Virus genome (UHGV): UHGV-0072281 | Length of the DNA: 64,000 nucleotides | Direction: 5' to 3' (one strand) | From: a virus | Part shown: in pieces, positions 1 to 64,000 of the stretch | Numbering within the stretch: position 1 is the stretch's first letter | How the letters are laid out: each line of letters opens with the position of its first letter | Position numbers and translations under genes: made by a program | Notes under the pieces: model-generated | The model's input: only the letters and a program-made list of their open reading frames with translations | Databases searched by the model: none | What the model was told of the DNA's origin: nothing

Positions 1-99
1 AACAGGTACGGTGGAGAACTGACCTTCTGCGTTCGGCTGAATAGCACAACTTGCCAATGTCATTACAAAAGCAACGACCACGAGAATGCGTTTTAGCAT
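1..99 (-). CDS. partial CDS (N-terminus only, continues past window start): putative lipoprotein
   Basis: Reverse-strand ATG at 99..97 after a GGTGAG-like SD; N-terminus MLKRILVVVAFVMTLASCAIQ = signal peptide with lipobox L-A-S-C; below the ORF-track length cutoff. Confidence 0.5.
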   Translation of the reverse strand, partial: MLKRILVVVAFVMTLASCAIQPNAEGQFSTVPV

Positions 100-237
100 A
101 ATCTCACCCTTATTAAAATTAAGAAAAAATATTTTTTCAGGTTAGCGCCTACTGCCAACCGTCATATCTATATTTTACGAAATGTCTAAAATAACATTCT
201 TATGCAATCCACCCCTACCACTTACGAGGTAAAAACG

Positions 238-768
238 ATGGCTAAAGCCTTCAATCAGCAGCTTATCGAAGCTGTAAAAGCCAAAAACCCTGAAACTTCT
301 TCTAATCTAACCGTAGAAGACGTTGACTTTGGTGCCGTGGAAGCACATAGCGGAAATGGTGGCCGTAACACCAAAGTTACGCTGACTGCAAAAGAAGAAA
401 GTGCTAACTTTACTGGCAGCAAAGAATTCCACTACACTCGTCTGGCTTCCCAAGACTTGATCGGTGCCAAAGCTTACGAACAAGCTGGTAATCTCGATCT
501 GGAAAACTCAGCCATCGTAACCAAACTCAACGAAGAAATGGTTACTAAAGGTTATACCGACGACGCGTTTGTCGAAAATGAACTGACAATTGAGAAAACT
601 GACGGCGATAGCGGTGCTAAAGTTTACACTATCAAAGTAAAAGATGCCCACATCAAATTCTTGACCGGCACCATTGCCACTTTCACTTATACCAACCCAG
701 CGCCTGAAAAAGTAGCCCTTAGCGGTCTGGAAGGTGAACTTGATGGCTTCACAGCCCCAAAAGACTAA
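238..768 (+). CDS. hypothetical protein, paralog family A member 1
   Basis: ORF 202..768; start moved to ATG 238 after GAGGT SD; shares NTKVT(L/M)TA...ENF.G, KY.RL and C-terminal ELDGF motifs with the next two ORFs. Confidence 0.65.
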   Translation: MAKAFNQQLIEAVKAKNPETSSNLTVEDVDFGAVEAHSGNGGRNTKVTLTAKEESANFTGSKEFHYTRLASQDLIGAKAYEQAGNLDLENSAIVTKLNEEMVTKGYTDDAFVENELTIEKTDGDSGAKVYTIKVKDAHIKFLTGTIATFTYTNPAPEKVALSGLEGELDGFTAPKD

Positions 769-786
769 TGCTTTAACAACCAAACT

Positions 787-810
787 AAGGCGGTAAATCC
801 GCCTTATTAG
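787..810 (+). terminator. weak hairpin between family A genes 1 and 2 (possible attenuator)
   Basis: aaggcgg-taaat-ccgcctt then ttatt; short U-tract. Confidence 0.35.
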
Positions 811-819
811 GAGAAAAAA

Positions 820-1359
820 ATGGATAGTCAAGCTACTAACCAAATGCAGCTAGTCGAGTTATATAACGCTGCCAACACTGGTTTGCCGCACAAATTGGTG
901 TCGTCTGAAGTAAAATTTGGTCTGCCCTCTGCAAACGACGACGGTGAAAAAAATACCAAAGTTACAATGACCGCTTTACCCGGCTCAGAAAATTTCCGTG
1001 GTCAGATTGAACTTAAGTACGACCGATTAAACCCCTCCATAATTTCTGATTCTCTGGGAGTGGTCAAACTCGAGGGGGAGATAGAAAAATGGCGGGAAGA
1101 TAACTATGTTCGCGCCTATCTGCAACATTATATTAACCAAGTAAAACCCAGAGACACAATAGCCACAGGCGATATTGTTTATAGTTACGAAGAAGTAAAA
1201 GAACAGGATAAACTTGTCGCACTACGAGTTACCTGCACTGTCGCTGAAAGAAACCATAAATATCTGCAAGGCGTAATGCTTGTCTTTGAAGTTAGTCCAG
1301 AAAAGATCGATCTTTCCACCACTAACGGAGAGTTGGACGGCTTTAAACCGACCGAGTAA
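820..1359 (+). CDS. hypothetical protein, paralog family A member 2
   Basis: AGGAG SD before ATG; clear paralog of 238..768 and 1394..1924 (N-terminal QM.LVELYNAANTGLPH, C-terminal TTNGELDGF). Confidence 0.7.
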   Translation: MDSQATNQMQLVELYNAANTGLPHKLVSSEVKFGLPSANDDGEKNTKVTMTALPGSENFRGQIELKYDRLNPSIISDSLGVVKLEGEIEKWREDNYVRAYLQHYINQVKPRDTIATGDIVYSYEEVKEQDKLVALRVTCTVAERNHKYLQGVMLVFEVSPEKIDLSTTNGELDGFKPTE

Positions 1360-1393
1360 CCACTAACAACCAACTTTTATAGAGATTAAATTA

Positions 1394-1924
1394 ATGGCAG
1401 CTACTAACCAGATGATGTTGGTCGCGTTGTATAATGCTGCTAATACTGGGCTACCGCATCAGATTACTGATAAAGAAGTGTCCTTTGGTCAACCTGTTGC
1501 GCTGGAAGGCGAAGGTAAAAACACCAAAGTTACCATGACAGCATTGGCGGGTTCCGAAAACTTTAAAGGCTCAATCGAACTGAAATACGATCGACTGGAA
1601 CCGGGTGTTGTAGGGCGTATTGAACTAACTGACGATCTGTCTCGTTGGGTAGAAGAGAACGAACTGCGAGCCTGGTTACAGTATTATATCAACAAAGTAA
1701 AACCTAACGACACGATCGCGCCGGGAGATGTTGTTTATTCTACAGAAGACCAAAAAGACGAGCATGAAAACGTTACTCTGCGAACAGTAACGTGTACCGT
1801 TACCGAAAGAAACCTCCGTTATAAACCAGGTGTAATGGCAACTTTCGTAATTACACCGAAGGTTGTCGATAATCGTATTGACCTGGCCACCACCAACGGT
1901 GAATTGGACGGTTTTACTGCTTAA
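1394..1924 (+). CDS. hypothetical protein, paralog family A member 3
   Basis: 176 aa ORF; about half of residues identical to 820..1359 by eye. Confidence 0.7.
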   Translation: MAATNQMMLVALYNAANTGLPHQITDKEVSFGQPVALEGEGKNTKVTMTALAGSENFKGSIELKYDRLEPGVVGRIELTDDLSRWVEENELRAWLQYYINKVKPNDTIAPGDVVYSTEDQKDEHENVTLRTVTCTVTERNLRYKPGVMATFVITPKVVDNRIDLATTNGELDGFTA

Positions 1925-1965
1925 TCGCTAAGTCAACTACTATAACAAAAAAAAACAATAAGTTT

Positions 1966-1998
1966 ACCTACCTCCTTTACGGAGGTAGGTATTTTTTA
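1966..1998. terminator. bidirectional intrinsic terminator between convergent genes
   Basis: acctacctcc-tttac-ggaggtaggt with A-run upstream and T-run downstream. Confidence 0.7.
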
Positions 1999-2670
1999 TT
2001 CTAATCCCATTTCCAGTGCAAGTGCACGGATAGTGTCGTAGTCACGCTGTTCAGCTAAGAGGCGAAGCTCTTTTTTCTGTGCGGTCATTTGTCCATGCAA
2101 CTTCTGATCACGTTTTACGATCTCGGACAATAATTCCTTACACTCTTCTAATGTAAAGGGTTCTAAACGTGTATTGGCGGTATCCAACCAATATTCTGGC
2201 GCAGTTTCAGATTGGATGTATTGCCCTAACATTTGTCGGGAGATTGCATCAGCCTGAAAATGACGTTCATTTAGCTGAATTGGTTCGTAACGTTGTGCTT
2301 CGTAACGCTTCTCCAACGCCATCATGATCTTTTGAACATCTAAATAAATATATCGTGCTGTTGAACGAACGTTACTTCGAATCTCATCCAGATCTATCTC
2401 CAATTTATCTGAAATGAACTCTTTTGCTTTTTTCAAGGTGAAATTTGCTTCAATATCTGACATATTGTAACTACGCATTTGATCTAACGCGTCTTCATCG
2501 GACATGCCGTCGAGTAGTTTGTAATGAAGCAGTGTACAAAAACCCGTTCTGCCGCGATCTTCAGTACCTATATGGCCCAAAAAGTTTCCGTGGCGATCAA
2601 TTGGGGAAAGTCGGCTAAAAAATCTGGCGCGAATATCTTCGTTTATTAAGCTTTTGTCAAGAGCAGGCAT
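1996..2670 (-). CDS. hypothetical protein (last gene of the radical SAM operon)
   Basis: 224 aa ORF; GGAGAAG SD before ATG; 25-nt overlap with upstream gene; followed by terminator hairpin. Confidence 0.6.
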   Translation of the reverse strand: MPALDKSLINEDIRARFFSRLSPIDRHGNFLGHIGTEDRGRTGFCTLLHYKLLDGMSDEDALDQMRSYNMSDIEANFTLKKAKEFISDKLEIDLDEIRSNVRSTARYIYLDVQKIMMALEKRYEAQRYEPIQLNERHFQADAISRQMLGQYIQSETAPEYWLDTANTRLEPFTLEECKELLSEIVKRDQKLHGQMTAQKKELRLLAEQRDYDTIRALALEMGLE

Positions 2671-3218
2671 TCGTCTTCTCCTTTAATTAAACCCAGCTCG
2701 ATCAGAAGATCAAAATCGATTTTACGAAACTTACTATCAAAATTTGAGTCCCAGTCAATATGTAGTCCTTGACGTTCGTCTTCTGTAAACTCGGGATAAA
2801 CTAAACTATGAAAAGTTTCCCTTTCATCGTAAAAACCATCGATGGTGGACTCTGGGTTTCGTGTGACATAAATTGTTACACCGGGAAACGATAAGCCTAG
2901 GGCGGCTACAGATTCAACACTCGGCTCTTGCAAAGCGCGTCGCAAAAGAACGATTTTATGTTTAGGGAATTCCAGCACGCGCTGTTCAAAACCTGGGTTT
3001 CGTTTCTCGATTTCAGCCACAGAAAGATCGGTAAGTTCTGTACAATACATCGGAATAACAACGGTAACTCCGTGACGAATTAATAATCGCTTAACATCGT
3101 CATTGAAATCTTCGCCGTTAATCTGTACATAACAGCCAAACAGTTTCGTAGTTTCTAAAAACTTTTCCAGAAAACGGAATTTACGCTTCGTAATATTGTG
3201 GATCAGAATTGGCTTCAT
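2646..3218 (-). CDS. hypothetical protein
   Basis: 190 aa ORF; start overlaps the 3' end of the SPASM-type radical SAM gene (operon coupling). Confidence 0.6.
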   Translation of the reverse strand: MKPILIHNITKRKFRFLEKFLETTKLFGCYVQINGEDFNDDVKRLLIRHGVTVVIPMYCTELTDLSVAEIEKRNPGFEQRVLEFPKHKIVLLRRALQEPSVESVAALGLSFPGVTIYVTRNPESTIDGFYDERETFHSLVYPEFTEDERQGLHIDWDSNFDSKFRKIDFDLLIELGLIKGEDECLLLTKA

Positions 3219-4503
3219 CTTTGGCTTCTCTCAATTGTTTTTCTTTCTGGGCGCGTTCACGTACACAGCGAGGACAGTAACACATGCTATTATCGTGAAA
3301 ATCCTTCACGGATGTTGTGCCCATTTTCTGCTTCCAATATTCCGCAACCATCAATTTTGCAGTTGTCCAACCACACTGACGACGTTCAGCGTGATATGCT
3401 TTACGGTCTTCTAACGTCCCTTCCCCATTCTCGTAGGAAGCTGCTGCACAGCTACCACAAGCGTGTTTCATTGGACAACCTAAGCACGTCTCAGGATAGT
3501 TGGTGTATTGCGTCTGAATCTCTTCCAGCAGTTTCCCACCGTCTAAACTAACGAATTCGCGACCGACTAACTCAAATACCGCAGAGCGTGACGTTACAGT
3601 CGACATGAAACGGTTACAACCGAAAATCTTCCTGTCAAACCCTAAACAAGTCATGTGCGTTAATGTCCCGCAGAACGGGCGCAAGCGTTCCGGGTTTAAA
3701 CGTACAGTATCGTTGTAAAGTAGCTGATCACGCCAGTTCGGTTCCCAGATAGTGTCGAAATCTAACCCTTCCGGGATGATATGCGAAAGGGTATTACGTG
3801 GGTTGGTGTGTAAACCCTTTTCAACCCAATAATCGACTACATCCATCATTTGTAGCGCTATCGACGTAGCCATACTCCGTGGCATAATGTCTTCGAAGGT
3901 TACGTTACCAGAAATGGTTCCACCTCCCGCCAAATCGATTAGGGATTTCATACCCGCCGCATAATGTGGGAGTGTCTCCAAAGTAAATGTCGCTTTAACC
4001 CCAAGCTCCGCGATACCTACTTCTTTTAGATAATTGTAACCACGTACAGCGGCCTCGTAGGAACCTTCGCGACTCGTTGTAAAAATACGGTACTTATCGT
4101 GCGACTCAGGTAACCCATCAATAGATACCCCGATAGAAAGTCTGTCCTTCCAACGTTCAATAATTTCCCTGTTCAACGGCCTATCTAATAATGTCCCATT
4201 AGTAGAGATACTAAACATAAACGGACGTTTATGTTCTTCACACAACTGCTCGGCTGTTTCGAAAGCAGTCATTAGAAGCTTAGGCTGCATAAACGGTTCA
4301 CCGCCGATAATGTCAATGATGACTTCTACGTTTGGTAAATCTTTATCGCGTTCAAAGCAGGCATGAAGAAAGTCTACAATATCCGCTGCTTTGTTATTGC
4401 GGGGATATTTACGCTCGTAACAATACTCACAGTCCAAATTACACGACAAGTTTGTAACAATCTGGTAAGTCAACTGTTTCGGGTAATTATTTTCTTGGTT
4501 CAT
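3181..4503 (-). CDS. radical SAM enzyme with SPASM-type C-terminal domain (peptide-modifying maturase family)
   Basis: N-terminal CNLDCEYC (CX3CX2C), GGEPFM SAM-binding motif, C-terminal CLGCPMKHACGSC (CX2CX5CX3C) plus further Cys. Confidence 0.8.
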   Translation of the reverse strand: MNQENNYPKQLTYQIVTNLSCNLDCEYCYERKYPRNNKAADIVDFLHACFERDKDLPNVEVIIDIIGGEPFMQPKLLMTAFETAEQLCEEHKRPFMFSISTNGTLLDRPLNREIIERWKDRLSIGVSIDGLPESHDKYRIFTTSREGSYEAAVRGYNYLKEVGIAELGVKATFTLETLPHYAAGMKSLIDLAGGGTISGNVTFEDIMPRSMATSIALQMMDVVDYWVEKGLHTNPRNTLSHIIPEGLDFDTIWEPNWRDQLLYNDTVRLNPERLRPFCGTLTHMTCLGFDRKIFGCNRFMSTVTSRSAVFELVGREFVSLDGGKLLEEIQTQYTNYPETCLGCPMKHACGSCAAASYENGEGTLEDRKAYHAERRQCGWTTAKLMVAEYWKQKMGTTSVKDFHDNSMCYCPRCVRERAQKEKQLREAKDEANSDPQYYEA

Positions 4504-5410
4504 TTAATACTCCACTATTACGGTTGGCCATAACCACTCGTCGAATATACTCGTAGGCTTCTAACCCGATGGAACAAGCTAATTGGTTACATCCCGATTC
4601 TAATAATCTCGGGGCATTTTGCAACTGATATTCGGTTCCATCTGCTCTTAACCATAAACTATTGCTGCATACGTTACACCCACCATCAAAAACTTTGCTT
4701 ACGACATAGTCACACCTTTTCGAGTTGGAAACATTCAGTCTTTCTATATTTTCCTGAATTCTAAAATACCCGTAAATAAAGTTCATAACGTGATCGGGAG
4801 ATAACGGTTTTGGCATATTTGCGTCTAACAGCAACGTCATGGTACGATAACCGTAGTGATAGATCGCATTATGAAGCTCAATAATGTCTTCATGCCACCG
4901 TTTGTTACCCAACTGTTCTCGAGTTAAAACGGCCCATGTATGAACATTTTCAAGCTCATGCATTACTTCTAAAGCTTCGTAGCAATCATCGCTAATAAAA
5001 CGCTTAAAAGGGCGTTCAGACAACTCAAACCCGTCGATGCTAACATATACGTTATCAAATTGTTTTAACAACGGTAGATGCGTTTTACGCATCTTTAAGC
5101 CATTGGTGTATAACTGATGTTTGAGTTCTGGGCGAACTGCTTTTAACTCGTCAACAAACGCCTCAATTTTACGAGTGGCTAACAAAGGCTCACCACCCGT
5201 CCATTGAATCTCGGTAATTGTTGGGTTAGCTTCTAACGCCTCCATAATTCGGTCACGTTGAAACTCTCGAGAAGAATCTTCACGATTCATGTAATAGGCT
5301 CCGCCGCAGAAACTACAGTCCAGATTACATTTGGATGTAGTAATAACGGCTAATATAGTTGGATTATCAAATAGCTGATCTGATAATTTTGGTTCCGCAT
5401 TGGTCGCCAT
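4487..5410 (-). CDS. radical SAM enzyme, paralog 2
   Basis: ITTSKCNLDCSFC (CX3CX2C), TGGEPLL motif, C-terminal Cys pairs; 17-nt overlap with downstream SPASM gene; paralog of 7018..7929. Confidence 0.75.
   Translation of the reverse strand: MATNAEPKLSDQLFDNPTILAVITTSKCNLDCSFCGGAYYMNREDSSREFQRDRIMEALEANPTITEIQWTGGEPLLATRKIEAFVDELKAVRPELKHQLYTNGLKMRKTHLPLLKQFDNVYVSIDGFELSERPFKRFISDDCYEALEVMHELENVHTWAVLTREQLGNKRWHEDIIELHNAIYHYGYRTMTLLLDANMPKPLSPDHVMNFIYGYFRIQENIERLNVSNSKRCDYVVSKVFDGGCNVCSNSLWLRADGTEYQLQNAPRLLESGCNQLACSIGLEAYEYIRRVVMANRNSGVLNEPRK
4733..4816. repeat. 84-bp segment identical to 7252..7335 (between radical SAM paralogs)
   Basis: Direct comparison: attcagtctttctatattttcctgaattctaaaatacccgtaaataaagttcataacgtgatcgggagataacggttttggcat at both sites; offset 2519 bp. 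Confidence 0.9.
5064..5110. repeat. 47-bp segment identical to 7583..7629
   Basis: tttaacaacggtagatgcgttttacgcatctttaagccattggtgta at both sites; same 2519-bp offset. Confidence 0.9.
5288..5347. repeat. 60-bp segment identical to 7807..7866
   Basis: catgtaataggctccgccgcagaaactacagtccagattacatttggatgtagtaataac at both sites (encodes the CX3CX2C region); same offset. Confidence 0.9.
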
Positions 5411-5432
5411 TGCAGGTGACTCCGTTAATTAT

Positions 5433-6320
5433 TTAATTATAGTCGATAGCGAACAATGGATCTTCGTCGAAATTGACTCCAGGTTTTAAAACCTTAGTCG
5501 AATTATACGCCTCTAGCAACCGATTAAGATCGTTATAACGACTATTCATTCTTTTGAGGTCTTCTAAGGTCACAATACGATCAAGCATCGGCTTAACGGC
5601 CTCGGCTTCTTCATCAGTCAATTCAACCTTAGACAACAAAAAACTAACAAGTTTAGAAATATCAGCCTCGGTTACTGGACTTTGGCCAAATCGTATTTGA
5701 ACAAGATGTTGCATCCATGGTTTACGAATACGCTTCGTAATAACATGCTCATCAGTAATGGCTTTCCAAACAGAACGTTCACGAATCCATTCGAACTTAT
5801 AGCTATAGGCCATTAAATCAGCTAAATGTGCAATCCCGAGGTCCTGATAACCTTCAATGTTGGTGTATGGTTCACTGTCGGAATACTCTTCAACATCCTT
5901 ACCAACAAGAGTATAGTAATACGGAAAAGCCCCCATGTAATCTGGACTCCACCATCTCCGAACCATAGGCTTAGCGTCAAGCTCAGCAAACGGTGTAAAA
6001 AAAAGTTCTAAATCGCTACCAGCATTTAGAACTCCGTCACTGAAGAAGTATTTACCATCAACAATCATTCCATAAAGTTCATCATCTCCTGTAAAAACTA
6101 TCACACGTTCGACCGGCAGATCACGAATTGTAAAAGTATTTTCTACAGAGATATTATCACGGTTGACGATATCACGACCCCGTAATTTCGGCCATTCGCC
6201 AGGTAGCATGGTAATTAAACGAACGTCGTCACTTAAATGATAACGTACAGAATCTGGAGAAGAGATTTGCAAAGGATGGTTAAATGTAGTGTTATATGCT
6301 AAATGTAAATCGTTTTTCAT
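5433..6320 (-). CDS. hypothetical protein inside the radical SAM cluster
   Basis: 295 aa ORF with AGAGGT SD; no recognisable motif. Confidence 0.6.
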   Translation of the reverse strand: MKNDLHLAYNTTFNHPLQISSPDSVRYHLSDDVRLITMLPGEWPKLRGRDIVNRDNISVENTFTIRDLPVERVIVFTGDDELYGMIVDGKYFFSDGVLNAGSDLELFFTPFAELDAKPMVRRWWSPDYMGAFPYYYTLVGKDVEEYSDSEPYTNIEGYQDLGIAHLADLMAYSYKFEWIRERSVWKAITDEHVITKRIRKPWMQHLVQIRFGQSPVTEADISKLVSFLLSKVELTDEEAEAVKPMLDRIVTLEDLKRMNSRYNDLNRLLEAYNSTKVLKPGVNFDEDPLFAIDYN

Positions 6321-6343
6321 TGAATACCTCTGACACGTTTCTA

Positions 6344-6553
6344 CTACTTATTACCGCCAGCACCACGGCTACAACTACCGCTACAGGACCAGCTACACCC
6401 ACCGTTACAGTTATAGTGACTCAACGGTAAACCAGAAAGGTTATTAGTGGACGACACCGTACCCTGGTTTGCAATATAGTTGTTTGCTCCTGCTGTGGTA
6501 ATGTATCCTTCCGCCGTTACTAATCTGTCGCGTATGTTTTTAAGACTTATCAT
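6344..6553 (-). CDS. short Cys-rich peptide C (leader + short core)
   Basis: 69 aa; leader MISLKNIRDRL similar to peptides A and B; core HYNCNGGCSWSCSGSCS; ATG 3 nt after the stop of peptide B. Confidence 0.6.
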   Translation of the reverse strand: MISLKNIRDRLVTAEGYITTAGANNYIANQGTVSSTNNLSGLPLSHYNCNGGCSWSCSGSCSRGAGGNK

Positions 6554-6556
6554 TTC

Positions 6557-6955
6557 TCATCTTCCCGTACACGATTGCGAACAGCCACCATGACAGGTAC
6601 GACTACATGTACCTGTACATGTAGTCGTACATTGACCTATACATGTCCCCGTGCACCCACCAGAACATGAACTAGTACAACCTGAACATCCAGAACTACA
6701 ACCAGAAACACAGTTTGCTGAACATGAGGAACCACAACCTCCAGAAGCATTACCGGTACAACCACCAGAACAACTGGAGCACGTCCAGCTACAGCTACCA
6801 CCACAGTCGTAATGATTTTTAGGTTGCCCGCCAAATAGGTCGACATTATTCGTAGCCTTTCCACGAATATAGTTCTGTACTGCTCCAGTGTTTTTTAGCG
6901 CGGAAGAATCTATATTATCCAAGCGCGCTTTTAAAGAAGATAAACCAATCGCCAT
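6557..6955 (-). CDS. Cys-rich CXXX-repeat peptide B (putative radical SAM substrate)
   Basis: 132 aa; about 50-aa leader, then DCGGSCSWTCS and ~20 Cys at 4-residue periodicity; AGGTG SD. Confidence 0.7.
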   Translation of the reverse strand: MAIGLSSLKARLDNIDSSALKNTGAVQNYIRGKATNNVDLFGGQPKNHYDCGGSCSWTCSSCSGGCTGNASGGCGSSCSANCVSGCSSGCSGCTSSCSGGCTGTCIGQCTTTCTGTCSRTCHGGCSQSCTGR

Positions 6956-7017
6956 TTTAACACCTACTGGTTCAGTGCCAGCTAAGGCACATTATAATTC
7001 ATTCTCTGTAAAAAATA

Positions 7018-7929
7018 TCACAATTTTGCCGGAATCCTATTCTTAGCCCCTACTACTCGTCGTATATAATCGTAAGCATCTAAGCCAACCTTTCTGGCTA
7101 AGTCACTACAGCCATGTTGCGTTACGATTTCAACGTTTTTTACTTGATTCTGGACACCGTCAGACTCGATACGTAAACAACGACTACATGTATTACAGGG
7201 TTCATCAAATAACGCGTTTAGCGTAAACGCGCACTCGCTTCGATTGGACGAATTCAGTCTTTCTATATTTTCCTGAATTCTAAAATACCCGTAAATAAAG
7301 TTCATAACGTGATCGGGAGATAACGGTTTTGGCATGTTTTTGTCCAAAACTAGCGACATCTCGCAAAAACCGTAATGGTAGATGTGATTATGTAGCGCAA
7401 TTATATCCTCATACCAGCGTTTATCACCGATACGTTCTCGTGTCAAGACTGCCCAGGTACGAATATTTTTCAATTCGTAAATTGTCTCCAACACCTCGTA
7501 TTGTTTTTCTTCGATAATCCGCATAAATGGACGCTCTGATTCTTTGAATCCGTCCATGCTAAAAAAGATGCTATCGAAACCCTTTAACAACGGTAGATGC
7601 GTTTTACGCATCTTTAAGCCATTGGTGTACAGGTAATGATCACAGCGAGGATACTTCTCCCTTATCTCTTCTATAAGGGCATCAATTTTACGCGAAGCGA
7701 GTAATGGTTCACCTCCCGACCACTGAATATTTGTGATGGTCGGGTTATTTTCCAGCGCCTCGATAATACTTTTCTTTTGTACTTCTGCGGTTGTATCCTC
7801 TCTATGCATGTAATAGGCTCCGCCGCAGAAACTACAGTCCAGATTACATTTGGATGTAGTAATAACATTTAACGTTCTTGGTTCAGAATACAATTGATCG
7901 GATACTGTCGGTGTGGTTAACTCTATCAT
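7018..7929 (-). CDS. radical SAM enzyme, paralog 1
   Basis: ITTSKCNLDCSFCGGAYYM (CX3CX2C), SGGEPLL; shares three blocks of identical DNA with 4487..5410. Confidence 0.75.
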   Translation of the reverse strand: MIELTTPTVSDQLYSEPRTLNVITTSKCNLDCSFCGGAYYMHREDTTAEVQKKSIIEALENNPTITNIQWSGGEPLLASRKIDALIEEIREKYPRCDHYLYTNGLKMRKTHLPLLKGFDSIFFSMDGFKESERPFMRIIEEKQYEVLETIYELKNIRTWAVLTRERIGDKRWYEDIIALHNHIYHYGFCEMSLVLDKNMPKPLSPDHVMNFIYGYFRIQENIERLNSSNRSECAFTLNALFDEPCNTCSRCLRIESDGVQNQVKNVEIVTQHGCSDLARKVGLDAYDYIRRVVGAKNRIPAKL

Positions 7930-7953
7930 CAGTAATAGTACCTATCTGTTAAA

Positions 7954-8346
7954 TTAAGTCGGTCCTGAACAAGACGCACATGCGCCACTACATCCCGAGC
8001 TACAACGCCCGGAGCATCTACCACTGCATGTAGCGCTGCAACCAGTGCACCCACCAGAACACGTAGCGCTGCAACCAGTGCATTGATTACCGCAGGCGGA
8101 TGAACAGCTTCCAACACACACTGAGGTGCACGTACCAGAACAACTTGTACAACCATGCGTACAACCGTTCGAGCACGTCCAGCTACAGCTACCACCACAG
8201 TCTAATCGACCCGGTGTCCAGCCTGAAAAAGAATCTGCGGCATTGTGAGCTTTTGATGCAACCTGTGGATCGACGCGGGGTCCTGTCGCCATTTGATTCT
8301 CTACGTTGGTGATTCGATCGCGAACGTTTTTAACACTAATCGCCAT
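7954..8346 (-). CDS. Cys-rich CXXX-repeat peptide A (putative radical SAM substrate)
   Basis: 130 aa; leader MAISVKNVRDRI, junction DCGGSCSWTCS, then CxxxC-periodic core; AAGGA SD. Confidence 0.7.
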   Translation of the reverse strand: MAISVKNVRDRITNVENQMATGPRVDPQVASKAHNAADSFSGWTPGRLDCGGSCSWTCSNGCTHGCTSCSGTCTSVCVGSCSSACGNQCTGCSATCSGGCTGCSATCSGRCSGRCSSGCSGACASCSGPT

Positions 8347-8358
8347 TCCGTATCCTTA

Positions 8359-8403
8359 AAATAAAAAAAGAGGAGGACTACGCCCATAAGCATAGTTCCT
8401 CCT
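8359..8403 (-). terminator. hairpin + U-tract after the tail-fibre gene, just upstream of peptide A
   Basis: Minus strand: aggaggaac...gtcctcct (bulged stem, long loop) then cttttttatttt; SD and ATG of peptide A follow within ~15 nt. Confidence 0.45.
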
Positions 8404-8412
8404 GTAATAAAG

Positions 8413-9618
8413 TTATTTCGTACCCGCTTCCGCCTGTACGTCATCACGAGACGTCAAGTTAGCGTTAACGTGTACTGGGGCCTGAACCACACCACCGTAT
8501 TTCTTGTGGAGATAACCGGTATGTGGGTTATCTGCCGCAATGTGGTTTTGTAGGTTCTGGTTCGCCTGACTGATTGCGTTCGTGTTGTTAGCAACTTGCT
8601 TTTTGAGCGCATCCAGGTTCTGTTGTAACTGATCGATTTTCTGATCGGTTTCTTGACCCTGTTGCTCTAACGCGTCAACACGCTGAATAACCTGATTCAG
8701 TTTCGTGTTCAAATCGTTAATGCTCTTTTGCAGCTGTAACACTAACGAGTTCAGGTTCGCTAACGCTAAAGCCATTTTCTGGTAGTTTTGAGCAACCACG
8801 TTAAGTTGGTCGTTCCACGCTTCCAGAGAGTTGACAACAGCGTCAATACGCTTACCTAAAGCTTCATCTGCTTTCTTCAGTGCATTGATTTCCGTAATCG
8901 TTGCGTCGATAGCAGACTGGACGTCACGAATAAGCGCACGGATTTCAGTTTCTGTTAACCCGTTAACCTGATGAATATCAAGATGGTGAACGTTACCGGT
9001 TGCGTTAATGTGTGCATTTAAAGCGTCTAAGAAGTCATTTTTCAGGCTTTCTAAAATCGCTTTAATGTTCTCTAACTGTACCGCGTCACCAGAACTGATC
9101 GCATCTTTAATACCCGCCAATACGGTAATGATATATTCAAAACCGTAAATATCACCTACGTCTTTATACGTCGGTGCAGAAGGGAATGTATCTGGTACGT
9201 TACGCAGGTCTTTAAACGCAACCGTACGGTTATCGAGGTTTAATTCAGCAATCGCCTGTTCGATAGCCACGATGTTCGCAGACTGTGGGCCACCAACGAC
9301 CTGCGCAGATACCGTAATATCTGTTGGAATCGCTGTGTTAGTGACCACCACCGCCATAACAATCTCGCGGTTTTTAGTCAGCTTTTCATAAGTCGGGTGT
9401 GCAAAAATCAACTCATAATCGGTACCACGTTCGTAGGTTGCATCCGGTCGGTTAGCAACGCGTAAACGGAACGTGTCCGCAAAGAACGGGCCGTCAGGAA
9501 AAGCAAAAGCACGGTTTACTTTACCTGTACCTAACGTAATCTGACGCTCCACAGCGTTAGACGTTAGCGAGCCCGTTAAATCTAAAGGATATTGATAAAC
9601 AATGGAGGCCATGGCCAC
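8413..9618 (-). CDS. tail fibre protein (coiled-coil rich)
   Basis: 401 aa; N-terminal FPDGPFF...GTDYEL motif shared with the three giant genes upstream; long heptad-like Q/N/L-rich segment. Confidence 0.6.
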   Translation of the reverse strand: MAMASIVYQYPLDLTGSLTSNAVERQITLGTGKVNRAFAFPDGPFFADTFRLRVANRPDATYERGTDYELIFAHPTYEKLTKNREIVMAVVVTNTAIPTDITVSAQVVGGPQSANIVAIEQAIAELNLDNRTVAFKDLRNVPDTFPSAPTYKDVGDIYGFEYIITVLAGIKDAISSGDAVQLENIKAILESLKNDFLDALNAHINATGNVHHLDIHQVNGLTETEIRALIRDVQSAIDATITEINALKKADEALGKRIDAVVNSLEAWNDQLNVVAQNYQKMALALANLNSLVLQLQKSINDLNTKLNQVIQRVDALEQQGQETDQKIDQLQQNLDALKKQVANNTNAISQANQNLQNHIAADNPHTGYLHKKYGGVVQAPVHVNANLTSRDDVQAEAGTK

Positions 9619-9652
9619 TCTCCTTTATTCGAGACGTCCTTGTCCCGAGTCA

Positions 9653-12600
9653 TTAAGATGTAAACATAAGATTGAACTGGAGTTTGTCGATATCGCGAGT
9701 TTCTGCTGGATTCACGCCGTCGTACGCGGTCGCTACGTAAACCGTTAGCGTACCGTCAGCGTACGAGGATATTACCGGTGGGTTAGTTCCGGTCTGACCA
9801 TCTCGCACAATGAGTGCAGGCTCGCTGGGAAGATTATCAAACTGCCCTTTAACCGCTTTGTATACCAAACCGGACTGTGCAGATAACTCCGTGTCTGTGT
9901 ACACACAGAACGGTGTATCGATGTCAGCTTGTTTGATAGTGGTACCGGATTCGACATCAACCAACTGTACTGCTCCAAACTTCGTGCGATAACTTTCATA
10001 TTCGTTCTTCGGAATAACAAAAGTAACGTGAACACGAACTTCTTCAGCGGGCTTAAAGCCAGTATGTTCTTTTTCCAAATACTGGTTGGCTGATAGTGTC
10101 ACTTTTTGTTCGGCCATCGAACCACCTGCCTGATTTATTCCGTACCGGGCTTCAACAATACCGGTTGGTGCAGCAAGTCGCAATTTCAGAGTCCGATTCG
10201 CCGTTCCTGGATTACCTGGCACTTGAACGCGCAAACTCAATGCTAAGTAAGCATACGTTCCGGTAGTCGGTTTCGTATACGCACCTATCCATTTCATGTT
10301 CGCAGACGCTGCCTGCGTGTTCTCAGAAGCAATGGCTGTCGTAATGTTAGCAGCTACCGCTTTCTGCCAGAATTGGTCGGCGCAGTTCTCATACGCTACT
10401 CTGGCCACGCTCTTATAACCCGAATACGTTTCCTGAATTGGTAACTTAGGACGCGTCGTGATGCCAGACAATGAACCCCATTTTTGACCGTCAACATACC
10501 CTTCGCCCTTCGACGCAGCCGCCGTAGGTGCTTTAACGGGCTTGTTAACCAGGGTTAATAGAGGACCCGTCTTTCTGTCAAACGCTGCTGCTACATCGTG
10601 TTGGTCGATAATTGCTGCGTGGTCTTCCAGCTCTTTCACACGACCCAAGCGTTTTACTTTGTCGATACTGATATCAGTAATACGGCTGGAATCGGTGGTT
10701 ACTGTCCCGACGAACAGTCTCGTTGAAGTATCGGCTAACTGCTCCAAACCGATGCGGTATTGTGCGGTAGAATCCGACACCTCAGCGTGCACGTAGAACG
10801 TCTGGTTAGCGTGATTGGACGGGAACTCGCTGCTTAAATCCACAGACCACGTTGGGAGTGTGTAGCTGCTGCTACCGAAGTCTAATTTGACTTCTTCTGT
10901 CAAATACAGAATCCAACCTTCCGCTGTCTCCACACCAGCAATAATAACCGCCTGACCACCGGTTGAGAACGTCGTGTCGTTAACGAACTCTGCGGCTGTA
11001 TACGCGTTACCTGAACAGAAAACACGGTCAGCTTTAGAGAAAATCAACGCCATCTTGTCCCAATTACCGGCACCCATATAGCATCCAGATTCTGGGTTAT
11101 GCGCAGGAGCCATCTGACGTAACTGCGACTTACCAGGAACGCGAGACCAACCTGAACCTGGGTCGTAGGTATACTTCGCGGCGTAACCTAGTGCGTTTAA
11201 GTCCCCGATATTTCGGATAGTTAACGTATAAGGTAGCCAGATACCGAAGTTAGTTCCATCCGCAGAAGCGAAAATAGGCTGTCCGACGCGACGGGTCTTA
11301 TTACCAGCCTCCTCTCTTAACGACTGATAACTTAAACCGTAGTCTTTATCCAGGAACCAATCCACCAACTTAAAGTTAGCGGAGTTGAACCGTAAGTAAC
11401 CATTCTCTTTAGATGGACTCACCATGAAGTAATAGATGTCAAGAATTCGACGACCGTTACTTAAGGTTTTCATGCACGAAACTTGCAACAAGTCAAATTC
11501 GCACACGGTGTTGATACCCAACATCCAAAGAGCAAACAATGCATTACCGGTTTGATGGGCAGCACTAATACGTTCGTTCGCGTATCCGTTCGCTTGGCCA
11601 GAAGGTGCACCGTCAACGATCATCCGAATCATTTTCTGTCGATCGGCTTCTTCTAGCGTTAAGCGTTCGGAAGACAACGCGAAGTTACCGTAGATGTTAC
11701 GATACGGGAACGTTTCTGCTTTGGTCAAATACCAACCGTTTAACTGTCCGTGACGCTCCTCAGGAGTCATGCACGCAGCCATACAGCTAAGCTGCTCATA
11801 TAGCGTTGGATCGACTTCACGACGGTTGTTGTTCGGACCGTATCCGCTATAACCCGGAACATCGTAAGGTTTGTTCGGATCAACTTCTACTTCGATGGTG
11901 TAACGGTTACGTGGGTTAGACATCCACACTTTGTTCGAACCACCAATCCCAACAGGATGGGAAAGACCAATGGTATAAATAGAACCACGACCTTTATCCC
12001 AGGTAAACGTTCCTTCGCCTGAGGTATTGTTTGGGTTATCGTAACGCAGATAATCGAAAAATTCTTTGCCTTGTGTTCCTTTAATAGAAACGTTAGGCAT
12101 TTGGTCCGCGTCGTTAATCTGCCAGCAGGAAAGCATCATTCCTGTTCCATTAGGCTTAGCGTACGTTGCAAAACAACGATTGTTTGCTTGACCACCGCCC
12201 CACTTACGGCTGGTTTCTACAGTTGAACCATCCGCGAAAGAGAGTGTAGTAGCATCAGCCTTGATGGGAAAGCGTTCGCGGCCTTCTAACGTAACCTTGC
12301 CCGTCGACGTATCGATTGTAAAACTTGTTGCCCACTGACGAAAGTTAATTTGTGAGCTGTCAGCCGCTGCAAACCACACAGTAGGCATATGGTTCACACG
12401 AATCACGCCGTCGCGCACTGCACAAGCATGGTTACATTCTGGACCGTGAACAAAGTTGCAACCAATTGTCCATTTAGCCCGTGCTTCCGGCGTCAAATAC
12501 GTAAAGAACTGACCCGTTTGTGACTCTTCGGTTTTCTGGCCAATGCGTAGGCAGAGGTTATCTCCGAATTGTCCCATCTCCCCGTTTAGTGTTACGCGTT

Positions 12601-14836
12601 CAAACTCCAGCGTGGTGCTAGTAGACAAATCGTCCTTACGTAGACGCCAAGCTGCTACTGCGTAAGCAGAGTTATTTACCGTAGAGCGGAGAAGATAAAC
12701 GTAATCCTCAACCAACACAACATCATCGGCTTCTGGCCACGGATTCCAGGTTTGTTCCACAGTACCGCTGGGGTTGCCGTTACGGTACACGGGCATCGTA
12801 ACGCGACATACCACCGTGTGTTTAGTGTGATCCATCGAACCATTAAACAACACCAAATAACGGTTATTATCAGAACCCAGACAAATAATCGCTTCCTGAC
12901 CACCGATCAATATAGCTTTCAGGGTCACTCCAGGATATTTACTCATCCCGGCAGGGTGATATTTCACTGAGGTCTGCTGCGGATTTACAAACGCGTTTGA
13001 CGTGTTAATGTCAGCATAGCCGTAATAAATGGCTTCTGTACCCGGTACGCCGTTAGAACCGTTACGGAGCGAATAAACCTTACCCTGCTGATACCCAACA
13101 ACCCCTTTTTGATAAGACTGGTTTTTGGTATAACCCGAATAGTTACCTAGCGCTGGGATAGGTAAGAAGTTCTTGTTACCGAACTTCGCACCACCTACCG
13201 TCCACGCCGGTAAGATGGTATTCAGTTTATCAGAGACTTTCTTAATCTCTTTTGCGAACAGCCACCCTTGACGCGACGTGACAGCTTTATCGTTAGTAGT
13301 GTCAATCGCATCCCAGAGCTGCAAGATACCGTCAACCGATGCACTACCAATTGGAATGTTATCCAAGTCAGCAGTGGTGTGTGTATGCGTCTTCAAACTC
13401 TTGTTTTTCAACACGTTCGTTAACGCTTTCGTCACCGGCTTAGCACTTGGCGTGGTGTTATCCATCTTATCGGTACCGAAATCGGTTTTCGTTAAGGTTA
13501 ACACCATACTGTCGCCTACCTTAACAAACCCTTTACCGTTAACGGTATAGTCATCGTCAACGTACAGGTCCAAGCGGTCTTTTAATTCGGTTACGGCTTT
13601 CTGGGAGATAGCAGTACCTAACGCCGCAGACGTGGAGATATTCGTAATCGAGAACAACCCATAAACTGATTCGGTCGCTGTGGGAATATTCGCGTTTAAC
13701 GTAACCGGGTTAGTCTGTTTTGCGGTACCGTACGGTTTTACAGTGTCTGACGCTTTGAAATACGCGTTTGCTTCGAGCAACGTTACTGACGTCAGGTACA
13801 TGTTCACCATTTCTGGCGTAACCAGATACACGGAGTTATAAACCGGCGCTAATACATCCTGTTCTGACCCCGAGTGAACCCAAAGCGTATTCAGACCCGC
13901 ACTGAATTCAACCGCTAAACCTGATTCGTTGTTGTCCTGGTCTGCTTTAATCACCAACGGTTGTGGCGAGGTAATTAACCACTTATCACCGCGAATACTG
14001 ATGATGTGGCCACCTGACGTTTTAAACGTTAATTCAATACCGTTAGTAGTGCCCCATCGACCGTAAACAGTACCGAGGGCTTCACCCATTAACTGGTCAA
14101 CGTCTGATTGCTCAATACCCGCTGAACCCATCAGCGTAGCCAACTCGTCAATCGTCAACCCAAACGCTTTTGTAGCGTCAACAGCGCGGCCTAATACCGG
14201 GAGAGCAGCAATGTCGTCAGTGGTATAATGATGAGCGTTAGGATTCCGGTGGTGTTGGTATAACTCTTCGTCGAAAACCTTTTTACCGTTCTCGTAAATC
14301 AGGTTAGTAACTTCACTAAACGCAGCATCTAACTCTGTAGAACGCTTAATGATTTTCTTACGAATGTCTTCTAACGCCTTAACAACCTCATCTCTCAGAA
14401 TAGCTTCTTCTAAGTTAGCAGGCGGGTCGATTGGTTGAATAACCGGCGCATACGCCATTAGTTCAGACCAGTCCACGTTACGTGGGTCTTTCAGGTCAGT
14501 ACGAACTAAGAACTTCCCGATTTCAGATTGCGGTACACGATATTGACGTGCTACCCCTAAAATCTCATATTCGATTTCTGTTGCAGTAAGCAACATAAAC
14601 CCGCCGTAAATCTGATCTTGTTCAGCTTCTGCGAGTTCTTTAAAGTAATAGCCTAAATAGTAGTCCAACCCCTCAATCAGAGTACGACGTCCGTTAGGCG
14701 CGGTATCGTCGGCTACTGTGAGTTTTAATCCGATACGATAAAAAGGTCCTTCAGGTGGAATGACCACGTTAAATCGGTTAGGGTACGTTGCTGTGCTTAG
14801 CGTACCGTTAAACTGCGCCGCGTCTTCTCTCGGCAT
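9653..14836 (-). CDS. large tail fibre / tailspike-like structural protein
   Basis: 1727 aa uninterrupted ORF; N-terminal PEGPFY...GLDYYL motif; Gly/Ser/Thr/Asn-rich. Confidence 0.6.
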   Translation of the reverse strand: MPREDAAQFNGTLSTATYPNRFNVVIPPEGPFYRIGLKLTVADDTAPNGRRTLIEGLDYYLGYYFKELAEAEQDQIYGGFMLLTATEIEYEILGVARQYRVPQSEIGKFLVRTDLKDPRNVDWSELMAYAPVIQPIDPPANLEEAILRDEVVKALEDIRKKIIKRSTELDAAFSEVTNLIYENGKKVFDEELYQHHRNPNAHHYTTDDIAALPVLGRAVDATKAFGLTIDELATLMGSAGIEQSDVDQLMGEALGTVYGRWGTTNGIELTFKTSGGHIISIRGDKWLITSPQPLVIKADQDNNESGLAVEFSAGLNTLWVHSGSEQDVLAPVYNSVYLVTPEMVNMYLTSVTLLEANAYFKASDTVKPYGTAKQTNPVTLNANIPTATESVYGLFSITNISTSAALGTAISQKAVTELKDRLDLYVDDDYTVNGKGFVKVGDSMVLTLTKTDFGTDKMDNTTPSAKPVTKALTNVLKNKSLKTHTHTTADLDNIPIGSASVDGILQLWDAIDTTNDKAVTSRQGWLFAKEIKKVSDKLNTILPAWTVGGAKFGNKNFLPIPALGNYSGYTKNQSYQKGVVGYQQGKVYSLRNGSNGVPGTEAIYYGYADINTSNAFVNPQQTSVKYHPAGMSKYPGVTLKAILIGGQEAIICLGSDNNRYLVLFNGSMDHTKHTVVCRVTMPVYRNGNPSGTVEQTWNPWPEADDVVLVEDYVYLLRSTVNNSAYAVAAWRLRKDDLSTSTTLEFERVTLNGEMGQFGDNLCLRIGQKTEESQTGQFFTYLTPEARAKWTIGCNFVHGPECNHACAVRDGVIRVNHMPTVWFAAADSSQINFRQWATSFTIDTSTGKVTLEGRERFPIKADATTLSFADGSTVETSRKWGGGQANNRCFATYAKPNGTGMMLSCWQINDADQMPNVSIKGTQGKEFFDYLRYDNPNNTSGEGTFTWDKGRGSIYTIGLSHPVGIGGSNKVWMSNPRNRYTIEVEVDPNKPYDVPGYSGYGPNNNRREVDPTLYEQLSCMAACMTPEERHGQLNGWYLTKAETFPYRNIYGNFALSSERLTLEEADRQKMIRMIVDGAPSGQANGYANERISAAHQTGNALFALWMLGINTVCEFDLLQVSCMKTLSNGRRILDIYYFMVSPSKENGYLRFNSANFKLVDWFLDKDYGLSYQSLREEAGNKTRRVGQPIFASADGTNFGIWLPYTLTIRNIGDLNALGYAAKYTYDPGSGWSRVPGKSQLRQMAPAHNPESGCYMGAGNWDKMALIFSKADRVFCSGNAYTAAEFVNDTTFSTGGQAVIIAGVETAEGWILYLTEEVKLDFGSSSYTLPTWSVDLSSEFPSNHANQTFYVHAEVSDSTAQYRIGLEQLADTSTRLFVGTVTTDSSRITDISIDKVKRLGRVKELEDHAAIIDQHDVAAAFDRKTGPLLTLVNKPVKAPTAAASKGEGYVDGQKWGSLSGITTRPKLPIQETYSGYKSVARVAYENCADQFWQKAVAANITTAIASENTQAASANMKWIGAYTKPTTGTYAYLALSLRVQVPGNPGTANRTLKLRLAAPTGIVEARYGINQAGGSMAEQKVTLSANQYLEKEHTGFKPAEEVRVHVTFVIPKNEYESYRTKFGAVQLVDVESGTTIKQADIDTPFCVYTDTELSAQSGLVYKAVKGQFDNLPSEPALIVRDGQTGTNPPVISSYADGTLTVYVATAYDGVNPAETRDIDKLQFNLMFTS

Positions 14837-14857
14837 CGTAAAGACTCCTACTTTTTA

Positions 14858-14894
14858 AATAAAATGGATACCCCTCCCCATTACAGGGAGGGGT
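14858..14894 (-). terminator. hairpin between the 1394-aa and 1727-aa fibre genes
   Basis: Minus strand: cccctccc-tgtaat-ggggaggg followed at ~8 nt by ttttattt. Confidence 0.45.
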
Positions 14895-14931
14895 TACCTA
14901 CGGACACACAACTGCCCGCAGGCAGCCTGTC

Positions 14932-17900
14932 CTAAGTACGATCCCCTAACTGCTTCCCGTTAAGTTCTCGTTTCAGTACAGAAAGTATCCATTTCCACGC
15001 TTTACTCGTGATATGGTACGGATTGCGTTTCTCCATTAAGAACTGCTTTTCACCGCTACGCAGTTCAAAGCTCTGCGCATTAAGGTAGTCCTGACGATAG
15101 ATTTTCTCATCAAAAACTTCCAATGAACAGGTAAAGTTAAGTTCGTACCCTTCAGGATTATTACCCGGCGGGTCTAAGACAATATAGATGTCCTGGCCTA
15201 CACGTAAATCCGTTGGAGTGATGGTAATCGCTTTACCCACATCGGCGTTAGTCGACAGAGCAAACTCCGCACTGTCCGTAGACGCTAAGAATGGGTCTTT
15301 CCCTGCGTCGCCAATAATCACTTTACCTGGCCAGTTACTTTTTATCGTTCCCGTCACTTTTGCAATTCGATATTGCTGTTTATCAACACCTTGTGCAAAA
15401 CGGAGAATGAGTTTGTGACGATAACGACTTGCAGCAACCTTAGTCGTACTCCACACATTGTTCCAGGAAGTGTGCAGTTCATTGTTCTTCGCCATCAACG
15501 CACCACGAGACAGTTTACGGTCAAAGAACTGCGCAGGTAACTGCCCATCGTGAGAAACCGCAACACTTCCCTGACCAGTTGGCAAGGCAATGCTCTCCGT
15601 GGCACGGTATTTTTGACTAATCTCATAAGTCGCAGGGTCAATCACAGACTGACTATAATCAGCGTCTTTGTTATCAGCCAAATACCCAACGGATGAATCC
15701 AGATACGACTCAAACAACGAACGTAAGTAATGATACTTATCAATGTCGATATTGTTCGTAACCGGATCAATCAGTGCGTGGCTAATCGTTACTCGGCATT
15801 TCGCGCTCAGTTCTTTAAACGATAATCCTATTCCGTCACCGGTGAAATAATCCACTAAGTCGAACGGGAATTGAATTTCCAACTGACGTTGTTTAACTGT
15901 CGTCGTCCCAAACTGCGAGAACGACAACGCTAAACGTAACACACGCGTACTTACGTTATAACGGTAACGAATCATCCCACGAGGTGCATGGTTTGCAGAG
16001 ATTTTATCTCGGGCGGCGCCCCAGCCAATCAAATCGAGAATCGCAGCATTCGTTTCTTCACCGTTGAACAACACATCCTTAAACGTTGCATTCACCGCTG
16101 TTTCCCCAGACTCTTCCATTACCAACGGAATGTCAGTAACGGCAGAATCTGAACGGGAACCAATCCCCAGCTTACACGCTTTGGCAGTTAGGTCAATGCG
16201 CAGATAGCGACGTTTAACGCTACTCCCTTGCGTTGACGAGCATAGAACCAAATCCGGCGCAGCAGCAAGGGCTTGCGTCCCACCAACATCGTCAACATCG
16301 AATGCAAACGAGCCTTCGAAAGTCGGTGCGTTGTTTTCTTTCGGGTTAAACGGTGTAAACCAACAATACGGCGTAGCACCTTCAGGTATCACAACGTATT
16401 GAAGACTGGATTTCACGTTTTGGTTGTGTGCGTAAGTATAAAGACCGCGACTGACAAGATGGAAAACATCACCTGTACCGGCTGTTAACGCTTTCCTAAA
16501 GATACACGCTCTCGGTTCGGCAATAGCACGGTTTAATAACGGCAAACGTGGGTTATCCGTTAGCGTCCAGTCCACAGAACTGAGTCCGTGCGCTTTACGA
16601 GTGTCGATGTGTTCACTAACCTCGGCACTTTTCCCGAAATCGAACGTGGTTTCGAACCCAACTGTTTTATTCGCGTAATTCTCACCAGCAACAATATCAA
16701 CGTAACCGATATAACCACGTTCAGGATCAACTGCGATGCTCTGAATAGGTTCAGCACGCGAATATAGAGAGCCTGTGAGCATGTTAACGTACAGATAGTG
16801 ACGAATCCCTACGTGGGTTGTAACAAACTCCTGGAGAAGCTCTACGCGCGTTTCAGGGCCACTGAAGTAAACAGGGTAATCACCGTCGTAAACTTCAAAT
16901 TGCACAGCTGCTGATTTTGCAGTGTCACTGCATTCTGCTTTAACAGCGATTGTGTAATTTTCAACATCTAACGACGTTGTGTAGTTCATTAACAACGGAG
17001 ATTCACCGGTAGCGGCCACAACACCATTTACATAAATGGTTATCCTTCCACCGCCAGCGGCGTAAACAAACAGCCTATTCTGATAAGCTTTGACCCGTAT
17101 TTTAGCCAACACTGATACAACGGACTGTTCACCCATCTGTGTAGCGCTTTTACCTACCGGAACTGACTGAAACCCCATTGTTGGAGGATCAACAATTCCA
17201 TCCCAACTAATCCCAGTACCTCTACTAACTTTCCCCGTAGGCCAAGTCAGCTCAAGCTGGTTGTTCGGTGAGAACCAGTTAAACATCGGGGTGGTTTGTA
17301 AGTCAATCGCACCAGTAACGACACCGTCGGCCTTTCCTCCATTCAGCAAATAGAAGTATTTCAAATCCTGAACGGAGATTGTCGTACCCTGGCTATTAAA
17401 ACGCCAGTCTGCGCCTTTTACAGCAGCGAAATCAGTTACTGTTCCTTCTTTCGCGTTTGCTATCGCAGCGGCCACCACATCTAAACGTGCTGAAAGCTCT
17501 TTTAAGATGTTCGGTACCACTGCTCGGTTTTCAACTAAACCGTTCTGGTTAGTTGCGTAACGGCCAATACCGTAAATAGACTGCGAGGCTTTATAAATGC
17601 CTAACTCTGACCAGCCGTGATGGTGGCCGACATCTGCTAAACCGCTAACCGATGTATTCAATGCGGTAGACAACGGTTTGTCAAGGTCTGCGGTGTTGTC
17701 CGCTTGCCCTAATCCCAGATCGGCTTTCGTGATTGTCCTGGAACCGTCGTCCATCGCTTTACCGTTAATCATGGTCGTTTTAGTCACGTACCCTGATAAG
17801 TCGGTTGAATACGGCGTTAATGACGCAGGGGTTGCAGCAACCCCAACCGTTTCTGTGCCTTTACCGGTTTTAAGTTTAACGACACCTTTTTCAGTGGTTG

Positions 17901-19116
17901 ACGCTTTCGTCGGGTCGATAGCCCCCACGATAGGATCGGCTCGAGAACCTTTACCAGTGAAACTGATCCCATTACGGCCTTCGATATACACTTTGGAGTC
18001 ATCAGGGTCGCTACCGCCACCAGAACCCGCATCAGGGTCTTGTTGGTATTCCATAAGTGCGGTGGTGGTCAGTAACGGGTTACCGTTCAGGGTGAGTTTG
18101 TTCATCCCTAAAACATCGCCCGTTGACTCGATGCGTAACATGTTTTTACCCGCACGCCAGTTAATGTAACGTCCCGCGCTAGTGCCTTCCAAATGACCTA
18201 CCGCCAATACCACAGAACCGTTGGATTTTAACGTAAAGCCGTCATTCGCAAAAATGATTTCTGACTCACCGTTTTTCGAACGGAATTGTGCGCGGTTTCC
18301 TGACACCGTACAGTTAAACACACCCCGTACTTCCGAAGAAATCCAGTGGGAGATATACGTGTCAATAACCGACTGTGGTAAACGAAACGCTTTCAGCTCA
18401 TCCGTCAACGCTTTCAACTTTAACCCGTACGCCATAAAGGTGTCAGGGGTTTTCAGGTTAACGGGATGTGCATTAATTTGTGCACTTGTGGTTTCGTGTG
18501 GGTTCGTCGCGGCAATATGTGCTGGGTAGTTAAACGCTTCGATTTCTTTACCCAACGCGGTCACTAACGCTTTAACTTCAGCTAATTTATCTTTAATTAG
18601 CTGGTTAGCGTCATCGGTTTTCAGCTCGATATCGTGAATCGCCGACGCTAAGTATTTTTTGTTCAGCAAATCCGCCCAGGACGTTGCCGCAGGCGTAGCT
18701 GGGTATAGCGACGGTCTACCGTCTAACAACAACCAGTCTGCACTGACTGGGTTATTCAAATATTTCACCAACTCGTCGAGCATCTCAACGAACGGGTCGT
18801 AGAACGTACCGCCGAGCATTTGTCCTTCAAAGGTTACGATGCCTTTGATGGATGGGTTGATAAGGTGTACCCCACAATACACGTTGGCTGCTACCGAGTC
18901 ATCCAGTTCCGTCAGCTGATATTGTAGTTCGTAGTCCACCCCACGACTCAGTGGGGTGGTTGAACCCGGTTGTCTGACGACTAAGTCTTCAAAGAACGGG
19001 CGATGGTCTAAAATCACCACCCGGTCGTTGTTGTTTTCTGACCCGATGATACGCTCCTCTAAGAAGTGATTCTCGGTTTTCGTCCCCCGAGGATCGTAAG
19101 GATACGCTTTCATCAA
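14932..19116 (-). CDS. large tail fibre / tailspike-like structural protein
   Basis: 1394 aa ORF; N-terminal HRPFF...GVDYEL motif. Confidence 0.6.
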   Translation of the reverse strand: MMKAYPYDPRGTKTENHFLEERIIGSENNNDRVVILDHRPFFEDLVVRQPGSTTPLSRGVDYELQYQLTELDDSVAANVYCGVHLINPSIKGIVTFEGQMLGGTFYDPFVEMLDELVKYLNNPVSADWLLLDGRPSLYPATPAATSWADLLNKKYLASAIHDIELKTDDANQLIKDKLAEVKALVTALGKEIEAFNYPAHIAATNPHETTSAQINAHPVNLKTPDTFMAYGLKLKALTDELKAFRLPQSVIDTYISHWISSEVRGVFNCTVSGNRAQFRSKNGESEIIFANDGFTLKSNGSVVLAVGHLEGTSAGRYINWRAGKNMLRIESTGDVLGMNKLTLNGNPLLTTTALMEYQQDPDAGSGGGSDPDDSKVYIEGRNGISFTGKGSRADPIVGAIDPTKASTTEKGVVKLKTGKGTETVGVAATPASLTPYSTDLSGYVTKTTMINGKAMDDGSRTITKADLGLGQADNTADLDKPLSTALNTSVSGLADVGHHHGWSELGIYKASQSIYGIGRYATNQNGLVENRAVVPNILKELSARLDVVAAAIANAKEGTVTDFAAVKGADWRFNSQGTTISVQDLKYFYLLNGGKADGVVTGAIDLQTTPMFNWFSPNNQLELTWPTGKVSRGTGISWDGIVDPPTMGFQSVPVGKSATQMGEQSVVSVLAKIRVKAYQNRLFVYAAGGGRITIYVNGVVAATGESPLLMNYTTSLDVENYTIAVKAECSDTAKSAAVQFEVYDGDYPVYFSGPETRVELLQEFVTTHVGIRHYLYVNMLTGSLYSRAEPIQSIAVDPERGYIGYVDIVAGENYANKTVGFETTFDFGKSAEVSEHIDTRKAHGLSSVDWTLTDNPRLPLLNRAIAEPRACIFRKALTAGTGDVFHLVSRGLYTYAHNQNVKSSLQYVVIPEGATPYCWFTPFNPKENNAPTFEGSFAFDVDDVGGTQALAAAPDLVLCSSTQGSSVKRRYLRIDLTAKACKLGIGSRSDSAVTDIPLVMEESGETAVNATFKDVLFNGEETNAAILDLIGWGAARDKISANHAPRGMIRYRYNVSTRVLRLALSFSQFGTTTVKQRQLEIQFPFDLVDYFTGDGIGLSFKELSAKCRVTISHALIDPVTNNIDIDKYHYLRSLFESYLDSSVGYLADNKDADYSQSVIDPATYEISQKYRATESIALPTGQGSVAVSHDGQLPAQFFDRKLSRGALMAKNNELHTSWNNVWSTTKVAASRYRHKLILRFAQGVDKQQYRIAKVTGTIKSNWPGKVIIGDAGKDPFLASTDSAEFALSTNADVGKAITITPTDLRVGQDIYIVLDPPGNNPEGYELNFTCSLEVFDEKIYRQDYLNAQSFELRSGEKQFLMEKRNPYHITSKAWKWILSVLKRELNGKQLGDRT

Positions 19117-19126
19117 AAAATTCTCC

Positions 19127-22100
19127 TTAATCGCGAATGATTACCGCCTGCACTAAATTGTTGGTGTCGATAAACGACATTACGCGCTCCTTGTTAAGAT
19201 AAGGAGGTATCGGTAACGCAGCGTAATCCGCCAGGTTGTTATTAAACTCGGTTGCCACTAGCGCATTAAGCGTTTCAGGGTCTGAGCTTGTCCCGGCCAA
19301 TTCCATAACACGTACACGATTTAACGAGGAATAGTTGCTGATATAATCCAACAGCGTACCGTAGAGTTTATTCCCGGTTATGCTGTCCGCCGTAGAGCGG
19401 ATATTGGCACGCACTTCGTCCTCATAAAGTCCCCCTAATCCGTAGTAAATAGGGGTATACGGATCGTTAACGATAGGCGCGAGGTTGAACCCGGTTAAAC
19501 GGTCGGTCAGCGAGATTTTCTGCGTAGTACCACCTACCGCCGTACAGCTTACGTATTTATCTGCGGCAGATAAATACACCACAATAGTGTAAACAGTACC
19601 TGCTAAGGTCAGCGTTGCGTTAAACGTTAATTCGTTATTCGCATCACGCGTATGGCTAAATGACACATCGGGTTGTAACGTACTCCACGGTGCAGGTGTA
19701 ACACGTTTCGTTGGCGTGAAACCTAACACCACAGATTTCCCGTTACCGAAGTTTAAACCAAACCCGGCGTAACAATATTCACCATTACTGTCAGTTAAAC
19801 GATAGCCGCGAGTGATAAGTAACGACAACCGCATAAACTCGCCATCGGTGTTTTTCCAACAACCTAAAATGGTTTCTAACACCGTGCCGGTTTTTGCGTT
19901 GCTTTCGGTTTCCCAACTGACTCGCATCCCCGCATTGCTAAATAGGGGGAACAGGTTGTGGATAAATCCATGAACGTTATCACTTACCCCTTTCGCGTCA
20001 AACATCCACTTCGCCGTAAGCTGATCGTATTTCACACCGTCGAGCGCTTTATAACCGTCTCCAACCACATAACGCCAGTCTGCTTCACCACGCACAACCG
20101 CTTGGAGTCCAGAAGCCCAGCAGGGCGCACCTACTGTTAAATTGCTTAACCCCAACACCGCGCGCGAGGCATAACGTTGAATGTGTGCGTTATCGTTAGC
20201 GACGTGGTCTTTCAGCTCACGGAAATCGCCTAACCGCGTCACGTTACGCAACTCCACTACGTCCACTTCGGAAAGATCATTAACAACGAGCCTTCCCACA
20301 CGCGTCATGGTATCCGTCTCAGCTTGATTATAGCTGTCGTGAATAATGTACTTCGCTTTGTTATCGACAATGTCAACAAAAATCCCTGCGTAAACTTCCT
20401 TATTCAGATTCGGGAAACGTTCGGTGACGTTAACCGACATCAACGGTACGTCGTACGTTTCACCACCAATGAAATACGTGGAAGCAGGAAGTGTCACCAG
20501 GATATTGTCTTTAACCGTAACGTCAATTAAGTCGTTACCAGACTTACCAAAACGAATAATGTCAATGCGAGCGCCTGAGTCAACACCACCGACAGTGTTC
20601 TCCAAATCTTCAATCTGGGAAGTCTGCGCCATCACCACACTACTATCGAGTGCTAAAGTGTCATCATCCACATCCAGACCGAATTTAATCAGACCCCGTT
20701 TCGTGGTGTCTGCGTTAGCAACACCGAATACGGAAGACGGGTGTTGGTGAACCTTCGGTGAGTATTTGTCCAGCTCGGTCTGCTGTGCAACAGAAATCGG
20801 TAAGTCAACGTCCGGGGTATTCGCAACGTTACCTAAACCAAAGGTAATTTTGTCGATAGTAACCGAACTGGTAAGCTGCATGTCGTTGATGTACGACTTG
20901 GCGGCAACTAACTTACCGGTAAACTCTGCGTCCAGTTTTTCAATTAACGCGGGTGTCGCTGCAAGGTTTTCAGCCGTACCGAATTCGTCCGTTAACTGCC
21001 AGCAGGCTAAGGTAGTAACGTCATTGGCAACCGGAAGGATAAACGTTACGACAAAGGGCGATGCTTTAATCCCGCTGCCAGTAAGTTCTACGGTAGACGT
21101 AGACGCACCGTAGAACAGACCTGTACCGCCTGCGGTATTACCCGGCAAATACGGCCCGACTGTAGTGGGGTCTAAGAGCTTCTTACCACGCCACAGTAAT
21201 CCACGGTCATCAGGATATAGCACAAGCTGGTTATCGCCCGCCTGTAACGTTACCGGGTTGTTACCCACGTTAACGTCAGTAGAACCTTGACCGATGAACT
21301 TAATGGATTTCGGATCAACGACAAACTGGGCACCTAAACGTGTCTCGTCAACAACATCAGGTGCTTTCTTAATGGTAACCGTGTTACCTTTGTTTTGCGA
21401 ACTAATGGTGACAGCATCAGCAACGTTGTTAATCCACGTTTTAAAATGATATTGATTTTCCAACGCTTCTAGCGCAGAATCCATGTTATCAAAATTAATT
21501 CTGGCACTGTAAGTTTTACCGTTTACCGTAACGACAGCATCGAACACGTTCCCCGTGCGCTTCAACTGGAAACGTAATGAGAAATCGCTGTTAGGTATTG
21601 CCGGATCAGGAGCTTGAGAAATATACCTTACCTGCGGAACTGTACCAACAGTATTAAGGCTTAGCGAAACTTCAATAGAGATAGTATCGCCCCAGATTCC
21701 GGCTTTTATCTCGACAAACTTGCCAGCGATTGTGCCCGGGTTCTCGTAAAACCGCATAATCGCGGAACCGACCGCCTCATTACCCGACGCAGTTTTTATA
21801 CCAGTGACAATAAAGTCAATATCTTGCAGGTTAGCGGGTACCGCATTAAAAGAAGCACTAAATCCATTCTTCGTTCCTGTGTAACGAAGCGCGCCGTGAT
21901 ACCTGTGACCACTACTAACATAGTTTTCGCTAAAATAAGGGTTCACGTATTTAGACATCGAAACCGGATCAACTTCTGTCGTGAACGAAGTAAAACCGGG
22001 CAGCGTTCCAATGGTTCCGTCGGCCGTTTTCGTAGTTGACGTGCGCAGTAGTTTCTTTTGCGCAATCAATGTTTCTTGCGTTGGATACTTAGCATTAACA

Positions 22101-23452
22101 TAATCTGTTAACTGCGGCTTCGTTTTTCCGTAAGCTAACGCTGTATCCGTCGCAATACCATTCAACTCTAACGCACGGATCGCCCCCCACGTGTCGCTGT
22201 GCGGGTTGTCCTTACGTGTAACGTGTTCGTGTGCGGGTGCGTTACGATACAACTGCTCAACTAACTGATGGTACTTAACGATTAACTGATAAACGTCATT
22301 ACTTACGTCAGCTTCTGGCGAACCAGGTAACGCAAGGAATTGAGCGTAATCGTTTTCAGCCGCCCACCAGTTTAAGTTAACGTTGGTTTTGTATTTCAGC
22401 CACTTCGCAACGTCTGTTTTGCTGTAACCTGCTGAGAATTCGTCTGGCGGTGTGTCAACGTTAAACGTATAGTCCATGGACTGTTTGTTAGTCGTCACCT
22501 CGATAACGTATACACCGTTACCCGGTTGACGGACAACGCTAAACGTTAACTCGCCTTTTAATTCATCGTCGGTCAAACCGTTGATTAACGTATAATCGTA
22601 ATCGGTTGAACCACTGCCTAACGCAACCGTCAGTCGTAGGCCAATTTTACGTTGTTTTAATTGGAGACGAAGGATACTTGCGCCACCGTTCGCGTAGCAC
22701 AACATCCAATCGATTTGTTCATTCGGGTTAATACTCCCCATATTCGGAAAAATAGCCGGAATACGGTATTTCATCGACAGGGAATATTCATTTAACGTGG
22801 TGGTTTTGTACGTAACGGAGAAACGACGTTTGGCGGTGTTGTAGGTATACCCACCTTTGTTATCGTACGTTGCGTACTGTTCAGACGTGATAACCGTACC
22901 ATTAGCACGATGTTCGATATCTAACGTGTTGCGCGCAATCGGGTCTAACCGATTCACCACGTTGCCTAACGAATCACCTAAGCCTGCAATGGCCTGCATT
23001 AATTCCAGTTCACCTTTCCAGTTTTCCCAGTCGAACTGAATGTCAACCGGTGGAAAGTAAACATCACCAATAACGGTATCCCATTGACACGCAGACGGGT
23101 ATTTATCTTTATTGAGTTCGCGTTCTGCGGTAATCTGTTCTTGGGTCGCTTCACCACAACCTACGGCGTGGTAATCTACCGTGAAATTCGATTTGTATTT
23201 GTCGTTAACAATCCAAATCATCCCGTGCACGAGATAGGCTGTGCGCAACATACCGGTCTCGTACGGGTGTGTAATAACGTAATCGTCGCCTAAGGTCAGT
23301 ATTTTGCCGCCGCTCTTGACCACCAGGGATGTGGTGAAAAAAGGGGCGTGGGCAGGTACCAACATTCGGTACTTCGTACCAATGACGGCGACCGCTTCAC
23401 CGGTTATTTTATTCCCCGGTTCTTTGAAGTGTGGGTCTAGGACGACAGCCAT
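19127..23452 (-). CDS. large tail fibre / tailspike-like structural protein
   Basis: 1441 aa ORF; N-terminal HAPFF...GDDYVI motif; first gene of the minus-strand block. Confidence 0.6.
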   Translation of the reverse strand: MAVVLDPHFKEPGNKITGEAVAVIGTKYRMLVPAHAPFFTTSLVVKSGGKILTLGDDYVITHPYETGMLRTAYLVHGMIWIVNDKYKSNFTVDYHAVGCGEATQEQITAERELNKDKYPSACQWDTVIGDVYFPPVDIQFDWENWKGELELMQAIAGLGDSLGNVVNRLDPIARNTLDIEHRANGTVITSEQYATYDNKGGYTYNTAKRRFSVTYKTTTLNEYSLSMKYRIPAIFPNMGSINPNEQIDWMLCYANGGASILRLQLKQRKIGLRLTVALGSGSTDYDYTLINGLTDDELKGELTFSVVRQPGNGVYVIEVTTNKQSMDYTFNVDTPPDEFSAGYSKTDVAKWLKYKTNVNLNWWAAENDYAQFLALPGSPEADVSNDVYQLIVKYHQLVEQLYRNAPAHEHVTRKDNPHSDTWGAIRALELNGIATDTALAYGKTKPQLTDYVNAKYPTQETLIAQKKLLRTSTTKTADGTIGTLPGFTSFTTEVDPVSMSKYVNPYFSENYVSSGHRYHGALRYTGTKNGFSASFNAVPANLQDIDFIVTGIKTASGNEAVGSAIMRFYENPGTIAGKFVEIKAGIWGDTISIEVSLSLNTVGTVPQVRYISQAPDPAIPNSDFSLRFQLKRTGNVFDAVVTVNGKTYSARINFDNMDSALEALENQYHFKTWINNVADAVTISSQNKGNTVTIKKAPDVVDETRLGAQFVVDPKSIKFIGQGSTDVNVGNNPVTLQAGDNQLVLYPDDRGLLWRGKKLLDPTTVGPYLPGNTAGGTGLFYGASTSTVELTGSGIKASPFVVTFILPVANDVTTLACWQLTDEFGTAENLAATPALIEKLDAEFTGKLVAAKSYINDMQLTSSVTIDKITFGLGNVANTPDVDLPISVAQQTELDKYSPKVHQHPSSVFGVANADTTKRGLIKFGLDVDDDTLALDSSVVMAQTSQIEDLENTVGGVDSGARIDIIRFGKSGNDLIDVTVKDNILVTLPASTYFIGGETYDVPLMSVNVTERFPNLNKEVYAGIFVDIVDNKAKYIIHDSYNQAETDTMTRVGRLVVNDLSEVDVVELRNVTRLGDFRELKDHVANDNAHIQRYASRAVLGLSNLTVGAPCWASGLQAVVRGEADWRYVVGDGYKALDGVKYDQLTAKWMFDAKGVSDNVHGFIHNLFPLFSNAGMRVSWETESNAKTGTVLETILGCWKNTDGEFMRLSLLITRGYRLTDSNGEYCYAGFGLNFGNGKSVVLGFTPTKRVTPAPWSTLQPDVSFSHTRDANNELTFNATLTLAGTVYTIVVYLSAADKYVSCTAVGGTTQKISLTDRLTGFNLAPIVNDPYTPIYYGLGGLYEDEVRANIRSTADSITGNKLYGTLLDYISNYSSLNRVRVMELAGTSSDPETLNALVATEFNNNLADYAALPIPPYLNKERVMSFIDTNNLVQAVIIRD

Positions 23453-23519
23453 TATCTACTCCTATAGTCCGTGGGCGTCGAGTTCATACTATGACTTGAA
23501 TCTATTGAGGAAAAGAGCT

Positions 23520-24782
23520 GTGACTACTGCTTATCAAGTACGGCCTGACAGCGCTTTTGGCTTCTCTCGAGAGACCCGTACCTGGGGAGCCATCGACGTC
23601 ACGCAACCCTTAGAAACCTTGTGTTCTGATTACCATATTTTCGAAGTCGGTCTGAGTGCGCTTGGTAAAGACTATACGTTAATTAGCCAATATCACCTCG
23701 CTGACTTACAAAACCGTACCGATACTTTACAAGACTGGCTGAATGAAAAAGCCGGTATCGTTATCTCTGAGTTGAATGACGGTTTACCGACGTTAGAGTT
23801 TGATTGGGCACACTACCAATCGATTAATGCCGATGTTCCGGTAGAAACCTACCTGTGTCCTCCCGGTTATCACTACAGTCAAGATTTCAGTATAGACGAT
23901 GCTGACGACGTTGTGATAGTGTGTGAAGATAAATGGAAAGACAAATACCGTAACGGGGTGTTGTACAACATCAACGGACAGTGGGTACCGCATCAATCCG
24001 ATACTGTTGGTGTACGTTTACCAGGTGCGGGTAAGATAGTACGTCGTGCAGGGACACCGGATATCGGGTGCATGGTCTTTAGTAAATTGGGGAATGTTAA
24101 AACGTACCCCATTGCTAACTTGACCTTAAACAAGCTCGACACCACCCGTGACTATTATTCCACGTTAATGATTTCTTTACCGGAATCTATTACGGGTAAA
24201 ACCGTGGGGTTTGTTATCGGGGGACTGATACACTGGTTGCCTGTTACTGGGTACTTCTCCGACAAAGCCATTATGGTGTCGCTACCGAACTTTGACGTTG
24301 CGCGTACTGTGTTAGAAACGCGTCGTTATTACGACTGGGATAGCATAGGCGTTGGCGATTTGTCATCACCGACCAGTGTGCAGCGTATCCGTAACCCAGA
24401 AACGTTAAAGGCGCTTTTAACCCACGAGTCGTCGTTTATCTTTACGGTGGATAATCCGTACCTGGAAGAAGAAGTTGTGGGGGTTTCTCACAACGCTATC
24501 TGGGGACGTTTATACCTTAAAGATCCTAATGACCCTGACGGTGAGAAACAACTGGGGTATCTGTTAAACCGCTTCGGTAAAACTGTTGCTTATTGGCCGA
24601 CGTGGGAAGAAGGGGAATGGGTATTTAACACCACGGAATTCGACAGTCAAAACTACGTGTTCCGTGAGGCCCGTTGGTATAACCAGAATAAAATTAACGA
24701 TGCACAGGCAATCGTAGGGCCTTTCGGTCCCTGGGAAAAAGTCTATTTGGAAATGCATCGTTTCCGTGCAAGAAAAAAATAA
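23520..24782 (+). CDS. hypothetical protein (possibly structural)
   Basis: ORF 23304..24782; start moved to in-frame GTG 23520 after GAGGAAAAG SD because the longer form overlaps the divergent gene; start uncertain. Confidence 0.5.
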   Translation: MTTAYQVRPDSAFGFSRETRTWGAIDVTQPLETLCSDYHIFEVGLSALGKDYTLISQYHLADLQNRTDTLQDWLNEKAGIVISELNDGLPTLEFDWAHYQSINADVPVETYLCPPGYHYSQDFSIDDADDVVIVCEDKWKDKYRNGVLYNINGQWVPHQSDTVGVRLPGAGKIVRRAGTPDIGCMVFSKLGNVKTYPIANLTLNKLDTTRDYYSTLMISLPESITGKTVGFVIGGLIHWLPVTGYFSDKAIMVSLPNFDVARTVLETRRYYDWDSIGVGDLSSPTSVQRIRNPETLKALLTHESSFIFTVDNPYLEEEVVGVSHNAIWGRLYLKDPNDPDGEKQLGYLLNRFGKTVAYWPTWEEGEWVFNTTEFDSQNYVFREARWYNQNKINDAQAIVGPFGPWEKVYLEMHRFRARKK

Positions 24783-24787
24783 GTAAC

Positions 24788-24829
24788 CTCCTACCCTCTA
24801 AGAGGGTAGGAGTAGCACGTTTTTTTTTT
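24788..24829. terminator. bidirectional intrinsic terminator
   Basis: ctcctaccctc-taag-agggtaggag, T9 run downstream, A-run upstream. Confidence 0.55.
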
Positions 24830-24832
24830 CAC

Positions 24833-25042
24833 TTAGTCTTTTTTGTAGACAATCGCGTTACCGTGCAGTTTGTTGTTACCGGAAATACCGATAACTTTAA
24901 ACGCTTCACCGCCGATCTTTTCAGCTTCGACAGCCAGCTTAGCAGTAACGTCGTCTACGGTATCACCGAAAGCGCTTACGTTACCAATTTTCTTGAACTC
25001 TTCAGGAATGTGTTCAGCAGAAGAGAATTCTTTAATAGCCAT
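24833..25042 (-). CDS. DUF1471 (BhsA/YhcN-family) domain protein
   Basis: 69 aa; C-terminal KVIGISGNNKLHGNAIVYKK matches the family signature (compare BhsA ...ITSVTGPNTLHGTAVIYK, from memory); GGAGAG SD; no signal peptide. Confidence 0.6.
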   Translation of the reverse strand: MAIKEFSSAEHIPEEFKKIGNVSAFGDTVDDVTAKLAVEAEKIGGEAFKVIGISGNNKLHGNAIVYKKD

Positions 25043-25241
25043 AGCTACTCTCCAGTTAAAGAAAGGAAGGACTGTATCGTGTTACAACCAAAGCATATGA
25101 TAGCTCCTCCCCGAAGGGAGGAGAGAGTGCGCGAAAAAAGTGGCCTGCTTAACTAAACGATGAGGTTTAAGAAAAGTGTTGATAAGAAGCTTACCAACGT
25201 CAGGTCACAATATATAATACCAACGTAAGAAAAAGGGGAAA

Positions 25242-26207
25242 TCAGCGTGGGCCTGAAGTTGGGCCATGGACGCCGTCATGGATGTGTACGCTGAAGGTAA
25301 TACCGGAAATAACCGCATCCTTAACCGTAAAGATACCCACGCCTTCGCCCGTACCACCGTATTTGAAGTTCTTAGCAACTTCCAAATTACCGGTGAACAT
25401 CGCTTCTTTACCTTCTTGCTTAAAGTTCGGCGTTTTATACGTTGTTGAACCAGAAGCTTCAGTTAGCCAGGTTTCTGTTTTAAAGGTGACCGATTTCGAC
25501 GCTTCGGTATTCCGAACTTCGCATTTCTCATTAATCGTTTTCGTTTCCAGGTTAATCGAACGTTTTGCGTAAATGAATGCATCTTCTTTATTGATGTTCA
25601 CTTTTGAAAGCATCGCGTTCTCAAAACCTAAATCGTCTTCCACCGAGTTAATGTAATACTTATTCCCTTTATGGTCAACGCACTGCCACGACCCGTTAGC
25701 GTTATCGAATTGGAATAACCACGCCGCTTTCTCCCCATTCACCATACTTGTTCTTAGGGTAACGTGTTTGTCAATCGTTGAGACGTTTAACACATACGCG
25801 TTCGACAAGTCATCCGCCATCTGGTTTTCAGGGTCAGCCGACCACGCGTAAACCGCATCTTCTAATCGCTTAACGTTAGCGAAATTCAGATCAATCCAAA
25901 AATAAATATCCGTTTTCCCCAAACGTAACAAGATAACGTAATCTTCTCGTTTAACGTCAGGGGAATTAATTCGGTTGGAGTTAAACTTCCACCACTTTGC
26001 CGTTATCGTGTTACCCGTCTTAATGGTTAGGTTATCTGTTGCACCAGATGTTTCATGCGTCTTTTCAGTTGCTGAAGAAACAGATTGTACCACGGTAGGG
26101 TTAGCAAAGTTAGTTTCAATTGGTATCACTTTTACCCGATCTGTACCACGGGGTTTGTCTTCCGCGACGATACCAATTGAGAAAAAATCAACGCTGGATT
26201 TCTCCAT
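25242..26207 (-). CDS. hypothetical protein (possibly virion-associated)
   Basis: 321 aa ORF; AAGGAA SD; His-rich C-terminus HIHDGVHGPTSGP. Confidence 0.55.
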   Translation of the reverse strand: MEKSSVDFFSIGIVAEDKPRGTDRVKVIPIETNFANPTVVQSVSSATEKTHETSGATDNLTIKTGNTITAKWWKFNSNRINSPDVKREDYVILLRLGKTDIYFWIDLNFANVKRLEDAVYAWSADPENQMADDLSNAYVLNVSTIDKHVTLRTSMVNGEKAAWLFQFDNANGSWQCVDHKGNKYYINSVEDDLGFENAMLSKVNINKEDAFIYAKRSINLETKTINEKCEVRNTEASKSVTFKTETWLTEASGSTTYKTPNFKQEGKEAMFTGNLEVAKNFKYGGTGEGVGIFTVKDAVISGITFSVHIHDGVHGPTSGPR

Positions 26208-26235
26208 TAGGTCGTTCCTTAGATCGGAAATAGAT

Positions 26236-26258
26236 TCAGATATATTTTACTTAAGTGA
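26236..26258 (+). promoter_or_regulatory. recurring promoter-like motif TCAGATATAT(T/A)TTACTTA(A/G)GTGA, copy 1
   Basis: 22 of 25 positions identical to the copy at 30581..30604; in the long non-coding gap upstream of the family B gene block. Confidence 0.3.
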
Positions 26259-26260
26259 AT

Positions 26261-26287
26261 AGGAGCTGAAGTGCGAATTCAGCTCCT
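26261..26287. other. perfect 10-bp inverted repeat (hairpin) in the largest non-coding gap
   Basis: aggagctgaa-gtgcgaa-ttcagctcct; no flanking U-tract, so not called a terminator. Confidence 0.5.
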
Positions 26288-26595
26288 ATAGGCACGTTTC
26301 TTTCGAAACGGAGTTACCACGTGATTAAGAGACAGACCAATGTCTACTGAGAAGAAAAGCGGATTGGACGAAGTCATCGAACTGTTCAAACGCTACAACC
26401 CAGCTATTCCTCGGTAATCATAGTATTACTTAAAATTTACAGATTGTCCCTTTATTCTGCTACTCGGGATACCGGTAGGGGGTAGGGGGCAATATGTATA
26501 CGGATATAAATAGCGGAGGTATACGTAGTATACCGACATACTCTTCCCAGAGGAACGTAGTGACTTCCTTATTCCAGTTTAGGAGAATAAACCCC

Positions 26596-27330
26596 ATGAG
26601 AGAATTATTAGACGATATCTTTACCAACACCAGTTTAGAACTTTCTTCTACGCTGGTTAACGAGCTAATAAAACAATACCAACCTGCTAAGTTAATCTCT
26701 GTCTGGATAGTTAAACCCGAAGAATATCCAGACAGTGACATTATCGACTGTATGATTGACGAATACGCTATAGGCAGTTACGCCAACCAGATCTACTTTA
26801 TTCTTAATACCGAAACCAGCATCATGTTAATCTATAAGTTGATCAGTGACGCCGAACTTGAAGTTGTGGCTGACCACATTCGTCTTCTTGCGAATGCGCC
26901 TACTGGTTACAAAGTTGCGCTTATTGGTGACGGTTGGCCTTTGCCACCGCTATTCACTTACTTCCCTCTGTTTAAACATGGGATAGGGTTACTCCGTCAT
27001 GCAGAAAATCTTCCCGATAACGTAGAGTTATCACTGCTTGGGCCCGGCATCGATCTTTATCCATTAAAAGACGAGGGCACGCTATATGGTTTGCGCATCT
27101 ATGTTTCTGTGTTAAAGGGATACCGCGTTATTGAATTGATTGCATCAGACTTAGCAAAACAGATCCCCGAAGCAGAAACGATTTCTAAAGCCACCCACCT
27201 GGTTGAAATTAACCCGGACGATCCGTTATTACGGTATCACAAAGAAATTGACCTTCGTAAAATCGCCACGATAAGAGGATGGGATTGTGCTGAGATTACG
27301 AATAATAACCTGTTACTAGTACGTAAGTAA
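26596..27330 (+). CDS. hypothetical protein, paralog family B member 1
   Basis: ORF 26494..27330; start moved to ATG 26596 after AGGAG SD; C-terminal GWDCAEI...LLLV resembles the GW...QLLF motif of the next three genes. Confidence 0.6.
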   Translation: MRELLDDIFTNTSLELSSTLVNELIKQYQPAKLISVWIVKPEEYPDSDIIDCMIDEYAIGSYANQIYFILNTETSIMLIYKLISDAELEVVADHIRLLANAPTGYKVALIGDGWPLPPLFTYFPLFKHGIGLLRHAENLPDNVELSLLGPGIDLYPLKDEGTLYGLRIYVSVLKGYRVIELIASDLAKQIPEAETISKATHLVEINPDDPLLRYHKEIDLRKIATIRGWDCAEITNNNLLLVRK

Positions 27331-27350
27331 AAAACCTAAAGGAGAATAAA

Positions 27351-27908
27351 ATGTCTACTATTGAACTGAAACAACAAGTTATTGGGTTTATTAAGCTGGG
27401 TACAGGTAAACACCGACTTGATTATCCTTGCGTTATACAGTCTAACATTATCCCGGTCGATACAATGATTACCGGTCTTCAGGTTGAAGAATTTGATGGA
27501 GATGCTGTGGTTTGGGAACGCCATTTCACACGACTTAATTATCGTAAAGTCGGAGATAGTTTTACCGAAATATTCCGTCATCTGTTTTCCGGTACCGGAT
27601 GGAAAGTAACGAGTGCGTTCTACGGTGGCAATGTTGTTACGCTTCTAGACAGAGGAGATGCACGTTATCTCGTGAACTTTACTTTCGCAAGACACTATGC
27701 GTATTTCCCTAACCCTCTTACGTGTACGTTAAGTAACCCAGGAATACTACTAACAGATAAAGAAGCAGACGTTCTACTCGCCGAACTGCGAAAAGACGGT
27801 TGCGACGTTGACGATTGGGAAACATTAATCGCGGTTGCCAAAGCACACGGTTGGTACAGCGTACGTAAAATCGGTCAGCAGTTATTATTCTTAGCTTACC
27901 CTGTTTAA
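27351..27908 (+). CDS. hypothetical protein, paralog family B member 2
   Basis: 185 aa; CTAAAGGAG SD; C-terminal GWYSVRKIGQQLLFLAYPV. Confidence 0.65.
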   Translation: MSTIELKQQVIGFIKLGTGKHRLDYPCVIQSNIIPVDTMITGLQVEEFDGDAVVWERHFTRLNYRKVGDSFTEIFRHLFSGTGWKVTSAFYGGNVVTLLDRGDARYLVNFTFARHYAYFPNPLTCTLSNPGILLTDKEADVLLAELRKDGCDVDDWETLIAVAKAHGWYSVRKIGQQLLFLAYPV

Positions 27909-27938
27909 GTAACAAAAAAACCTAAAGGAGAGTAAAAA

Positions 27939-29090
27939 ATGCGAAATATTATTTCTAAACCAGGACATGTCAAGATCCTAAAAGAACTGATGGACAGATG
28001 CTATAATCGGACTTGGCCTCTGCCAAGCTTAACCATCGAGTCTTCATTACAACGCGAGTTGTTTGGTTATAACTTGGGCTGCTGCGTACTGAGTGAATAC
28101 GATGAGATTATCGCGCCTGTCGATGTCTGTACTTACGATGAAGAAATTGAAGGTTACCAGTTCGAGGTTTACACAAATTCTGGACTAAATTACCGTAAAC
28201 TCGTTGTTAGAGAAAAGAGTAGCGGCCGGAAGATTATGTTTAAGGTCTTCCCAAGCGGTAAAGTCAGTAGTTTATGTTTTCAGCTTGAGCAAGTGTCCTT
28301 TCACGGCGCAGCTATTTTAACTAAAGCAGAACGTGCGTTATTAAGCGGGTTAATCGGCTTTGAAGCAAAAACCATCAAAGTAGAACAGGAACTCACACGA
28401 AACGATTTCGGCTCGACCTGGTACGAAAGTTTCTTCCGCTACGAAATTTTAAGTGATAAAGCTATCAAACTCACTTACCGTTCTACCGACGATCTCGTTT
28501 ACCACATTTTAATTAGCGGCGAACCCCATCTGATTATTGAAGACAAAGGAGAAAATCAAATGTCTGGCTTAAGAGACGAATTAGCCCAATTCATTCGTGA
28601 CGTCGAAGAGAAAAGCAAGAGCGATCACATTTTCTCACAACGCTATCCTGAACTTATTGACGAAACCACCGATAGTGTCGTCGATGTTATACGCATTTTC
28701 CCAAGTGGTTTTGCAATCTACCGACTGCCTAGCGTTAATCAGCTTAAAGTCATGGAAATGCTAAAAGACGTTTTAGCAGAAGCGGGTTGGGAATATCGTT
28801 TCGATTGCAATTTCGAAGGGATGGCGTTATTCGTTACAAAGAAAAATTATACGTTGTCAATCGATCTGCCCAAAAGTCAATATTACAGTTTCTTCCCAAA
28901 AGCGTATGACCGCACTGAAAAAGAACCTGCGTTGTTACTCGATGCGGCAGAATCCAATACGCTAATGATGCGTCTGCGGATGGTTGACAAAAAGTTAAAT
29001 ACCGGCCATCTAACGACGATCGGTAAAGATTACGGTTGGAAATCTGTCGAACCGTACGGCAGTCAGCTGCTGTTTGTTGCTGACCTTTAA
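27939..29090 (+). CDS. hypothetical protein, paralog family B member 3
   Basis: 383 aa; CTAAAGGAG SD; C-terminal GWKSVEPYGSQLLFVADL. Confidence 0.65.
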   Translation: MRNIISKPGHVKILKELMDRCYNRTWPLPSLTIESSLQRELFGYNLGCCVLSEYDEIIAPVDVCTYDEEIEGYQFEVYTNSGLNYRKLVVREKSSGRKIMFKVFPSGKVSSLCFQLEQVSFHGAAILTKAERALLSGLIGFEAKTIKVEQELTRNDFGSTWYESFFRYEILSDKAIKLTYRSTDDLVYHILISGEPHLIIEDKGENQMSGLRDELAQFIRDVEEKSKSDHIFSQRYPELIDETTDSVVDVIRIFPSGFAIYRLPSVNQLKVMEMLKDVLAEAGWEYRFDCNFEGMALFVTKKNYTLSIDLPKSQYYSFFPKAYDRTEKEPALLLDAAESNTLMMRLRMVDKKLNTGHLTTIGKDYGWKSVEPYGSQLLFVADL

Positions 29091-29116
29091 TAAGTAAAAA
29101 TACACTTTCTCTAACT

Positions 29117-29142
29117 GCCGCGCTTTAGTCGCGGCTTTTGTT
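29117..29142 (+). terminator. intrinsic terminator
   Basis: gccgcg-ctttagt-cgcggc then ttttgtt. Confidence 0.6.
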
Positions 29143-29157
29143 AAGAAGGAAAAAGAA

Positions 29158-29931
29158 ATGAAAATCCATTTAGATCACCTCTTTAAATCTGAACCGTATA
29201 TGGTTAAAGGTTCGCTGGCTTCATTGTTGCTAGACGATAGATTTCATCGAACGCTGCAATTACAATCGGTCGAATCCGCGCCAACAGAAGACGTGGGTCT
29301 TTATCAACGTATCACTTATACACGTGGAGAATATCGGCGATATAAACCTGATACGCTAACCGTTAAGCTCTGGCAAGTGGCCACAGGCAAAGTATTAACT
29401 TATCGCGCTGTTGGTCTGTACTACGTTGAACGTGCCTACGCATGGTTAGAAGAAGTTAAAGAAATGGATTACGACCGTTTAAGCAAAAGACTACGCGATA
29501 ATAACGCCAGTTTACCGCTACGTAATTATTTCTCCACAATTGAAAATAGTCGTTGTTTCGTTTCACGCGAATCCATGATATTGCCTGGGGCTGATGTTCA
29601 GACGACACTAAAAGATGTGGTTGTGAGGAAAATCTTTCATGAATCTGAACACGTTGGATTTCGTATCTATTTAACGCACAAGAGGCCATTTACCGTGATT
29701 CATCTTGTTACCGTACCCGAAGGCTCGGCAGTCGTACGTGAACTTCCTGACGCACGTGACCGTAGCCCTAATGAGCCACTTTACTTAATGTCAGGAACAA
29801 AATCAGAATCTTTGATGTCCCGTTACAGCATGGTTGATGTTGTTGATACTGCTATGAAATTAGGTTGGAAAGAAGTACAGCAACACGGCAAACAATTGCT
29901 GTTTATCGCAGATGTAAATCTCAATAACTAA
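29158..29931 (+). CDS. hypothetical protein, paralog family B member 4
   Basis: 257 aa; AAGGAAA SD; C-terminal GWKEVQQHGKQLLFIADV. Confidence 0.65.
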   Translation: MKIHLDHLFKSEPYMVKGSLASLLLDDRFHRTLQLQSVESAPTEDVGLYQRITYTRGEYRRYKPDTLTVKLWQVATGKVLTYRAVGLYYVERAYAWLEEVKEMDYDRLSKRLRDNNASLPLRNYFSTIENSRCFVSRESMILPGADVQTTLKDVVVRKIFHESEHVGFRIYLTHKRPFTVIHLVTVPEGSAVVRELPDARDRSPNEPLYLMSGTKSESLMSRYSMVDVVDTAMKLGWKEVQQHGKQLLFIADVNLNN

Positions 29932-29943
29932 AGAGGTGGTACC

Positions 29944-30522
29944 GTGTACCGATTAATAGAAATGAGAAAAGACGTTTGGTTGGAAAACCTCGTCGATGGG
30001 GAGCTTGAGGGAATAGAGCTTTCCTTACCAGAGAGAGCGGACACGGTATTGGCCTTTCTGGTAAAACAGGCAGACCGTGAACCGGTAGGAATCTTCACTG
30101 TGGACTATAAAGACCCGCGAGGGATTCATTTACGGAACATTTGCAGTGGTTTGGAAAACTTACCGGCTAATCCGTTCTTAAACTACGCAAAACGTAAACT
30201 CCGACCGGGACAACACCTCTGGGTAACGTTAGCGCCTGACATTAGAATCATGCGTGACGATTACTCGGCGTTTGTACAGGCAACGAAAGTCAGTCTGTAT
30301 AACCCGAACGCAGAGCGTACCGATATGCCGTTTATAATTACCTTAGAAGACGATGGAACGCAAGAAGGTATTGAGGCAATTACGGAATTAGTAAACTCTT
30401 ATCCGGTTGCCACTATCGAGTTAGAAAACCCAGGTCGTTTACAACTGGGTGACCTGCTCGAATGGATTGAACTGAATACAGAATTCTTAATCAATTCTCG
30501 TCAGTATCGATTCGACGTTTAA
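29944..30522 (+). CDS. hypothetical protein
   Basis: 192 aa ORF with GTG start after AGAGGTGG SD; followed by a strong terminator. Confidence 0.55.
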   Translation: MYRLIEMRKDVWLENLVDGELEGIELSLPERADTVLAFLVKQADREPVGIFTVDYKDPRGIHLRNICSGLENLPANPFLNYAKRKLRPGQHLWVTLAPDIRIMRDDYSAFVQATKVSLYNPNAERTDMPFIITLEDDGTQEGIEAITELVNSYPVATIELENPGRLQLGDLLEWIELNTEFLINSRQYRFDV

Positions 30523-30526
30523 CAAC

Positions 30527-30557
30527 GGTGGGGTGTAAACCCCACCTTTTATTTTTT
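30527..30557 (+). terminator. intrinsic terminator
   Basis: ggtggggt-gtaaa-ccccacc then ttttatttttt. Confidence 0.7.
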
Positions 30558-30580
30558 GTTCTCTAACATTAAAAATAATC

Positions 30581-30604
30581 TCAGATATATATTACTTAGG
30601 TGAG
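30581..30604 (+). promoter_or_regulatory. recurring promoter-like motif, copy 2
   Basis: tcagatatatattacttaggtgag, ~50 nt upstream of the SD of the secreted-protein block, just after a terminator. Confidence 0.3.
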
Positions 30605-30651
30605 AGTTAAGATTAACTCTTTTACTTGTTAACCCCACGAGGAGAAAAACA

Positions 30652-31113
30652 ATGAAAATTTTCACTTCCTTTTTAATCGTTCTTTTCGCAATCGGATTCA
30701 ATACTGCACACGCTGCAATCAATAGTTGGGAACAACTACAGAACCCAGGTCAGGCTGTTTACGAAATTGAAGACACCGCCGGAAACGGACTGTCTATCAA
30801 CTGTGACACTGAAACTGCGAATCGCAAATTTTACGGTCGCATGGTTTGGTATTACGGGGAACCTGTAGGTGCAACTAACGCTGAAGACAACACGCTGGAT
30901 ATCGTCGTAAATGGCAAAACTTACAACATCCCTACCGTGGATGGTAGTGACAAAGCAGAACACGCTTGGGTGGCTTTCGTTAATGCTATCGGCAATGCCA
31001 AAACTTTCAGTGTGAATATCAACGGAAACGAAGCCGCTAACTTTACCGTAGAAGGTGAACGTCTGTCTGAAACTTTCTTCCAGAACTGTGGACACACCCG
31101 TCCTAACAAATAA
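30652..31113 (+). CDS. small secreted protein (signal peptide)
   Basis: GAGGAG SD; N-terminus MKIFTSFLIVLFAIGFNTAHA/A typical of a signal peptide. Confidence 0.65.
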   Translation: MKIFTSFLIVLFAIGFNTAHAAINSWEQLQNPGQAVYEIEDTAGNGLSINCDTETANRKFYGRMVWYYGEPVGATNAEDNTLDIVVNGKTYNIPTVDGSDKAEHAWVAFVNAIGNAKTFSVNINGNEAANFTVEGERLSETFFQNCGHTRPNK

Positions 31114-31141
31114 GTATTAATCTTTTTTAGAGTGCGTGAAA

Positions 31142-31528
31142 ATGAATATCAGAACTATACTTTATACCATCATTATTTTCTGTGCAGTCGGTATTACTGC
31201 CACTTATGCTTTCGGTGAATCGGATGTCCGCTATTACGAACCGGCTCCTGACTCACCGATTATCAACCCGGATGAGACGCCTACGTTAATGCGCAGTTTC
31301 GGTAAACTGCAAGTTTATCGTTTAGTGCGTGGTGAAACGTGTACGGGATTGCTCATTGCTGACACTCGTGCACAAGTCTACCAACGTCTGACGGATATCG
31401 CCTGCGAACAACCAAAAGTCATGTCGGTCAGTATTCATCCGTTAGAGGTCGGTAACTATACTGCTGTGGACTTCTTCCATAATGCAGAACTGATTGGTCG
31501 TATTACTTTAAATCGTAGCGCTGAATAA
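31142..31528 (+). CDS. small secreted protein (signal peptide)
   Basis: ATG 31142 (track shows GTG 31136); N-terminus MNIRTILYTIIIFCAVGITATYAFG. Confidence 0.6.
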   Translation: MNIRTILYTIIIFCAVGITATYAFGESDVRYYEPAPDSPIINPDETPTLMRSFGKLQVYRLVRGETCTGLLIADTRAQVYQRLTDIACEQPKVMSVSIHPLEVGNYTAVDFFHNAELIGRITLNRSAE

Positions 31529-31546
31529 TTTAATGGAGAATTTACA

Positions 31547-32029
31547 ATGAAACGTTTACATACCCTGATGCTCTTCGTGGCTATTCTGTTCACGGGCTTT
31601 AACTTTAACGCAGAAGCGGCTAGTGTAAAACAAGCACTTAGCTGTAACCCGGAAGCCTGGGCTGAACAACCTGGTGCGTGTCCTGATATCAATACGCTCT
31701 ATACCGACGACGCTACTTATAAAGCCGCAATCGATAAAGCGTTGAAACCTGTCGGACTAGACGGGTTATTCGGTAAAGATGGCGTGATGGATGGTCCTGG
31801 CGGCGATGTTTTCCCTGTACAAATCAACGGCAAAGTCTGGCTTGAGTCTACCTCTTGCAAAAGCAATGCTTGTGGTTGGGAATACATCACGACGCTTTAT
31901 AACCCGCAGACCCATGTCGTGGTAGGTTACTATTACAACGTCGACCCAGGTTACCTGGTTTGGTTTGGCGATATCGGCGTTAATGAATTCGCCTATCTGG
32001 TTAAGAAATACGTAGCTACGGTTAATTAA
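31547..32029 (+). CDS. small secreted protein (signal peptide)
   Basis: GGAG SD; N-terminus MKRLHTLMLFVAILFTGFNFNAEAA. Confidence 0.65.
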   Translation: MKRLHTLMLFVAILFTGFNFNAEAASVKQALSCNPEAWAEQPGACPDINTLYTDDATYKAAIDKALKPVGLDGLFGKDGVMDGPGGDVFPVQINGKVWLESTSCKSNACGWEYITTLYNPQTHVVVGYYYNVDPGYLVWFGDIGVNEFAYLVKKYVATVN

Positions 32030-32044
32030 TTTAAGGAGTCTGTC

Positions 32045-32455
32045 ATGAAAACGTTTATCAAAACTTTACTCGTTGCTGTAACTGTTCTGTTCTCTCTTAA
32101 CGTAGCAGCAAAAACAGTAAAACTACCGGCGGGTATCAAATACGTCAACAGTACCGATGAATTCTACTGCACAGAAATTGACGGTCTGTATTGCCAGACA
32201 AAGAATTTGTTTGAATACAAAGGTAACAGATATGTTTTCGTTGTTGAGCAAGGCGGTGCCTGGTGCTACGACAGCCCTATGTCGGTACTCAACCTGGAAA
32301 CTGGGAAAGCACAGAAAATTGAATACAAAGACAACCAATTGTGTTCAGGCGAAAACAAACCGTTCTTCAAAATCAAAAATGGTGTCCCGACTGTAGGTAT
32401 TATCGACACTTCTGGAGCACCAATCGTTGTAGCTCAGGACAAACTTAAAATCTAA
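32045..32455 (+). CDS. small secreted protein (signal peptide)
   Basis: AAGGAG SD; N-terminus MKTFIKTLLVAVTVLFSLNVAA. Confidence 0.65.
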   Translation: MKTFIKTLLVAVTVLFSLNVAAKTVKLPAGIKYVNSTDEFYCTEIDGLYCQTKNLFEYKGNRYVFVVEQGGAWCYDSPMSVLNLETGKAQKIEYKDNQLCSGENKPFFKIKNGVPTVGIIDTSGAPIVVAQDKLKI

Positions 32456-32465
32456 GGAGTAAACC

Positions 32466-32855
32466 ATGCGTCTTATCTGCGCTTTGTTGGCGTTTTTCTC
32501 AATCGGAGTTATGGCTTCTACACACATCGACGATTTATTACTTACCCCGGCAACGAACACAGACTATCACTACAACCCACCGGGTTTTGAAGTCTGCGAA
32601 GGCGATGCAGGCGAATGCCAAGAAGTTGGCGCAGATGGACGCTATATACTCGTAAAAGCAGACGGAGGAACAACCTGCCCTGCGGGTTATTATTTCGTAC
32701 TTGACTCTGTAGCAAAAGAGGTACTTCCTGTAACGACCAAAACGTGTGACCCCACGGTTGTATTAACCCTTGCGAAAAGCAAATCACGTGACCGTCATCT
32801 TATCGTCATCGAAGAACGCGGTGAGATGTTAGGCGCTATCGAATTAGATTACTGA
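32466..32855 (+). CDS. small secreted protein (signal peptide)
   Basis: AAGGAG SD; N-terminus MRLICALLAFFSIGVMAS; followed by terminator. Confidence 0.65.
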   Translation: MRLICALLAFFSIGVMASTHIDDLLLTPATNTDYHYNPPGFEVCEGDAGECQEVGADGRYILVKADGGTTCPAGYYFVLDSVAKEVLPVTTKTCDPTVVLTLAKSKSRDRHLIVIEERGEMLGAIELDY

Positions 32856-32866
32856 TGTGTAGTCTT

Positions 32867-32904
32867 GACCCCGGTTCGTGCCGATTCGTCCGGGGTCCTT
32901 TTTA
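32867..32904 (+). terminator. intrinsic terminator
   Basis: gaccccgg-(15-nt loop)-ccggggtc then ctttttacg. Confidence 0.65.
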
Positions 32905-32933
32905 CGACTTGTTTTACCTAAAGGAGAATTAAA

Positions 32934-33410
32934 ATGCGTTTGTCTAATGTTTATCAAGCAGCCCAATTCCATCATGAACTGACGGCTAAGCCTGAGTATA
33001 TTCGCCACAACTTAACGGTGGCTTGGAAACTGTTATTGATTGCTGATGCTGCACGACACAACGACCAGGAAACCATTATCAAAACCGTGCGTACTTTACG
33101 CCCTATTGACCTGGAAACAATTTGGTCGTTTGACTTAACTCGAATTTATCATCGTCGCTTTAATGCGGCGGTGGATGCGATACGTCCTTATTTCCACTAT
33201 TTGCAAGCAACATCAGACTGTGGTCCATCCTTAGAGTGGGTCTTGGTACAAAGCGTATGGAGCGATTACATTTATCTCCTATCTTTAGAGACGGGTGAAT
33301 GCATTATCGCTAACGAGGTATTCTCAACCAACGCCGAAATGTATCGTTCCCACGCTACTATCCAGGGTGTCTCACAGCCTATCTTATCACTCACGCACTT
33401 AGGGCTGTGA
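32934..33410 (+). CDS. hypothetical protein
   Basis: 158 aa; CTAAAGGAG SD; flanked by terminators. Confidence 0.6.
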   Translation: MRLSNVYQAAQFHHELTAKPEYIRHNLTVAWKLLLIADAARHNDQETIIKTVRTLRPIDLETIWSFDLTRIYHRRFNAAVDAIRPYFHYLQATSDCGPSLEWVLVQSVWSDYIYLLSLETGECIIANEVFSTNAEMYRSHATIQGVSQPILSLTHLGL

Positions 33411-33418
33411 TTAGCCCG

Positions 33419-33446
33419 GCCCCGCTGTGTACGGGGCTTCTTTTTT
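33419..33446 (+). terminator. intrinsic terminator
   Basis: gccccg-ctgtgta-cggggc then ttcttttttg. Confidence 0.65.
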
Positions 33447-33464
33447 GCCAAAGGAAACTGAAAC

Positions 33465-34073
33465 ATGAACGAAATTACTTTGGTTCGTTTTATCGAAGCG
33501 ATGCGACTAAACGAAGCTAATCCTCACTCTCCGTTATTCATCGATTTAATGGAGGAAGAAGTCGAAGGGTTCTTAGCGTACCCGCGTTTGAAAGCGTATT
33601 TCGAACGTAAAACACCAACCGCTTACGAGAAGTTGATGTACGCGTTAGACAACCGTACTACGCTGAACACCACACCGTTTAAAGCGCTGGAAGCAATAGA
33701 CCCTACCGGGGGTGCAGGTATCCCACAACGTGTTGTGTTCTACTACATCGACAACGGCCGTATTAAAGCCGACGTTGTAAACTGGATCTCCGAAGGGGAA
33801 ATCCCAGAAACGCGTACTTTTAACCTCTGTCCGGTAGAAGAAGGTTGGGTCGCAGGAACGCATTATTCCTATCCGTATCAAAGCATCAAATCACCTTATC
33901 TGTATCCGGTGTATTTAGATGACGTTACGCCAGGAAAATGTATTCCCGTTACCAATCTGATTTGCTTACTGACGATGGAAGTTGTTGCGTCAGACGCAGG
34001 CCAGGCTTGGGTTGAGCAATCGAAAAATATCCAAAACTGGCAGCAGATGGGTTACAAACTCTACCAGCCGTAA
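33465..34073 (+). CDS. hypothetical protein
   Basis: 202 aa; AAGGAAA SD; followed by terminator. Confidence 0.6.
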   Translation: MNEITLVRFIEAMRLNEANPHSPLFIDLMEEEVEGFLAYPRLKAYFERKTPTAYEKLMYALDNRTTLNTTPFKALEAIDPTGGAGIPQRVVFYYIDNGRIKADVVNWISEGEIPETRTFNLCPVEEGWVAGTHYSYPYQSIKSPYLYPVYLDDVTPGKCIPVTNLICLLTMEVVASDAGQAWVEQSKNIQNWQQMGYKLYQP

Positions 34074-34080
34074 TACCACG

Positions 34081-34128
34081 AGAGAACCTTCGGGTTCTCT
34101 CCCTTCTCTTTTATTTTTTTTTCTTTTT
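34081..34128 (+). terminator. intrinsic terminator
   Basis: gagagaacc-ttcg-ggttctctc then T-rich run. Confidence 0.65.
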
Positions 34129-34158
34129 ACACCACGCTCCGTGAATATGGAGGTGGAC

Positions 34159-36663
34159 ATGTTAAAAGTTGAACGTATTGTACTTAAAGGATTTACCGGA
34201 ATGGGGTTACACGAAATCGAAACCTTCGATTTTACTATCCATTCCCCGACCACCATTATCCTCGGTGGTAACGGCTGCGGTAAGACCAGTTTACTGTCCG
34301 TGTTTCTACCTATCGCACCTTCGAAATCCGAATTCCGTGACGGGGGTTCTTACACCAACATCTGTTTGGTTAACGACCATCGTTACAAGTTTAAGGTTGC
34401 GCGTAAAGGCAACTCACTGGTTTGCGATATCGAGAACCTGACGACGGGTACCAAAATCGTCGAACAAGGTAATGCGAAAGTGTATAACTCTCGTGTAGAA
34501 GAAATCACGGGTATTACAAAAGAGATTAAAGAGTTACTGAACGGAGAAGTGCTTTTAACGGATGCAGGAACGGAACTGCGTCGTAAGTGGTTCTACCGTT
34601 TAAGTACGTCAGACTTAACTTACGCGTTAGGTTTTTATCAACGTTTACGAAAAAACCTGACGATGTTAAACGGCGGTGTTGAAATCACCAGCCGCAAGAT
34701 TGCAGAGTTGCGCACTCGCGTGATTGATAACGAGGAAGAACGTCAGCAGTTAGCAACACGGTTAAAAGCATTAGAAGTAGATTTACGTGAACTCAACAAA
34801 CAGATTGAACAACTGCCGGGTCTGAATCGTGACGTTACGGCGGCAACGATTCAATCGCTATTGCTTAAAATCGAAGCACCGATTAATGCTATCTTGGAAC
34901 ACCGTGGCGGATTACCTACGGAAGAACAGGTAGAGGAAGCACGACGCGTTGAAGCCACTGCCCGTGAAGCGGTGGTCTCTGCTGAAACAGAACTGTCCAT
35001 GCTAAACAAAGATTTGTCTTTGTTGATGGACGAGTCTACCCGCCAAGATTACCTGATGCGGAATCACGAGGGGTTAAAGAACACGGTTGCAAAACTGCGT
35101 GAGTTATTAAAGCAGTGGGACACCGAACATCTTTTCCCTGAACTGTTTGCGGAGACCGTTAATATCGACCAGCTTAAAGCAGCGACAGATGCGCGTGTCT
35201 GGGGACAACGTTTAGGAACAACGCTGGATGCTATTAAATCAACGGAACGGTTGAACGTACTGGAAGAGAAACTGTTGACCTTAGACCAAAACTCATCTGG
35301 GTTGCGTGACCGACTACAACGCGTTGAAAACGTATTGCAGAACCTCAACCACGAACGGAATCACTATTTGGAAACCGCCGAGGTTGATTGTCCGCAGTGT
35401 CAATTTAAATTCCGTCCGGGTGTGCGTCGTTCTTTGCCTGAATTGGAAGAAGCCATTCGTGGACAAATGGAGCAACGTAATACGTTACAGACTCAGCTTG
35501 ATTCCGTATTGCGAGACCGTACGGAATTAGAGTCGGACGTTAACTACATGCGTCAAGTACGAGAAATCGTTTTAACGTACTCGAAAGACCCGGTATTGAG
35601 TTTGTTCTTTAAACGTCTCCAGGAGCGGAATGTCTTTACGGATAACCGCAGTCAATTCGGCAGTCTGTGCGCGGAGTTTGATCATGAACTTTATTCCGCA
35701 ATTGAATACCACGAAACGAAACACCGTTTTGCTAAAGCGGAAAAAGAGTGGGCAAACGCAGTTGCAGCGGTAGGTAACGTTGATGGCGCTCTACAGCAGA
35801 AAATTGCCTTCCAGCAGGAGCGTTTGGGTAAGGCGACAGAAACGCTCTCAGAGCGCCGTAGAGAGCACGCAGTTGCTAATGATACCTTTTGTTATCTAAA
35901 CGAACTTAAAGCCACTGTAGACAATTTTAATGCGGTTTTTGAGCGTTTAGAGAACGATGTTAAGGTAACATTAACCAACACAGTGGTCGAAACGTTATTA
36001 AACGCCCGAGAAAACAAGTTGGATGCGTTCACCACAGCACGGGAACGGTACCGTCAGATGGAAAACGAACTCAACCAACTTACTGCGTTAGAAAAGGAGT
36101 TATCGGATTTACAAGCGCAGCAATTCAATAACAAACTGATGATTCAAGCGTTCTCGCCCGAGAAAGGGGTATTACGCAAATACTTCTACAACGCTATCGT
36201 GAGAATCACAGAATTAATGACGCGGTATATCGAACAAGTCTGGACCTACCCTATGCGGGTCATGCCGTGTGACTTAACCGACGGTGACTTAGACTACACG
36301 TTCCCAGTGCAGTTAAAAACCCATCCTGAACCGGTACCTGACGTGCGGAAAGGGTCGAAAGCGCAGCGGGCCATCTTTAATTTGATGTTTCGTTTAACCG
36401 CTTACAAAGCCCTGAAACTTCATCAGTATCCGCTACTGTTGGATGAACCGTCAGAAGGGATGGATGAGGAACACCGAAATAACCTCGTCGGGTTTATTAA
36501 AACCCTGGCGAATTCCGGTGAGTTCTCTCAGTTACTGGTGGTATCTCACGAAGCAGAAATTCATTCAAAACTTAACGAAGCCGCATACTGTGTTATTGAA
36601 CCTGAAGGTATAACACTGCCTGCGGTATACAACGAGGGAGTAAAAATTGTCTACGCAAACTGA
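34159..36663 (+). CDS. Rad50/SbcC-like SMC-family ATPase
   Basis: ORF 33982..36663; start moved to ATG 34159 after GGAGGTGG (ATG 34147 also possible); Walker A GGNGCGKTS, long coiled-coil middle, CPQC zinc-hook-like motif, C-terminal LLLDEP and VVSHE. Confidence 0.7.
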   Translation: MLKVERIVLKGFTGMGLHEIETFDFTIHSPTTIILGGNGCGKTSLLSVFLPIAPSKSEFRDGGSYTNICLVNDHRYKFKVARKGNSLVCDIENLTTGTKIVEQGNAKVYNSRVEEITGITKEIKELLNGEVLLTDAGTELRRKWFYRLSTSDLTYALGFYQRLRKNLTMLNGGVEITSRKIAELRTRVIDNEEERQQLATRLKALEVDLRELNKQIEQLPGLNRDVTAATIQSLLLKIEAPINAILEHRGGLPTEEQVEEARRVEATAREAVVSAETELSMLNKDLSLLMDESTRQDYLMRNHEGLKNTVAKLRELLKQWDTEHLFPELFAETVNIDQLKAATDARVWGQRLGTTLDAIKSTERLNVLEEKLLTLDQNSSGLRDRLQRVENVLQNLNHERNHYLETAEVDCPQCQFKFRPGVRRSLPELEEAIRGQMEQRNTLQTQLDSVLRDRTELESDVNYMRQVREIVLTYSKDPVLSLFFKRLQERNVFTDNRSQFGSLCAEFDHELYSAIEYHETKHRFAKAEKEWANAVAAVGNVDGALQQKIAFQQERLGKATETLSERRREHAVANDTFCYLNELKATVDNFNAVFERLENDVKVTLTNTVVETLLNARENKLDAFTTARERYRQMENELNQLTALEKELSDLQAQQFNNKLMIQAFSPEKGVLRKYFYNAIVRITELMTRYIEQVWTYPMRVMPCDLTDGDLDYTFPVQLKTHPEPVPDVRKGSKAQRAIFNLMFRLTAYKALKLHQYPLLLDEPSEGMDEEHRNNLVGFIKTLANSGEFSQLLVVSHEAEIHSKLNEAAYCVIEPEGITLPAVYNEGVKIVYAN

Positions 36664-36847
36664 TTGGTGGCGTCAGTTACTAAGCGTTTTAGGCTTTAGC
36701 GTCATGGTGCTGGTTGCCATTCTGTACGTGCTATTTTGTATAACGGCGATTTTATGGGTGGTCTTAGCGTACGCGATTAGGCTCACCTGGGGTTCAATTT
36801 GGCACCAACGCGAATGTGAGTGGCGGTGTGTTGGAGGGAAGTCATGA
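36647..36847 (+). CDS. small hydrophobic membrane protein
   Basis: 66 aa with TTG start after GGGAG SD; two hydrophobic helices. Confidence 0.45.
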   Translation: MSTQTDWWRQLLSVLGFSVMVLVAILYVLFCITAILWVVLAYAIRLTWGSIWHQRECEWRCVGGKS

Positions 36848-36954
36848 TTGAGGGTATTCTGTTAACACTTGGGTCGTTGTGGATTATTGGGAAATCCCTC
36901 AACTGGCTGATTAAAAAGCACGGATGGGCTTTCAAAGGCTCTACGTACAGTTAA
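36844..36954 (+). CDS. tiny hydrophobic peptide (36 aa)
   Basis: ATGA start/stop overlap with previous ORF; MIEGILLTLGSLWIIGKSLNWLIKKHGWAFKGSTYS; below the ORF-track cutoff. Confidence 0.35.
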   Translation: MIEGILLTLGSLWIIGKSLNWLIKKHGWAFKGSTYS

Positions 36955-36963
36955 GTTAGAACC

Positions 36964-36991
36964 CCCTCCTGGGTAACTGGGAGGGTGTTTT
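36964..36991 (+). terminator. possible terminator/attenuator between tiny ORFs
   Basis: ccctcc-(10-nt loop)-ggaggg then tgtttta; short U-tract. Confidence 0.4.
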
Positions 36992-37005
36992 ACGAGGGAA
37001 GAACT

Positions 37006-37134
37006 ATGACTGTTGTCAATACTACCAATGCTGCAATCGGCGCTTTATATAACGCGGAACTAACATGGGGTGCGGGTTTTATTACCGTACTGCTTCTCGC
37101 CGCAGCCGCTTTTATCATTGGACGTTGGTTTTAA
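37006..37134 (+). CDS. tiny hydrophobic peptide (42 aa)
   Basis: GAGGGAAG SD; MTVVNTTNAAIGALYNAELTWGAGFITVLLLAAAAFIIGRWF; below the ORF-track cutoff. Confidence 0.4.
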   Translation: MTVVNTTNAAIGALYNAELTWGAGFITVLLLAAAAFIIGRWF

Positions 37135-37166
37135 TTTCATCTTTTTGCGTCTGTAAGGTCTGATAA

Positions 37167-37610
37167 ATGGAAATTTATTTGTTGAACGCACATTCTAAAA
37201 TCGGTGAGCAGCAAGCGAAAGATTTACTCGCACTCCATTACCGTTACTTAGATCACCAAGCAACGATGCTGAAAATCAAAACCGCTGTACCGAAATTAAA
37301 CGTGCGTCAACTGATCGAAGGCAACTGTGTTGTTCTGATTTATATCGACGATGTTGCGGTGGGTTATTGCAGTTACCGTAATCGCAACGGGGTACTCAAA
37401 ATTCGTTCGTTATACGTGCTGCCCGATTACCGTCAGCGTGGGGTAATGAAAGAAATCTTCAAAGCGATAGCCACTGATGAAACATTCGGTGAAATTGCAA
37501 TTGGGATGTACACGAAGTGCAAAGAAGCGAAAGAGTATTTCATTCGTCGTGGCTACAAAGCAACCTATTCTCACGATAAAGAATGGGTGGAATTCAGTAA
37601 AACTTTCTAA
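37167..37610 (+). CDS. GNAT-family N-acetyltransferase
   Basis: 147 aa; VLPDYRQRGVMKEIFKAI resembles the acetyl-CoA-binding motif; C-terminal EAKEYFIRRGYK. Confidence 0.55.
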   Translation: MEIYLLNAHSKIGEQQAKDLLALHYRYLDHQATMLKIKTAVPKLNVRQLIEGNCVVLIYIDDVAVGYCSYRNRNGVLKIRSLYVLPDYRQRGVMKEIFKAIATDETFGEIAIGMYTKCKEAKEYFIRRGYKATYSHDKEWVEFSKTF

Positions 37611-37626
37611 AACAATAAAGGCTCTC

Positions 37627-37655
37627 TTGACGTTCCTCACTATGAGTGTGAGAAT
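37627..37655 (+). promoter_or_regulatory. sigma70-like promoter candidate
   Basis: TTGACG, 17-nt spacer, TGtGAGAAT (extended -10-like), ~20 nt upstream of ATG 37677. Confidence 0.3.
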
Positions 37656-37676
37656 TTTACGTCAGGAGAGCTACTT

Positions 37677-37913
37677 ATGTTAAACAGTTTCGGTGTAGGT
37701 GGAATGGATACAAGCATTTGCTGGAAAGAATACGAACGTGCAAATGCATTTCTCCAGCATCCCAACGTGGGTAAGATCGGTCAGGTGTGTTTTGGTAAAC
37801 CTGCACTGACAGCCTGTATTCAAGGTGCGTTAGGAACGCTGCCACCTGAATCACCTTTCGAGCCTAAGGAGAATCCAGATGTTACCAGGAACCCAAACCC
37901 CGTATCTATTTAG
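37677..37913 (+). CDS. hypothetical protein
   Basis: 78 aa; AGGAGAG SD. Confidence 0.5.
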   Translation: MLNSFGVGGMDTSICWKEYERANAFLQHPNVGKIGQVCFGKPALTACIQGALGTLPPESPFEPKENPDVTRNPNPVSI

Positions 37914-38253
37914 TGAACCACTGGATAACAGCGACATCTTACAAATCTGTTATCAGTGTCACGAAATCGGTGGTAGTGAACTTACGCGGGTTAATAAACT
38001 GCTGTGGCTGATTCCAGAAATCGAATTACCGTTCGTTAAACCGAGTTTGTGGCGTCGTGGTGCGTGTCGCGAAGCGTATATGCTGTCAAAGTTTAACATT
38101 AATCTGGAGAAGGTCTGGGAGAAGATGAACGACGGCCAAACCAGAGAACAGATTACTCACACGCTGGAATTGCACCTTGCCATGAAACGCCTCGGTCTCG
38201 AACACGAAGGACTGGAGTCCGTTATCAGTCAATGGGTGAAAAGGAATCGTTAA
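37879..38253 (+). CDS. hypothetical protein
   Basis: 124 aa; AAGGAG SD; overlaps previous ORF by 35 nt. Confidence 0.55.
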   Translation: MLPGTQTPYLFSEPLDNSDILQICYQCHEIGGSELTRVNKLLWLIPEIELPFVKPSLWRRGACREAYMLSKFNINLEKVWEKMNDGQTREQITHTLELHLAMKRLGLEHEGLESVISQWVKRNR

Positions 38254-38326
38254 TGTCTAAAACGTATATAGCGATTTTGGTTGAGTTGGCGATTGGTGGA
38301 ACGCGGTTTATCCCTGTGCATCAATT

Positions 38327-38851
38327 ATGCTTACCTCACTCGGTAAGACCGTTATGCTAACGATACTTCCAGAATCGGTTATTGACAACGACCTGTTTAA
38401 CGCCCCTGAGCGCTTCAAGGTCGTTACGATAAATTGTGTAGGGGCAATGGGTCGGGGTATCGCTTTAGCGTGCAGAGAACGCTATCCTGGGCTTTATCAG
38501 GACTACCGAGAACGTTGCTTCGCTAACGAGATACGAATAGGGAATGTGTACGTTTATCCCGAGGAAAACTGCATTCTCTTACCAACTAAAACACATTGGA
38601 AACTGAAATCCCAGGTTTCTTATGTTATCGCGGGTATCACCGCGTTGGCAGATGCCGCAGAAAACTTAGAGGGTGGGGTGGCTTTACCGCCGTTAGGGAT
38701 GGCCAACGGTTGGTTGACAAAAGCTGAATGTCAACAAATCTTTTTGTTTATCGAAAAGAAACTCGTACCGAGGAGACAACAATACTGTTTCTATTTACCT
38801 GATCCGCTTTACCAAGAAGCAAAACCTTTAATTCCAAACCTTTTTAAATAG
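38327..38851 (+). CDS. macrodomain protein (putative ADP-ribose-binding/hydrolase, TARG1/DarG-like)
   Basis: 174 aa; INCVGAMGRGIALACRERYPGLY and later ALPPLGMANGWL resemble macrodomain signatures as remembered; start may be ATG 38354. Confidence 0.55.
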   Translation: MLTSLGKTVMLTILPESVIDNDLFNAPERFKVVTINCVGAMGRGIALACRERYPGLYQDYRERCFANEIRIGNVYVYPEENCILLPTKTHWKLKSQVSYVIAGITALADAAENLEGGVALPPLGMANGWLTKAECQQIFLFIEKKLVPRRQQYCFYLPDPLYQEAKPLIPNLFK

Positions 38852-38866
38852 ATATTATCATTAGGG
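38850..38866 (+). promoter_or_regulatory. AGATATTAT motif overlapping stop codon of macrodomain gene
   Basis: tagatattatcattaggg; same TAGATATTAT core at 48321. Confidence 0.25.
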
Positions 38867-38951
38867 CACACAACAAAGGAGTACCAGCTGTCCGCGCCGT
38901 GATTTCGTTCTACGGAATACGGAAATGTATAAATCCAACTGGAGAACTAGT

Positions 38952-39638
38952 ATGTTTCGTATCTTCTTTCTTTTACTGGTAACACTTTTCGCGTTTAACG
39001 CATACGCATCCAAATCCGCGCCCAGTACCAAACACCATCGTGAATTCGAAATGATTCAAGACCGTTTCGAACGGGTAAAACCGTTGATTGTGGAAATCTC
39101 TCGAAAGCAGGGTGTTGATCCTAATTTGATGACCACGCTAATCTATCGAGAGTCACGGTTTAATCCGAAAGCGTATAATCGAACGTCTAAAGCGCACAGT
39201 CTGGTTCAGATGCTGCCGAGCACAAAGCGTAATTTGCTAAAACTCTACGGTGCCGAAATCGGACTTAGCCGCAATGCAGATTTGTACAATCCTCGTAATG
39301 CGGTGCTATTGGCTTCCGTCTACGTTAAACATTTAGAAAAGGGGTTAACTAAACGACTCAAACGCAAGCCCACTATTGCAGAAATAGCATTGGCTTATCA
39401 CTGGGGTGAAAGCGGTGCACACGCCAGGATTAAAAGCAAGTCTCGGGCAGCACAACGAGAAATGGCGAGCTTTATGAAAGATGCAACGTTCTACAGTGCA
39501 AAAATCAACAAGCCTGTAGCATCTCGTCAGCTTGCGTTTGCGAAGAAACCAGAACGCCAGATTCAGTTAGCAGAAGTTAACCGAATTTGGGATACGATAA
39601 ACACCAGTTTTCCATTTAAACAAGGAGTCACCCTTTGA
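38952..39638 (+). CDS. lytic transglycosylase (SLT-like domain) with signal peptide
   Basis: ORF 38925..39638; start moved to ATG 38952 after GGAGAA; MFRIFFLLLVTLFAFNAYAS signal-like; YRESRFNPKAYNRTSKAHSLVQMLPST resembles SLT catalytic region. Confidence 0.6.
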   Translation: MFRIFFLLLVTLFAFNAYASKSAPSTKHHREFEMIQDRFERVKPLIVEISRKQGVDPNLMTTLIYRESRFNPKAYNRTSKAHSLVQMLPSTKRNLLKLYGAEIGLSRNADLYNPRNAVLLASVYVKHLEKGLTKRLKRKPTIAEIALAYHWGESGAHARIKSKSRAAQREMASFMKDATFYSAKINKPVASRQLAFAKKPERQIQLAEVNRIWDTINTSFPFKQGVTL

Positions 39639-40144
39639 GCATCGTTGTAACCGATTGGTATAAAGGTATCACTAAGGCTACCCAAATTACTGCCCAGGAC
39701 GTGTACAGTATCGTTCGTAGCAGTAGCGAAGACCAGATAAAGTCCGACGAAGACTTTGCAACGCGTCATGAGTTTTACGATGCCCTTAAAACGGCTTTCG
39801 GTGATGACGAAGAAGAAGGCTTAGAGTTTGACTGGAACGTCAACCTTGCCTTGTTGTGGATTTGCGGATTACGTCCGAGTGTGAAAGACACGGAGCAAGG
39901 GAAAGTTCTGTTGTGGCACTACACCGGTAAATACAATCCGAACCAGGTCTTTAAAGAAGCGTATATGGAAGCCACTGTAGAGTTACAGAATCTGCTGTTG
40001 GGTGAGAACACCTACTGTCAACGCAGCTTCCTGACGATTCTGGAGAAACTGGCGTCTACACACAAAATCTGGCGTCAGGCAGATGCCCCTGAACACATCT
40101 TCGTTCTGGAATTTGCTGTGATTCCAAACCAGCCGTTCTTTTAA
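39635..40144 (+). CDS. hypothetical protein
   Basis: 169 aa with TTG start after AAGGAG; followed by terminator. Confidence 0.5.
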   Translation: MSIVVTDWYKGITKATQITAQDVYSIVRSSSEDQIKSDEDFATRHEFYDALKTAFGDDEEEGLEFDWNVNLALLWICGLRPSVKDTEQGKVLLWHYTGKYNPNQVFKEAYMEATVELQNLLLGENTYCQRSFLTILEKLASTHKIWRQADAPEHIFVLEFAVIPNQPFF

Positions 40145-40150
40145 TACTTG

Positions 40151-40188
40151 CCCCTAATCCGATTGGATTAGGGGTACTTTTATTTATT
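40151..40188 (+). terminator. intrinsic terminator
   Basis: cccctaatcc-gatt-ggattagggg then tacttttatttatt. Confidence 0.7.
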
Positions 40189-40207
40189 CCCCTAAAGGAG
40201 AAAAGGT

Positions 40208-40687
40208 ATGTTGAAGTTTATCTGGCGTTACCCAACCCGATTTTGGTTCGTGGTATTAGAGGTAATCACCGTTCTACTGTTAGTGACATTCGTAAACGCC
40301 CCTACGAAACAAATGGTGATTTTCTGTGTATTCGTCGCTATACCGTTGTGGGTATTTGCAAAGATTATTAAGTTTTACATGATAAGCTGGGCGAACTACA
40401 CCTGTCCATTTAAACCCAGAGAAATCATGAACTGGTTGATGTATATCGAAGACCGTTTACCCGCTCAGTCTAAAACGTTAGGCTGGCAATCGATGTTGGA
40501 TATTGCGCTAGAAACAAACGCAAAATTCCCTGGGTCAAAGAATCCTTATTTGCTGCTGGCTGTTATTGTTGCCCAGCAGAAACGTGCAGGCGAACGTTGG
40601 TTACCGAAAGAAGCGAAAGAGTATATTCGTAAACATCCGAAGGCTTTCTATTCCGTAGGTCAATGGCGTAACCTCCCACTCTTTTAA
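40208..40687 (+). CDS. membrane protein (multiple hydrophobic helices)
   Basis: 159 aa; CTAAAGGAG SD; N-terminal half hydrophobic. Confidence 0.6.
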   Translation: MLKFIWRYPTRFWFVVLEVITVLLLVTFVNAPTKQMVIFCVFVAIPLWVFAKIIKFYMISWANYTCPFKPREIMNWLMYIEDRLPAQSKTLGWQSMLDIALETNAKFPGSKNPYLLLAVIVAQQKRAGERWLPKEAKEYIRKHPKAFYSVGQWRNLPLF

Positions 40688-40740
40688 CTTTTTTACAAAA
40701 CCCTTAGTTGATTTGAATAAACCTAAAGAGGACTATTAAA

Positions 40741-41676
40741 ATGACTTTTCCATCTGAAGTAATTTACGAACTGGCTAACACACTACGTCGTCACTATAGC
40801 GCCAAGATGATGCAAACCCATGTGGGTGCGACCGCTGACTTTTTGCGCGGCCATTTCCTGGGCAATAACCCGCCATCTATTACACAGGAAACGGTTTTCT
40901 CTATCGATCGTGCCTCCTTAATTCTTCCAATCGACCACGCCATTGCGGTTCAAGAAGGGAATACGTTCAACTTCTCTATGGGAATGCGACGTTCGTCTAT
41001 CGCCGTTAACTCAAACATGGGAAATAACCAGTCTTTCGTACAGAACACGCACTCTGCAGAACACGGTAACTGGTTCGTTGTTGTAGAACAAGGCGTGAAT
41101 CAGTATGACGTTGTTGCAGCTCGCGATGAATCTTTCTTTGAGCTGGGACAGATTTCTCGCCGTCGTGAAATTGCGCTTGACCTACGTCAAGGTAATATCG
41201 GATTAAGTGGGACCAGTGTCTATTTCATCCTGAGCAGTTGGGCACATGTAAGTTATGTGCTGAAAAATGCCAGTCCGACGTTCCACGCAACGACGGTAGA
41301 ATTTCGTGGCCTTGAGATAGAATATCGTGACGAAGAAGAAACGGTACCTGGCACAGAGGTCGCCATTTGTGAAAACTACGATGATCTGAAATCTGTGCTT
41401 GTTAAGCGTGATGTTTTCGAATCGTTAAACTTGGATTTCCCCGGCGATGAAAATGAAATATCCGTAGCTGACCTGGTAGAAACATTGTGTCAGAAAGACC
41501 AAGCTAACGAAATTAGCGACGAAGAAGCAGAACTCTTCCAAGTTCAACAACTCATCAGCAAGGTTATCGGCGGTCAGGAAATTGTTGACACCCTTATGGC
41601 TTTACCACCGAAGAAACGTACTCAAAAGTACATTCGTGAACTGGTTCTTGAAAACCTGGGTCAAGCCAAAAAGTAA
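40741..41676 (+). CDS. hypothetical protein, paralog family C member 1
   Basis: 311 aa; AAGAGG SD; MTFPSEVIYELANTLRRHYS and VYFILSSW motifs mirrored in next gene. Confidence 0.6.
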   Translation: MTFPSEVIYELANTLRRHYSAKMMQTHVGATADFLRGHFLGNNPPSITQETVFSIDRASLILPIDHAIAVQEGNTFNFSMGMRRSSIAVNSNMGNNQSFVQNTHSAEHGNWFVVVEQGVNQYDVVAARDESFFELGQISRRREIALDLRQGNIGLSGTSVYFILSSWAHVSYVLKNASPTFHATTVEFRGLEIEYRDEEETVPGTEVAICENYDDLKSVLVKRDVFESLNLDFPGDENEISVADLVETLCQKDQANEISDEEAELFQVQQLISKVIGGQEIVDTLMALPPKKRTQKYIRELVLENLGQAKK

Positions 41677-41684
41677 TTTAAATC

Positions 41685-41718
41685 CCCTACTCCCGGAGGA
41701 GTAGGGTTAATTCTTTTT
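41685..41718 (+). terminator. intrinsic terminator (CCCTACTCC stem family)
   Basis: ccctactcc-cgga-ggagtaggg then ttaattcttttt. Confidence 0.7.
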
Positions 41719-41737
41719 CCATCTTAGGAGTATTAAA

Positions 41738-42286
41738 ATGTTTCCATCATCTGAATATTTAACCCACCTGGCTTACGGTATTCGTCGAGGTTCTGTTTTC
41801 CGTACACGTTTAAAGGACGTAAATTTCCTGGCTAATTTCTTATTTAACCATTTGGGAGATGGAACTAACGTTTACAAAAAGATCACCACAACACAACTTT
41901 ATTCCCTTATAGCGGCGTCTGAAATTGTACCTACAGATATTTGGCGATTCAAGCGTTATAACGGAGATATTACGATCAGTTTTCTTGATCATTCTCCTAT
42001 TACCGTTGAAATCGTCGAACGCGTTGATATTAATAGTGAAGTGTCTGGTTGGAAGATTCTGTTTGATTGTGGCAATCGTTATGCGGTACTTGGCTCCTCT
42101 GATGAACGTGACTTCCCATTCGACAAACCCTACTACTACCTCAGCGAAGATGATTTCCCGGATAAAGAATCCAATATCTTTTTAAACGGGGATACCGTTT
42201 ACTTCATTTTTCGTACTTGGAACGATGTTGCTGCTATGATTGCTCAAGGTGTCATCGATTACCGTAAACTAGAAGTCGACATTTAA
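41738..42286 (+). CDS. hypothetical protein, paralog family C member 2
   Basis: 182 aa; AGGAG SD; MFPSSEYLTHLAYGIRRGSV and VYFIFRTW. Confidence 0.6.
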   Translation: MFPSSEYLTHLAYGIRRGSVFRTRLKDVNFLANFLFNHLGDGTNVYKKITTTQLYSLIAASEIVPTDIWRFKRYNGDITISFLDHSPITVEIVERVDINSEVSGWKILFDCGNRYAVLGSSDERDFPFDKPYYYLSEDDFPDKESNIFLNGDTVYFIFRTWNDVAAMIAQGVIDYRKLEVDI

Positions 42287-42297
42287 AATAAAAGCTA

Positions 42298-42334
42298 CCC
42301 TACTCCTTTTCGGGAGTAGGGTAATTTCTTTTAG
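42298..42334. terminator. bidirectional intrinsic terminator (CCCTACTCC stem family)
   Basis: ccctactcc-ttttcg-ggagtaggg, T-rich 3' on plus, A-rich 5' (T-run for the convergent minus gene). Confidence 0.7.
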
Positions 42335-42954
42335 TTAACTAACCCGTTAGCTTTAAGAATCTCTAACATCTGGTTGTTTAACTCTTTTAATTTTTTGTTT
42401 TCGTTTGTCAACGAAATAACTTGTTCCGACAACGGAATAGCCTCTCGAATTTTCTTTTTCCGAGCCGCTTCCATTTGTAGGTGTTGCTCCTCCGTCACCT
42501 TCCCTTCATACTCCATGGTCGTGATTTCGACTTTCGGGTCGATACCCAACGTACGGGTGAGAATATCCGAAACGTCTTTAGTCATCACCGACACATCTAC
42601 ATAATCCGGTACAAACGATAAGTCCACCACCATCACATTACGCTGGTACGCGATTCCCGATAAACCGGGACACGATTCTACGTAAGTGTCGGGGATATAA
42701 ACGACTTGACCATCGCGTGATTTAAACGTAAGTATTGACGCGTTAACAGTGGCATCAGCAAGATATTCTTCTCGCTCCAACCCAACGGGCTTGTAATACT
42801 CGTTGTAAACATCAATATTCTGACGTACTAAATCTGGGAAGGTACGTGATGCCTCCACCGTGAAGATAACCGTTTCGGCTAACGTAAACGGTGTTTTTAC
42901 CTTAAATAAACCCGTTGTATTAACGGGAACCAAAAGAGGTAAACGCGTAGCCAT
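42331..42954 (-). CDS. hypothetical protein
   Basis: 207 aa; GAGGAG SD; 3-nt gap to upstream gene. Confidence 0.6.
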   Translation of the reverse strand: MATRLPLLVPVNTTGLFKVKTPFTLAETVIFTVEASRTFPDLVRQNIDVYNEYYKPVGLEREEYLADATVNASILTFKSRDGQVVYIPDTYVESCPGLSGIAYQRNVMVVDLSFVPDYVDVSVMTKDVSDILTRTLGIDPKVEITTMEYEGKVTEEQHLQMEAARKKKIREAIPLSEQVISLTNENKKLKELNNQMLEILKANGLVN

Positions 42955-42957
42955 TCA

Positions 42958-44331
42958 TTACTCCTCGTCGATTTCAGTATACCATTTCGCTTTACGAGAC
43001 AGTATGCGATATTCGACGTTATCGTATTCAAACACCCAGAAGTAGTTATCTGGATCGGCTTCATCAACGAGTTTCACGACGTCCAGACTGGTCTGATACG
43101 GATGGTATTCTTCCGCTGCTATTAACGCCTGGAAGAACAACGCTAACCACTCTGTGGTGGATTTCGACATTCGTGCAATGTCTGGGTTTGTTGTTGCAAT
43201 CAGTGCGTAGTCTGGTAACGTTTCGTGTAAGGTATTCTTACGAGTGTCGTTTTCAGGACCACTGATAACCACCATGTTCAGTGATTTATACACAGTAGGT
43301 AAATCGGTAACATCCGTTGTCGGTTTGCTTACCGTATTACTATTTCTTTCTGCAACAGACTGATCAGACCATTCCCCAAACTTTGTAATGGCTTTGACCC
43401 AGAAATCATATGGAAGGATGGGGGAATAGAGAGCCGCCACGTCTTCCTCATTCGGTATACCACGGATTTTCCACCCCGGAACCATTGTGAATTTCGTAGT
43501 GGTAAAGATCTCAGGGAATACCTTCACCCCAATCGGAACCGTAAAGCTGGAGTTTGCAAGAATATGTTCACGCAACGCTTGCTTTATTTTCGTTGGGTTT
43601 TTTCCTGCACGTCCGTAAATGATAACCGACATTGGAACAACCAGTGTTGACTCGTAGTTTTCTTGGTCATGCCAGGTGTAGTAGTTAGTTTGGATGGCAG
43701 TATACGGGAACCCTGCCATTAACTCGTTGATTTTCTTATGGTGTTCGGTAAGGTTAAACCCTTCCATCGCTTTTTCAACGACTGACTTTGTGGCCAAGAA
43801 TGTGTCGATTGGCTCAATCGGCATCTGTACTTCGATTTCAAAACCCGTGTAGTCCTGGTCGAAGTCTTCATCCGAGAACCAAACTATGATTTGGTTATCT
43901 ACATCAGTGTCATCTTGTACTTGATCTGCTGTTGCTTCATATTTCCAGCTCACCCAACGTGGGAACCAGTTACTGTTCGTCTGGATCATCGCACCGGACT
44001 GAACACCGGAAATGGTTGTTTGGAATTGGCCTAATAATAGGCGCTGGAATTCAAGTTCGTCATTTCTCAGATTCCCCAAGATGGCTTGCTGGTAAATCCA
44101 TTGAGAAACGGTTAGAATATGATCAGAAAACTCGGCTGGAACAACAACCGTCTGTTTTTCTCGTTTAGACGTAAATGTCACCAACTGCACTTGCAGATTG
44201 GATTTAGTAAACGTCTGTTTACTCTTCGCGTACGAGAGGGTCAGATCAGACAGCTCACCTACCGGAGCGGTGACGCCGTCCTGATTGTCAAACAGAGCCG
44301 GTATCTGAATAAAACCTTGTAAGTCTAACAT
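42958..44331 (-). CDS. hypothetical protein
   Basis: ORF 42958..44391; start moved to ATG 44331 (MLDLQGF) after GGAG; longer form would overlap divergent gene start. Confidence 0.55.
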   Translation of the reverse strand: MLDLQGFIQIPALFDNQDGVTAPVGELSDLTLSYAKSKQTFTKSNLQVQLVTFTSKREKQTVVVPAEFSDHILTVSQWIYQQAILGNLRNDELEFQRLLLGQFQTTISGVQSGAMIQTNSNWFPRWVSWKYEATADQVQDDTDVDNQIIVWFSDEDFDQDYTGFEIEVQMPIEPIDTFLATKSVVEKAMEGFNLTEHHKKINELMAGFPYTAIQTNYYTWHDQENYESTLVVPMSVIIYGRAGKNPTKIKQALREHILANSSFTVPIGVKVFPEIFTTTKFTMVPGWKIRGIPNEEDVAALYSPILPYDFWVKAITKFGEWSDQSVAERNSNTVSKPTTDVTDLPTVYKSLNMVVISGPENDTRKNTLHETLPDYALIATTNPDIARMSKSTTEWLALFFQALIAAEEYHPYQTSLDVVKLVDEADPDNYFWVFEYDNVEYRILSRKAKWYTEIDEE

Positions 44332-44356
44332 AATTAAAAATACTCCGAGGTGAGCA

Positions 44357-44860
44357 ATGGGTTCATTTCTTAAAGTGCTTCCGTTCTTCATTCAGATGTT
44401 GATGGAAGCATTTAAACCAGGAGAAGGAGAAAACGTATCAAGAGCAAACAAGATAATGACTTTAATCATCACGGTCTTGTTATCCTACTCGGCTTTCGTC
44501 TCCTATGCGTACGTAGTGCAGTTTCACAAGCTCGTTACAGTACAATCGCATGATCAATACATGTCGCAATCTTACCAAGAGATGAAGCAAGATCGTGACA
44601 AACTGAAAGATGATAATGGTAGATTATACGACAAGCTCTTTATTTGCCTCGGCCAGAAACCGCCATATGAAAGCGGGTACAGCTCGGTAAAAGAAGACGT
44701 CTCTGCCAAAGATTTAACACCTAAGAAACCAGAAACTCCTGTTAGCCCAGCTTCAACACCAGAACAACGCAAAGAAGCTTCGGCACGACCTGTTGGTAGT
44801 CAAGACGCTAACAGTTTCCGTCAGGAGATCATAAAGACGTTATCGTCACCTAAGGAGTAA
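44357..44860 (+). CDS. membrane-anchored protein with charged coiled-coil-like tail
   Basis: 167 aa; GAGGTGA SD; hydrophobic segment IMTLIITVLLSYSAFVSYAYVV then K/D/E-rich region. Confidence 0.6.
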   Translation: MGSFLKVLPFFIQMLMEAFKPGEGENVSRANKIMTLIITVLLSYSAFVSYAYVVQFHKLVTVQSHDQYMSQSYQEMKQDRDKLKDDNGRLYDKLFICLGQKPPYESGYSSVKEDVSAKDLTPKKPETPVSPASTPEQRKEASARPVGSQDANSFRQEIIKTLSSPKE

Positions 44861-44863
44861 CTG

Positions 44864-45319
44864 ATGAAATCGCTGTTATTCATCATGATTTTGTGCGTGG
44901 GTTTGGTGAGTAATAGCTATGGAGAACCCGGTAAACGGTCATCCTATACTGCGTTACAGCCTCCGCCAGCGCCACCTATCATGTTAAATTGGAAAATTGA
45001 TAAAGACGCGATGCGGGAATATGTTGCGGATGTGAATACATACGCTTATTACGTTTATCTCTACACACGAAACTTAAATCAGCAAGCAGTCAAACGCGGG
45101 TGGAATCCACCGATGTTAGCACCTATCTGCGAACGGTTTGAAATTCCTAAATTACATTCCGTTCCAGAAAAGATGCTATTAGACGAGAAAGCGTTAACGC
45201 CACAAGAAATCAGTCGGGATTTATCACGTAAACTGAATTCGTTGTTGTGGAATTATCGCTCTGACCGGCAAGCTTTATTAGACGCCTACGATCAGTATCT
45301 GACAACGTGTTTGAACTGA
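44864..45319 (+). CDS. secreted proline-rich protein
   Basis: 151 aa; AAGGAG SD; MKSLLFIMILCVGLVSNSYG signal-like then QPPPAPP; followed by terminator. Confidence 0.6.
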   Translation: MKSLLFIMILCVGLVSNSYGEPGKRSSYTALQPPPAPPIMLNWKIDKDAMREYVADVNTYAYYVYLYTRNLNQQAVKRGWNPPMLAPICERFEIPKLHSVPEKMLLDEKALTPQEISRDLSRKLNSLLWNYRSDRQALLDAYDQYLTTCLN

Positions 45320-45324
45320 CAACG

Positions 45325-45365
45325 CCTCCTGTATCCTTCGGGGTACAGGAGGTATTTTCTTTTTA
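45325..45365 (+). terminator. intrinsic terminator
   Basis: cctcctgtatcc-ttcg-gggtacaggagg (one mismatch) then tattttcttttt. Confidence 0.65.
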
Positions 45366-45406
45366 ACGTTTAACCCCCTTCTAATGTATAGAGAAAGGAG
45401 CTTAAC

Positions 45407-46141
45407 ATGACATACCCGAAAACGATTCAACCCACCTTACCGACGCTGGTAATTGGTGCTGACGCAGAAACCAAATCACTGCGTCCTGATGCGTATTTGT
45501 TAACCACAGGCTTAGTTGCCTTTGACGTACCGACTTTAAAAATGGTAGGGTCGTCGTATATGCGTATTGATCCTAACGACCCTAAAGCAAAAGCTGTGTT
45601 CCACGAAGACCCGCAAACCGTGGGGTGGTGGGAAGGTAAAGGAGAACCTGAATACGCACCGTCTCGTGAAGCCTACACGGAAGCATGGGGTGGTACAACT
45701 CCTATGCCGGAAGCGCTGTGGGCAATGCGGAAGTGGTTAGACGAAATCACCGGCAAACACAATTTCGTTATTACCATGCGTGGGCCAGATTTCGATTCTC
45801 CAATTTTCATGAACGCGTTCGCACAATGTGACGTCCCTCCAGGTAAGTTCCGTAAGTTTAGTGCGTTAGACAGCGACCGCACCGCAGAGCGTTTAGCGCT
45901 GGCGTTTGGTTTTGAGCCTGACTTGACCGTTGAGCAAGTTTACTGGACGCGGGGTAAACCGGCATTTGAACACCATGCTTTGTGGGACGCTGCGAAAGAA
46001 GCGTACACCACCGCACGTATTTATCACCTTGCACTGATTACCCGCGAGTATGGGTACGAACGTGCTAAAGCCTGTCACGAAGAACTGAAAACCGGTGAGT
46101 ATATTCCACCACAGATTCGTGATCAGTTAACCAGGGATTAA
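45407..46141 (+). CDS. DEDDh-type 3'-5' exonuclease (DnaQ-like fold)
   Basis: 244 aa; AAGGAG SD; VIGADAETKS (Exo I D-x-E), GPDFDSPIF (Exo II), HHALWDA (Exo III). Confidence 0.7.
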   Translation: MTYPKTIQPTLPTLVIGADAETKSLRPDAYLLTTGLVAFDVPTLKMVGSSYMRIDPNDPKAKAVFHEDPQTVGWWEGKGEPEYAPSREAYTEAWGGTTPMPEALWAMRKWLDEITGKHNFVITMRGPDFDSPIFMNAFAQCDVPPGKFRKFSALDSDRTAERLALAFGFEPDLTVEQVYWTRGKPAFEHHALWDAAKEAYTTARIYHLALITREYGYERAKACHEELKTGEYIPPQIRDQLTRD

Positions 46142-46143
46142 GA

Positions 46144-47655
46144 ATGAAGAACGTTGATGTTGCTGTACTTTATACCGACGGTAGCCATTTAACCTCACCG
46201 ATGGGAACAGGCGGTGGGATTCACGGCTACCTGTTTAACAAGGAAGAGATTGTTGACGGTGGCGTTTATCGCCACCCTACCATTCCCGAAGGGATTACGA
46301 CCTCTGGTTATCGTCAGATTAACAAAGAGGAAAAACTTCCTGCGTTACCAGACTCCGTTGAGTTTGTGGACTGCGTTATTCCAGTACCGAAACACCACCA
46401 CTCCGATGTTGCAGAGATTGTTGCTTTTTTAACCGTTTTCGAAAAAGCACCATTCGTTGCAAAAAACTACGTTATCTATATCGACGCGTCTTACGTTGTG
46501 AATACGTTTAACGATTGGATTGACGGTTGGGCTAAGCGGGACTGGCGACGGGCTGATGGAACCCCTATCGCGAACCTTGAGCTGGTTCAACGGATGTGGG
46601 AAATTAAGAAACGTCTGAAGAGAGAAGGGAAAGGGATTCGTGTTCTTAAAATCAAAGGACACTCTGGTCACTACGGTAACGAACGAGCTGACGGGCTGGC
46701 ACGAAAAGGATCATCCATCTCTGCGCACGGAGAAGGTTTAGATTATCAGGCGTACTGGTCAGCAGATGAAATCCCGGAAGAACAGCAGGAAGAAATCGTC
46801 AGTGAAGGCGTTAACGTTGCCGCGTTTCCTGATATTTGCGTAACTAAGTTCTGTTACCCGATGGTAAATGAGCAGCACCCTACAGTTAAAGTAAACGGTG
46901 AAAATCTCTATTACATGTTCGGGGGTAACCACGCAAAACAGAAGGACGATATTGTCTTCGTTGGGAAATACATTCCTGATGCGCAGTTTTGTGTGATGTT
47001 TACACGTGAGCCGTGGACGAACGTTTACGATTTGGTTAACACCCACGCTGCTAAAGCCTGGGAGGGCGTACCACGTTTGCGTCAGTTTGACCCTATCGCT
47101 GTTGTGTTCAACCTGTTCGTAAAACGTAAGAAGTTTGCGGAAGCAGCGGCTAACGGTATCCCGGTTGACAAAATGCACTTTAGCGAAGACAAAAACCTGT
47201 GGATGTACGAAGACTTGTCTATCAGTCGTATTCTGCGTCCCGCGTTATTGTCATACCGCTGCGTAACCATTCGTGATGAACTGGCAGAGTGGCTGCGTGA
47301 CTGTTTGGAAGGCAAATCGAACGTTGTCTTAAATGACATTACCGATTTGCTTTATGACGAAAAAGGTAAACCCACCAAAGACTTTTACCGAAACGTGGAT
47401 AAAGGGTTTGACGTTTCCATTAAAATTCCTAACGGGAAGGTTGACGTTAAAACTATTCTGACGCGTGCTATCGACATACCGACACGTACGGAAATCAACC
47501 GTATTAAAGAACCAAACGGGCGATTCTACATTGCTGTACGTCGTCCAGAACGTCAGTATATTGAATACGCGTTAGTGTATATCGGTGAGAAGTATCATGG
47601 TCTGTGGTGTGGTTATTATTCAAACAAACGAATATTGACCGATAAGGAACTTTGA
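46144..47655 (+). CDS. RNase HI-domain protein with ~330-aa C-terminal extension
   Basis: 503 aa; N-terminal VAVLYTDGS ... KGHSGHYGNERADGLARKG matches RNase HI catalytic signatures; C-terminal two-thirds unassigned. Confidence 0.7.
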   Translation: MKNVDVAVLYTDGSHLTSPMGTGGGIHGYLFNKEEIVDGGVYRHPTIPEGITTSGYRQINKEEKLPALPDSVEFVDCVIPVPKHHHSDVAEIVAFLTVFEKAPFVAKNYVIYIDASYVVNTFNDWIDGWAKRDWRRADGTPIANLELVQRMWEIKKRLKREGKGIRVLKIKGHSGHYGNERADGLARKGSSISAHGEGLDYQAYWSADEIPEEQQEEIVSEGVNVAAFPDICVTKFCYPMVNEQHPTVKVNGENLYYMFGGNHAKQKDDIVFVGKYIPDAQFCVMFTREPWTNVYDLVNTHAAKAWEGVPRLRQFDPIAVVFNLFVKRKKFAEAAANGIPVDKMHFSEDKNLWMYEDLSISRILRPALLSYRCVTIRDELAEWLRDCLEGKSNVVLNDITDLLYDEKGKPTKDFYRNVDKGFDVSIKIPNGKVDVKTILTRAIDIPTRTEINRIKEPNGRFYIAVRRPERQYIEYALVYIGEKYHGLWCGYYSNKRILTDKEL

Positions 47656-48323
47656 TGCTGATTGTTTTTAGTCAAGCGTTATCGATGGCACCGAGTTATA
47701 TCCAGATACGCTTTTCAGCAATTGCGCGTCAGCAGTGGGGCTTTAAAGCCCCCTATTCTGACGATCACTATACACTCGGTGAAGTAGCACTTGAACTTGC
47801 TTTACGTTCATTGTGGGAAATCATTGCATTATACAATGCAGGTTGTGATATACCGAAAGATTGTTTCCCACAGCGGGTGATTGCACAAAGCACTACGAAC
47901 ACTTACGGTAATCCGGCATTGGTAGAAGAGTGCTTAGGCTACGCTAACCAATCCGGGGAACTGCAACACAACTTTAATCTGGTGATTAACAAAGTCTGGA
48001 GTGAGTTGGAAAGCTACCCTGAAAAGATTATCTGGTTTGATCGTAACCAATTCGTTAAGGAGGCGGCCAGTAAACGACCCGTACGTTTAGTTGCCTTAAA
48101 GCCCACCGACCTTGATTTGAAACAAACGTATCCCTTCCCGGAAGAAATTCGACTTTCTCCAGAAACCGTAGGACACACTATTTTCAAACAAGGTGACGCC
48201 TGGATACTTCCTCACGATCTAGACCGTTTCCTGCTCAACTCCGATCAGATTCACTCCGGCTATGATTCTCTCGTGAAAGAGTTTCACATCGATCCCTATT
48301 TCGCTAAAAATTTTCTTAGATAG
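47655..48323 (+). CDS. hypothetical protein
   Basis: ATG 47655 overlapping TGA of previous gene (TGATG). Confidence 0.55.
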   Translation: MLIVFSQALSMAPSYIQIRFSAIARQQWGFKAPYSDDHYTLGEVALELALRSLWEIIALYNAGCDIPKDCFPQRVIAQSTTNTYGNPALVEECLGYANQSGELQHNFNLVINKVWSELESYPEKIIWFDRNQFVKEAASKRPVRLVALKPTDLDLKQTYPFPEEIRLSPETVGHTIFKQGDAWILPHDLDRFLLNSDQIHSGYDSLVKEFHIDPYFAKNFLR

Positions 48324-48338
48324 ATATTATTCAGGTGT
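48323..48338 (+). promoter_or_regulatory. AGATATTAT motif overlapping stop codon of gene 47655..48323
   Basis: tagatattattcaggtg, upstream of gene 48361. Confidence 0.25.
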
Positions 48339-48360
48339 AGAACCCTCGGAGTTAATCACC

Positions 48361-49098
48361 ATGTTGAAAGTTTATGTCCCTCAATTACAACGTATTAATC
48401 CCTCGTTGTTCGAGGGATTCTTTTATAAATTTTGGCCACAATACTTCAATGAACATTTGAAGGACCCGAGGTGGTCAACCGCACAAGGAGAATTCTTTTA
48501 TACCGCACAGACTGCCTGCACAAACGTCTTTACTCGTCTCATCGCTGAGGTTATTGACGCTGTCAACACCAACCGAAACTTTGACCTTCGTGACGTCGTA
48601 ATAGATCTCTCAGCGATCTTCGATAACTACGATTGCGATGACGCAGTATTCGAACATTTCTCCTCTGAAGATGTGTGGGAGGCCGTTTATCAATGGCTAG
48701 AATACTACGTGAATTTTCTACTTTCCTCGAACATGTTAGAAAATTACAATAAAGCACTCTTTCCCATTTATAACGACTTAGTGAACGTTAAACTGACAAA
48801 GAATCTCGTTGGTTTTTGGTATTCGACCTACGACGCTGAAAGCAGATTGTGGGAAAAAGAAATGATCGCTTACGGCATCGAGCGCGGCGATTATGATGAA
48901 TTATATCGATGTTATTGGCCGTTCAATCATTACGAAAAAGGGTGTCAAGGCGATCCGTATTTGTGGTCTTTTTATTTCTGTAATCAGACTGGTGTTATTT
49001 ATCTTGAAGACACCGGTGTACGAATCCCTAACGGTACTGATGTAACATACTGCCAATTACGTAAAGACCGGGCTGACGCCATTTATCAGGATTATTAA
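48361..49098 (+). CDS. hypothetical protein
   Basis: 245 aa; GGAG SD. Confidence 0.6.
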   Translation: MLKVYVPQLQRINPSLFEGFFYKFWPQYFNEHLKDPRWSTAQGEFFYTAQTACTNVFTRLIAEVIDAVNTNRNFDLRDVVIDLSAIFDNYDCDDAVFEHFSSEDVWEAVYQWLEYYVNFLLSSNMLENYNKALFPIYNDLVNVKLTKNLVGFWYSTYDAESRLWEKEMIAYGIERGDYDELYRCYWPFNHYEKGCQGDPYLWSFYFCNQTGVIYLEDTGVRIPNGTDVTYCQLRKDRADAIYQDY

Positions 49099-49099
49099 C

Positions 49100-49642
49100 A
49101 TGAAATTACTTATCGATTTTTCCCTGAGTTTGTCACGCGACAGGCTAAATAAAATACTTACTGAAATGCGAAGTAAAGTGACGTTAGAATTGCACGATGC
49201 GATAGCGGTATACGAGAGAAAGCTAACGAAAGAGAACAACGGGGAGACCGTGGTGATCTTAGACGCTAAAGCGATGGTGGATTTTCTGGTGGACGTTTTA
49301 GAAAGGCGGATACACGCAGTGATAGAACGACCCTACCTGGTTCGTGTAACCGACCCAGACACTACGGTAGATTCGATACTGGAAAAAGCATTCGTTGACG
49401 CAGCACACTATTTACAAAATCATTCCCCGGACGATTTCGAAACGATTTACGTTGGTGTTATACAGCAACAGAATGCTGAAACCAATATAGTCGATACTGT
49501 GTGTTGGAGCGATATTCTTACTAATGAAACCATGTCTCGCATTCGAGATATCTTTATTGAAAATTTGGCATTAGTAAAAAGGGTGTGTAGTTCCGAGATT
49601 ATTTATTTATCATCGAAATACGAAAAATCTAAAGGAGTATAA
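49100..49642 (+). CDS. hypothetical protein
   Basis: 180 aa; AGGA SD; 1-nt gap to previous stop. Confidence 0.6.
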   Translation: MKLLIDFSLSLSRDRLNKILTEMRSKVTLELHDAIAVYERKLTKENNGETVVILDAKAMVDFLVDVLERRIHAVIERPYLVRVTDPDTTVDSILEKAFVDAAHYLQNHSPDDFETIYVGVIQQQNAETNIVDTVCWSDILTNETMSRIRDIFIENLALVKRVCSSEIIYLSSKYEKSKGV

Positions 49643-49644
49643 TC

Positions 49645-50169
49645 GTGGATATTTTAATTCAACTTCGTAAGAAAACAACCGTCGTTACACCGATTGGGTT
49701 AGAGGAGAAAATCTCTGGCGCGGTTGCACGCAAGCTCTGTGGTGCTCACGGCTTTAGCAGTCATCAGGAACAGGTCGTTACTGCCGCCACATTACACAAC
49801 TTACGACACACAGTACATTACTGTCTAGTTGACAATGTTACTATCACTATTGATGGCGACGCAACTGCTGACCAACTGCGTCGTGAAATTGACCACAAAA
49901 TCGGCGTTTATAAAAGACGTTTCGATCGCGCCTGCGCACGTTTAACTGACGACGAAGCACTATGGAAACGTTTGAAACTTGAAATTGAGTACGCGGCACA
50001 ACGTTACGGGATTGGCGGTACCGAACCGTTGCTGACTGAACAAGAAATCATGTTAGCAATTGAAGTTTACATCACCGTTTGTCTCGCTATCCTGAAAGAG
50101 ACCAACTACGAAATTACAAAAGCGTTGTTAAACACCGCAGATGGACTATCCCCAATTTTAGGACAGTAA
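49645..50169 (+). CDS. hypothetical protein
   Basis: 174 aa with GTG start after CTAAAGGAG. Confidence 0.55.
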   Translation: MDILIQLRKKTTVVTPIGLEEKISGAVARKLCGAHGFSSHQEQVVTAATLHNLRHTVHYCLVDNVTITIDGDATADQLRREIDHKIGVYKRRFDRACARLTDDEALWKRLKLEIEYAAQRYGIGGTEPLLTEQEIMLAIEVYITVCLAILKETNYEITKALLNTADGLSPILGQ

Positions 50170-50170
50170 A

Positions 50171-50656
50171 ATGAACGTAAACGCAATCATTAATCTTTCT
50201 AATAGCGATATTATCCACGAGTTTCTAAACCACTGCGATCGGACGGAACAATCTATCCGTAACATGTTGGCACCGAAAACTGTGGATGCTATCTGGATGG
50301 CTTCGCAAGTAGCGAGTGTTGTTGCGGGCAGATATCGCGTATCCTTAGTGATGTGTCTGGACAATTTCTTCAACCAACCGGGACGTATTACCCAGACAGG
50401 TATCGGTAGAAGACTTTATGATGTTCGCATCGGAGCTTTCCATTCGATGATCACCGACTGGCACAACGGATACATGCCTGGTGCAATTATACCGTATACC
50501 GAACCAGAATGGCGTCGCTTTTATAGCCAAATCTTGGGTAATGAAAGCACGATTCATGAGATGATGACTATTATCAGTGCTGACCAAAGCCAACTTGCAT
50601 ACCAGCTATGGGAGTGGCTAAAAGCTAATTATCCTGATTACGTCAAAATCGACTAA
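50171..50656 (+). CDS. hypothetical protein
   Basis: 161 aa; followed by hairpin. Confidence 0.55.
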   Translation: MNVNAIINLSNSDIIHEFLNHCDRTEQSIRNMLAPKTVDAIWMASQVASVVAGRYRVSLVMCLDNFFNQPGRITQTGIGRRLYDVRIGAFHSMITDWHNGYMPGAIIPYTEPEWRRFYSQILGNESTIHEMMTIISADQSQLAYQLWEWLKANYPDYVKID

Positions 50657-50662
50657 TACACA

Positions 50663-50693
50663 CCCTAGCTTCGGCTAGGGTTACTTTATATTT
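50663..50693 (+). terminator. possible intrinsic terminator
   Basis: ccctagc-ttcg-gctaggg then ttactttatattt; interrupted U-tract. Confidence 0.45.
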
Positions 50694-50715
50694 AACCATT
50701 TTAGGAGAATATACC

Positions 50716-51648
50716 ATGTATTTGTACAAAAGTAAAAAAGTAAAAGGTATTAAAGACTGCCTTAGACAAATGGGGAGTCAGCATCTAGAAAATGTCATGG
50801 AAGAAAATCAAACAAAAGAAAATCCTGTCTCGAAATGGATAAAAAAGAATCGTAATCATCTAACCAATAGCTTTATACCGTATAATGAAGATTTAGGTCT
50901 CAAAGATCCACGTTCCCTTCACGCTCAAACATTGGCAATTGGATGGCTATACGGTGGTTCTTCCTTAATATCCGATCGAGCACTTAGAGAACTTGTTTTT
51001 GAGACTGAGATGCCCAGTAAATTCCCTGAAGAGTGGTTAGACTTTATACCTACTTGGACTGTAGCAATCGATGTAGGTAAAGAAGATGAGACTTTCTTTC
51101 TCGGCTATCGAAAAAATGGGAAGAGAAGGTTTATTATAATTGCTACAAATACTGATTACGGGTTAACAGAAGGCGTTACCACGATTGCCACTTGTTCGTT
51201 AGAGCTTCGTAGTGCAGGAAACGGACTTGTGGAAATCGACTATGCCGACGGTGTGGAGAACGAACAAGAAAAGATGCTATGGTTATCTCTGGCCAAAGCC
51301 GCCACATCGATGATATTTCTGTGCACCCTAATCCCACCTAATCTCAAAGCGTCTTACAATGACGTTAAGTTCAAAGAAATCAAAAAGAACGGCAGTATTA
51401 GCTACGAAGTCAAACCACGTGAACGTGATGTTAAAGTGGATATCACACCAGGACAAGTAAAATATCTGAAAGGATTCAACACCGACTTGAAAGCCATGCA
51501 AGGTATCAAACACGCTAAAGCTGCGCACATTCGTCGTGCCCACTGGCGTAGATACTGGGTTGGCCCAAGAAACGGTGAAAGAAAAAGAAAACTTTGCTGG
51601 ATTCCACCGACATTTGTTCGCGGCTACGTACCCCACACGCAAGACTAG
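50716..51648 (+). CDS. hypothetical protein, paralog family D member 1
   Basis: 310 aa; AGGAG SD; C-terminal AAHIRRAHWRRYWVGP...WIPPTFVRGY shared with next gene. Confidence 0.6.
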   Translation: MYLYKSKKVKGIKDCLRQMGSQHLENVMEENQTKENPVSKWIKKNRNHLTNSFIPYNEDLGLKDPRSLHAQTLAIGWLYGGSSLISDRALRELVFETEMPSKFPEEWLDFIPTWTVAIDVGKEDETFFLGYRKNGKRRFIIIATNTDYGLTEGVTTIATCSLELRSAGNGLVEIDYADGVENEQEKMLWLSLAKAATSMIFLCTLIPPNLKASYNDVKFKEIKKNGSISYEVKPRERDVKVDITPGQVKYLKGFNTDLKAMQGIKHAKAAHIRRAHWRRYWVGPRNGERKRKLCWIPPTFVRGYVPHTQD

Positions 51649-51658
51649 GAGAATTATA

Positions 51659-52543
51659 ATGTTAAGACGCAGAATTTATGGAGACACGCTTCGACGTATT
51701 AGTGAAGCTATAGAGACTGCACACAAAGACTTGTTTGGTCTGAAAGAAGATCGTTTTCTAACGTTTGTCAGGGAACACAAGAGGCAACTTCCCGTAACCT
51801 TTCTGCCCGTTAACGACCCAACGTACCGTGTGTTCGGCACCACCAAACAGGTGCCGTATTCTATCCGTCAATCGTTAGGTTTGGGCTGGCAATACGCAGG
51901 TATTGAAATTATCTCTGATAACGAGTTGATGGCGTTACTTGCAGACACTGAACGTTTAACGGATATTCCGTACGCGTGGATTGAAGCCATCCCTTCGTTC
52001 ACCTTTTCCGTGACTGTCAAGATTAACGAACTTCCTGCTACACTCTTTATCGGTCGTCGTAAATTCGAAGGTGAAGAAGTATTGTTCGTTTTACGATGGG
52101 TGGAGATAAATCAGCGGCACTGTTGGACAACCAAGATTTATCGGTTCAACAGAAAGGCAGATGACTTTGTTAGTTTAGAGCCTTACTTTGCTAACGAGTC
52201 AAAGGACGAGGAACTTCTGGATGAGGTACATATCGGTTTATATCTTTCCTCGCGGGTGAAGAAATCAGAACGCGAGCGACGGGAATACCGTGGTAGAACG
52301 ACACGTTACGTACCTGATACAGAAATCCTTCCACGCAGAGAACCTGTCGTTGTTGACGTAAGTCCAGTACAACGCGAAGACTTAGAGAAACAACGCAGGG
52401 AAGGCAGGAGAATCTGTTTAACGCCGCATCGCGCAGCACACATACGCAGGGCACATTGGAAACGGGTCTGGTGTGGGCCAATGACAGGCCCACGCTGGCA
52501 GGAGTGGCGATGGATTGCACCCGCCTTTATTTCCGGATTTTAG
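51659..52543 (+). CDS. hypothetical protein, paralog family D member 2
   Basis: ORF 51536..52543; start moved to ATG 51659 after TAGGAGAA; C-terminal AAHIRRAHWKRVWCGP...WIAPAFISGF. Confidence 0.6.
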   Translation: MLRRRIYGDTLRRISEAIETAHKDLFGLKEDRFLTFVREHKRQLPVTFLPVNDPTYRVFGTTKQVPYSIRQSLGLGWQYAGIEIISDNELMALLADTERLTDIPYAWIEAIPSFTFSVTVKINELPATLFIGRRKFEGEEVLFVLRWVEINQRHCWTTKIYRFNRKADDFVSLEPYFANESKDEELLDEVHIGLYLSSRVKKSERERREYRGRTTRYVPDTEILPRREPVVVDVSPVQREDLEKQRREGRRICLTPHRAAHIRRAHWKRVWCGPMTGPRWQEWRWIAPAFISGF

Positions 52544-52560
52544 CGTGAAAATAAAGATTA

Positions 52561-52606
52561 CCCCTAGACCTTGTGGTCTAGGGGTAGCTTTTACTTTTTA
52601 TTTTTT
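52561..52606. terminator. bidirectional intrinsic terminator
   Basis: cccctagacc-ttgt-ggtctagggg then long T-rich run; A-rich on the other side. Confidence 0.65.
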
Positions 52607-53353
52607 GTTTGCCTTCAGAGCTTTCAGGCGTTCAGCCGTCACGTTCAGACATTCAATCAATTCGTTCACCTGTTTCATGAACAAACCAAACAGTTCAACC
52701 CAATCGGATGCAAAGTCTAACATCGCTGTCAGTTCTTTTGCCACGTTAGGATGAATGTTTTGTTCAGACAGAATCGTTGCAGAGGCTTTAATAGACTCGA
52801 TGGATTTGTCGATGTTCGTACGAAGTTTCTTCGTGATTTCAACGTTCAGTGCTTTTGCGCGGTTAAACGCAATATCGATCTCCGTAGCACTGTGGTACGT
52901 TTTCTCAATCGGGCGCTGGTCAATAACGTTGTTGGTGTAAGACTTAGCCAACTGGTTAACCAGGTCTTTCGGATTCACGTTACGTAACGGAATGTTAACG
53001 TTTTTATAACGGAAACCGATAGGTAATGACAGTACGCCCACATCATGTGTAAGGGCGGAAAGTTGCAACTCAACAGGTAAAAGGACACCGTCGTAGATCT
53101 TCTGTAGGGAACTCCACACCGATTCTAAGCGGTTAATGTGATCCATTACATAGGTATTGAAGCCTGGCGGTACAATAACCAACATGCCTGCAAAGTGTAA
53201 GAATTTTTCCTGTTGCATCCACTTGGAAACGTCTGACATGTCGTCGTAAGTGGTTAATGCAATCTCTTGTTGAGGGCCACTGAACCCTTTGGGTAAGATT
53301 GCAGACGCTTTAGCGGCAAAGCTAGTTAACGCTGCAAGTGGATTTACGTTCAT
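52598..53353 (-). CDS. hypothetical protein
   Basis: 251 aa; GAGGT SD; lone minus-strand gene in a plus-strand region. Confidence 0.6.
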   Translation of the reverse strand: MNVNPLAALTSFAAKASAILPKGFSGPQQEIALTTYDDMSDVSKWMQQEKFLHFAGMLVIVPPGFNTYVMDHINRLESVWSSLQKIYDGVLLPVELQLSALTHDVGVLSLPIGFRYKNVNIPLRNVNPKDLVNQLAKSYTNNVIDQRPIEKTYHSATEIDIAFNRAKALNVEITKKLRTNIDKSIESIKASATILSEQNIHPNVAKELTAMLDFASDWVELFGLFMKQVNELIECLNVTAERLKALKANKK

Positions 53354-53450
53354 TTAAAACCTCGGATTATAAGTCAGGGTTACATAGTAAAGTCTTTTTA
53401 CAGTTCATCCTGAACTTATGACCGAGATTATCTCACAAAGGTAAAGCTCG

Positions 53451-53750
53451 ATGAAAATCAAATTACTGACTCGAAACACCACGCCTCGTCTGGAACCGGA
53501 AATCTATCTTACCCCGGTGAAAAAAGACAAAGAAGGTAAGCCTATTCAAGTAGGTAAGATTCTTAGCGTGACCTCTTTACCTAACGGTAAGCGCGTGATG
53601 GAATTAGAAATCGACGAGCGCAACAAACGTCGTTTCGAGTCTATTGAGAACCCCTATCCTGAAAAATCGGAAGAAGTCACCGAGTGGGCAGAGACCTACT
53701 TTGAATTCTGGCACAAACGTCGCCTTCTTCTTCCGACCAAGAATCGTTAA
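53451..53750 (+). CDS. hypothetical protein
   Basis: 99 aa; AAGGTAAAG SD. Confidence 0.55.
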   Translation: MKIKLLTRNTTPRLEPEIYLTPVKKDKEGKPIQVGKILSVTSLPNGKRVMELEIDERNKRRFESIENPYPEKSEEVTEWAETYFEFWHKRRLLLPTKNR

Positions 53751-53765
53751 TTATTGGAGCGCTAA

Positions 53766-55262
53766 ATGGCAGGCCCAACTAAGCAAGTTATCGGTGAAGT
53801 AATTCGTCCTCGTTTTAACGTTTATACCATCATGGACCACGCCTTAGGCAACTACGAAAGAGGCGAAGATGGTTTATACTACCTTAACGGTGGTTTTGCC
53901 CACATCATGGGTTTCGCGGGTCGTGGTAACACCTTCAAATCCACACTGTTGGATTTCTGTATCTTCCAAATCCTGCAACGCTATAAAGCAGAGTGGGGTT
54001 CGAAATACGATACCGAAGTGTCTGCTGCCCTCGATCGCTTAGAGACCGGTTATATTTCTGCCATGCACGCCAACGGTATTGACGATGGAACTTCGGTACT
54101 GGAACTTATTCACGAAGGTCGTTATAACCTCGTTGGTTCTGACGTGATGCCCGGGGAACAGTATTACAGTGACTATATTCGTGATGAAGTGGAAAAACGC
54201 TTCAAGCAGTATATGTCTGGTAAAACGCGTGTAACGCCGTTCCTTGACCCGGTTCGTCGTAAGCAAAAAGAAATCCTTGACCCGTGGCTGTATTCTATCG
54301 ACTCCCTGTCGGAGTGGCACTCGTCTTCTCTGGAAGACAAGCACGCTAAAACGGATATCGGTGATTCCGATCAGAACATCCTCAACGCCCACGACGCCTT
54401 ACAGAAATCGAACATGATGAGCCGTTGGCCGTCTGCGTTTGCCCGTGGTGGTTTCTACATGGGCTTTGTTGCACAGATGGCCGATGACTCCGGTAAGGCG
54501 ATGGCGGGCGGTCGTCAAGGGCAGAAAGCAAACGCGAAACTGCTGGACGATGCGAACGACGATCTCAAATTCGCAGGGATTCCTCGTCGTCAGTTAAGCT
54601 TCCTGACTAACTCGTTTATTGTTGCGACAAAATCAGGCGAGCTGAAAAAAGACCAGAGTTATAACGCCCAGACCGGTGTTAACGAAGAACTTTACCCAAC
54701 CGCACGTTCAAAAGCCATGAACGCATCGGTTAACGACCTGAAAGTTATCACCTTTACGCAGTACCGTGCTAAAGGTGGACACACGGGTGTGAAGTTCCAG
54801 ATGATCTTCTCGCAAGAGATGGGTCTACTGTACCACCTGAGCCTGTGGCATTACCTGAGTGACACTCTGAAAAAATCCGAATTTGGATTTACATCCAGCG
54901 GTAGCGGTGGTTCCATTAAAGAACTCCAGATTCTTCCTGGAGTTAAATTCCAGCGTACGACGATTCGCGACATGATCGACGATAACCCGAAACTGCGTCG
55001 GGCGTTAGAAATCACGGCCGCGATTGCGTACATGCAGAACAACTACCATCGTTTAGAGGTTAAATACCACCTCACGATGGAAGAAATCTACAAACTCATT
55101 GATGAAAAATGGGATTGGAATGAGATTCTGGAGAACACCGTAGAATACTGGATGTTTAAAGACCAAGAAACGAAAGGTGGTAAACGCACGTTAACTGCCC
55201 GTACGATTCTGGGTATGGTCGTGGACGGCCTGGAACCGAAGTTCCTCACCAAAAAGAAATAA
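53766..55262 (+). CDS. putative RecA/UvsX-like recombination ATPase (divergent)
   Basis: 498 aa; TGGAG SD; GFAGRGNTFKST and later LYSIDSL resemble UvsX Walker A (AGPSKSFKS) and FIDSLGNL as remembered; longer than UvsX. Confidence 0.4.
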   Translation: MAGPTKQVIGEVIRPRFNVYTIMDHALGNYERGEDGLYYLNGGFAHIMGFAGRGNTFKSTLLDFCIFQILQRYKAEWGSKYDTEVSAALDRLETGYISAMHANGIDDGTSVLELIHEGRYNLVGSDVMPGEQYYSDYIRDEVEKRFKQYMSGKTRVTPFLDPVRRKQKEILDPWLYSIDSLSEWHSSSLEDKHAKTDIGDSDQNILNAHDALQKSNMMSRWPSAFARGGFYMGFVAQMADDSGKAMAGGRQGQKANAKLLDDANDDLKFAGIPRRQLSFLTNSFIVATKSGELKKDQSYNAQTGVNEELYPTARSKAMNASVNDLKVITFTQYRAKGGHTGVKFQMIFSQEMGLLYHLSLWHYLSDTLKKSEFGFTSSGSGGSIKELQILPGVKFQRTTIRDMIDDNPKLRRALEITAAIAYMQNNYHRLEVKYHLTMEEIYKLIDEKWDWNEILENTVEYWMFKDQETKGGKRTLTARTILGMVVDGLEPKFLTKKK

Positions 55263-55307
55263 AAGCGTTAGGGTAGGGGATTACCCTACCCTAGCTAAGG
55301 AGTCGTT

Positions 55308-55607
55308 ATGCGTTATCAAACGGAGATTGTGGAGCGCTTAAGCGAAGGTTTAGCCAGCGTCAGTCTGGAAACAGCAGCGGCATTTCGTGAGACTTTCGCT
55401 ACTTTCTTTCCCGATCGTGAATCTTTTTGTTTAAAGGTCGGTGAATATTATTCCAAGTTACTCGAACACTACGGTTACCCGCCGGTGAAATTCGACGTAC
55501 CTGAAAACACCGACGACATCAGTTATTGGATTGAAACCCTCGAAGCAGGGACACTTTCCAACTTGCGTAAGGCGGTAGAAAATGAAACTCGATCCAGCGC
55601 GGCGTAA
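55308..55607 (+). CDS. hypothetical protein
   Basis: 99 aa; AAGGAG SD. Confidence 0.55.
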   Translation: MRYQTEIVERLSEGLASVSLETAAAFRETFATFFPDRESFCLKVGEYYSKLLEHYGYPPVKFDVPENTDDISYWIETLEAGTLSNLRKAVENETRSSAA

Positions 55608-56250
55608 AAAAGCAGAAGCTTACGCCTTACAAATCTTAAACCTGGTTGACCCCTCTGGGATTAACGCAGAGGCAGCAAAGAAAGCTTTTGCTCGAATGAC
55701 AGACGAACAGTTTAATCGTCTTCGTGAAGGGCTACCGATTTACAACCCGGTTGGCAGTAAAGTTAAAATAGACCACATGCGAAACGTTGAGCTATGTCGC
55801 GTTTTAGGTCTGAACCTGGAACAGCGGTTGTGGTTAACTGAGCCGAAAACGGGTGTTTTCCATCGTACCCGCTACCCACATCTGGTATTGCGCTTGCCTG
55901 CGCGTCGACAAACGCAGATGCAAGAAAAGAAAATGGCAGTAGCGAAGAACGACAAAGTTCGTGATAAACTCTCCGGTCAGGTTGTGGGTCCTTCTAAAGC
56001 ATCAGGTGTATCTTTCCCAGAAGCGTACATCATGTACTCGGATGGCCACGACTGGACACTGAAAGAGTTTCTGTGGGCGCGTGGGGGTAACGAAGCGTTA
56101 CAACGTGCGTTCTATCAATCGTTACGTCAAACCGGTAAGGGACGTATTGACCTACCAGGGGCAGAACGTACCAGTTCAAAAGCAACACGTACCTGGTCTG
56201 CGTATCTGAAAGCGATGCACATTGGTAACAACATAGGCCATCCGTCATGA
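55582..56250 (+). CDS. hypothetical protein
   Basis: 222 aa; overlaps previous gene by 26 nt; weak SD. Confidence 0.5.
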   Translation: MKLDPARRKKAEAYALQILNLVDPSGINAEAAKKAFARMTDEQFNRLREGLPIYNPVGSKVKIDHMRNVELCRVLGLNLEQRLWLTEPKTGVFHRTRYPHLVLRLPARRQTQMQEKKMAVAKNDKVRDKLSGQVVGPSKASGVSFPEAYIMYSDGHDWTLKEFLWARGGNEALQRAFYQSLRQTGKGRIDLPGAERTSSKATRTWSAYLKAMHIGNNIGHPS

Positions 56251-56969
56251 GATTTTCTCGACGTTTTTTGATTGATATCGATGCGTTGTTTGACACCCGA
56301 ATCGGTTGGGTCAAAGCCATCAAACCTGAAAGATTGGAAATTATGGATTACGACGTTTATCGTCGTCGTTTTACGGAGGAATGGGCGACTGTCTTGGGGT
56401 TTGAGAATTGGAAAGAGGAGTATCAGAAACGCGATAAACGCGCGTTGATGAATGCGGAACCCACCGAACTGTTGTTGACGATGAAGAACGAATTCGAATG
56501 TATGTTACTCGAAATCGAGATGCATTCGCCTATCGAAAAACCGACACTGACGATCAACACCTGGCCGTATACTGACCTTACTGACCAAGAAATGCAAACG
56601 TTCTTGCAGATGTTCCGTATCTATTACGATATGGTGCAGGTTGAGTTAGTGTCGTGGCCGCATTCGGAGCTTACGCCAGGTCGTTTAGCGACAGCTTGGG
56701 ATTGTTGGATAATGTACGATTGGTTCGAGTGGATTGAACTCAATGCGAAACATCTGAAAAAGCCTATCCCTAGCTTTACCATTACGCACCCTGCCCTGCT
56801 AACGCCGGAACTTACAAAAGAGACGGTAGAGCAGCTTAAACGCGATGGTGTGAATCCGTTCAAGGAACACATCCGGTTTATGGCAGAGTGGGTCGGTGTC
56901 GACCCACGTGATTCTGCGTTATTTAGTCTGGCTCGTCCGAAGAAGGACGCGCAAACGCCGCAGTCATAA
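56247..56969 (+). CDS. hypothetical protein
   Basis: 240 aa; ATGA overlap with previous stop. Confidence 0.55.
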   Translation: MRFSRRFLIDIDALFDTRIGWVKAIKPERLEIMDYDVYRRRFTEEWATVLGFENWKEEYQKRDKRALMNAEPTELLLTMKNEFECMLLEIEMHSPIEKPTLTINTWPYTDLTDQEMQTFLQMFRIYYDMVQVELVSWPHSELTPGRLATAWDCWIMYDWFEWIELNAKHLKKPIPSFTITHPALLTPELTKETVEQLKRDGVNPFKEHIRFMAEWVGVDPRDSALFSLARPKKDAQTPQS

Positions 56970-57387
56970 TGGACTTCACGTCAATTTGTTCGCCAACCGG
57001 AGCCAACTCCCCTTCCGAGATTTCTACGTTAGGAATGTCTGGAAGGGTGGGTTGGTAACCATTATTTTCATCAGGTTCTTCGTCGTGACGTTTTATTTTC
57101 ACGTTACCGCGTTGCATCAGAATTGTATTCAGTGCGTTAGCCAAGTCTTGGTTCGCCTCACTGTTTTTCTGGGCAGCGGCAACACGTCGTTTAGAAATGA
57201 TCTGCTTATCTAGGTCGTTTAATAACGTCCCGATACGATCCACGGTCTTTAAGTCTTTGTGAGCATTAGGATCGTCTAAGATTAGATTGACAATTCTGAC
57301 ACGGGCTTGTTGCGTTTGGCGGAGAAGCGATTCTTCGTCGTCTACTTCACCATCTAACGCCTGGTATTTCACTTCTTCTTCAGCCAT
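56923..57387 (-). CDS. hypothetical acidic protein
   Basis: 154 aa; strong GAGGTGG SD; Asp/Glu-rich ends; 3' end overlaps convergent gene by 47 nt. Confidence 0.55.
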   Translation of the reverse strand: MAEEEVKYQALDGEVDDEESLLRQTQQARVRIVNLILDDPNAHKDLKTVDRIGTLLNDLDKQIISKRRVAAAQKNSEANQDLANALNTILMQRGNVKIKRHDEEPDENNGYQPTLPDIPNVEISEGELAPVGEQIDVKSIMTAAFARPSSDEPD

Positions 57388-57420
57388 TTAAAACCACCTC
57401 ATTTTCAAAAAGAAGTCAGA

Positions 57421-57440
57421 CAGATATTATTTACGTGAGA
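57421..57440 (+). promoter_or_regulatory. recurring promoter-like motif, copy 3
   Basis: cagatattatttacgtgaga in the divergent region upstream of gene 57460; contains TATTAT with TTTTCA 17 nt upstream. Confidence 0.3.
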
Positions 57441-57459
57441 CATTCTTTCGGAGTGAATT

Positions 57460-58008
57460 ATGTTTACAGGATTAATAACACGTTTTAAGAAACGTCTACA
57501 GCAAAAGCGTTTACAGGCTCTCAGAGAGTCTCTAAGGCAGGAGTTTCATAAGAACATCCATAACCCCTGCGCGAGAACGTTTAGCGGCTTACGGTTGCTT
57601 ACGTTGCCTATAAACGTAGATACCGAACCCTACCACCCCAGCTTACGTGGTAATCTCGAGTTACGTATCGCTAATCTCGATATTCTTTACCAACGTCTTG
57701 CTTTTTATATCAACGAATACCAACGCACGATTAATGGAACCTCTATCGAGTGGTTATCATTGCCAGAGTCGTTAAGTAAACAAAAAGACTCATCAGAAAA
57801 CCGCTGGTTAGACACTTATTTTGGGACGTCCAATCCGGCGGTTGCCTATTATAAGCTAACGCAGTTACTCGAGCTTATCGAACCTTACGAAGACATTTTC
57901 TTAAAGCCCAAGACCGATGAAGATCGGGCATTGGTAAATCACTGTGCACATTTGTTTCGTGAAATGGAGGTACTCATCGAACACTACCTTTTAAACCGAC
58001 CTGTTTAA
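57460..58008 (+). CDS. hypothetical protein
   Basis: 182 aa; GGAGTGA SD. Confidence 0.6.
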   Translation: MFTGLITRFKKRLQQKRLQALRESLRQEFHKNIHNPCARTFSGLRLLTLPINVDTEPYHPSLRGNLELRIANLDILYQRLAFYINEYQRTINGTSIEWLSLPESLSKQKDSSENRWLDTYFGTSNPAVAYYKLTQLLELIEPYEDIFLKPKTDEDRALVNHCAHLFREMEVLIEHYLLNRPV

Positions 58009-58038
58009 TAATCAGTTAACCCCTTGTAACAAGGTGAA

Positions 58039-58854
58039 GTGATGGATAACGAAGCAAAAGCAAAACTGCAACGAGACGAAGAAGAACGTGCGGGTAAACC
58101 GTTGCAAAAACTTTACTGGGAATATAAAACTCAGATTGGGTGGGAACCTAAAGATTATAAGCTTGCAGTTGCAAGACACATCCTGTCCCCTGATTTCCGC
58201 ACACGTTCGAAGGCCGTTCTCGAAGATCGAGTACAACGCATCTCAACGAAACTTACCTCAGGTAACAACCGTGACTTACCAGTTGACCTTACGTGGCGAG
58301 GTTTCACGGAAGGGTTAGTGATTACCGGGGTGGAATCGTTGAGAATCTGTATAACGACTTACCGTGGACGTTTCCAGACAAAAACCATTTCTGAAGTTAC
58401 CACACGAGTGCGTGACGATCTTATCCGCTACGATTTTGAAGACTGTAACGAGAAACCGACTGCCAGTGCTAGTACGGAACTGAATCGTTTCTTCCGAGAT
58501 TGTGCGGGGACAGCAAAGACGATGGAGCACCCCCTTTCGAGACTCCTGTGGACAATCTTTGCGAATATCAAAATGACTTCGGATTGGTGGCATCGACTTT
58601 CAACGAACTATGTTAATAATCCAGAGAACTGTCTTCCTATCGCTTCTAAACGCAACGACATGCGGCACAATATGCAGCACAACATGCGACTGAAAAAGAA
58701 GCTGTCTTGGAAATGGTTTATGAGGATACTCAAGGCAATTGATGTGAAGAAATTCGATATTCTGTTGACGTTAAAACGCAAGAACGACAACAAGATTTAC
58801 GAAGTCGTTCACACGGTTGACCTCGAGGCTTATCAATTTCGGAGTACAGAATGA
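58039..58854 (+). CDS. hypothetical protein
   Basis: 271 aa; AAGGTGA SD. Confidence 0.6.
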   Translation: MMDNEAKAKLQRDEEERAGKPLQKLYWEYKTQIGWEPKDYKLAVARHILSPDFRTRSKAVLEDRVQRISTKLTSGNNRDLPVDLTWRGFTEGLVITGVESLRICITTYRGRFQTKTISEVTTRVRDDLIRYDFEDCNEKPTASASTELNRFFRDCAGTAKTMEHPLSRLLWTIFANIKMTSDWWHRLSTNYVNNPENCLPIASKRNDMRHNMQHNMRLKKKLSWKWFMRILKAIDVKKFDILLTLKRKNDNKIYEVVHTVDLEAYQFRSTE

Positions 58855-60125
58855 AACTCGATCAGATAACCAGCCAGATTAACAAAGGTCAATCGGCTAT
58901 CGATAACTCGGTTAATACCGCGAAGAATGCGGTTAACCGAGTACAGTCTACGGTAGAGAACGCCGAACGTGGCATTCAGAATACCGTAGATAAAGTCAGC
59001 CAGCTTTCCGATCGTGCCGGTGAAACCTTTAACAAACTCATCAGCGGTGGAAGTGAACTGACCTCAAAAATCGGTAACCTATTCGGCGGTAGTGACATTG
59101 CCAGCGTGGGGGGTACCAAAACAGCAGGCAGCTCCACCTCCGGTGTTTCCCCAGGACAAAAAGTTCCTGGGTTTGCTTCTAACACTAAAGAGACACTACC
59201 TGTTCTCGATCCGCAGAAGCGTGATGTTTCAGAACCTTTCAAAAAGGTTAATGAGGAAGGGCTTAAAGCACTAGGGTATCTGTCACCCGGTGACTCAGGA
59301 AGTTTACTGGGCAAAGGTTGGGACAGCATTTCGTCGCTGAGTGATTCTCTTCTATCAGGAATTGGTACTGACTTCTCCTCCGTGAAGAAGCGTCTCGAAG
59401 GAACGCTGAATATCGCAGGTCAACTGGCTAAGCTTCCTTCAGAAATCAGTCATGAAGTCAACAACTTTATGTCTGAAGTCAACAGTATGCGTTACCAGAT
59501 AACCTCGGTTATTGATGACGTACAACACACGTTTGACAGCTATAAAGACCTTGACGATTTCTTAGCCATCGACAACTTGATTAACAGTTTCAAAGGCAGC
59601 GACAGTTTTTCAGCGTTAGACATTAACACGTCGTCTGCTTTGATCTACGGTCTGTCTACGAAACTTAACAGTTACGGATTGCCTGCAAAAATCGACCCGA
59701 TGATTCAGGCTATCAGTGACGATCAAGCAAAAGAGGCGCTTTACGGGGAGCTGATGATTCAAGCTGCTGCTACCGGTAACTTGGACTCAACAGAATATTA
59801 CCTGAACAAACTTCAGGAAGGTCAGGGCAAACAGATTGCGGAAACCGTGATTCAAAACATCATGGCTAACTTGCGTGTGGAAACCGGTACGAGTTTTAGT
59901 ACGTACGGTACACGAATGTTAGCGTTGTTTAAAGCACTGGATGCCAAATGGGATAAAACGAAAAACGTTACTCCTGAAACCACCGAACTGAAACTTTATA
60001 CTTACGCAGGCGCTAACGCGATACAAGCGCTGATGACCACCGAAAAACGTAACTACGTTTTAGCGGCAGGTAGTGTAAGTTATCAGTCTACCGATGAAAT
60101 CGTGGAAGGCTACTTTGCAATCTAA
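58851..60125 (+). CDS. hypothetical protein (Ser/Gly/Thr-rich N-terminal region)
   Basis: 424 aa; GGAG SD; ATGA overlap with previous gene. Confidence 0.6.
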   Translation: MKLDQITSQINKGQSAIDNSVNTAKNAVNRVQSTVENAERGIQNTVDKVSQLSDRAGETFNKLISGGSELTSKIGNLFGGSDIASVGGTKTAGSSTSGVSPGQKVPGFASNTKETLPVLDPQKRDVSEPFKKVNEEGLKALGYLSPGDSGSLLGKGWDSISSLSDSLLSGIGTDFSSVKKRLEGTLNIAGQLAKLPSEISHEVNNFMSEVNSMRYQITSVIDDVQHTFDSYKDLDDFLAIDNLINSFKGSDSFSALDINTSSALIYGLSTKLNSYGLPAKIDPMIQAISDDQAKEALYGELMIQAAATGNLDSTEYYLNKLQEGQGKQIAETVIQNIMANLRVETGTSFSTYGTRMLALFKALDAKWDKTKNVTPETTELKLYTYAGANAIQALMTTEKRNYVLAAGSVSYQSTDEIVEGYFAI

Positions 60126-60135
60126 GAGGCCGGAT

Positions 60136-60957
60136 ATGTCCGAACCACAATTACTGCGCTCCGTATTAAAGAAAATCAAAAGTCAAAGTGAAGACATTCA
60201 ATCACTGGCTTTAACGCTCGGTTATGCACCGGGTGACTTACGTTCTAAATCCTACGTGAACGCGTCAAGCATTGTACTCACGCCTGATGAGCGCCTTGCT
60301 TATGTCCTATACCTGAGACGGTTAGGCTATGTTTGTGCTTTACCTGAACAACTCCCGTTTACCGATGGGGTGAACCACATCAACTTTTACTCCAACGGTC
60401 GTACTACCGTGGGTAAGATGATCAGTAACTTCTACGCGAAACCCGACGGGTCAAAATTTGACACGATACACGGTCAGTTCCTGACGTTAGAAGGTTACTA
60501 TCACTACTTGCGTATCGTTGACTACATGTTACACATGGGTTACTCGATTAAAACGATGGGACGTCTGGAGACTGAGTTTCCTGATATTCTTCGTTTACGT
60601 ACGTTAACAGGTACTGAGTGTATTCAGTTAGGTCGTCGATTAAAAGCGGCAATTTACGGGAAAACGGATTACCGTCCCGGTGAGTTTAGTAGCTACGCGA
60701 CTGGCGCATTTAAGAATGCACTGCTGCGTAAGTTGCACCAGTTGCAATACGACGGGTCTTGTTTAGGTAATACCCTGTCTTACTGCCATTCGATGAATCT
60801 TCCGTTCTTGCATTATTACGTCATGAACGGTCGGGTGATTACACCACCACATTCTGAATGGCTTCCTAATCTGGTGGTTTCTATTATTGAAAACATCGAC
60901 TATAACGACTCGACGTTCGATATTACGGACGTCAGTGAACGTATGGGATTAATCTAA
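60136..60957 (+). CDS. hypothetical protein
   Basis: ORF 60094..60957; start moved to ATG 60136 after TAAGAGG. Confidence 0.55.
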   Translation: MSEPQLLRSVLKKIKSQSEDIQSLALTLGYAPGDLRSKSYVNASSIVLTPDERLAYVLYLRRLGYVCALPEQLPFTDGVNHINFYSNGRTTVGKMISNFYAKPDGSKFDTIHGQFLTLEGYYHYLRIVDYMLHMGYSIKTMGRLETEFPDILRLRTLTGTECIQLGRRLKAAIYGKTDYRPGEFSSYATGAFKNALLRKLHQLQYDGSCLGNTLSYCHSMNLPFLHYYVMNGRVITPPHSEWLPNLVVSIIENIDYNDSTFDITDVSERMGLI

Positions 60958-61616
60958 TGGGATTGTTCGATACCCTAGCGCGGCTGGATAAAGCGCAGGA
61001 AGAAGAAATCATTCGTGTTGCTGGTGAGTCCATTAAACACGAAGTCGAAAAGGAATACTGCGTTTGGGTAAAACCTACGCAAGCGGGATGGGATTGGCTC
61101 CACGCACAAGAAGCCAAGATGTTCATGGACATTCTCATGCCGATAGAAGGTGGGCGTCGTCGTATCCGTATTAAAGAAGACGGTACGGCACAGCTAACGC
61201 TTAAACGTAAATTCCAGGACGGAAAGGTTGAAGAGAATTCGGATATCGGTATTAGTTCTGCACTCTCTTTTTACAAAGACGGTTATTTGGCACACCTGGT
61301 GAAACGTATTCACTTAGAGCCGGGTGAATTAGCCGATAAAGGGGCTAAGCATTGGGATATTGATATTTTCACTATCACCACCGGACACCCTGCAATTGAA
61401 GTTTCAGCTGACTTTAACGATCTTATCACCGAGATGCGTAGTAGTACCAGCGTTGGTGACTGGGTGAAAGTTGAACTGGAAGTCGAACGTTACGAGATTG
61501 CAGATGTTCTGTCTGTGATTCCGTTTGAGTTTGACGGCCATATTCCGGCTACGCCGAAAGATCCTGAAGACCAAGAATATCTTCGTGATTACTGGGATTC
61601 AGTTACCCGTATGTAA
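60957..61616 (+). CDS. hypothetical protein
   Basis: 219 aa; TAATG overlap; followed by terminator. Confidence 0.6.
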   Translation: MGLFDTLARLDKAQEEEIIRVAGESIKHEVEKEYCVWVKPTQAGWDWLHAQEAKMFMDILMPIEGGRRRIRIKEDGTAQLTLKRKFQDGKVEENSDIGISSALSFYKDGYLAHLVKRIHLEPGELADKGAKHWDIDIFTITTGHPAIEVSADFNDLITEMRSSTSVGDWVKVELEVERYEIADVLSVIPFEFDGHIPATPKDPEDQEYLRDYWDSVTRM

Positions 61617-61632
61617 CACCTACCCTACTCCT

Positions 61633-61670
61633 AGACAGGAGTAGGGTATTTTCATTTTTTACCCTAAAGG
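61633..61670 (+). terminator. intrinsic terminator (CCCTACTCC stem family)
   Basis: ccctactcc-tagaca-ggagtaggg then tattttcatttttt. Confidence 0.7.
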
Positions 61671-61680
61671 AGAATTTACC

Positions 61681-62034
61681 ATGCAAGCTCAGTTTTTTAA
61701 TACCCCCAACGGGTTCGGTTTTAGATTCCCTGAATTTGTTATTGAAGTACCACTCACACGTGGTGTGCTATTAAAACTACGCACCGTACTGGCCAACTTC
61801 TCAGGAAAGACTGTGGAAATTCGTGTGTGGGAAGGTTCGGAAAATCCTGACGGTGTTATGTTTGTCGATTACAATTGGATTAAAAGAACTGGTTTTCCGC
61901 TTGTACGAATTGTTGAGGCTGTTCATGGTTTACCCTTCCACAGTCTGCTGGGAAATATAACATTACCTGAAACCGGCAATTATTCTTCCCCTGCTGATGA
62001 TGAATACCAAATTCATCTTGTTTTGTTGAAATAA
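61681..62034 (+). CDS. hypothetical protein
   Basis: 117 aa; CTAAAGGAG SD. Confidence 0.6.
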   Translation: MQAQFFNTPNGFGFRFPEFVIEVPLTRGVLLKLRTVLANFSGKTVEIRVWEGSENPDGVMFVDYNWIKRTGFPLVRIVEAVHGLPFHSLLGNITLPETGNYSSPADDEYQIHLVLLK

Positions 62035-62094
62035 TTTTTACAGTTGGGAACAAACTTATGTCTCCCAAGGCTACGTTTAAGCGGAGAAACAATT

Positions 62095-62637
62095 ATGCGT
62101 GGATATATTCTCGATCTTGCAATTTCTGTAGAAGAACTTGTGGAAAAACTCGGCGGTACTGGTCGCGGACTTCATGAGAAGACCAAAAGCATAGCCTATC
62201 TTCTCGAACCAAAATACGAACGGAAACTCCACATGATTGCCTCCGTTCGCAACAAATCCAACCACAGGAGAATTCTCCCCGATCGCATAGACGTCTATGA
62301 ACAGGCTGTGGAAGAAACGAGGCTCTATTTAGAAGATCTGATCAGAAAAATTGAAGAACGGAAACGTCGATATGAAACGGAAATAAATTCGGCGGAAATA
62401 AATACTCGCTATCTAACACGTGAAGAGGCGTGGAGAAAACTAGCAGACGAGATCGAACGTCATGATAAGGATGTGGCGCGTATGGGGGAGTATGCCAGGA
62501 CAACGGGTATAGACCCGGCTACTGCGAAAGAGAAGAAATGGTCTGATTTGACTGTAGTAGAAAAGATAGGTTGGGGTGCCGGTATTGCAATCATGGGAGC
62601 TGCGGTTGCGTACCTTAAAATAAAGTCTCGTGACTAA
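62095..62637 (+). CDS. hypothetical protein with C-terminal transmembrane anchor
   Basis: ORF 62044..62637 (TTG); start moved to ATG 62095 after GGAGAAA; charged helical region then IGWGAGIAIMGAAVAYLKI. Confidence 0.5.
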   Translation: MRGYILDLAISVEELVEKLGGTGRGLHEKTKSIAYLLEPKYERKLHMIASVRNKSNHRRILPDRIDVYEQAVEETRLYLEDLIRKIEERKRRYETEINSAEINTRYLTREEAWRKLADEIERHDKDVARMGEYARTTGIDPATAKEKKWSDLTVVEKIGWGAGIAIMGAAVAYLKIKSRD

Positions 62638-62651
62638 ATCGGGTATCGGAA

Positions 62652-63197
62652 ATGAAACAAAAACAGTTAACTGATCACGTTAATGCGTTTAAACACTTTC
62701 TGGATAACGCGGGTATAAAACCTGGCGAACAGGCAGACGCATGGACTGCACGTCTATACGGAAGTATCGGCAAAGTCTGTGAATCCACGACAACACACGA
62801 CGGATTGTTTGTTGCTAAAGCAGTAGGCATTGCCTTGTGGGATATTGCCGCTTTAGTTTACGTGATGAATAACGGGGATTTACGCCCCCTTGAAAAATCG
62901 TTACACCGACTACTGGCCATTAAGAAATGGAAAAATGAACATCCTGAGTCAATCGCGGTTACGTTGATACCAGAAGCGGTACTTGCTATCAAAGCGGTAC
63001 GCAGTTGTACCGCCCGTGCACAAATGGAGCGTCGATTACATCTCACGACGCTCTTTTATCAATTGGCCAGAATTGTAAAAATGAACGGCCTAATCTTCGA
63101 CCGGGTTCTACAGAACGGACGTATAAGTTGGACAGAAGAACTAAGTAGTTCTCCGTTCTATACAAAACTAAAACTTAAAGACATTTTGAAGGGTTAA
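62652..63197 (+). CDS. hypothetical protein
   Basis: 181 aa ORF. Confidence 0.55.
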   Translation: MKQKQLTDHVNAFKHFLDNAGIKPGEQADAWTARLYGSIGKVCESTTTHDGLFVAKAVGIALWDIAALVYVMNNGDLRPLEKSLHRLLAIKKWKNEHPESIAVTLIPEAVLAIKAVRSCTARAQMERRLHLTTLFYQLARIVKMNGLIFDRVLQNGRISWTEELSSSPFYTKLKLKDILKG

Positions 63198-63198
63198 C

Positions 63199-63507
63199 AT
63201 GGAAAACTATTCAGGTTGGGCAATTTCGCAGTGCATTGGCTATTCTTTACGTTCTTTAGTGCGTACACTTTATAACAAAAACTCGGGCGAAGCTATTACA
63301 CCGCAGTTATTGGGCAAATTGGAAGTCGAAGTTAACTATAAACTAAAACAGTTACTCGATAATCACGTAAGAACAATGCGTTGGGAGTTCTTGCTACGTG
63401 GTAAGAAGCCTTCAATTACCGTTGTAGCAGAAGGCAGTGAAATCGTTCTCCAATCCAACGCAGACCTGTTTGAAATTTTAACTGAACTCGAAAAGGACAA
63501 AATCTAA
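63199..63507 (+). CDS. hypothetical protein
   Basis: 102 aa; 1-nt gap to previous stop. Confidence 0.55.
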   Translation: MENYSGWAISQCIGYSLRSLVRTLYNKNSGEAITPQLLGKLEVEVNYKLKQLLDNHVRTMRWEFLLRGKKPSITVVAEGSEIVLQSNADLFEILTELEKDKI

Positions 63508-63827
63508 TGACTGTGAACGACAATATAAAGAAAAAGATTGACGAGATTATAAGCGTCAGTTTAGATAGAATCGAGTTAATTCCCGAGACTAAGGAAATCA
63601 AATACTACGTTCCCGCAGACGAACTATTTCCAGGTCTTCTTAGAATCTCACCAAAAAAGGTTGAAGAGGCTAAACGCCAATTCGAAGTTCGTGGCCTTAA
63701 GGTTGACATTGTTAACAAAAAACATTTTCATGTAACGTATAGCCAGGAAAACATTATTTTTAGTCCTGAGCAAGCGCAACGTAATTTAGATATTTTAACG
63801 AAACGAATGGGGAATAATAACAAATGA
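63507..63827 (+). CDS. hypothetical protein
   Basis: 106 aa; TAATG overlap. Confidence 0.55.
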
Positions 63828-64000
63828 AACAGTATTTAGCGTTAATGCAAGACATTCTGGATAACGGCGTTGTCAAAAAAGACCGTACAGGTGTAGGGAC
63901 ACTTTCTGTATTTGGTCGCCAACTACGTTTTGACCTGAAAGAAGGTTTCCCATTAGTTACTACGAAAAAGGTTCACCTGAAAAGTATCATTCATGAACTG
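63824..64000 (+). CDS. thyA: thymidylate synthase (ThyA family), partial (N-terminus only, runs off window end)
   Basis: GGGGAA SD; [59 protein letters not shown] closely matches the ThyA N-terminus as remembered (DRTGTGT...FPLVTTK...IIHEL). Confidence 0.85.

Follow-up and report, generated by a model that had tools for sequence, protein, structure and literature searches.

Four tandem genes headed by a gp131-like N-terminal domain probably encode the baseplate-attached tail fibres of a phiKZ-related jumbo phage

A four-gene array beside a gp130 homologue

The window analysed here, a 64,000-nucleotide stretch of viral DNA (UHGV-0072281), comes from an SPN3US-like (Seoul-like) jumbo phage related to phiKZ, and no relative above 80% nucleotide identity was found for it in the phage collection searched. 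Four consecutive minus-strand genes, called A to D here, run up to a divergent homologue of the phiKZ gp130 gene. The features are listed below, with layouts in amino acids.

23520 to 24782, plus strand: gp130 homologue, 420 aa, GTG start; adjoins the array and is divergent to it
19127 to 23452, minus strand: gene A, 1441 aa, orthologue of SPN3US gp170; N-domain 1 to ~135, insertion ~100-335, helix and H..NPH motif 385-430, inserted beta-sandwich ~535-700, fibre shaft ~700-965, module in common with C 971-1090, ConA/galectin-like beta-sandwich ~1174-1354
23048 to 23452, minus strand: N-domain of A, HAPFF...GDDYVI; phiKZ-only HMM E 6.3e-12, blastp to phiKZ gp131 7.7e-8
14932 to 19113, minus strand: gene B, 1393 aa, orthologue of SPN3US gp169; proximal part 1 to ~556 collinear with C, distal ~840 aa unique
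18709 to 19113, minus strand: N-domain of B, HRPFF...GVDYEL; phiKZ-only HMM E 3.4e-12, blastp to gp131 3.2e-9
14870 to 14894, minus strand: terminator-like element in the 95-nt gap between B and C, an 11-bp G+C-rich hairpin followed by a T-rich tail
9653 to 14836, minus strand: gene C, 1727 aa, orthologue of SPN3US gp168; proximal part 1 to ~543 collinear with B, beta-propeller-like domain ~579-920, further beta-sandwich domains, module in common with A 1293-1413
14432 to 14836, minus strand: N-domain of C, PEGPFY...GLDYYL; phiKZ-only HMM E 4.7e-3, most divergent of the four
8413 to 9612, minus strand: gene D, 399 aa, orthologue of SPN3US gp167; N-domain, helix, H..N.H motif, long coiled coil ~225-370, terminal NPH motif
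9208 to 9612, minus strand: N-domain of D, DGPFF...GTDYEL; phiKZ-only HMM E 7.2e-12, blastp to phiKZ gp135 4.5e-13

The first-pass annotation had listed the same four minus-strand reading frames, and all were found in place together with the N-terminal motif quoted for each. Its lengths stand for A and C (1441 and 1727 aa), while those of B and D change from 1394 to 1393 aa and from 401 to 399 aa after correction of two start codons. B most likely starts at the ATG at 19113, one codon inside the TTG (19116) of the open reading frame list, which gives the 1393 aa of its orthologues. The start of D is the ATG at 9612, with AAGGAG 7 nt ahead of it; gene calls on 8 public contigs include precisely this 399-aa protein. 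A scan for sigma-70 promoters gave no enrichment (17 sites versus 21.7 expected), a result that is uninformative because phages of this kind use their own RNA polymerases.

The gp130 homologue matches phiKZ gp130 (blastp 1e-12) and PHROG 3337, and is 78% identical to SPN3US gp171 over 420/420 aa. In phiKZ, gp130 lies at the outer periphery of the baseplate with the fibre base docked beneath it (PMC13250141), and its SPN3US counterpart gp171 belongs to the tail and is essential (PMC5105663). SPN3US, Asesino, Phobos and Vibrio phage pVa-21 all carry this four-gene array, and a tandem array beside a divergent gp130 homologue is found in these phages and in Goslar.

The small genes downstream of D showed no similarity to the "tail fibre assembly" genes of pVa-21. 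Just downstream of the array, radical-SAM enzymes and Cys-rich CXXX-repeat peptides are encoded in a conserved cassette, which is mis-annotated in relatives and may be a fresher subject than the fibres.

All four proteins begin with a homologous domain

The motifs were first read as one related N-terminal segment heading all four proteins, and they prove to be the core of a homologous domain of ~135 aa. An HMM built solely from the N-termini of phiKZ gp131/133/134/135 and run on the 408 six-frame ORFs of the window matched the N-termini of A, B, C and D and no others, the next ORF having an E-value of 0.1. All four proteins also match PHROG 2163 (A 4-100, E 6.5e-16; B 4-216, 7.6e-30; C 15-578, 2.8e-44; D 2-400, 2.5e-103). 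Direct blastp among the four did not link the N-terminus of A to B, C or D, so that profiles were needed; profile-profile comparison connected every pair over the N-domain, most strongly B with C (99.9%), B with D (99.2%) and A with D (90%), followed by C with D (87%), A with B (70%) and A with C (61%). C is placed in the family mainly by its strong matches to B and to PHROG 2163, its match to the phiKZ-only profile being weak.

The alignment of B, C and D with gp131/133/134/135 extends through a putative helix and an H..N(P/V/A)H motif, and in A an insertion shifts the helix and NPH to aa 385-430. This N-domain also stands at the head of ~3000 protein clusters, 149-2583 aa in length, whose distal domains are of various fibre types, among them Peptidase_S74, Collar, Phage_fiber_2 and PKD. 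Against PDB sequences, the N-domain profile hit only the generic "DW..P..FPP..H" fibre motif, in the tail-collar fibre gp4 (9d93).

A, B and C share a fibre shaft

The four proteins had been thought to diverge completely after the motif, which is wrong: profile-profile comparison and blastp revealed long homologous stretches among them. The idea of a shared anchor with variable distal parts holds, and its restriction to a short motif gives way to a homologous proximal shaft. By profile-profile comparison, B 32-556 runs collinearly to C 24-543 (~550 aa), A 385-964 matches B 171-561, and A 335-929 matches C 138-512. The shaft of A is the same as that of B and C, broken up by insertions. Further homology joins B 2-259 to D 6-261 (~260 aa) and A 971-1090 to C 1293-1413, a common module of 120 aa. 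The A/B/C shaft carries the usual tail-fibre motifs A/T-x4-G, D-x-P-x-S and HxH.

The structure model of A has a mean pLDDT of 57, with the shaft (aa 700-975) and several linkers unmodelled as a monomer, and our interpretation of it is therefore limited to three confident beta-domains. Since the shaft of A is nearly invariant among orthologues, this behaviour is what would be expected of an interdigitated oligomeric fibre.

Distal domains of A and C are predicted to be lectin-like or propeller folds

The distal parts of C (528-1727) and A (535-1441) were modelled as monomers. The model of C contains a generic beta-propeller and beta-sandwiches, and manual parsing of its DSSP assignment gave 28 strands in seven groups of four within model residues 52-393; the crystal structure of gp131 was absent from its top 60 structure matches. 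The model of A has ConA/galectin-like beta-sandwiches and no propeller. Pfam returned nothing for the four proteins but coiled-coil noise in D, single-sequence and profile searches of PDB sequences gave no relatives, and sequence profiles matched nothing in the distal part of B, whose first-listed homologues are all 93-96% identical.

The three giant proteins had been considered large enough to carry depolymerase-type domains. No such domain was found in the modelled parts (C 528-1727 and A 535-1441) or by Pfam and PDB sequence searches, and structure prediction gave no right-handed beta-helix in these regions. The predicted folds fit a lectin or an enzyme alike, because propellers and sandwiches occur both in lectins and in glycosidases and lyases. 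On the strength of these models, the distal domains of A and C probably bind surface carbohydrate and possibly cleave it, the folds pointing to carbohydrate recognition rather than to classical beta-helix depolymerases.

Comparison of close relatives shows almost no change in the proximal parts of A and B, while their distal parts vary. A is the most variable protein, followed by B, and C is the least variable. Population variation in B is concentrated at aa 551-750, 951-1050 and 1251-1350; it is spread over these three broad regions, and no DGR-like hypervariable hotspot was seen in B.

A model for the fibre set

Together, our results argue strongly that the four genes encode a set of tail fibres attached to the baseplate of an SPN3US/Seoul-like jumbo phage related to phiKZ, known here from its genes alone. 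Membership of an adsorption apparatus, proposed from the motifs, is borne out by the phiKZ-type docking domain and by the SPN3US orthologues, which are tail proteins. In phiKZ, a "gp131-like N-terminal domain" docks the fibres under gp130, the fibre base comprising six such domains and a six-helix bundle, with 12 fibres per baseplate (PMC13250141). By homology, we infer a hexameric assembly, its stoichiometry and a receptor-binding role for the window phage. Each protein begins with its ~135-aa gp131-like N-domain, which is followed by a putative alpha-helix and the motif H-x(4-5)-NPH; six N-domains and six helices would build a hexameric fibre base, which would dock at the baseplate's outer rim, under the gp130 homologue (23520-24782). 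Distal to this base, A, B and C share a homologous fibre shaft and end in different all-beta domains, by model a propeller and sandwiches in C and ConA/galectin-like sandwiches in A. D is the short coiled-coil member of the set.

We give almost no credence to the idea that the N-termini resemble each other by chance or through low complexity and that the proteins are unrelated or not part of the virion. The missing blastp link from the N-terminus of A is the point in favour of this idea, which is refuted by independent profiles (PHROG 2163 and the phiKZ-only HMM join all four, with no other ORF of the window matching), by profile-profile comparison and by proteomics that identifies the orthologues as tail proteins. 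It also appears quite improbable that the giant proteins are enzymatic tailspikes, namely capsule or O-antigen depolymerases. Their size alone is suggestive, but lectins, kelch, SPRY and galectins match the same folds equally well, sequence identity is 5-14%, no catalytic family is indicated by Pfam, PHROG or PDB profiles, and the models of A and C lack the right-handed beta-helix.

How the chains are combined is a separate question. In SPN3US, gp167, gp168 and gp169 yielded 6.7, 2.8 and 3.8 PSM/kDa, respectively, a semi-quantitative measure (PMC10052503 Table S2). The resulting ratio of gp167 to gp168/169, ~2-2.4, is compatible with 3:1:1:1, again semi-quantitatively. One option, which we consider plausible though not the favoured one, is four independent homotrimeric fibres or spikes, with a site for each paralogue or an X3+D3 pair at each site, resembling the CBA120 or G7C branched tailspike sets and unlike a mixed heteromer. 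Homotrimers typically have features such as the HxH motifs and the coiled coil of D, the distal domains are distinct in each of the large proteins, and X3+D3 sites would also give the 3:1:1:1 that the gp167 excess fits. However, the phiKZ density has six N-domains per attachment site and is read as a paralogue mix (PMC13250141), every phiKZ paralogue is individually required, and the A/B/C shaft, being collinear and having its landmark motifs conserved, would be compatible with a heterotrimer as well. Such a heterotrimer is a more speculative and rather unlikely arrangement, in which the SPN3US-type base would be the mirror image of that of phiKZ: one chain each of A, B and C would form a shaft with three distal heads, and three D N-domains would complete the hexamer. 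It would be feasible because the proximal ~400-550 aa are collinear, with HxH and other landmark motifs in register. If true, the fibre would have multi-receptor binding built in, with three specificities, and this might partly account for how widely these phages occur among Salmonella serovars and E. coli isolates.

The baseplate-attached fibre set is a real finding but largely a known one, as the arrangement has been described for phiKZ and SPN3US; publications on the paralogues and on the N-terminal domain that docks them date from 2016-2023 for SPN3US and from 2012 and 2026 for phiKZ. Our analysis adds the short gp167-type protein to the family, a residue-level module map showing where the conserved proximal ~550 aa give way to variable distal domains, and, from the models, a first putative assignment of folds to the distal regions of A and C (beta-propeller and lectin-like sandwiches). 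Hundreds of isolates of Salmonella and E. coli carry persisting Seoul-like jumbo phages, so a map of the variable fibre parts should be useful for host-range prediction and engineering.

Comparison with known systems

Conserved N-terminal attachment modules also hold the receptor-binding proteins TSP1-4 of CBA120 and gp63.1/gp66 of G7C, and the T4 short tail fibre gp12 is a baseplate-attached fibre that fixes the particle to the cell. The likeness to these is a functional analogy only, with no sequence relationship detected, and the CBA120 and G7C spikes carry beta-helix depolymerase domains, whereas none was found in the models from the window.

The likeness to phiKZ is closer. In both phages the N-domains are homologous and lead into a helix and an H..NPH motif, four paralogues with this N-domain are arrayed in tandem beside a divergent gp130 gene, and one member has a beta-propeller as distal domain (gp131 in phiKZ and, by model, C here). 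D is nearest to gp135 in its N-domain, and A and B are nearest to gp131. The distal parts are unrelated in sequence, and the sets differ in composition: phiKZ has one 771-aa protein with a seven-bladed propeller, three ~460-aa paralogues and the 110-aa gp132, whereas the window encodes three giants (1393-1727 aa) and one short coiled-coil member. No transposon insertions occur in any of phiKZ gp131-135. Immuno-gold labelling and cryo-EM place gp131 at the baseplate periphery (PMC5105663, PMC13250141), and the phiKZ hetero-hexamer is a "candidate" model from AlphaFold models fitted at 4.4-4.6 Å (PMC13250141).

SPN3US gp170/169/168/167 are direct orthologues of A/B/C/D in the same order and orientation, with identities of 67%/40% for A, 47% for B, 49% for C and 77% for D; A is ~200 aa longer than gp170. 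In SPN3US, gp167-170 are present in virions and missing from tailless particles (PMC10052503 Table S2; PMC5694885), and mass spectrometry of wild-type versus tailless particles classed gp167/168/169/170/171 all as "Tail" (PMC10052503). gp168 is designated "expected" essential. The published "Paralog family C", similar to gp131, consists of gp168-170 and leaves gp167 outside (PMC5694885, PMC5105663), whereas our comparison gives gp167 and its orthologue D the same N-domain as the other three.

A four-gene fibre array headed by a common N-terminal domain

Four neighbouring tail-fibre paralogue genes, termed A, B, C and D, form a head-to-tail array on the minus strand at 8413-23452 according to the ORF list of the window, next to a divergent homologue of the phiKZ baseplate gene gp130:
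23520-24782, divergent from A-D: gp130 homologue, GTG start, 420 aa (78% identity to SPN3US gp171; phiKZ gp130 match, E 1e-12)
19127-23452, minus: A, 1441 aa
14932-19116 as listed, start moved to ATG 19113, minus: B, 1393 aa
9653-14836, minus: C, 1727 aa
8413-9618 as listed, start moved to ATG 9612, minus: D, 399 aa

The first-pass annotation reported a related segment at the four N-termini. Its motifs are present in the translations of A-D, and profile searches confirm the homology. PHROG 2163 matches all four N-termini (E 6.5e-16 to 2.5e-103). An HMM built only from phiKZ gp131, gp133, gp134 and gp135 (their N-terminal ~135 residues), with the window's own sequences excluded, was searched against every six-frame ORF of the window with at least 50 aa, 408 in total. 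A-D were the sole matches, each at its N-terminus (B 3.4e-12, A 6.3e-12, D 7.2e-12 and C 4.7e-3; next ORF 0.1). By blastp, phiKZ gp131 matches B (3e-9), A (8e-8), D (5e-5) and C (6e-5), and gp135 matches D (4e-13), so that the nearest phiKZ N-terminal domain is that of gp135 for D and that of gp131 for A and B. Twelve aligned sequences of this ~135-aa gp131-like domain (N-domain) have an invariant F in 'PFF' and an invariant Y in 'DY', and past DY they stay in register across a 'P..FPP' segment, then a helical stretch, then an H-x(4-5)-NPH motif.

When the N-domains of A-D were made into a profile and searched against 1.84 billion representative proteins, 2979 clusters were retrieved at E <= 1e-3 and 1154 at E <= 1e-10, with the match nearly always at residues ~1-145 of proteins 149-2583 aa long. 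Among 56 N-domain proteins scanned with Pfam, Peptidase_S74 was found in eight, and PKD, Collar, Phage_fiber_2, YadA-head or coiled coils in others; none of the 56 had a Pfam family covering the N-domain itself. Since varied distal domains follow one N-domain, the proposed logic of an anchor with a variable distal part is valid family-wide.

The listed starts of D and B probably lie one or two codons upstream of the true ones. In D, AAGGAG precedes ATG 9612 by 7 nt and the listed GTG by only 1 nt, and the 399-aa version is residue-for-residue identical on eight public contigs. In B, ATG 19113 is codon 2, and the orthologues, 1391-1393 aa in length, open with MK.YPYDP. The 95-nt B/C gap contains a strong G+C-rich hairpin of 11 bp that has a T-rich tail (14870-14894, minus); the remaining junctions are tight (A/B 10 nt, C/D about 40 nt). 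The hairpin may be a terminator or attenuator dividing the array into two transcription units. The same-strand block closes with a 224-aa protein (1996-2670, minus) containing a DUF4376 domain (E 1.4e-6), whose SPN3US orthologue carries the annotation 'DUF4376 domain-containing protein'. As proteins of the tail-fibre-assembly type commonly have this domain, the 224-aa protein may be a fibre chaperone candidate.

Shared shaft modules and distal domains

The proteins had also been described as diverging completely after the N-terminus. Profile-profile comparison of the orthologue families refutes this, with matches extending far beyond the N-domain.

Module map of the four fibre proteins
B 32-556 and C 24-543: probability 99.9%
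A 385-964 and B 171-561: probability 99.3%
B 2-259 and D 6-261: probability 99.2%
A 335-929 and C 138-512: probability 97.8%
A 971-1090 and C 1293-1413: probability 97.1% (hhalign)

Judged from these alignments, A has the common proximal architecture, into which two segments are inserted (roughly aa 100-335 and aa 455-720). Classical tail-fibre motifs occur along the shared shaft (TEKGVVKL / TKRGLIKF; D-x-(K/L)-P-x-S; HHH / HTH / HQH), and sequence is unique only distal to B ~560, C ~545 and A ~965. A ~120-aa module occurs only in A (971-1090, window 20183-20542) and C (1293-1413, window 10598-10960); PHROG 3573 and 26864 detect it too, and its conservation across orthologues is strong (GVETAEGW..YLTEE ... 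RLG.(V/F)(K/R)EL.DH). It is followed by a low-confidence linker with His motifs and looks like a mid-fibre knob.

Pfam detected no family in A, B or C, and PDB sequence and profile searches gave no match for the distal parts. The AF2 model of C 528-1727, built with 18 sequences, is all-beta with a mean pLDDT of 76.8. By hand count of its DSSP string, C 579-920 (model residues 52-393) has 28 strands that fall into seven sets of four, a predicted pattern that would fit a seven-bladed propeller of the gp131 kind. The model of A 535-1441 is poor overall (pLDDT 57) with three confident domains. The A 700-975 shaft is nearly invariant, yet unmodelled, as expected when an oligomeric fibre is modelled as a monomer. 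As regards the suggested depolymerase-type domains, a right-handed beta-helix is absent from both models. The modelled folds occur in enzymes as well as lectins. Because these folds are common to both, carbohydrate recognition would be the parsimonious reading of the modelled distal parts of A and C.

Variation and occurrence of close relatives

Close relatives number in the hundreds; their sources are metagenomes and isolate assemblies, the latter of Salmonella and in some cases of E. coli. Residues 1-550 of B are almost invariant, and variation is concentrated at 551-750, 951-1050 and 1251-1350. The distal 907 aa of A form an identity continuum from 93% down to 73%, and C falls into few clusters, one with 803 members. 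Such proximal constancy and distal variation are expected of fibres whose proximal parts are fixed in the baseplate and whose distal parts are turned towards the host.

Near-identical copies of A and B (85-96%) are found on ~220-230-kb contigs in isolate assemblies, many of Salmonella enterica, some of E. coli and one of Shigella, as well as in metagenomes. Persistent virulent Seoul-like jumbo phages have been described in bacterial isolates (bioRxiv 10.1101/2024.12.31.630880), which accounts for such contigs in isolate assemblies; the window phage is probably one of them.

A Cys-rich peptide and radical-SAM cassette downstream of D

Directly downstream of D lies a RiPP-like cassette (3181-8346, minus):
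7954-8346, minus: Cys-rich peptide 1, 130 aa
7929-8198, minus: 89-aa GTG ORF in another frame, overlapping the Cys-rich region
7018-7929, minus: radical-SAM gene, ~305 aa
6557-6955, minus: Cys-rich peptide 2, 132 aa
5433-6320, minus: further protein, 295 aa
4487-5410, minus: radical-SAM gene, ~305 aa
3181-4503, minus: radical-SAM gene, 440 aa

The two Cys-rich proteins are paralogues (43% mutual identity) interleaved with the three radical-SAM genes, a ~305-aa radical-SAM protein coming after each. In both, a leader-like N-terminal part of ~50 aa precedes CxxxC repeats made up of C/G/S/T only (~80 aa), and they have the junction motif DCGG(S/T)CSW(T/S)CS in common. The best match of the 440-aa protein is TIGR04115 'radical SAM peptide maturase, CXXX-repeat target family' (E 1.3e-34, below the curated cut-off), and one Cys-rich peptide weakly matches CXXX-repeat target models. 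SPN3US, Asesino and Phobos keep the pair directly after gene D, unannotated or read in another frame and therefore invisible to virion proteomics; SPN3US has one radical-SAM gene fewer. On public and metagenome contigs, gene callers give an 89-aa other-frame ORF and a 69-aa ORF in place of the 130/132-aa ORFs, and thus the Cys-rich genes are systematically missing from protein databases. A full-text literature search that paired 'jumbo phage' with the terms radical SAM, Cys-rich, RiPP and CXXX returned no paper containing 'jumbo phage'.

Proposed fibre-base model and relation to known phages

The SPN3US orthologues of A, B, C, D and the gp130 homologue are gp170, gp169, gp168, gp167 and gp171, respectively. 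SPN3US gp168-170 constitute 'Paralog family C', low-abundance virion proteins that resemble phiKZ gp131, are missing in a tailless mutant and have been called 'baseplate/tail fiber candidates' (PMC5694885; PMC5105663; PMC10052503). gp167 was seen in virions and left outside this family (PMC5694885), and gp171 is an essential tail protein (PMC5105663). All five were scored 'Tail' in a 2023 data set, with 880 PSMs for gp167 in wild type vs 5 in tailless heads (PMC10052503). A 2026 phiKZ atlas describes a 'gp131-like N-terminal domain' common to gp131, 133, 134 and 135; six such domains and a six-helix bundle form the fibre-attachment complex, with a proposed make-up of gp131x3 + gp133 + gp134 + gp135, which docks beneath gp130 at twelve fibres per baseplate (PMC13250141). 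phiKZ gp131-135 are all without transposon insertions (PMC12676376).

With SPN3US orthologues scored 'Tail' and phiKZ homologues forming the fibre base, the original interpretation as an adsorption apparatus is right in outline. A phiKZ-type fibre base is the best-supported model, in which the N-domains and helices of six chains would sit under the gp130 homologue and the shafts and heads would be directed to the cell surface. Semi-quantitative PSM/kDa values computed from the SPN3US data (gp167 6.7 vs gp168 2.8 and gp169 3.8; PMC10052503) fit a D:A:B:C ratio of roughly 3:1:1:1. D3 + A·B·C heteromers and X3 + D3 sites would both give this ratio, which therefore does not discriminate between them.

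At the nucleotide level, megablast found only patchy matches of 70-77% to Erwinia phage Asesino/phiEaH2 and Salmonella jumbo phages. The gene order is that of SPN3US, where a divergent 420-aa gene is followed by 1237-, 1376-, 1727- and 400-aa genes. A shares 67% identity with gp170 in the first 494 aa and 40% in the remainder; B, C and D share 47%, 49% and 77% with gp169, gp168 and gp167. Asesino, Phobos and Vibrio phage pVa-21 have the same four-gene array, and Goslar a related one. A-D are thus an orthologue set of an already described family. Our analysis newly places the gp167-type protein in that family, maps the modules of the four proteins and gives the first fold assignments for distal parts.

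Follow-up and report, generated by a model that had tools for sequence, protein, structure and literature searches.

An orthologue of SPN3US gp172 in an undescribed relative of SPN3US-like jumbo phages: a DUF1471 domain gene without signal peptide and with codon usage suggestive of very high expression

Few small proteins of Escherichia coli and Salmonella are induced by stress as strongly as those of the DUF1471 family, for none of which a molecular mechanism is known to us. In bacteria, the domain (PF07338, YdgH/BhsA/McbA-like, formerly DUF1471) is carried by stress-regulated chromosomal paralogues with a cleaved Sec signal and a periplasmic location, among them BhsA/YcfR, YbiJ, YahO, McbA, YhcN, and SrfN. 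The family has been reported to be restricted to Enterobacteriaceae/Enterobacterales and to be normally periplasmic, and its domains to be non-enzymatic monomers or dimers (PMC4092069; PMC11705850). Isolated domains were mostly monomeric, and the only known ligand is that of SrfN, sulfated sugars (PMC4092069); for YdgH, the periplasmic location was required for function (PMC11705850).

Phage genes of this family have been catalogued previously. The gene characterized in this study is an orthologue of gp172 of Salmonella phage SPN3US (SPN3US_0172, YP_009153466.1, RefSeq name "DUF1471 domain-containing protein") and of phiEaH2 gp094, which belong to PHROG 8068; further named orthologues are Asesino gp192, Machina gp183, and CR5_163. 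In a previous comparison, gp172 homologues were shown only in phiEaH2 and CR5, and the columns for phiKZ-type phages were empty (Thomas et al., 2016). The gene is thus a new orthologue within a known family, and its domain annotation is already present in the databases. A literature search retrieved no paper that joins DUF1471 or BhsA with jumbo phages, phages or virions, and no paper discussing loss of the signal peptide in phage DUF1471 proteins.

The DUF1471 gene was found as an ORF of 69 aa (24833..25042, minus strand; translation MAIKEFSSAEHIPEEFKKIGNVSAFGDTVDDVTAKLAVEAEKIGGEAFKVIGISGNNKLHGNAIVYKKD) in a stretch of 64,000 nucleotides from the virus genome UHGV-0072281, which was analyzed as a whole and is referred to as the window. 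Compared to Pfam PF07338, it scored 40.3 bits (E=3.4e-10; gathering cutoff 27 bits), with residues 17–67 aligned to positions 2–55 of the 55 positions of the profile. The original prediction had assigned the domain from the C-terminal signature of the product and had proposed a search against the DUF1471 model; the match above the cutoff bears this out, and the C-terminal end (...GISGNNKLHGNAIVYKKD) was identical to that quoted there. The match to the PHROG 8068 profile covered the full length (E=1.1e-31; residues 1–69 to profile positions 1–70 of 70), and the solved YahO structures 2MA4 and 2NOC were matched by sequence with E ~1e-3. An AlphaFold2 model built from 37 sequences, from which three rows from phage loci were left out, had a pLDDT of 86.5 and a β-β-α-β-β topology. 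The best PDB matches of this model in Foldseek were SrfN (2JNA/2MA8) and YdgH (2M2J/4EVU; YdgH-I/III) with TM scores of 0.66–0.74, followed by RcsF (2Y1B), an archaeal Se-binding protein and YbjQ/DUF74 proteins, which is the same set of structural neighbours as given for the DUF1471 family by Eletsky et al. 2014 (PMC4092069). Membership of the DUF1471 family was thus confirmed by sequence and by the predicted fold.

The phage protein shares the PF07338 domain and the predicted, RcsF-like fold with the bacterial proteins, and the alignment showed that the family-conserved residues are kept in the phage copies, including the motifs KIG-VS, KA---GA, F/Y-K/R-I/V, and GNN-LHG-A--YK. It has a predicted mass of 7.5 kDa and contains no catalytic motif, and no second DUF1471 copy was found within the window. 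The phage copies were all acidic (pI 4.5–6.3, compared to 4.8–9.9 for bacterial copies), as is typical of cytoplasmic proteins. The domain had also been described as BhsA/YhcN-type, and several deposited phage genomes name the gene "multiple stress resistance protein BhsA." The BhsA model NF047859 was indeed the best match in NCBIfam, but only its positions 30–85 were aligned, and the score of 47.4 bits compared to a curated cutoff of 90 bits for this BhsA/YcfR equivalog shows that the protein is no BhsA equivalent and that the BhsA label on these GenBank records is not justified. The phage protein scored below all NCBIfam equivalog cutoffs.

The bacterial proteins and the phage protein differ in their N-termini. 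An in-frame TAA (25082..25084, minus strand) closes the frame 13 codons upstream of the ATG at 25042, and no earlier start follows this TAA, as no ATG, GTG or TTG is found in the 13 codons between them, which excludes an N-terminal extension and thereby a signal peptide encoded from a true start further upstream. The N-terminus, MAIKEFSSAEHIPEEF, is acidic and hydrophilic. Within the first 35 residues, the maximal Kyte-Doolittle mean over 10 residues was 0.40, compared to at least 1.9 in 26 bacterial homologues whose annotated start lies at the signal peptide. Besides, the phage Met aligns with the signal-peptidase site of bacterial DUF1471 proteins, which shows that the phage protein equals the mature domain. 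The lack of a signal peptide, predicted originally, was thereby established, and it was shared by all phage copies inspected (12 of 12), each of which had a hydrophilic N-terminus. The Sec signal peptide and the periplasmic location that are typical of PF07338 proteins, and that lie outside the HMM itself, were thus lacking in the phage protein.

Searches from the bacterial side and at large scale gave a similar division. A BhsA-type bacterial query found the same phages and nothing else that was truly phage, and aligned to the phage records only from its residue 26–31 on, past its own signal peptide. A word-indexed homology search gave only four close relatives, whereas an exhaustive profile HMM search of 1.84 billion representative proteins reached the bacterial members as well. 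Among its 40 matches were four signal-less, phage-type full-length proteins and about 30 proteins of 71–123 aa with a typical signal peptide; a few others were truncated or misannotated. An SLT-domain lysin in the window (38925..39638) was shown to start with a hydrophobic signal or SAR segment, indicating that this phage does use Sec signals where the periplasm is needed.

Homologues of the gene were detected by tblastn in 60 of 50,697 phage records (38–78% identity). All 60 were jumbo phages of approximately 200–250 kb that infect Enterobacterales (Erwinia, Salmonella, Escherichia, Cronobacter, and Proteus), in agreement with the enterobacterial host that the domain itself had been taken to point to. 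The copy in the window showed at best 78% aa identity to a phage record and 43% to the SPN3US copy (43–78% among the orthologues), and was overall closest to copies on metagenome contigs (99 and 91% aa identity). Since the best nucleotide identity between the window and deposited phages was approximately 74%, the window is, judged by its sequence, an undescribed relative of SPN3US-like jumbo phages. The gene was found at the same locus in 10 annotated phages (phiEaH2, SPN3US, SPAsTU, Asesino, Machina, Wellington, Phobos, CR5, Derbicus, and pEa_SNUABM_29) belonging to at least five genera (Seoulvirus, Erskinevirus, Machinavirus, Wellingtonvirus, and Derbicusvirus) and in one metagenome contig. 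The shared layout consists of a gp173-like baseplate gene, a spacer of 200–310 nt, the DUF1471 gene and a convergent gp171-like tail gene, and all twelve copies inspected were 67–73 aa long. The copy in the window is like the other members of the gp172 family in length, locus, lack of a signal peptide and extreme codon bias, and differs from them in its undescribed lineage and in a shorter upstream region without a terminator T-run.

The DUF1471 gene is under strong purifying selection. Comparisons with its relatives gave dN/dS values of 0.05–0.19 at dS values of 0.7–1.4, at which synonymous sites are near saturation. The GC content of the gene (0.42) was the same as that of its surroundings (0.447 for the window), and the highest identity to any bacterial representative was approximately 42%. 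In a neighbor-joining tree, made in line with the originally proposed comparison with host copies, the phage copies clustered together with a bootstrap value of only 0.20. As 69 columns are too few to support monophyly, a single origin is supported mainly by synteny and by the shared loss of the signal. Capture of a host gene, as had been suggested, was thus ancient and probably a single event; given the synteny, the GC content and the identity of approximately 42%, it was not recent.

The immediate surroundings of the gene were analyzed further. Upstream lies the gene of the baseplate assembly protein (25242..26207, minus strand), a homologue of SPN3US gp173 by PHROG 3216 (E=1e-113) and by the annotations of its relatives. 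Downstream, the convergent gene on the plus strand (23520..24782; PHROG 3337) is a homologue of SPN3US gp171, which is essential and tail-associated (PMC5105663); its true start is the GTG at 23520 and not the TTG at 23304 given by the ORF finder. Between the two convergent genes, an 11-bp stem-loop with an A-run on one side and a T10 run on the other (24788..24812) forms a shared bidirectional terminator, serving the DUF1471 gene on the minus strand and the gp171-like gene on the plus strand. On the other side, the start codon is preceded at 5 nt by the Shine-Dalgarno sequence GGAGAG (25048..25053, minus strand), and a GGAG-type block was kept at this place in eight aligned phages.

Further upstream on the minus strand, the motif TATG(C) (25094..25097), a candidate transcription start, was invariant in the eight aligned phages and was found by eye in four more, unaligned upstream regions (as TATGT in Wellington). 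If TATG is the transcription start, the leader to the ORF would be approximately 52 nt long. The late promoters of phiKZ contain TATG, with transcription from G as +1 (PMC4666361; PMC7598289), and by this analogy the motif may be a promoter of the non-early, phiKZ late type used by a phage RNAP. The patterns TTAC...TATG and TATGC were not enriched in the intergenic regions of the window, so that the assignment as a late or middle promoter is based on the analogy to phiKZ and on conservation. A sigma-70 scan found nothing on the strand of the DUF1471 gene, and 8-mer enrichment yielded only words of terminator stems.

A stem-loop, CTCCTCCC-TTCG-GGGAGGAG (25104..25123, minus strand), lies in the spacer that separates the DUF1471 gene from the baseplate gene. 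In the relatives, the corresponding stem-loop has a T-run and compensatory changes in its stem, which identifies it as the terminator of the upstream baseplate transcript. In the window, the T-run and approximately 30 nt after it have been deleted, and the upstream region is shorter in that a second TTTACG block and the AGACATAGGGTCT leader hairpin of the relatives are missing. Beyond the stem-loop, conserved non-coding blocks (25128..25229, minus strand) with the sequence TTACG-N9-TATATT-G-TGAC ... CATCGTTTAG ... GCCACTTTTTTCGCGCA were kept in nine phages. These blocks were found only once in the window and once in 100 kb of SPN3US; a role as a generic early promoter was rejected, as the sequence is restricted to this locus. 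RNAalifold gave no consensus structure for the blocks, and folding of the single sequence gave z=-1.9. No Rfam family was found for them; the only Rfam match, to the PyrG leader, was sub-threshold and corresponded in fact to the terminator.

The most striking property of the gene is its extreme expression signal, on which the original prediction was silent. With a Fop of 0.76, the DUF1471 gene ranked first among the 63 ORFs of the window (mean 0.53, SD 0.08). The list of optimal codons was of E. coli type and was checked only indirectly, with the capsid protein and abundant head proteins. In SPN3US, gp172 had a Fop of 0.85, the first of 49 genes in its region, compared to 0.84 for the major capsid protein gp75 and 0.81 and 0.80 for gp53 and gp54, two very abundant proteins of the head. 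Ten further relatives, of which nine are annotated phages and one is the metagenome contig, gave a Fop of 0.69–0.82 for the gene and of 0.49–0.59 for the flanking baseplate and gp171-like genes; a tandem DUF1471 paralogue in Wellington had a Fop of 0.65. The Fop was thus high in all 12 phages, and as the codon bias has been kept despite saturated synonymous divergence, the bias is selected. For 31 SPN3US proteins, Fop correlated with published spectral abundance in the virion (r=0.69 on a log scale, p=2e-5), and E. coli-type optimal codons follow expression in this phage group. Independently, gp172 carries the remark "unusually high abundance in cell" in Table S2 of Reilly et al. 2020 (PMC7411985), which agrees with the inference from codon bias. 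The gene is therefore predicted to be very highly expressed, with codon bias as the proxy and with the remark on abundance referring to the SPN3US orthologue, which is 43% identical.

Taken together, we propose that an ancestor of SPN3US-, phiEaH2- and CR5-like jumbo phages may have acquired the DUF1471 domain from an enterobacterial host, retaining only its mature part and losing the Sec signal. The gene would form a small transcription unit of its own within the block of tail and baseplate genes, with the order upstream stem-loop, TATG, leader of approximately 52 nt, strong Shine-Dalgarno sequence, ORF and bidirectional terminator. This organization resembles that of morons, a concept that comes from lambdoid phages and denotes accessory genes of host origin that lie between structural genes of a phage and have a promoter and a terminator of their own. 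Like these, the gene is small, of host origin and placed between structural genes, with stem-loops on either side and a start-site-like motif before it; unlike these, it is found in a strictly lytic jumbo phage, is anciently fixed and not sporadic, and appears to be expressed at capsid level during lytic growth and not from a prophage. The protein would be translated at a very high level, would fold in the cytoplasm and would be mostly non-structural, acting stoichiometrically by binding or sequestering inside the infected cell and not as a periplasmic stress protein. In our main reading, the protein is thus abundant, cytoplasmic and non-structural and acts through stoichiometric binding; we give this reading an about even chance of being right. 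The type of promoter, the non-structural status in the present phage and binding as the mode of action are inferred.

The main reading has to be weighed against the detection of gp172 in SPN3US virions. The protein could be a loosely attached virion component, e.g., an accessory of the baseplate or fibres that is carried by the tail to the surface or periplasm of the next cell; since it would be assembled in the cytoplasm, no signal peptide would be needed. In agreement with this, Ali et al. 2017 (PMC5694885) found gp172 in wild-type virions purified by a CsCl step (6 spectra, 81% coverage), where it was "the smallest SPN3US virion protein," and Table S2 of Reilly et al. (PMC7411985) labels it "Tail." The gene is flanked by those of two tail and baseplate proteins confirmed by mass spectrometry and is preceded by the late-type TATG motif, and the family is otherwise associated with the envelope, SrfN being able to bind polysaccharide. 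However, the same table shows 13 PSM for gp172 in the crudest sample, for which only differential centrifugation had been used, 6 and 3 PSM in samples taken through one CsCl step, and 2 PSM in heads without tails. In tailed virions that had been purified twice, gp172 had 0 PSM, compared to 36 for gp171 and 17 for gp173, and it also had 0 PSM in three tail-rich, doubly purified preparations in which gp171 and gp173 are well detected. The published data are thus inconsistent, with gp172 present after one CsCl step and absent after a step combined with buoyant-density gradients. This decrease with purification argues for carry-over or weak association, and against gp172 being a stable part of the virion. 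The value of 0 PSM has to be read with the size of the protein in mind: gp97, gp33, and gp37 (11.9–14.6 kDa) were detected in the doubly purified tailed sample, but among the rows covered none of the proteins is as small as the 7-kDa gp172, so that loss related to size may have contributed. The virion mass spectra of Thomas et al. 2016 list gp171 and gp173 and not gp172. In addition, the codon bias at capsid level and the high abundance in the cell are far above the need for a minor tail part, and the regression of spectra on Fop predicts approximately 10 spectra/kDa for gp172, compared to 0.86 observed in virions. A loosely attached virion component is therefore considered rather unlikely, and the cytoplasmic location put forward in the original prediction is likely for most of the protein, although the SPN3US orthologue was recovered in some virion preparations (PMC5694885; PMC7411985).

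A protein that is abundant, without signal peptide and non-virion could also be a helper or chaperone in the assembly of the baseplate or of the giant gp168–170-type fibre proteins, absent from the finished virion, as the gene has a conserved place upstream of three genes of 1394–1727 aa that share its strand. This position carries little weight, since these phages keep their gene order throughout the genome, and the own promoter-like motif and terminators of the gene indicate that it is not co-transcribed with any fibre gene. Moreover, no chaperone role is known for the DUF1471 fold, and phiKZ-type relatives have homologous fibre proteins and lack the gene (Thomas et al., 2016, Table S), all of which makes an assembly role quite improbable. 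Alternatively, the protein might be stockpiled in the cytoplasm and act after the envelope is breached at lysis, on an Enterobacterales-specific envelope component, where it might for instance mask receptors on debris, disrupt the outer membrane or affect neighbouring cells. The ancestral partners of DUF1471 proteins are periplasmic or located in the outer membrane (PMC4092069; PMC11705850), the family-conserved residues are kept, a high copy number would suit the stoichiometric coating of an abundant envelope component, and the highest PSM count came from the debris-rich crude fraction (PMC7411985, Table S2). In the same table, however, a second debris-rich fraction had 0 PSM, and the lysis genes are 14 kb away and have no link to the DUF1471 gene. 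The SLT lysin carries a signal or SAR segment of its own and therefore does not require holin holes large enough to let cytoplasmic proteins out, which also weakens the case for holin-dependent access of the protein to the periplasm. This wholly inferential explanation is regarded as very unlikely. The idea of a recently captured gene of bhsA/yhcN type, still encoding a periplasmic stress or biofilm protein, could draw on the BhsA model as the best NCBIfam match and on the name given in several phage records, and is almost certainly wrong: the partial model match far below the cutoff, the lack of a signal peptide in every phage copy, the identity of at most approximately 42% to bacterial representatives, the phage-like GC content and the fixation of the locus in at least five genera together refute a recent, functional periplasmic BhsA.

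The lack of an export signal, the selection on the gene, its predicted expression and, for the orthologue, the high cellular abundance and the unstable association with virions point to a protein that would stay in the cytoplasm at least until lysis and act by mass action, and for a protein of this size, without a catalytic motif and in capsid-like amounts, stoichiometric binding is most plausible. Binding of polyanions in the manner of SrfN is unlikely, as the phage proteins are uniformly acidic. A more specific form of this reading, which we consider doubtful, is that an envelope-stress domain stripped of its export signal is made in high copy number to sequester, or to act as a decoy for, a host factor specific to Enterobacterales, for example a stress signal, an immune signal or an envelope-precursor signal; the domain would then, with the same doubt, rank among the cytoplasmic proteins that nucleus-forming jumbo phages make in the largest amounts. 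If true, this would be a phage protein of a new class, built from a host "DUF" for takeover or counter-defence.

SPN3US-like jumbo phages are candidate agents for the therapy and biocontrol of Salmonella and fire blight, and the present comparison flags an abundant protein of these phages for study. The label "multiple stress resistance protein BhsA" is misleading for this gene, and its further propagation is undesirable. In comparison to the bacterial DUF1471 proteins, with their cleaved Sec signals, the phage protein begins where the mature bacterial proteins begin, is acidic and is encoded by a lytic jumbo phage. A clade of phages that keeps the bare DUF1471 domain, in the wrong compartment and in what appear to be capsid-like amounts, may thus offer a handle on what this domain binds.

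Upstream of the DUF1471 gene, the minus strand carries conserved non-coding blocks (window 25128..25229) in the stretch that separates the baseplate gene from the upstream stem-loop, reading TTACG-N9-TATATT-G-TGAC ... CATCGTTTAG ... GCCACTTTTTTCGCGCA. These blocks are common to nine phages from four to five genera, are missing from the CR5/Phobos/Derbicus group, and occur at the DUF1471 locus alone within the window and 100 kb of SPN3US. A search for an RNA consensus structure in the blocks gave none and Rfam returned no match; their role could be that of a 3′UTR element, of a small RNA or of a site bound by protein. In most relatives (loci L001, L002, L005, L006 and L009-L012), the 5′UTR of the DUF1471 gene also contains a small leader hairpin, AGAC-ATAGG-GTCT, approximately 25 nt 5′ of the Shine-Dalgarno sequence. 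Compensatory changes in this hairpin were seen in SPN3US (GAAC/GTTC) and Derbicus (AGGC/GTCT), and the window and its nearest metagenome relative were without it.

Terminator-like intergenic stem-loops were detected at window 24788-24812, 41690-41720, 42295-42330, 55268-55295 and 61617-61650. Related G+C-rich stems (CCTACCCT/AGGGTAGG and CCCTACTCC/GGAGTAGGG) recur across these stem-loops, the stem words being nearly confined to intergenic sequence, and the orthologous hairpins in Machina and pEa_SNUABM_29 have similar stems.

The convergent gp171-like tail gene is covered by a mechanical ORF of 492 aa (window 23304..24782, plus strand). Judging from its homologues, which comprise 420 aa and begin with VTTAYQ..., the real start is the GTG at 23520, and the mechanical ORF is too long at its 5′ end; this extra part overlaps the end of the opposite-strand 1441-aa gene. 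The latter is one of three giant genes in a row (1727, 1394 and 1441 aa; window 9653..23452) on the minus strand, the same transcribed strand as the DUF1471 gene. In position, they match SPN3US paralogue family C (gp168-170), whose members are baseplate/fibre candidates. Two paralogues of the abundant SPN3US head protein gp160 (window 202..768 and 1394..1924, plus strand; 49% and 35% identity) showed shares of optimal codons (Fop 0.70 and 0.63) among the highest in the window.

The plus-strand gene at window 38925..39638 matches the SLT domain (Pfam PF01464) at 52.9 bits. Its product, a lytic transglycosylase, has a strongly hydrophobic N-terminal segment, FRIFFLLLVTLFAFNAYA, and is therefore a lysin of signal-peptide or SAR type. 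With its hydrophobic segments, the next-but-one ORF (40208..40687) is a possible holin or pinholin candidate. Directly upstream of the lysin gene lies a 174-aa ORF (38327..38851, plus strand) that matches the Macro domain (PF01661) weakly, at 20.8 bits versus a cutoff of 22.

Besides the first DUF1471 gene, Wellington-type phages contain a second signal-less one in tandem, immediately 3′ of it. In Erwinia phage Wellington (L008, 2287..2847; Pfam PF07338, 29.7 bits), the C-terminus of its 186-aa product forms an acidic tail, some 120 residues long, which is low-complexity in appearance and probably disordered. Thus, this tandem arrangement shows that the DUF1471 family has been duplicated and diversified within phages.

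Follow-up and report, generated by a model that had tools for sequence, protein, structure and literature searches.

Every RNA polymerase (RNAP)-encoding jumbo phage carries an AT-rich motif of ~10 nt, centered near -10 and located upstream of its early operons (PMC7598289). Wherever transcripts have been profiled, this motif is an early promoter, which is presumably read by the virion RNAP (vRNAP) that is injected (PMC7598289; PMC8244752; PMC11512511). In phiKZ and 201phi2-1, a motif of this kind is found ~10 nt upstream of mapped early starts that are used by the vRNAP (PMC7598289, PMC8244752, PMC11512511), and the early core of phiKZ is TATATTAC (PMC7058600 Table 2). Cappable-seq of 201phi2-1 reveals conservation at -10, -20, and -30, and the genes downstream of its early promoters are mostly hypothetical (PMC11512511). 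Early promoters have also been predicted for the Pseudomonas phage OBP (BSHAWWWWWTTTYARRYAKATATTATYWWADTG) and for the Klebsiella phage N1M2 (TBYAWWWWWTTTCARRYAKATATTATYWAAGTGWA) (PMC7058600 Table 2). For no phage has the vRNAP been purified or shown to recognize promoters in vitro (PMC5312081).

Here we describe five copies of such an element in the 64,000-nt stretch of the virus genome UHGV-0072281 that was analyzed as a whole (the window). The five sites, P1 to P5, are very probably early promoters of a phiKZ-like jumbo phage that are read by its own multisubunit vRNAP.

Results

The proteins encoded in the window are collinear with the 138-196 kb region of Salmonella phage SPN3US, at 25-87% protein identity, and one virion protein shows 83% identity to phiEaH2 and 77% to SPN3US. 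The window proteins taken as queries match those of IMGVR_UViG_3300014543_000002 (107,349 bp) at 100% identity, and the contigs of the relatives at ~80% nucleotide identity measure 221-225 kb. When positions 26000-34000 were compared with known phages by megablast, only 55 bp matched; these are P2, and the matches fall at intergenic spots in SPN3US, phiEaH2, and relatives. Besides this promoter element, no DNA-level match to positions 26000-34000 was seen among the GenBank/INPHARED phages. The vRNAP of SPN3US has been assigned to gp42/218/240/241/244, with the virion protein gp218 as its beta-C subunit (PMC5105663). The window encodes a homologue of gp218; genes for the other vRNAP subunits lie outside the window, and it holds no non-virion RNAP gene.

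55582-56250, plus strand: gene for the SPN3US gp218 homologue (tblastn, 85% identity over 221/222 aa)

On the basis of the collinearity with SPN3US, the virion-protein identities, and the gp218 homologue, the sequence identifies the window phage as an uncultivated phiKZ-like (Chimalliviridae-type) jumbo phage with its own polymerases and a relative of SPN3US.

Several features of the window are side observations that concern gene content. Three tandem paralogous ORFs at 202-1924 (188, 179, and 176 aa) have one and the same counterpart in SPN3US, the single gp160 region, to which they show 48%, 36%, and 35% identity, and this arrangement looks like a local triplication. Two PHROG-confirmed radical-SAM genes are found within the regions 3181-5410 and 7018-7929. 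The ORF at 7018-7929 and the intervening ORF at 4487-5410, which was outside the PHROG scan, both match the SPN3US gp164 region; therefore, one of them is an extra copy relative to SPN3US. Finally, four consecutive virion-protein paralogues of 401, 1727, 1394, and 1441 aa occupy 8413-23452 on the minus strand; they share N-terminal and internal PHROG domains and correspond to SPN3US gp167-gp170.

The best common register of the repeated motif is the 25-mer TCAGATATATATTACTTAGGTGAGA, taken from 30581-30605. All five copies listed in a preliminary description of this DNA are present, on the plus strand and ahead of plus-strand genes. They are given below with their matches to the 25-mer, their weight-matrix scores, and their mismatches to the OBP consensus.

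26213-26263, plus strand: predicted promoter P1; core 26236-26260, TCAGATATATTTTACTTAAGTGAAT; GTG 26255-26257; 21/25, 35.2 bits, 3 mismatches
30558-30608, plus strand: predicted promoter P2; core 30581-30605, TCAGATATATATTACTTAGGTGAGA; GTG 30600-30602; ATG 30652; 25/25 (reference copy), 53.7 bits, 3 mismatches; the best copy
57393-57443, plus strand: predicted promoter P3; core 57416-57440, TCAGACAGATATTATTTACGTGAGA; GTG 57435-57437; ATG 57460; 21/25, 24.3 bits, 3 mismatches
48293-48343, plus strand: predicted promoter P4; core 48316-48340, TTAGATAGATATTATTCAGGTGTAG; GTG 48335-48337; ATG 48361; 18/25, 20.3 bits, 3 mismatches
38842-38865 (OBP match), plus strand: predicted variant promoter P5; TTTTAAATAGATATTATCATTAGG; below 15/25, 2 mismatches

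P1 and P2 agree at 21 of 25 positions, rather than the 22 of 25 first counted. The motif is likewise present at the third copy, P3, though the register proposed there, which started at 57421 and laid CAGATAT on CAGATAT, is off by 5 nt. ATATTA and GTGAGA are both brought into alignment by an ungapped register from 57416, which is clearly the better one. The copies at 38849 and 48321 had been described as short cores; they are not truncated, as both match the full 24-nt published consensus. In P5, the upstream half and the core are those of the consensus, with AGGG in place of the GTG region. P2 includes the phiKZ core TATATTAC exactly and is preceded by the A-rich tract TTAAAAATAAT. Two core subclasses are seen in the window and in SPN3US: the TATATATTAC type (P1, P2) and the ATAGATATTAT type (P3, P4, P5).

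The OBP consensus TTTYARRYAKATATTATYWWADTG owes nothing to this window and therefore provides a fully independent test. With up to three mismatches, it has five matches in the window, which are the same five sites; all are on the plus strand and none on the minus strand, against 0.01 expected from 100 shuffles. The stricter N1M2 consensus, also with up to three mismatches, matches P1 only. The pattern YARRYAKATWTTAYYYARGTG, which was derived from the window sites themselves, gives four matches with up to two mismatches, against 0.02 expected. The core RRYAKATATTAY occurs five times against 0.22 expected; four of these occurrences are promoter sites, and P1 is one base off. The best background match to the 25-mer on both strands is 16/25.

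A weight matrix was built from 64 sites, all in other phage contigs. The four strong sites score 20.3-53.7 bits against a null maximum of -0.1; only the scores at 57416 and 48316 are fully independent in this comparison, as the training set held orthologues of 26236 and 30581, and the training sites were retrieved by a pattern informed by the window, which leaves the OBP-consensus search as the only fully independent test. In the null set of 100 simulated 64-kb sequences, the best score averaged -12.8 and was never above -0.1. By the weight matrix alone P5 is not significant (-6.8). It was retained because it matches the OBP consensus, is identical in the relative L028, and has an orthologous site in SPN3US.

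Two further candidates on the minus strand, TGATATTTTTTAC at 7008-7020 and AACAGATATTAC at 9314-9325 within an ORF, have poor scores and no conserved blocks on their flanks; both were treated as chance matches. Searches of the window with Rfam (gathering thresholds) and ARAGORN returned nothing, and the motif is therefore not part of a known RNA gene.

By a crude gene call, ~92% of the window is coding. All five sites are located on the plus strand within or abutting intergenic gaps and point toward a downstream plus-strand gene. P1 is found in the divergent gap between a minus-strand baseplate gene (25242-26207, PHROG baseplate match) and the plus-strand block, and P3 in a divergent gap that adjoins a minus-strand gene at 56923-57387 (unknown). 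P4 overlaps the last codons and the TAG stop (48321-48323) of the ORF at 47652-48323, and P5 overlaps the TAG stop (38849-38851) of the ORF at 38327-38851, as had been noted for both cores. Counted from the last G of GTG, the next ATG downstream comes after 83 nt for P1, 50 nt for P2, 24 nt for P4, and 23 nt for P3; the first ATG after P1 belongs to a 25-codon ORF at 26340. The genes downstream of the sites are almost all PHROG "unknown function", and P5 is located ahead of a transglycosylase/endolysin-like gene. The minus-strand block of virion and baseplate genes at 1996-26207 contains no motif copy.

Some leader regions show features of their own. The 25-codon ORF (26340-26417, MSTEKKSGLDEVIELFKRYNPAIPR), which is situated after P1 and ahead of the first long gene, is present in the relative L025, and the whole segment that contains it is deleted in the relative L033. 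The 5' UTR at 26425-26496, which belongs to the ORF at 26494-27330, is near-identical in L025 and L033, even beside deleted neighboring sequence. Folding gives a stable hairpin (-27.1 kcal/mol, z -4.6) in which the G-rich ribosome-binding region GGUAGGGGG is paired; the UTR has no Rfam match and could be a translational control structure. The P5 leader (38866-38955) is almost identical in L028 and carries a strong Shine-Dalgarno-like AAAGGAG ~70 nt ahead of the likely start; the alignment suggests that the gene after P5 starts at ATG 38952 rather than at 38925. The fold of this leader is no better than that of shuffles (z -0.3).

The search of related phages that the preliminary description called for recovers the motif in SPN3US, phiEaH2, OBP, and other contigs of IMG/VR. 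In the complete SPN3US genome, there are 17 consensus matches on the plus strand and none on the minus strand; the weight matrix finds 19 and none, respectively. Three SPN3US sites are orthologous to window sites: 165683, before gp180 (P2); 174950, before gp198 (P5); and the weight-matrix match at 191577-191627, before gp221 (P3). An exact-pattern scan of IMG/VR yields 75 stretches, 56 of which are in contigs of at least 125 kb, often with several per contig, and the contigs with the exact pattern include SPN3US, phiEaH2, and OBP. The motif is restricted to jumbo-phage contigs, with matches almost only in contigs over 125 kb. A text search of the literature for the exact motif strings of the SPN3US group retrieved no relevant paper.

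Among the relatives at ~80% nucleotide identity, the promoter stretches are near-identical and the flanking coding DNA varies. P1 is conserved in L025 and L033. The stretch that contains P5 is identical in L028, with diverged flanking coding DNA, and P4 is conserved in L081-L083 with varying flanks. Indeed, the P4 core AAATAGATATTATC is kept in L084 despite a downstream protein at only 39% identity.

Other SPN3US copies head operons that contain RNAP genes, one at 15610, ahead of gp22-gp23, and others at 23806/25222, ahead of gp30 to gp34/gp35. The products gp23 and gp34/gp35 are annotated as RNAP beta/beta', and since the vRNAP is assigned to gp42/218/240/241/244 (PMC5105663), these are by elimination the non-virion RNAP. 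The position of the motif ahead of the non-virion RNAP operons fits an early-promoter model, which requires their early expression.

The operon that follows P1 is closed by a terminator located 25 nt upstream of the P2 core, and the same layout of terminator and then promoter is seen in SPN3US and phiEaH2.

30527-30556, plus strand: intrinsic-terminator-like hairpin and T-run, GGTGGGGTGTAAACCCCACC TTTTATTTTT

Elsewhere in the window, a terminator stem, CCCTACTCC-loop-GGAGTAGGG with T-rich sequence after it, recurs at 41685-41706, 42296-42323, and 61621-61648. The same stem is found upstream of promoter copies in SPN3US and phiEaH2 (L001, L002), and it recalls the conserved terminator motif of phiKZ (PMC10914365). 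A further terminator-like hairpin and T-run at 48397-48419 (AATCCCTCGTTGTTCGAGGGATT CTTTTATAAA) is only 36 nt inside the ORF at 48361-49098 and ~60 nt past the predicted P4 start, and may be an attenuator; alternatively, this ORF may have a miscalled start codon.

We also observed that most strong copies are directly followed by a hairpin, 1-3 nt from the GTG, in which the sequence is variable and the pairing is kept (loci L001-L077 and the window).

26259-26289, plus strand: P1 leader hairpin (12-bp stem, 7-nt loop)
30602-30621, plus strand: P2 leader hairpin (8-bp stem, 4-nt loop)

The 80-nt leader of P1 folds with -27.8 kcal/mol (z -4.5), and compared with L025/L033 its hairpin shows two compensatory double substitutions (A-T to G-C; G-C to A-T). 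At the sites orthologous to P2 in L028, L033, and SPN3US, the stems differ in sequence. The P3 leader has a weak stem, and the P4 leader has no hairpin. Because a covariation count on a curated structural alignment of sequences chosen by their fold would be circular, the hairpins were assessed by energy and by an anchored-stem comparison against shuffles. For 62 non-window sites, the 40 nt from the GTG have a mean of -7.0 kcal/mol versus -3.3 for shuffles (p = 6e-10), and the first hairpin starts at nt 1-3 in 48/61 non-window sites. At 54 of 99 sites, a stem of 6 bp or more without interruption is anchored at nt 1-4, and these stems have 41 different arm sequences. A narrow literature search found no description of such a leader hairpin.

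Discussion

The element in the window matches the published consensus, is not explained by chance, is strand-specific and intergenic, and is conserved at orthologous positions in relatives. The idea of phage promoters in the preliminary description is borne out by these results, as the motif matches the early-promoter consensus of both OBP and N1M2 and includes the phiKZ core. From work on phiKZ, 201phi2-1, and AR9, we infer that the reader is the vRNAP, that the sites act early, and where exactly RNA synthesis starts. The vRNAP would be packaged in the head and injected along with the DNA, and would recognize an asymmetric element of ~35 bp. This element would consist of an A/T-rich tract at about -30 to -20, TTCAGAYAK, a near-invariant ATATTAC/ATATTAT core near -10, and YTARGTG. 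RNA synthesis is expected to begin at the last G of GTG or at a neighboring base, at about 26257, 30602, 48337, and 57437, each placed to ±2 nt by analogy with published descriptions of phiKZ and 201phi2-1; the P5 start, where GTG is absent, would be near 38865. The polymerase would then transcribe short plus-strand operons of mostly uncharacterized genes that end at hairpin-plus-T-run terminators.

The main rival to this reading is that the sites belong to a different temporal class, such as that of middle genes, and are read by the non-virion RNAP or a modified polymerase. It could apply to all sites or only to the ATAGATATTAT subclass (P3-P5), and we consider it improbable in either form. 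The existence of two sequence subclasses in the window and in SPN3US is in its favor, as is the endolysin-like gene after P5, an odd product for an early promoter; moreover, unexpected promoter classes have been found for some 201phi2-1 genes (PMC11512511). However, the middle and late motifs of phiKZ are different, with AAAATTACC or TACT near -22 and TATG at +1 (PMC4666361; PMC8244752), and both subclasses of the window are inside the degenerate OBP/N1M2 early consensus (YAKATATTATY). Within the early-promoter reading, the sites with the ATAGATATTAT core may form a subclass that is weaker or differs in timing. The AT-rich hexamer in the core (TATATT or TATTAT) also raises the question of host sigma-70 promoters with a strong -10, used by the bacterial RNA polymerase. 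A simple scan does select TTTTCA-17-TATTAT at 57402-57430 as a 9/12 match in P3, and one more match occurs just upstream of P4. No pair of a TTGACA-like -35 placed 16-18 bp before a TATAAT-like -10 is found at P1, P2, or P5, and P1 and P2 are without an acceptable -35. Furthermore, the conserved TCAGA upstream and TTAGGTG downstream are not sigma-70 determinants, and the motif occurs in jumbo-phage contigs only. The window is also poor in sigma-70-like sites: at 25000-64000, their number is below that of shuffles (23 versus 32.5 ± 5.5; 19 versus 29.9 ± 6.0), as would fit a phage with no reliance on the host polymerase. Infection of the phiKZ type is independent of the host RNAP (PMC13282480), and host promoters are a very unlikely explanation.

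Any repeated and conserved intergenic motif could be the site of a phage DNA-binding regulator, that is, an operator for a repressor or activator rather than a polymerase recognition element, and in SPN3US the "putative transcriptional regulator" gp101 is just downstream of one copy. This alternative, which the preliminary description had placed beside promoters, is not favored by the data, and we give it very little weight. The motif is asymmetric, without a dyad; its orientation always follows that of the downstream genes (5:0 in the window and 17:0 in SPN3US); and it is preceded by terminators and located at a fixed short distance of 23-83 nt from the first downstream start codon, which fits a promoter. 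In phiKZ and 201phi2-1, primary 5' ends have also been mapped to homologous motifs (PMC8244752, PMC11512511). The lowest probability of all is assigned to a signal at the RNA level, either an RNase processing site or a translational element within longer transcripts, in which case the 5' ends would be processed rather than primary. Two copies do overlap the 3' end of an upstream gene on the same strand. Their layout, AU-rich single-stranded RNA with a hairpin after it, is reminiscent of RNase E substrates. Yet P1 and P3 are in divergent gaps without an upstream co-directional transcript, P2 comes after a terminator, and conservation reaches the A-tract ~20-30 nt upstream; in addition, the methods that enriched the corresponding 5' ends in phiKZ and 201phi2-1 are selective for primary (triphosphate) ends.

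If transcription starts at the GTG, the leader hairpin may be a 5'-terminal stem-loop of the mRNA. Stem-loops in this position slow 5'-end-dependent mRNA decay in E. coli. We regard it as possible, though rather doubtful, that the hairpin is a functional, selected part of early transcripts. If it were, it could protect vRNAP transcripts from 5'-end-dependent decay, aid promoter escape, or serve as a tag by which early mRNAs are handled once they are outside the early infection vesicle. As it is absent at some sites, the hairpin is unlikely to be required for promoter recognition.

The sites provide a ready transcription map of an uncultivated jumbo phage, with five predicted early starts and their operons, and they mark a boundary at 26.2 kb between a minus-strand block of virion genes and a plus-strand block of early and DNA-metabolism genes. 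The near-identity across the SPN3US, phiEaH2, OBP, and N1M2 groups suggests that the promoter specificity of the vRNAP is strongly conserved while the surrounding genes turn over. This conservation is of use in annotating metagenomic jumbo phages and in building phage-specific expression cassettes.

Comparison with Known Promoters

The sigma-70 extended -10 promoter shares with the window sites an AT-rich hexamer ~10 nt before the predicted start, and by analogy the AT-rich core probably works in the same manner, as a melting or recognition element. The window motif has no -35, its flanks are unlike sigma-70 determinants, and it is outside this family; phiKZ-type phages have no sigma factor homologue (PMC13282480). 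The promoters of the N4 vRNAP are part of a similar strategy, in which a small number of phage-specific early promoters are read by a virion polymerase that is injected. In N4, however, the polymerase is a single subunit and a DNA hairpin is located upstream of the start, whereas in the window phage the polymerase would be multisubunit, the polymerase homologue encoded in the window being a beta-like subunit, and the hairpin is downstream of GTG and of the predicted start and is absent at some sites, including P4.

The phiKZ early promoters have been mapped by primer extension, dRNA-seq, and ONT-cappable-seq, and consist of the core TATATTAC, an extended -10, and a T-rich upstream tract. P2 has exactly this core and P1 has TATTTTAC; the AT-rich core and the A/T-rich upstream region are common to both phages, as are the phage family and the vRNAP genes. 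They differ in that little is conserved beyond the core in phiKZ, while in the window and the SPN3US group TCAGA is kept on the upstream side and TTAGGTGAGA on the downstream side; experiments have mapped the phiKZ sites, and those of the window are predicted from sequence. The early promoters of 201phi2-1, TTAWTAVAA..TTTRARR.BTATATTACDWHDGTG, mapped by ONT-cappable-seq (PMC11512511), have the same three blocks (about -30, -20, and -10), GTG in the start-site region, and hypothetical downstream genes; the host of that phage is Pseudomonas chlororaphis, and the upstream block has diverged.

The predicted promoters of OBP and N1M2, themselves bioinformatic predictions only, are nearly identical to the window sites over ~24 nt, with an A/T tract, TTYARRYAK, ATATTAY, and a GTG ~5 nt further. 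Single sites of N1M2, ...TTTCAGACCTATATTACTTAAGTGAT among them, are similar to the copies in the window. Their setting is also alike, with many copies in a single orientation before operons of hypothetical genes in jumbo phages that have their own RNAPs. OBP and N1M2 have ATATTAT where P1, P2, and the strongest copies of the SPN3US group have ATATTAC, the phiKZ form, and these two strongest window sites and the strongest SPN3US-group copies carry the longer conserved tail TTAGGTGAGA. The motif is a known element of a well-described family, and it leaves the known mechanism of these phages unchanged.

Follow-up and report, generated by a model that had tools for sequence, protein, structure and literature searches.

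Gene Content and Genomic Setting of the Array

Four consecutive co-oriented ORFs of 244, 185, 383 and 257 aa (genes A to D) lie on the + strand, directly past a divergent baseplate gene and ahead of an SMC/SbcC-like gene, exactly where an earlier note on this DNA had located them. The window (the whole 64-kb stretch that was analysed, from the virus genome UHGV-0072281) belongs to an uncultivated enterobacterial phiKZ-like jumbo phage with SPN3US, phiEaH2 and Derbicus as relatives, and its own clade has genomes of ~225 kb. Members of the same clade also turn up in Enterobacterales isolates from clinical and wildlife sources, recorded there as circular "plasmids" of ~222 kb. The genes considered here are the following:

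25242-26207, − strand: baseplate protein gene, phiKZ ORF164 homologue, divergent from the array
26596..27330, + strand: gene A, ORF of 244 aa, divergent borderline member
27351..27908, + strand: gene B, ORF of 185 aa, minimal member (alpha/beta N-domain of ~115 aa plus the module)
27939..29090, + strand: gene C, ORF of 383 aa (N-half, residues 1-~205, plus a B-like unit, residues 211-383)
29158..29931, + strand: gene D, ORF of 257 aa, canonical member
29944..30522, + strand: gene E, 192 aa, context only, phrog_20879 (PHROG match, 8.6e-32)
33982-36663: SMC_N ATPase gene (SMC/SbcC-like), phiKZ ORF165 homologue

The start of gene A was placed at 26596 and not at the in-frame ATG at 26494, because this frame is broken by a 34-nt insertion in the relatives L012-L015 and L020 and because the nucleotides of the region are invariant to a degree not typical of coding sequence. 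Homologues of SPN3US gp171 and gp168-170 are found upstream of the array, and the order baseplate gene, module gene, SMC-like gene is also that of SPN3US, phiEaH2, Phobos, CR5 and Derbicus. In SPN3US, gp173 and gp186 are the counterparts of phiKZ ORF164 and ORF165, and gp175 has homologues in PhiEaH2 and CR5 and none in phiKZ (PMC5105663 supplement). The locus lies in an accessory island flanked by two core genes (the phiKZ ORF164 and ORF165 homologues), and D is the probable positional orthologue of the single-copy genes SPN3US gp175, phiEaH2 gp097, CR5_165, Phobos gp176 and Derbicus gp170. Gene E starts 12 nt past gene D, with which it is probably co-transcribed; it has no similarity to A-D (BLASTP) and is not a family member. 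It was rejected as an obligate partner of the array, its homologues in SPN3US and phiEaH2 lying not next to the module gene but two genes after it, and none being found in Derbicus-type loci.

The Shared C-Terminal Module

The earlier note had reported that all four genes end in a shared block. An HMM built only from homologues outside the clade (the outgroup-only HMM) was run over every ORF in the window and in seven loci, and it retrieved D (E = 2.5e-20), C (2.4e-14) and B (1.7e-13), far beyond chance. The statistical similarity of these three C-termini is thus supported by a profile drawn from other phages alone. B, C and D are paralogues, with hhalign probabilities of 98-99% for the module (B 98.3%, C 98.0%) and pairwise BLASTP E-values of 1e-10 (B-C), 1.5e-11 (C-D) and 2e-4 (B-D). 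Gene A is not significant against the outgroup-only profile (E 0.71 in the ORF search, 52.6% with hhalign) and has neither the polar PD..DR[ST]..NEP loop nor the G.QLLF signature. It reaches E 1.5e-4 with a leave-out HMM (single-sequence search) and 3e-5 against D across 112 aa (BLASTP), and is a borderline member, linked to the family through D only. The modules were delimited as follows:

27115..27327, + strand: module of A, degenerate, polar loop lost, ending in ...RGWDCAEITNNNLLLVRK
27699..27905, + strand: module of B, hydrophobic core and GW...GQQLLF kept (outgroup-only HMM, hhalign)
28890..29087, + strand: module of C, FFPKAYDRTEKEPALLL...GWKSVEPYGSQLLFVADL (outgroup-only HMM, hhalign)
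29725..29928, + strand: module of D, full motif, LPDARDRSPNEPLYLMS...GWKEVQQHGKQLLFIADV (outgroup-only HMM, AlphaFold2)

The conserved unit covers ~65-70 aa, rather than ~20 aa, and carries the motif PDxxDR[ST]xNEPxYLMS...GWxxVxxxGxQLLF. Its predicted secondary structure is beta-alpha-alpha-beta-beta, and the structure prediction that had been suggested returned the same succession for the 80-aa C-terminus of D (AlphaFold2, pLDDT 82). Of the polar loop (P-D-x-x-D-R-[ST]-x-N-[DE]-P), which precedes strand 1, D has the complete form (PDARDRSPNEP) and C a part (PKAYDRTEKEP), whereas B (PNPLTCTLSNP) and A (PEAETISKA) have a degenerate version; since it is degenerate in these last two, the four proteins may not share one partner. 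Modules are mostly neutral to acidic, and their median pI of 6.3 indicates that the module is not basic; A and C are strongly acidic (net charges of -13 and -9). No further copy of the module was found in the 64-kb window. The module is a small domain at the protein C-terminus that had not been described before.

The length differences, all attributed at first to the N-terminal parts, do not form a simple extension series but two sub-pairs. B is like the whole C-terminal half of C (B6-181 versus C211-381, 96.9% with hhalign), and A shows weak similarity to D along its entire length (78.5%, E 1.7e-5, 242 columns, hhalign). Apart from this weak A-D signal, the N-terminal parts of A-D have no significant mutual similarity, and homology among them, including an internal duplication within C, was discarded as unsupported. 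The N-half of C is clade-specific, being present only in C orthologues. The AlphaFold2 model of full-length B has a pLDDT of 84 and a pTM of 0.71.

Distribution of the Family and Database Matches

The module was matched by 58 of 1.84 billion protein clusters, all 58 of them from phages. It occurs either alone (phage proteins of 72-150 aa, about one third of the family representatives) or at the C-terminal end of proteins of 184-534 aa, the N-termini of which form ~18 unrelated groups. In most comparisons, conservation is higher in the module than in the N-terminal parts. Stand-alone modules lie in accessory regions of other phages, by Dam, HTH, N6_N4 methyltransferase, Bro-N, DUF488 and Tad2-like genes. 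The architecture that had been proposed, a common C-terminal interaction module with diversified N-terminal parts, was thus recovered; its "interaction" component is suggested indirectly by the near-neutral pI and by the lack of any match to a catalytic or nucleic-acid-binding family and of any informative fold match.

D matched the C-terminal 60-70 positions of PHROGs 26772, 33648, 24489 and 18480 (4e-11 to 1e-3; 4.3e-11 for 26772), always at the C-terminal end of the profile, and the stand-alone modules match these same ends. C matched PHROG 26772 (4e-4), B reached only 0.21-0.31 and A gave no match. At least five PHROGs of "unknown function" (26772, 33648, 24489, 18480 and 27793) are one domain with different N-termini.

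Searches of Pfam, NCBIfam, PADLOC and PDB sequences with A-D and with the module profile returned nothing above threshold. A-D are devoid of HTH or other DNA-binding families and of fibre-like repeats, beta-helices and carbohydrate-binding domains, and the Pfam, PADLOC and NCBIfam searches gave no toxin, immunity, fibre or secretion signatures for them. Several faint matches were rejected: (i) the HicA toxin (PF07927, dsRBD-like), for one of nine module sequences (E 0.19) and none of the four full-length window proteins, (ii) DUF6301 (PF19818), for one of nine module sequences (E 0.008) and none of the window proteins or of ten stand-alone modules, (iii) Tudor_5 and USP8_interact, both sub-threshold matches of single sequences, and (iv) DpdF (PADLOC), for C only (14.7 bits, E 0.002, 88 of 545 profile positions, sub-threshold) and not for A, B or D. 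Foldseek against BFVD matched only uncharacterised proteins from the same jumbo-phage family. Literature searches returned nothing that characterises SPN3US gp175 or any of its homologues; in those papers, "gp175" denotes the phiKZ protease.

Copy Number and Evolution of the Array

With tblastn, matches were located at one place per genome in 32 isolated phages, and Seoulvirus, Erskinevirus, Derbicusvirus and Machina-like phages carry one copy at the same locus. Four copies in fixed order are present in 11 of 11 clade genomes and in an E. coli "plasmid" record; a search for related loci with a narrow alignment gave only 11 IMG/VR loci. Despite amino-acid divergence of up to 59%, A-D keep intact reading frames, an unchanged order and nearly constant lengths in the 11 genomes and in two "plasmid" records.

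The array evolves faster than its surroundings, in a mosaic manner and under purifying selection. Between clade members, identity is 70-81% for A, 42-46% for B, 41-72% for C and 79-93% for D, compared to 88-100% for flanking proteins. Omega reaches 0.3-0.47 in the array (0.32-0.34 for gene A) compared to 0.04-0.15 for the flanks, and dS is saturated for the allele classes of B and C. No pairwise omega reaches 1, so the values do not demonstrate positive selection, and the rate pattern could reflect relaxed constraint together with recombination. Alleles of the array genes reassort between genomes, segments 1-205 and 206-315 of gene C reassort independently among alleles, and many allele classes are each maintained across multiple samples. 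The four genes lie in a recombination hot spot, where change is far more rapid than in the remaining genome, which suggests host-interaction genes.

Putative Signals for Expression

The following non-coding features were identified around the genes:

26448..26572, + strand: invariant 125-nt non-coding stretch directly 5′ of gene A (clade alignment)
29117..29139, + strand: terminator-like GC hairpin followed by a T-run, in the C-D spacer (consensus scan)
30527..30546, + strand: terminator-like hairpin closing D-E (consensus scan; 8-bp stem with 6 GC pairs, then a T-run)

Each of A-D has its own strong ribosome-binding site. The near-identical CTAAAGGAG initiation regions that had been described for all four genes exist at B and C, whereas A (TTTAGGAGAATAAA) and D (AAGAAGGAAA) differ. 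Moreover, the window has six copies of the CTAAAGGAG 9-mer, and four of these belong to unrelated genes. This marks it as a strong Shine-Dalgarno context of a generic kind, and it was ruled out as an array-specific element. The 67-nt C-D spacer, hairpin included, is conserved in all examined clade genomes, and this hairpin divides A-B-C from D-E.

The 125-nt stretch is ~100% identical across eight clade genomes (one SNP and one loop flip), while the neighbouring genes have a dS of 0.3-0.9. It contains a hairpin (GGTATAC-GTA-GTATACC, 26518-26534), its RNA fold is unremarkable (z = -1.4), and it matches no Rfam family or tRNA. Present as a single copy in the window and absent from the isolated phages, it is possibly a leader, a regulatory region or a recombination anchor. 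The scan for sigma-70-type promoters gave fewer sites than expected by chance. A scan for phiKZ-type AT-rich motifs gave two intergenic TA[GT]TATTAC sites only, at 26421 and 30588, a number too small to indicate promoters. Early-promoter motifs vary between phages (review PMC7598289).

Interpretation of the Array

We tentatively favour, at somewhat less than an even chance, the reading that the array encodes accessory proteins that are not part of the virion, each combining a constant docking domain with a variable N-terminus and evolving under host-interaction pressure; their uncharacterised family would have expanded from one gene to four in a lineage of enterobacterial phiKZ-like jumbo phages. 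The module would fold autonomously as an alpha/beta domain, with the PDxxDR[ST]xNEP loop followed by the GWxxVxxxGxQLLF hairpin, and may dock one conserved partner of the phage or of the host, while the unrelated or mosaic N-terminal domains would supply differing specificities or activities. Translation of A-D would be independent, starting at a separate Shine-Dalgarno site for every gene, and transcription would probably run through A-B-C to the terminator and then through D-E, downstream of the invariant 125-nt leader. The locus diversifies by duplication, allele replacement and intragenic recombination, a pattern that is expected of host arms-race genes (counter-defence, host take-over).

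Other explanations were weighed against this one. The module itself could be the effector, for instance by inhibiting, as a small protein, a target of the host or of the phage, with N-termini that were added secondarily for regulation, localisation or stability and do not carry the specificity. That about a third of the representatives are little more than the module, that stand-alone modules sit in unrelated, non-jumbo phage contexts and that conservation across the family peaks in a polar surface-type loop (PDxxDR[ST]xN[DE]P), as expected of a functional site, all argue for it. We nevertheless consider it unlikely: A and B, in which this loop is degenerate, are both kept in 11 of 11 genomes under purifying selection, and the N-terminal domains are large (115-315 aa), show conservation inside their respective series of orthologues or alleles and, in the model of B, are confidently folded. 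Alternatively, the proteins could regulate transcription, translation or RNA metabolism by binding nucleic acids, with the module as a small RNA- or DNA-binding alpha/beta domain. All scores that could speak for this are in the noise range and below family thresholds, and the charge of the modules and of A and C and the lack of any HTH or other DNA-binding family in A-D make this quite improbable.

The neighbourhood of baseplate and fibre genes, and a rapid mosaic diversification that resembles that of receptor-binding proteins, would fit virion-associated host-range factors (accessory components of the baseplate or fibres, or assembly chaperones), with the constant C-terminal module docking on the baseplate and the variable N-termini contacting the host surface. 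However, GeLC-MS of SPN3US virions lists gp167-171, gp173 and next gp193, and not gp175 (PMC5105663 Table S4), although the adjacent low-abundance gp173 was detected (PMC5105663 supplement); this is indirect evidence, from a single data set of one relative. Annotators of the related Erwinia phages likewise mark the neighbouring genes as virion structural and not the module gene. Furthermore, the array and the baseplate gene are transcribed away from each other, the contigs with stand-alone modules that were examined hold no recognised tail-module families, A-D lack the fibre-type features searched for, and the polarity is the reverse of that of typical receptor-binding proteins (conserved N-terminus, variable C-terminus), all of which renders a virion role very unlikely. 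Finally, the raised omega, the loss of most family signatures by gene A and the fact that no function could be assigned to A-D are what dispensable, drifting ORFan DNA would show, in which decaying duplicates without selected function retain the motif as a remnant of common origin. With four ORFs intact and ordered at near-constant length, omega well below 1, a strong ribosome-binding site at each gene and many maintained allele classes, drift can hardly account for the array.

A bolder version of the docking hypothesis, which we regard as unlikely, would make the module a new universal adaptor of large phages that plugs diverse N-terminal "warheads" into one conserved hub, the array a recombining counter-defence cassette locus of nucleus-forming jumbo phages, and the 125-nt leader both a regulatory element and a recombination anchor. 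Candidate hubs would be a host defence or proteostasis hub, or the phage nucleus-import or early-compartment machinery.

Nucleus-forming jumbo phages are being studied as candidates for therapy and as models of viral compartmentalisation, yet the majority of their accessory genes lack an explanation. Loci with such an evolutionary signature usually harbour functions in counter-defence and host range, which makes the array a concrete and small experimental target. The present analysis merges PHROG clusters into one domain family with defined boundaries and motif, and this family marks a fixed, hypervariable accessory locus that has grown, in the clade of the window, to four independently diversifying genes. 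If the proteins are ordinary dispensable accessory genes, this interest is local only.

Comparison with Known Systems

The closest counterparts are the single-copy genes of isolated jumbo phages: SPN3US gp175 (412 aa), phiEaH2 gp097 (223 aa), CR5_165 (364 aa), Phobos gp176 (319 aa) and Derbicus gp170 (356 aa). All are annotated as "hypothetical protein", and their modules are 37-45% identical to that of D. They have the same position (first long + strand gene past the divergent baseplate gene, within the ORF164-ORF165 island) and the same architecture (variable N-terminus, constant C-terminus), but there is one copy per genome compared to four in the clade of the window, and their N-termini are unrelated to those of A-D. 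Since these homologues have no known function, grouping the array with them gives no explanation. PHROGs 26772, 33648, 24489, 18480 and 27793 split by cluster what is one domain, for which Pfam and NCBIfam have no domain-level model.

Among other multi-paralogue families of nucleus-forming jumbo phages are the PF12699 inner-body or injected proteins and the DUF7941 "fibre cloud" proteins of Goslar and phiKZ (bioRxiv 10.64898/2026.04.21.720040). They resemble the array family in their clustered paralogues, in the combination of one module with variable domains, in their restriction to nucleus-forming jumbo phages and in their poorly understood roles. However, both are abundant virion proteins and the DUF7941 module is N-terminal (bioRxiv 10.64898/2026.04.21.720040), whereas the module of the array family is C-terminal and its SPN3US member was not detected in virions. 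A-D have no sequence relation to either, since both models, PF12699 and DUF7941 (PF25613), were in the Pfam library searched and neither matched A-D at E up to 1.

Families that join a constant anchor to variable domains by cassette exchange are known among phage receptor-binding proteins and polymorphic toxins. Compared to these, the array has the reverse polarity, its constant part being C-terminal, and its SPN3US homologue was not detected in virions. The likeness, by analogy only, lies in one conserved end, an unrelated or mosaic other end, and recombination breakpoints at domain boundaries.

Results

An array of related genes

An earlier note had described four consecutive genes of 244, 185, 383 and 257 aa, and ORFs of these lengths are indeed present. 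They lie directly upstream of a gene, E, that pairwise BLASTP found unrelated to any of them:

26596-27330, plus strand: gene A, ORF of 244 aa
27351-27908, plus strand: gene B, ORF of 185 aa
27939-29090, plus strand: gene C, ORF of 383 aa
29158-29931, plus strand: gene D, ORF of 257 aa
29944-30522, plus strand: gene E

Pairwise BLASTP connected B with C (1e-10 over 110 aa), C with D (1.5e-11 over 65 aa), B with D (2e-4) and A with D (3e-5 over 112 aa), and found no significant similarity between A and B or between A and C. Against circularity, a profile including only homologues from outside the clade (the close relatives of about 225 kb that carry all four genes) was scored on every ORF of the window and of seven loci from relatives. 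It retrieved D (2.5e-20), C (2.4e-14) and B (1.7e-13) but not A (E = 0.71), and profile-profile comparison with it gave probabilities of 98-99% for B, C and D and of 52.6% for A. A and D aligned with each other over 242 columns (78.5%, E = 1.7e-5). Judged by these three sets of sequence scores, B, C and D are certainly paralogues, and A is plausibly a highly diverged paralogue, apparently related to D along its whole length. The C-terminal block that had been ascribed to all four proteins is thus shared by B, C and D, but A lacks a significant profile match and is linked to them via D. Furthermore, B aligns with residues 211-381 of C (96.9% in profile-profile comparison), so that C consists of an extra N-terminal half of about 205 residues followed by a B-like unit. 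Apart from this unit, no mutual similarity was detectable among the remaining N-terminal parts of A-D.

The conserved unit (hereafter the module) has about 65-70 residues and the consensus iPDpgDRTxNePxYLMSak...Ak..GWsxVqxxGxQLLFIa. Its polar loop is complete in D (PDARDRSPNEP), partial in C and degenerate in B and A. AlphaFold2 predicts that the last 80 residues of D form a compact beta-alpha-alpha-beta-beta domain (mean pLDDT 82) and that in full-length B an alpha/beta N-domain formed by residues 1-115 precedes the module (pLDDT 84, pTM 0.71). The module has a median pI of 6.3 and a near-neutral charge, and matched no enzyme or nucleic-acid-binding family.

Host phage and relatives

The region belongs to a phiKZ-like jumbo phage. 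The gene directly upstream of the array encodes a protein sharing 64-73% identity with its counterparts in Erwinia phages Stratton, phiEaH2 and Asesino and in Salmonella phage SPN3US:

25242-26207, minus strand: baseplate assembly protein (PHROG 3216, 1e-113)

Comparison with isolated phages at the DNA level gave no match. Orthologues of D (79-98% identity) were found on contigs of about 223-227 kb that stem from metagenomes or from the sequencing of Salmonella, Shigella and E. coli, and the six locus proteins (baseplate protein, A-D and E) of the IMG/VR contig UViG_3300014543_000002 are 100% identical to those of the window.

Two relatives were deposited as complete circular "plasmids": NZ_CP173450.1 (221,873 bp; E. 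coli 98232, a human urinary isolate) and NZ_CP134650.1 (222,441 bp; an Enterobacter ludwigii isolate from a gull). Both show 93-95% DNA identity to the window over the array region. Orthologues also occur on contigs of about 225 kb in Salmonella and Shigella isolate assemblies. Together, these records suggest that a phiKZ-like phage persists in Enterobacterales isolates as a carrier-state, pseudolysogenic or plasmid-like element.

A gene between a fibre-like gene and the baseplate gene (24833-25042, minus strand) encodes a 69-aa YdgH/BhsA/McbA-like (DUF1471) protein, a family usually comprising enterobacterial periplasmic stress proteins. SPN3US retains the gene at the corresponding position, as do the clade relatives, the E. 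coli "plasmid" record among them.

Distribution of the module and conservation of its locus

When 1.84 billion cluster representatives were searched exhaustively with a profile, only 58 proteins were retrieved at E values up to 1e-3. They display three forms: (i) stand-alone modules of 72-150 aa, (ii) C-terminal modules on proteins of 184-534 aa, whose N-termini fall into about 18 unrelated BLAST groups and (iii) rare N-terminal modules. The five stand-alone members whose contexts were inspected all lie in phage-like surroundings, near genes for Dam, HTH, N6_N4 methyltransferase, Bro-N, DUF488 and Tad2-like proteins, an Rnl1-type RNA ligase and glutaredoxin with dNK. Isolated enterobacterial jumbo phages carrying the module include Seoulvirus, Erskinevirus, Derbicusvirus, the Machina and Huxley group and PhiEaH1; it also occurs in Klebsiella and Serratia phages of about 300 kb and in one Shewanella phage. 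In every isolated-phage record it is found at one place, annotated as hypothetical or not at all.

SPN3US, phiEaH2, Phobos, CR5 and Derbicus each carry one module-bearing gene at the corresponding locus, on the plus strand, directly after the divergent baseplate gene and upstream of a gene whose counterpart in the window is:

33982-36663: SMC/SbcC-like ATPase

PhiEaH2 and CR5 possess homologues of the single-copy SPN3US protein, gp175, but phiKZ does not; SPN3US gp173 and gp186 correspond to phiKZ ORF164 and ORF165, respectively (Thomas et al. 2016, PMC5105663, Table S1). The numbering of ORF164 and ORF165 is consecutive, so that they should be adjacent in phiKZ; in that case two core genes bracket the block containing the module family, and this block is an accessory island. 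The SPN3US virion proteins listed include gp167-171 and gp173 (4-8 spectra only), the next entry being gp193 (PMC5105663, Table S4); gp175 was therefore undetected in virions.

Five consecutive small ORFs of 153, 130, 160, 136 and 129 aa (30652-32855, plus strand) all have signal-peptide-like hydrophobic N-termini and share only 18-20% identity. The first was assigned to Pfam YfjT by gene callers in relatives, with no match in the present Pfam scan. These ORFs may represent another paralogue cluster of the accessory island, one of secreted proteins.

Signals within and around the array

Near-identical initiation regions had been proposed for the array. B and C do share CTAAAGGAG, but A and D have other Shine-Dalgarno sequences; with six copies of CTAAAGGAG in the window, of which only those of B and C lie in the array, this sharing is nothing special. 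The A-B and B-C spacers (20 and 30 nt) each contain a strong Shine-Dalgarno site, the C-D spacer has 67 nt and the D-E gap 12 nt. The following features punctuate the locus:

26448-26572, plus strand: invariant non-coding stretch of 125 nt upstream of A
26518-26534: 7-bp hairpin GGTATAC-GTA-GTATACC within this stretch
29117-29139: conserved GC hairpin with T-run, within the C-D spacer
30527-30546: second terminator-like hairpin, after E

Across eight genomes the 125-nt stretch hardly varies, one SNP and an exact flip of the hairpin loop in one locus (L016) accounting for all differences; dS of the adjoining genes is 0.3-0.9. It includes three GTATAC palindromes and a G-rich run (GGTAGGGGGTAGGGGG), gave no Rfam or tRNA match, has an unremarkable folding energy, is unique within the window and was not matched in isolated phages. 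In some relatives 34 nt are inserted between the stretch and gene A, which rules out the in-frame ATG at 26494 as a start codon; A therefore starts at 26596.

Other elements were noticed nearby. Between the baseplate gene and the invariant stretch is a small ORF of about 26 codons (26341-26421, plus strand; MSTEKKSGLDEVIELFKRYNPAIPR) that has a GGAG-type ribosome-binding site of its own. The ORF persists, with a divergent sequence, in all aligned relatives. The divergent intergenic region also contains a hairpin at 26258-26290 (GGAGCTGAA...TTCAGCTCC), immediately beyond the baseplate gene's 5′ end. It shows compensatory stem changes in relatives (GGGGCTGAA...TTCAGCCCC, GGGGTTGAA...TTCAACCCC) and may terminate transcription or have a regulatory role. 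The motif TA[GT]TATTAC, which we take to resemble the phiKZ early-promoter motif, has only two matches in the window, a number too small for a conclusion. Both fall in intergenic DNA of the plus strand, at 26421-26429 ahead of the array and at 30588-30595 ahead of the putative secreted-protein cluster.

Elsewhere, intergenic inverted repeats CCCTACTCC-N(4-6)-GGAGTAGGG occur at 41685-41706, 42298-42321 and 61623-61646, with a variant (CCCTAATCC...GGATTAGGG) at 40152-40173. These repeats are confined to the spaces between genes. Their exact 9-mer is found in six copies, forming three inverted pairs; with one mismatch allowed, 17 sites were found, against an expectation of about 6.6. They resemble a terminator or REP-like hairpin family that has been used repeatedly.

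Evolution of the array

The order A-B-C-D is kept in all 11 clade genomes that were compared. Between genomes, the flanking proteins are 93-100% (baseplate protein) and 88-100% (E) identical, whereas identity drops to 70-81% for A, 42-46% for B, 41-72% for C and 79-93% for D. Likewise, omega (Nei-Gojobori) is 0.04-0.15 for the flanks, 0.12-0.37 for whole array genes and up to 0.47 for the N-terminal parts of A and C; being below 1 throughout, it indicates that the array genes are functional. The module is usually the most conserved segment.

More than 30 allele classes were observed. Between those of B and C, dS is saturated, indicating that long-diverged alleles were swapped in and that the genes did not change in place. 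Alleles also reassort: locus L020 resembles L012 in its baseplate protein and A (99%) and carries a C allele of the L016 type (94% identity to L016 versus 44% to L012). Across residues 1-205, 206-315 and 316-383 of the window's C, one orthologue (P0102) shows 91, 42 and 63% identity and another (P0105) 35, 91 and 94%. By these sequence comparisons, C is recombinant, with a breakpoint at the start of the B-like unit.

Discussion

In the best-supported reading, which we infer and hold tentatively, A-D are a non-virion accessory family. One gene would have given rise to four by lineage-specific expansion, a constant, autonomously folding C-terminal domain being joined to exchangeable N-terminal domains. 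The module would be a protein-docking unit and the array a set of host-interaction genes, e.g. for counter-defence or take-over. Several observations point to these roles: the module also exists alone, is near-neutral and matches no enzyme or nucleic-acid-binding family, and the locus is an accessory island undergoing strongly accelerated mosaic evolution.

It is unlikely that the module is itself the effector. That the proteins are nucleic-acid-binding regulators seems quite improbable. A role as virion or host-range accessories is very unlikely, the SPN3US virion proteome counting against it, and functionless drift is hardly credible given the retention of the genes and omega values below 1.

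The most novel view, rather unlikely, is that the locus houses recombining counter-defence cassettes and that the module is their adaptor domain. Until now, the family had been seen solely as nameless "hypothetical proteins", divided among PHROG clusters. Compared with the literature and libraries searched, the definition of the domain, its phage-only and very narrow distribution, the fixed hypervariable locus and the four-gene expansion appear to be new; in kind, the array adds one more family to the clustered paralogues among jumbo-phage accessory proteins.
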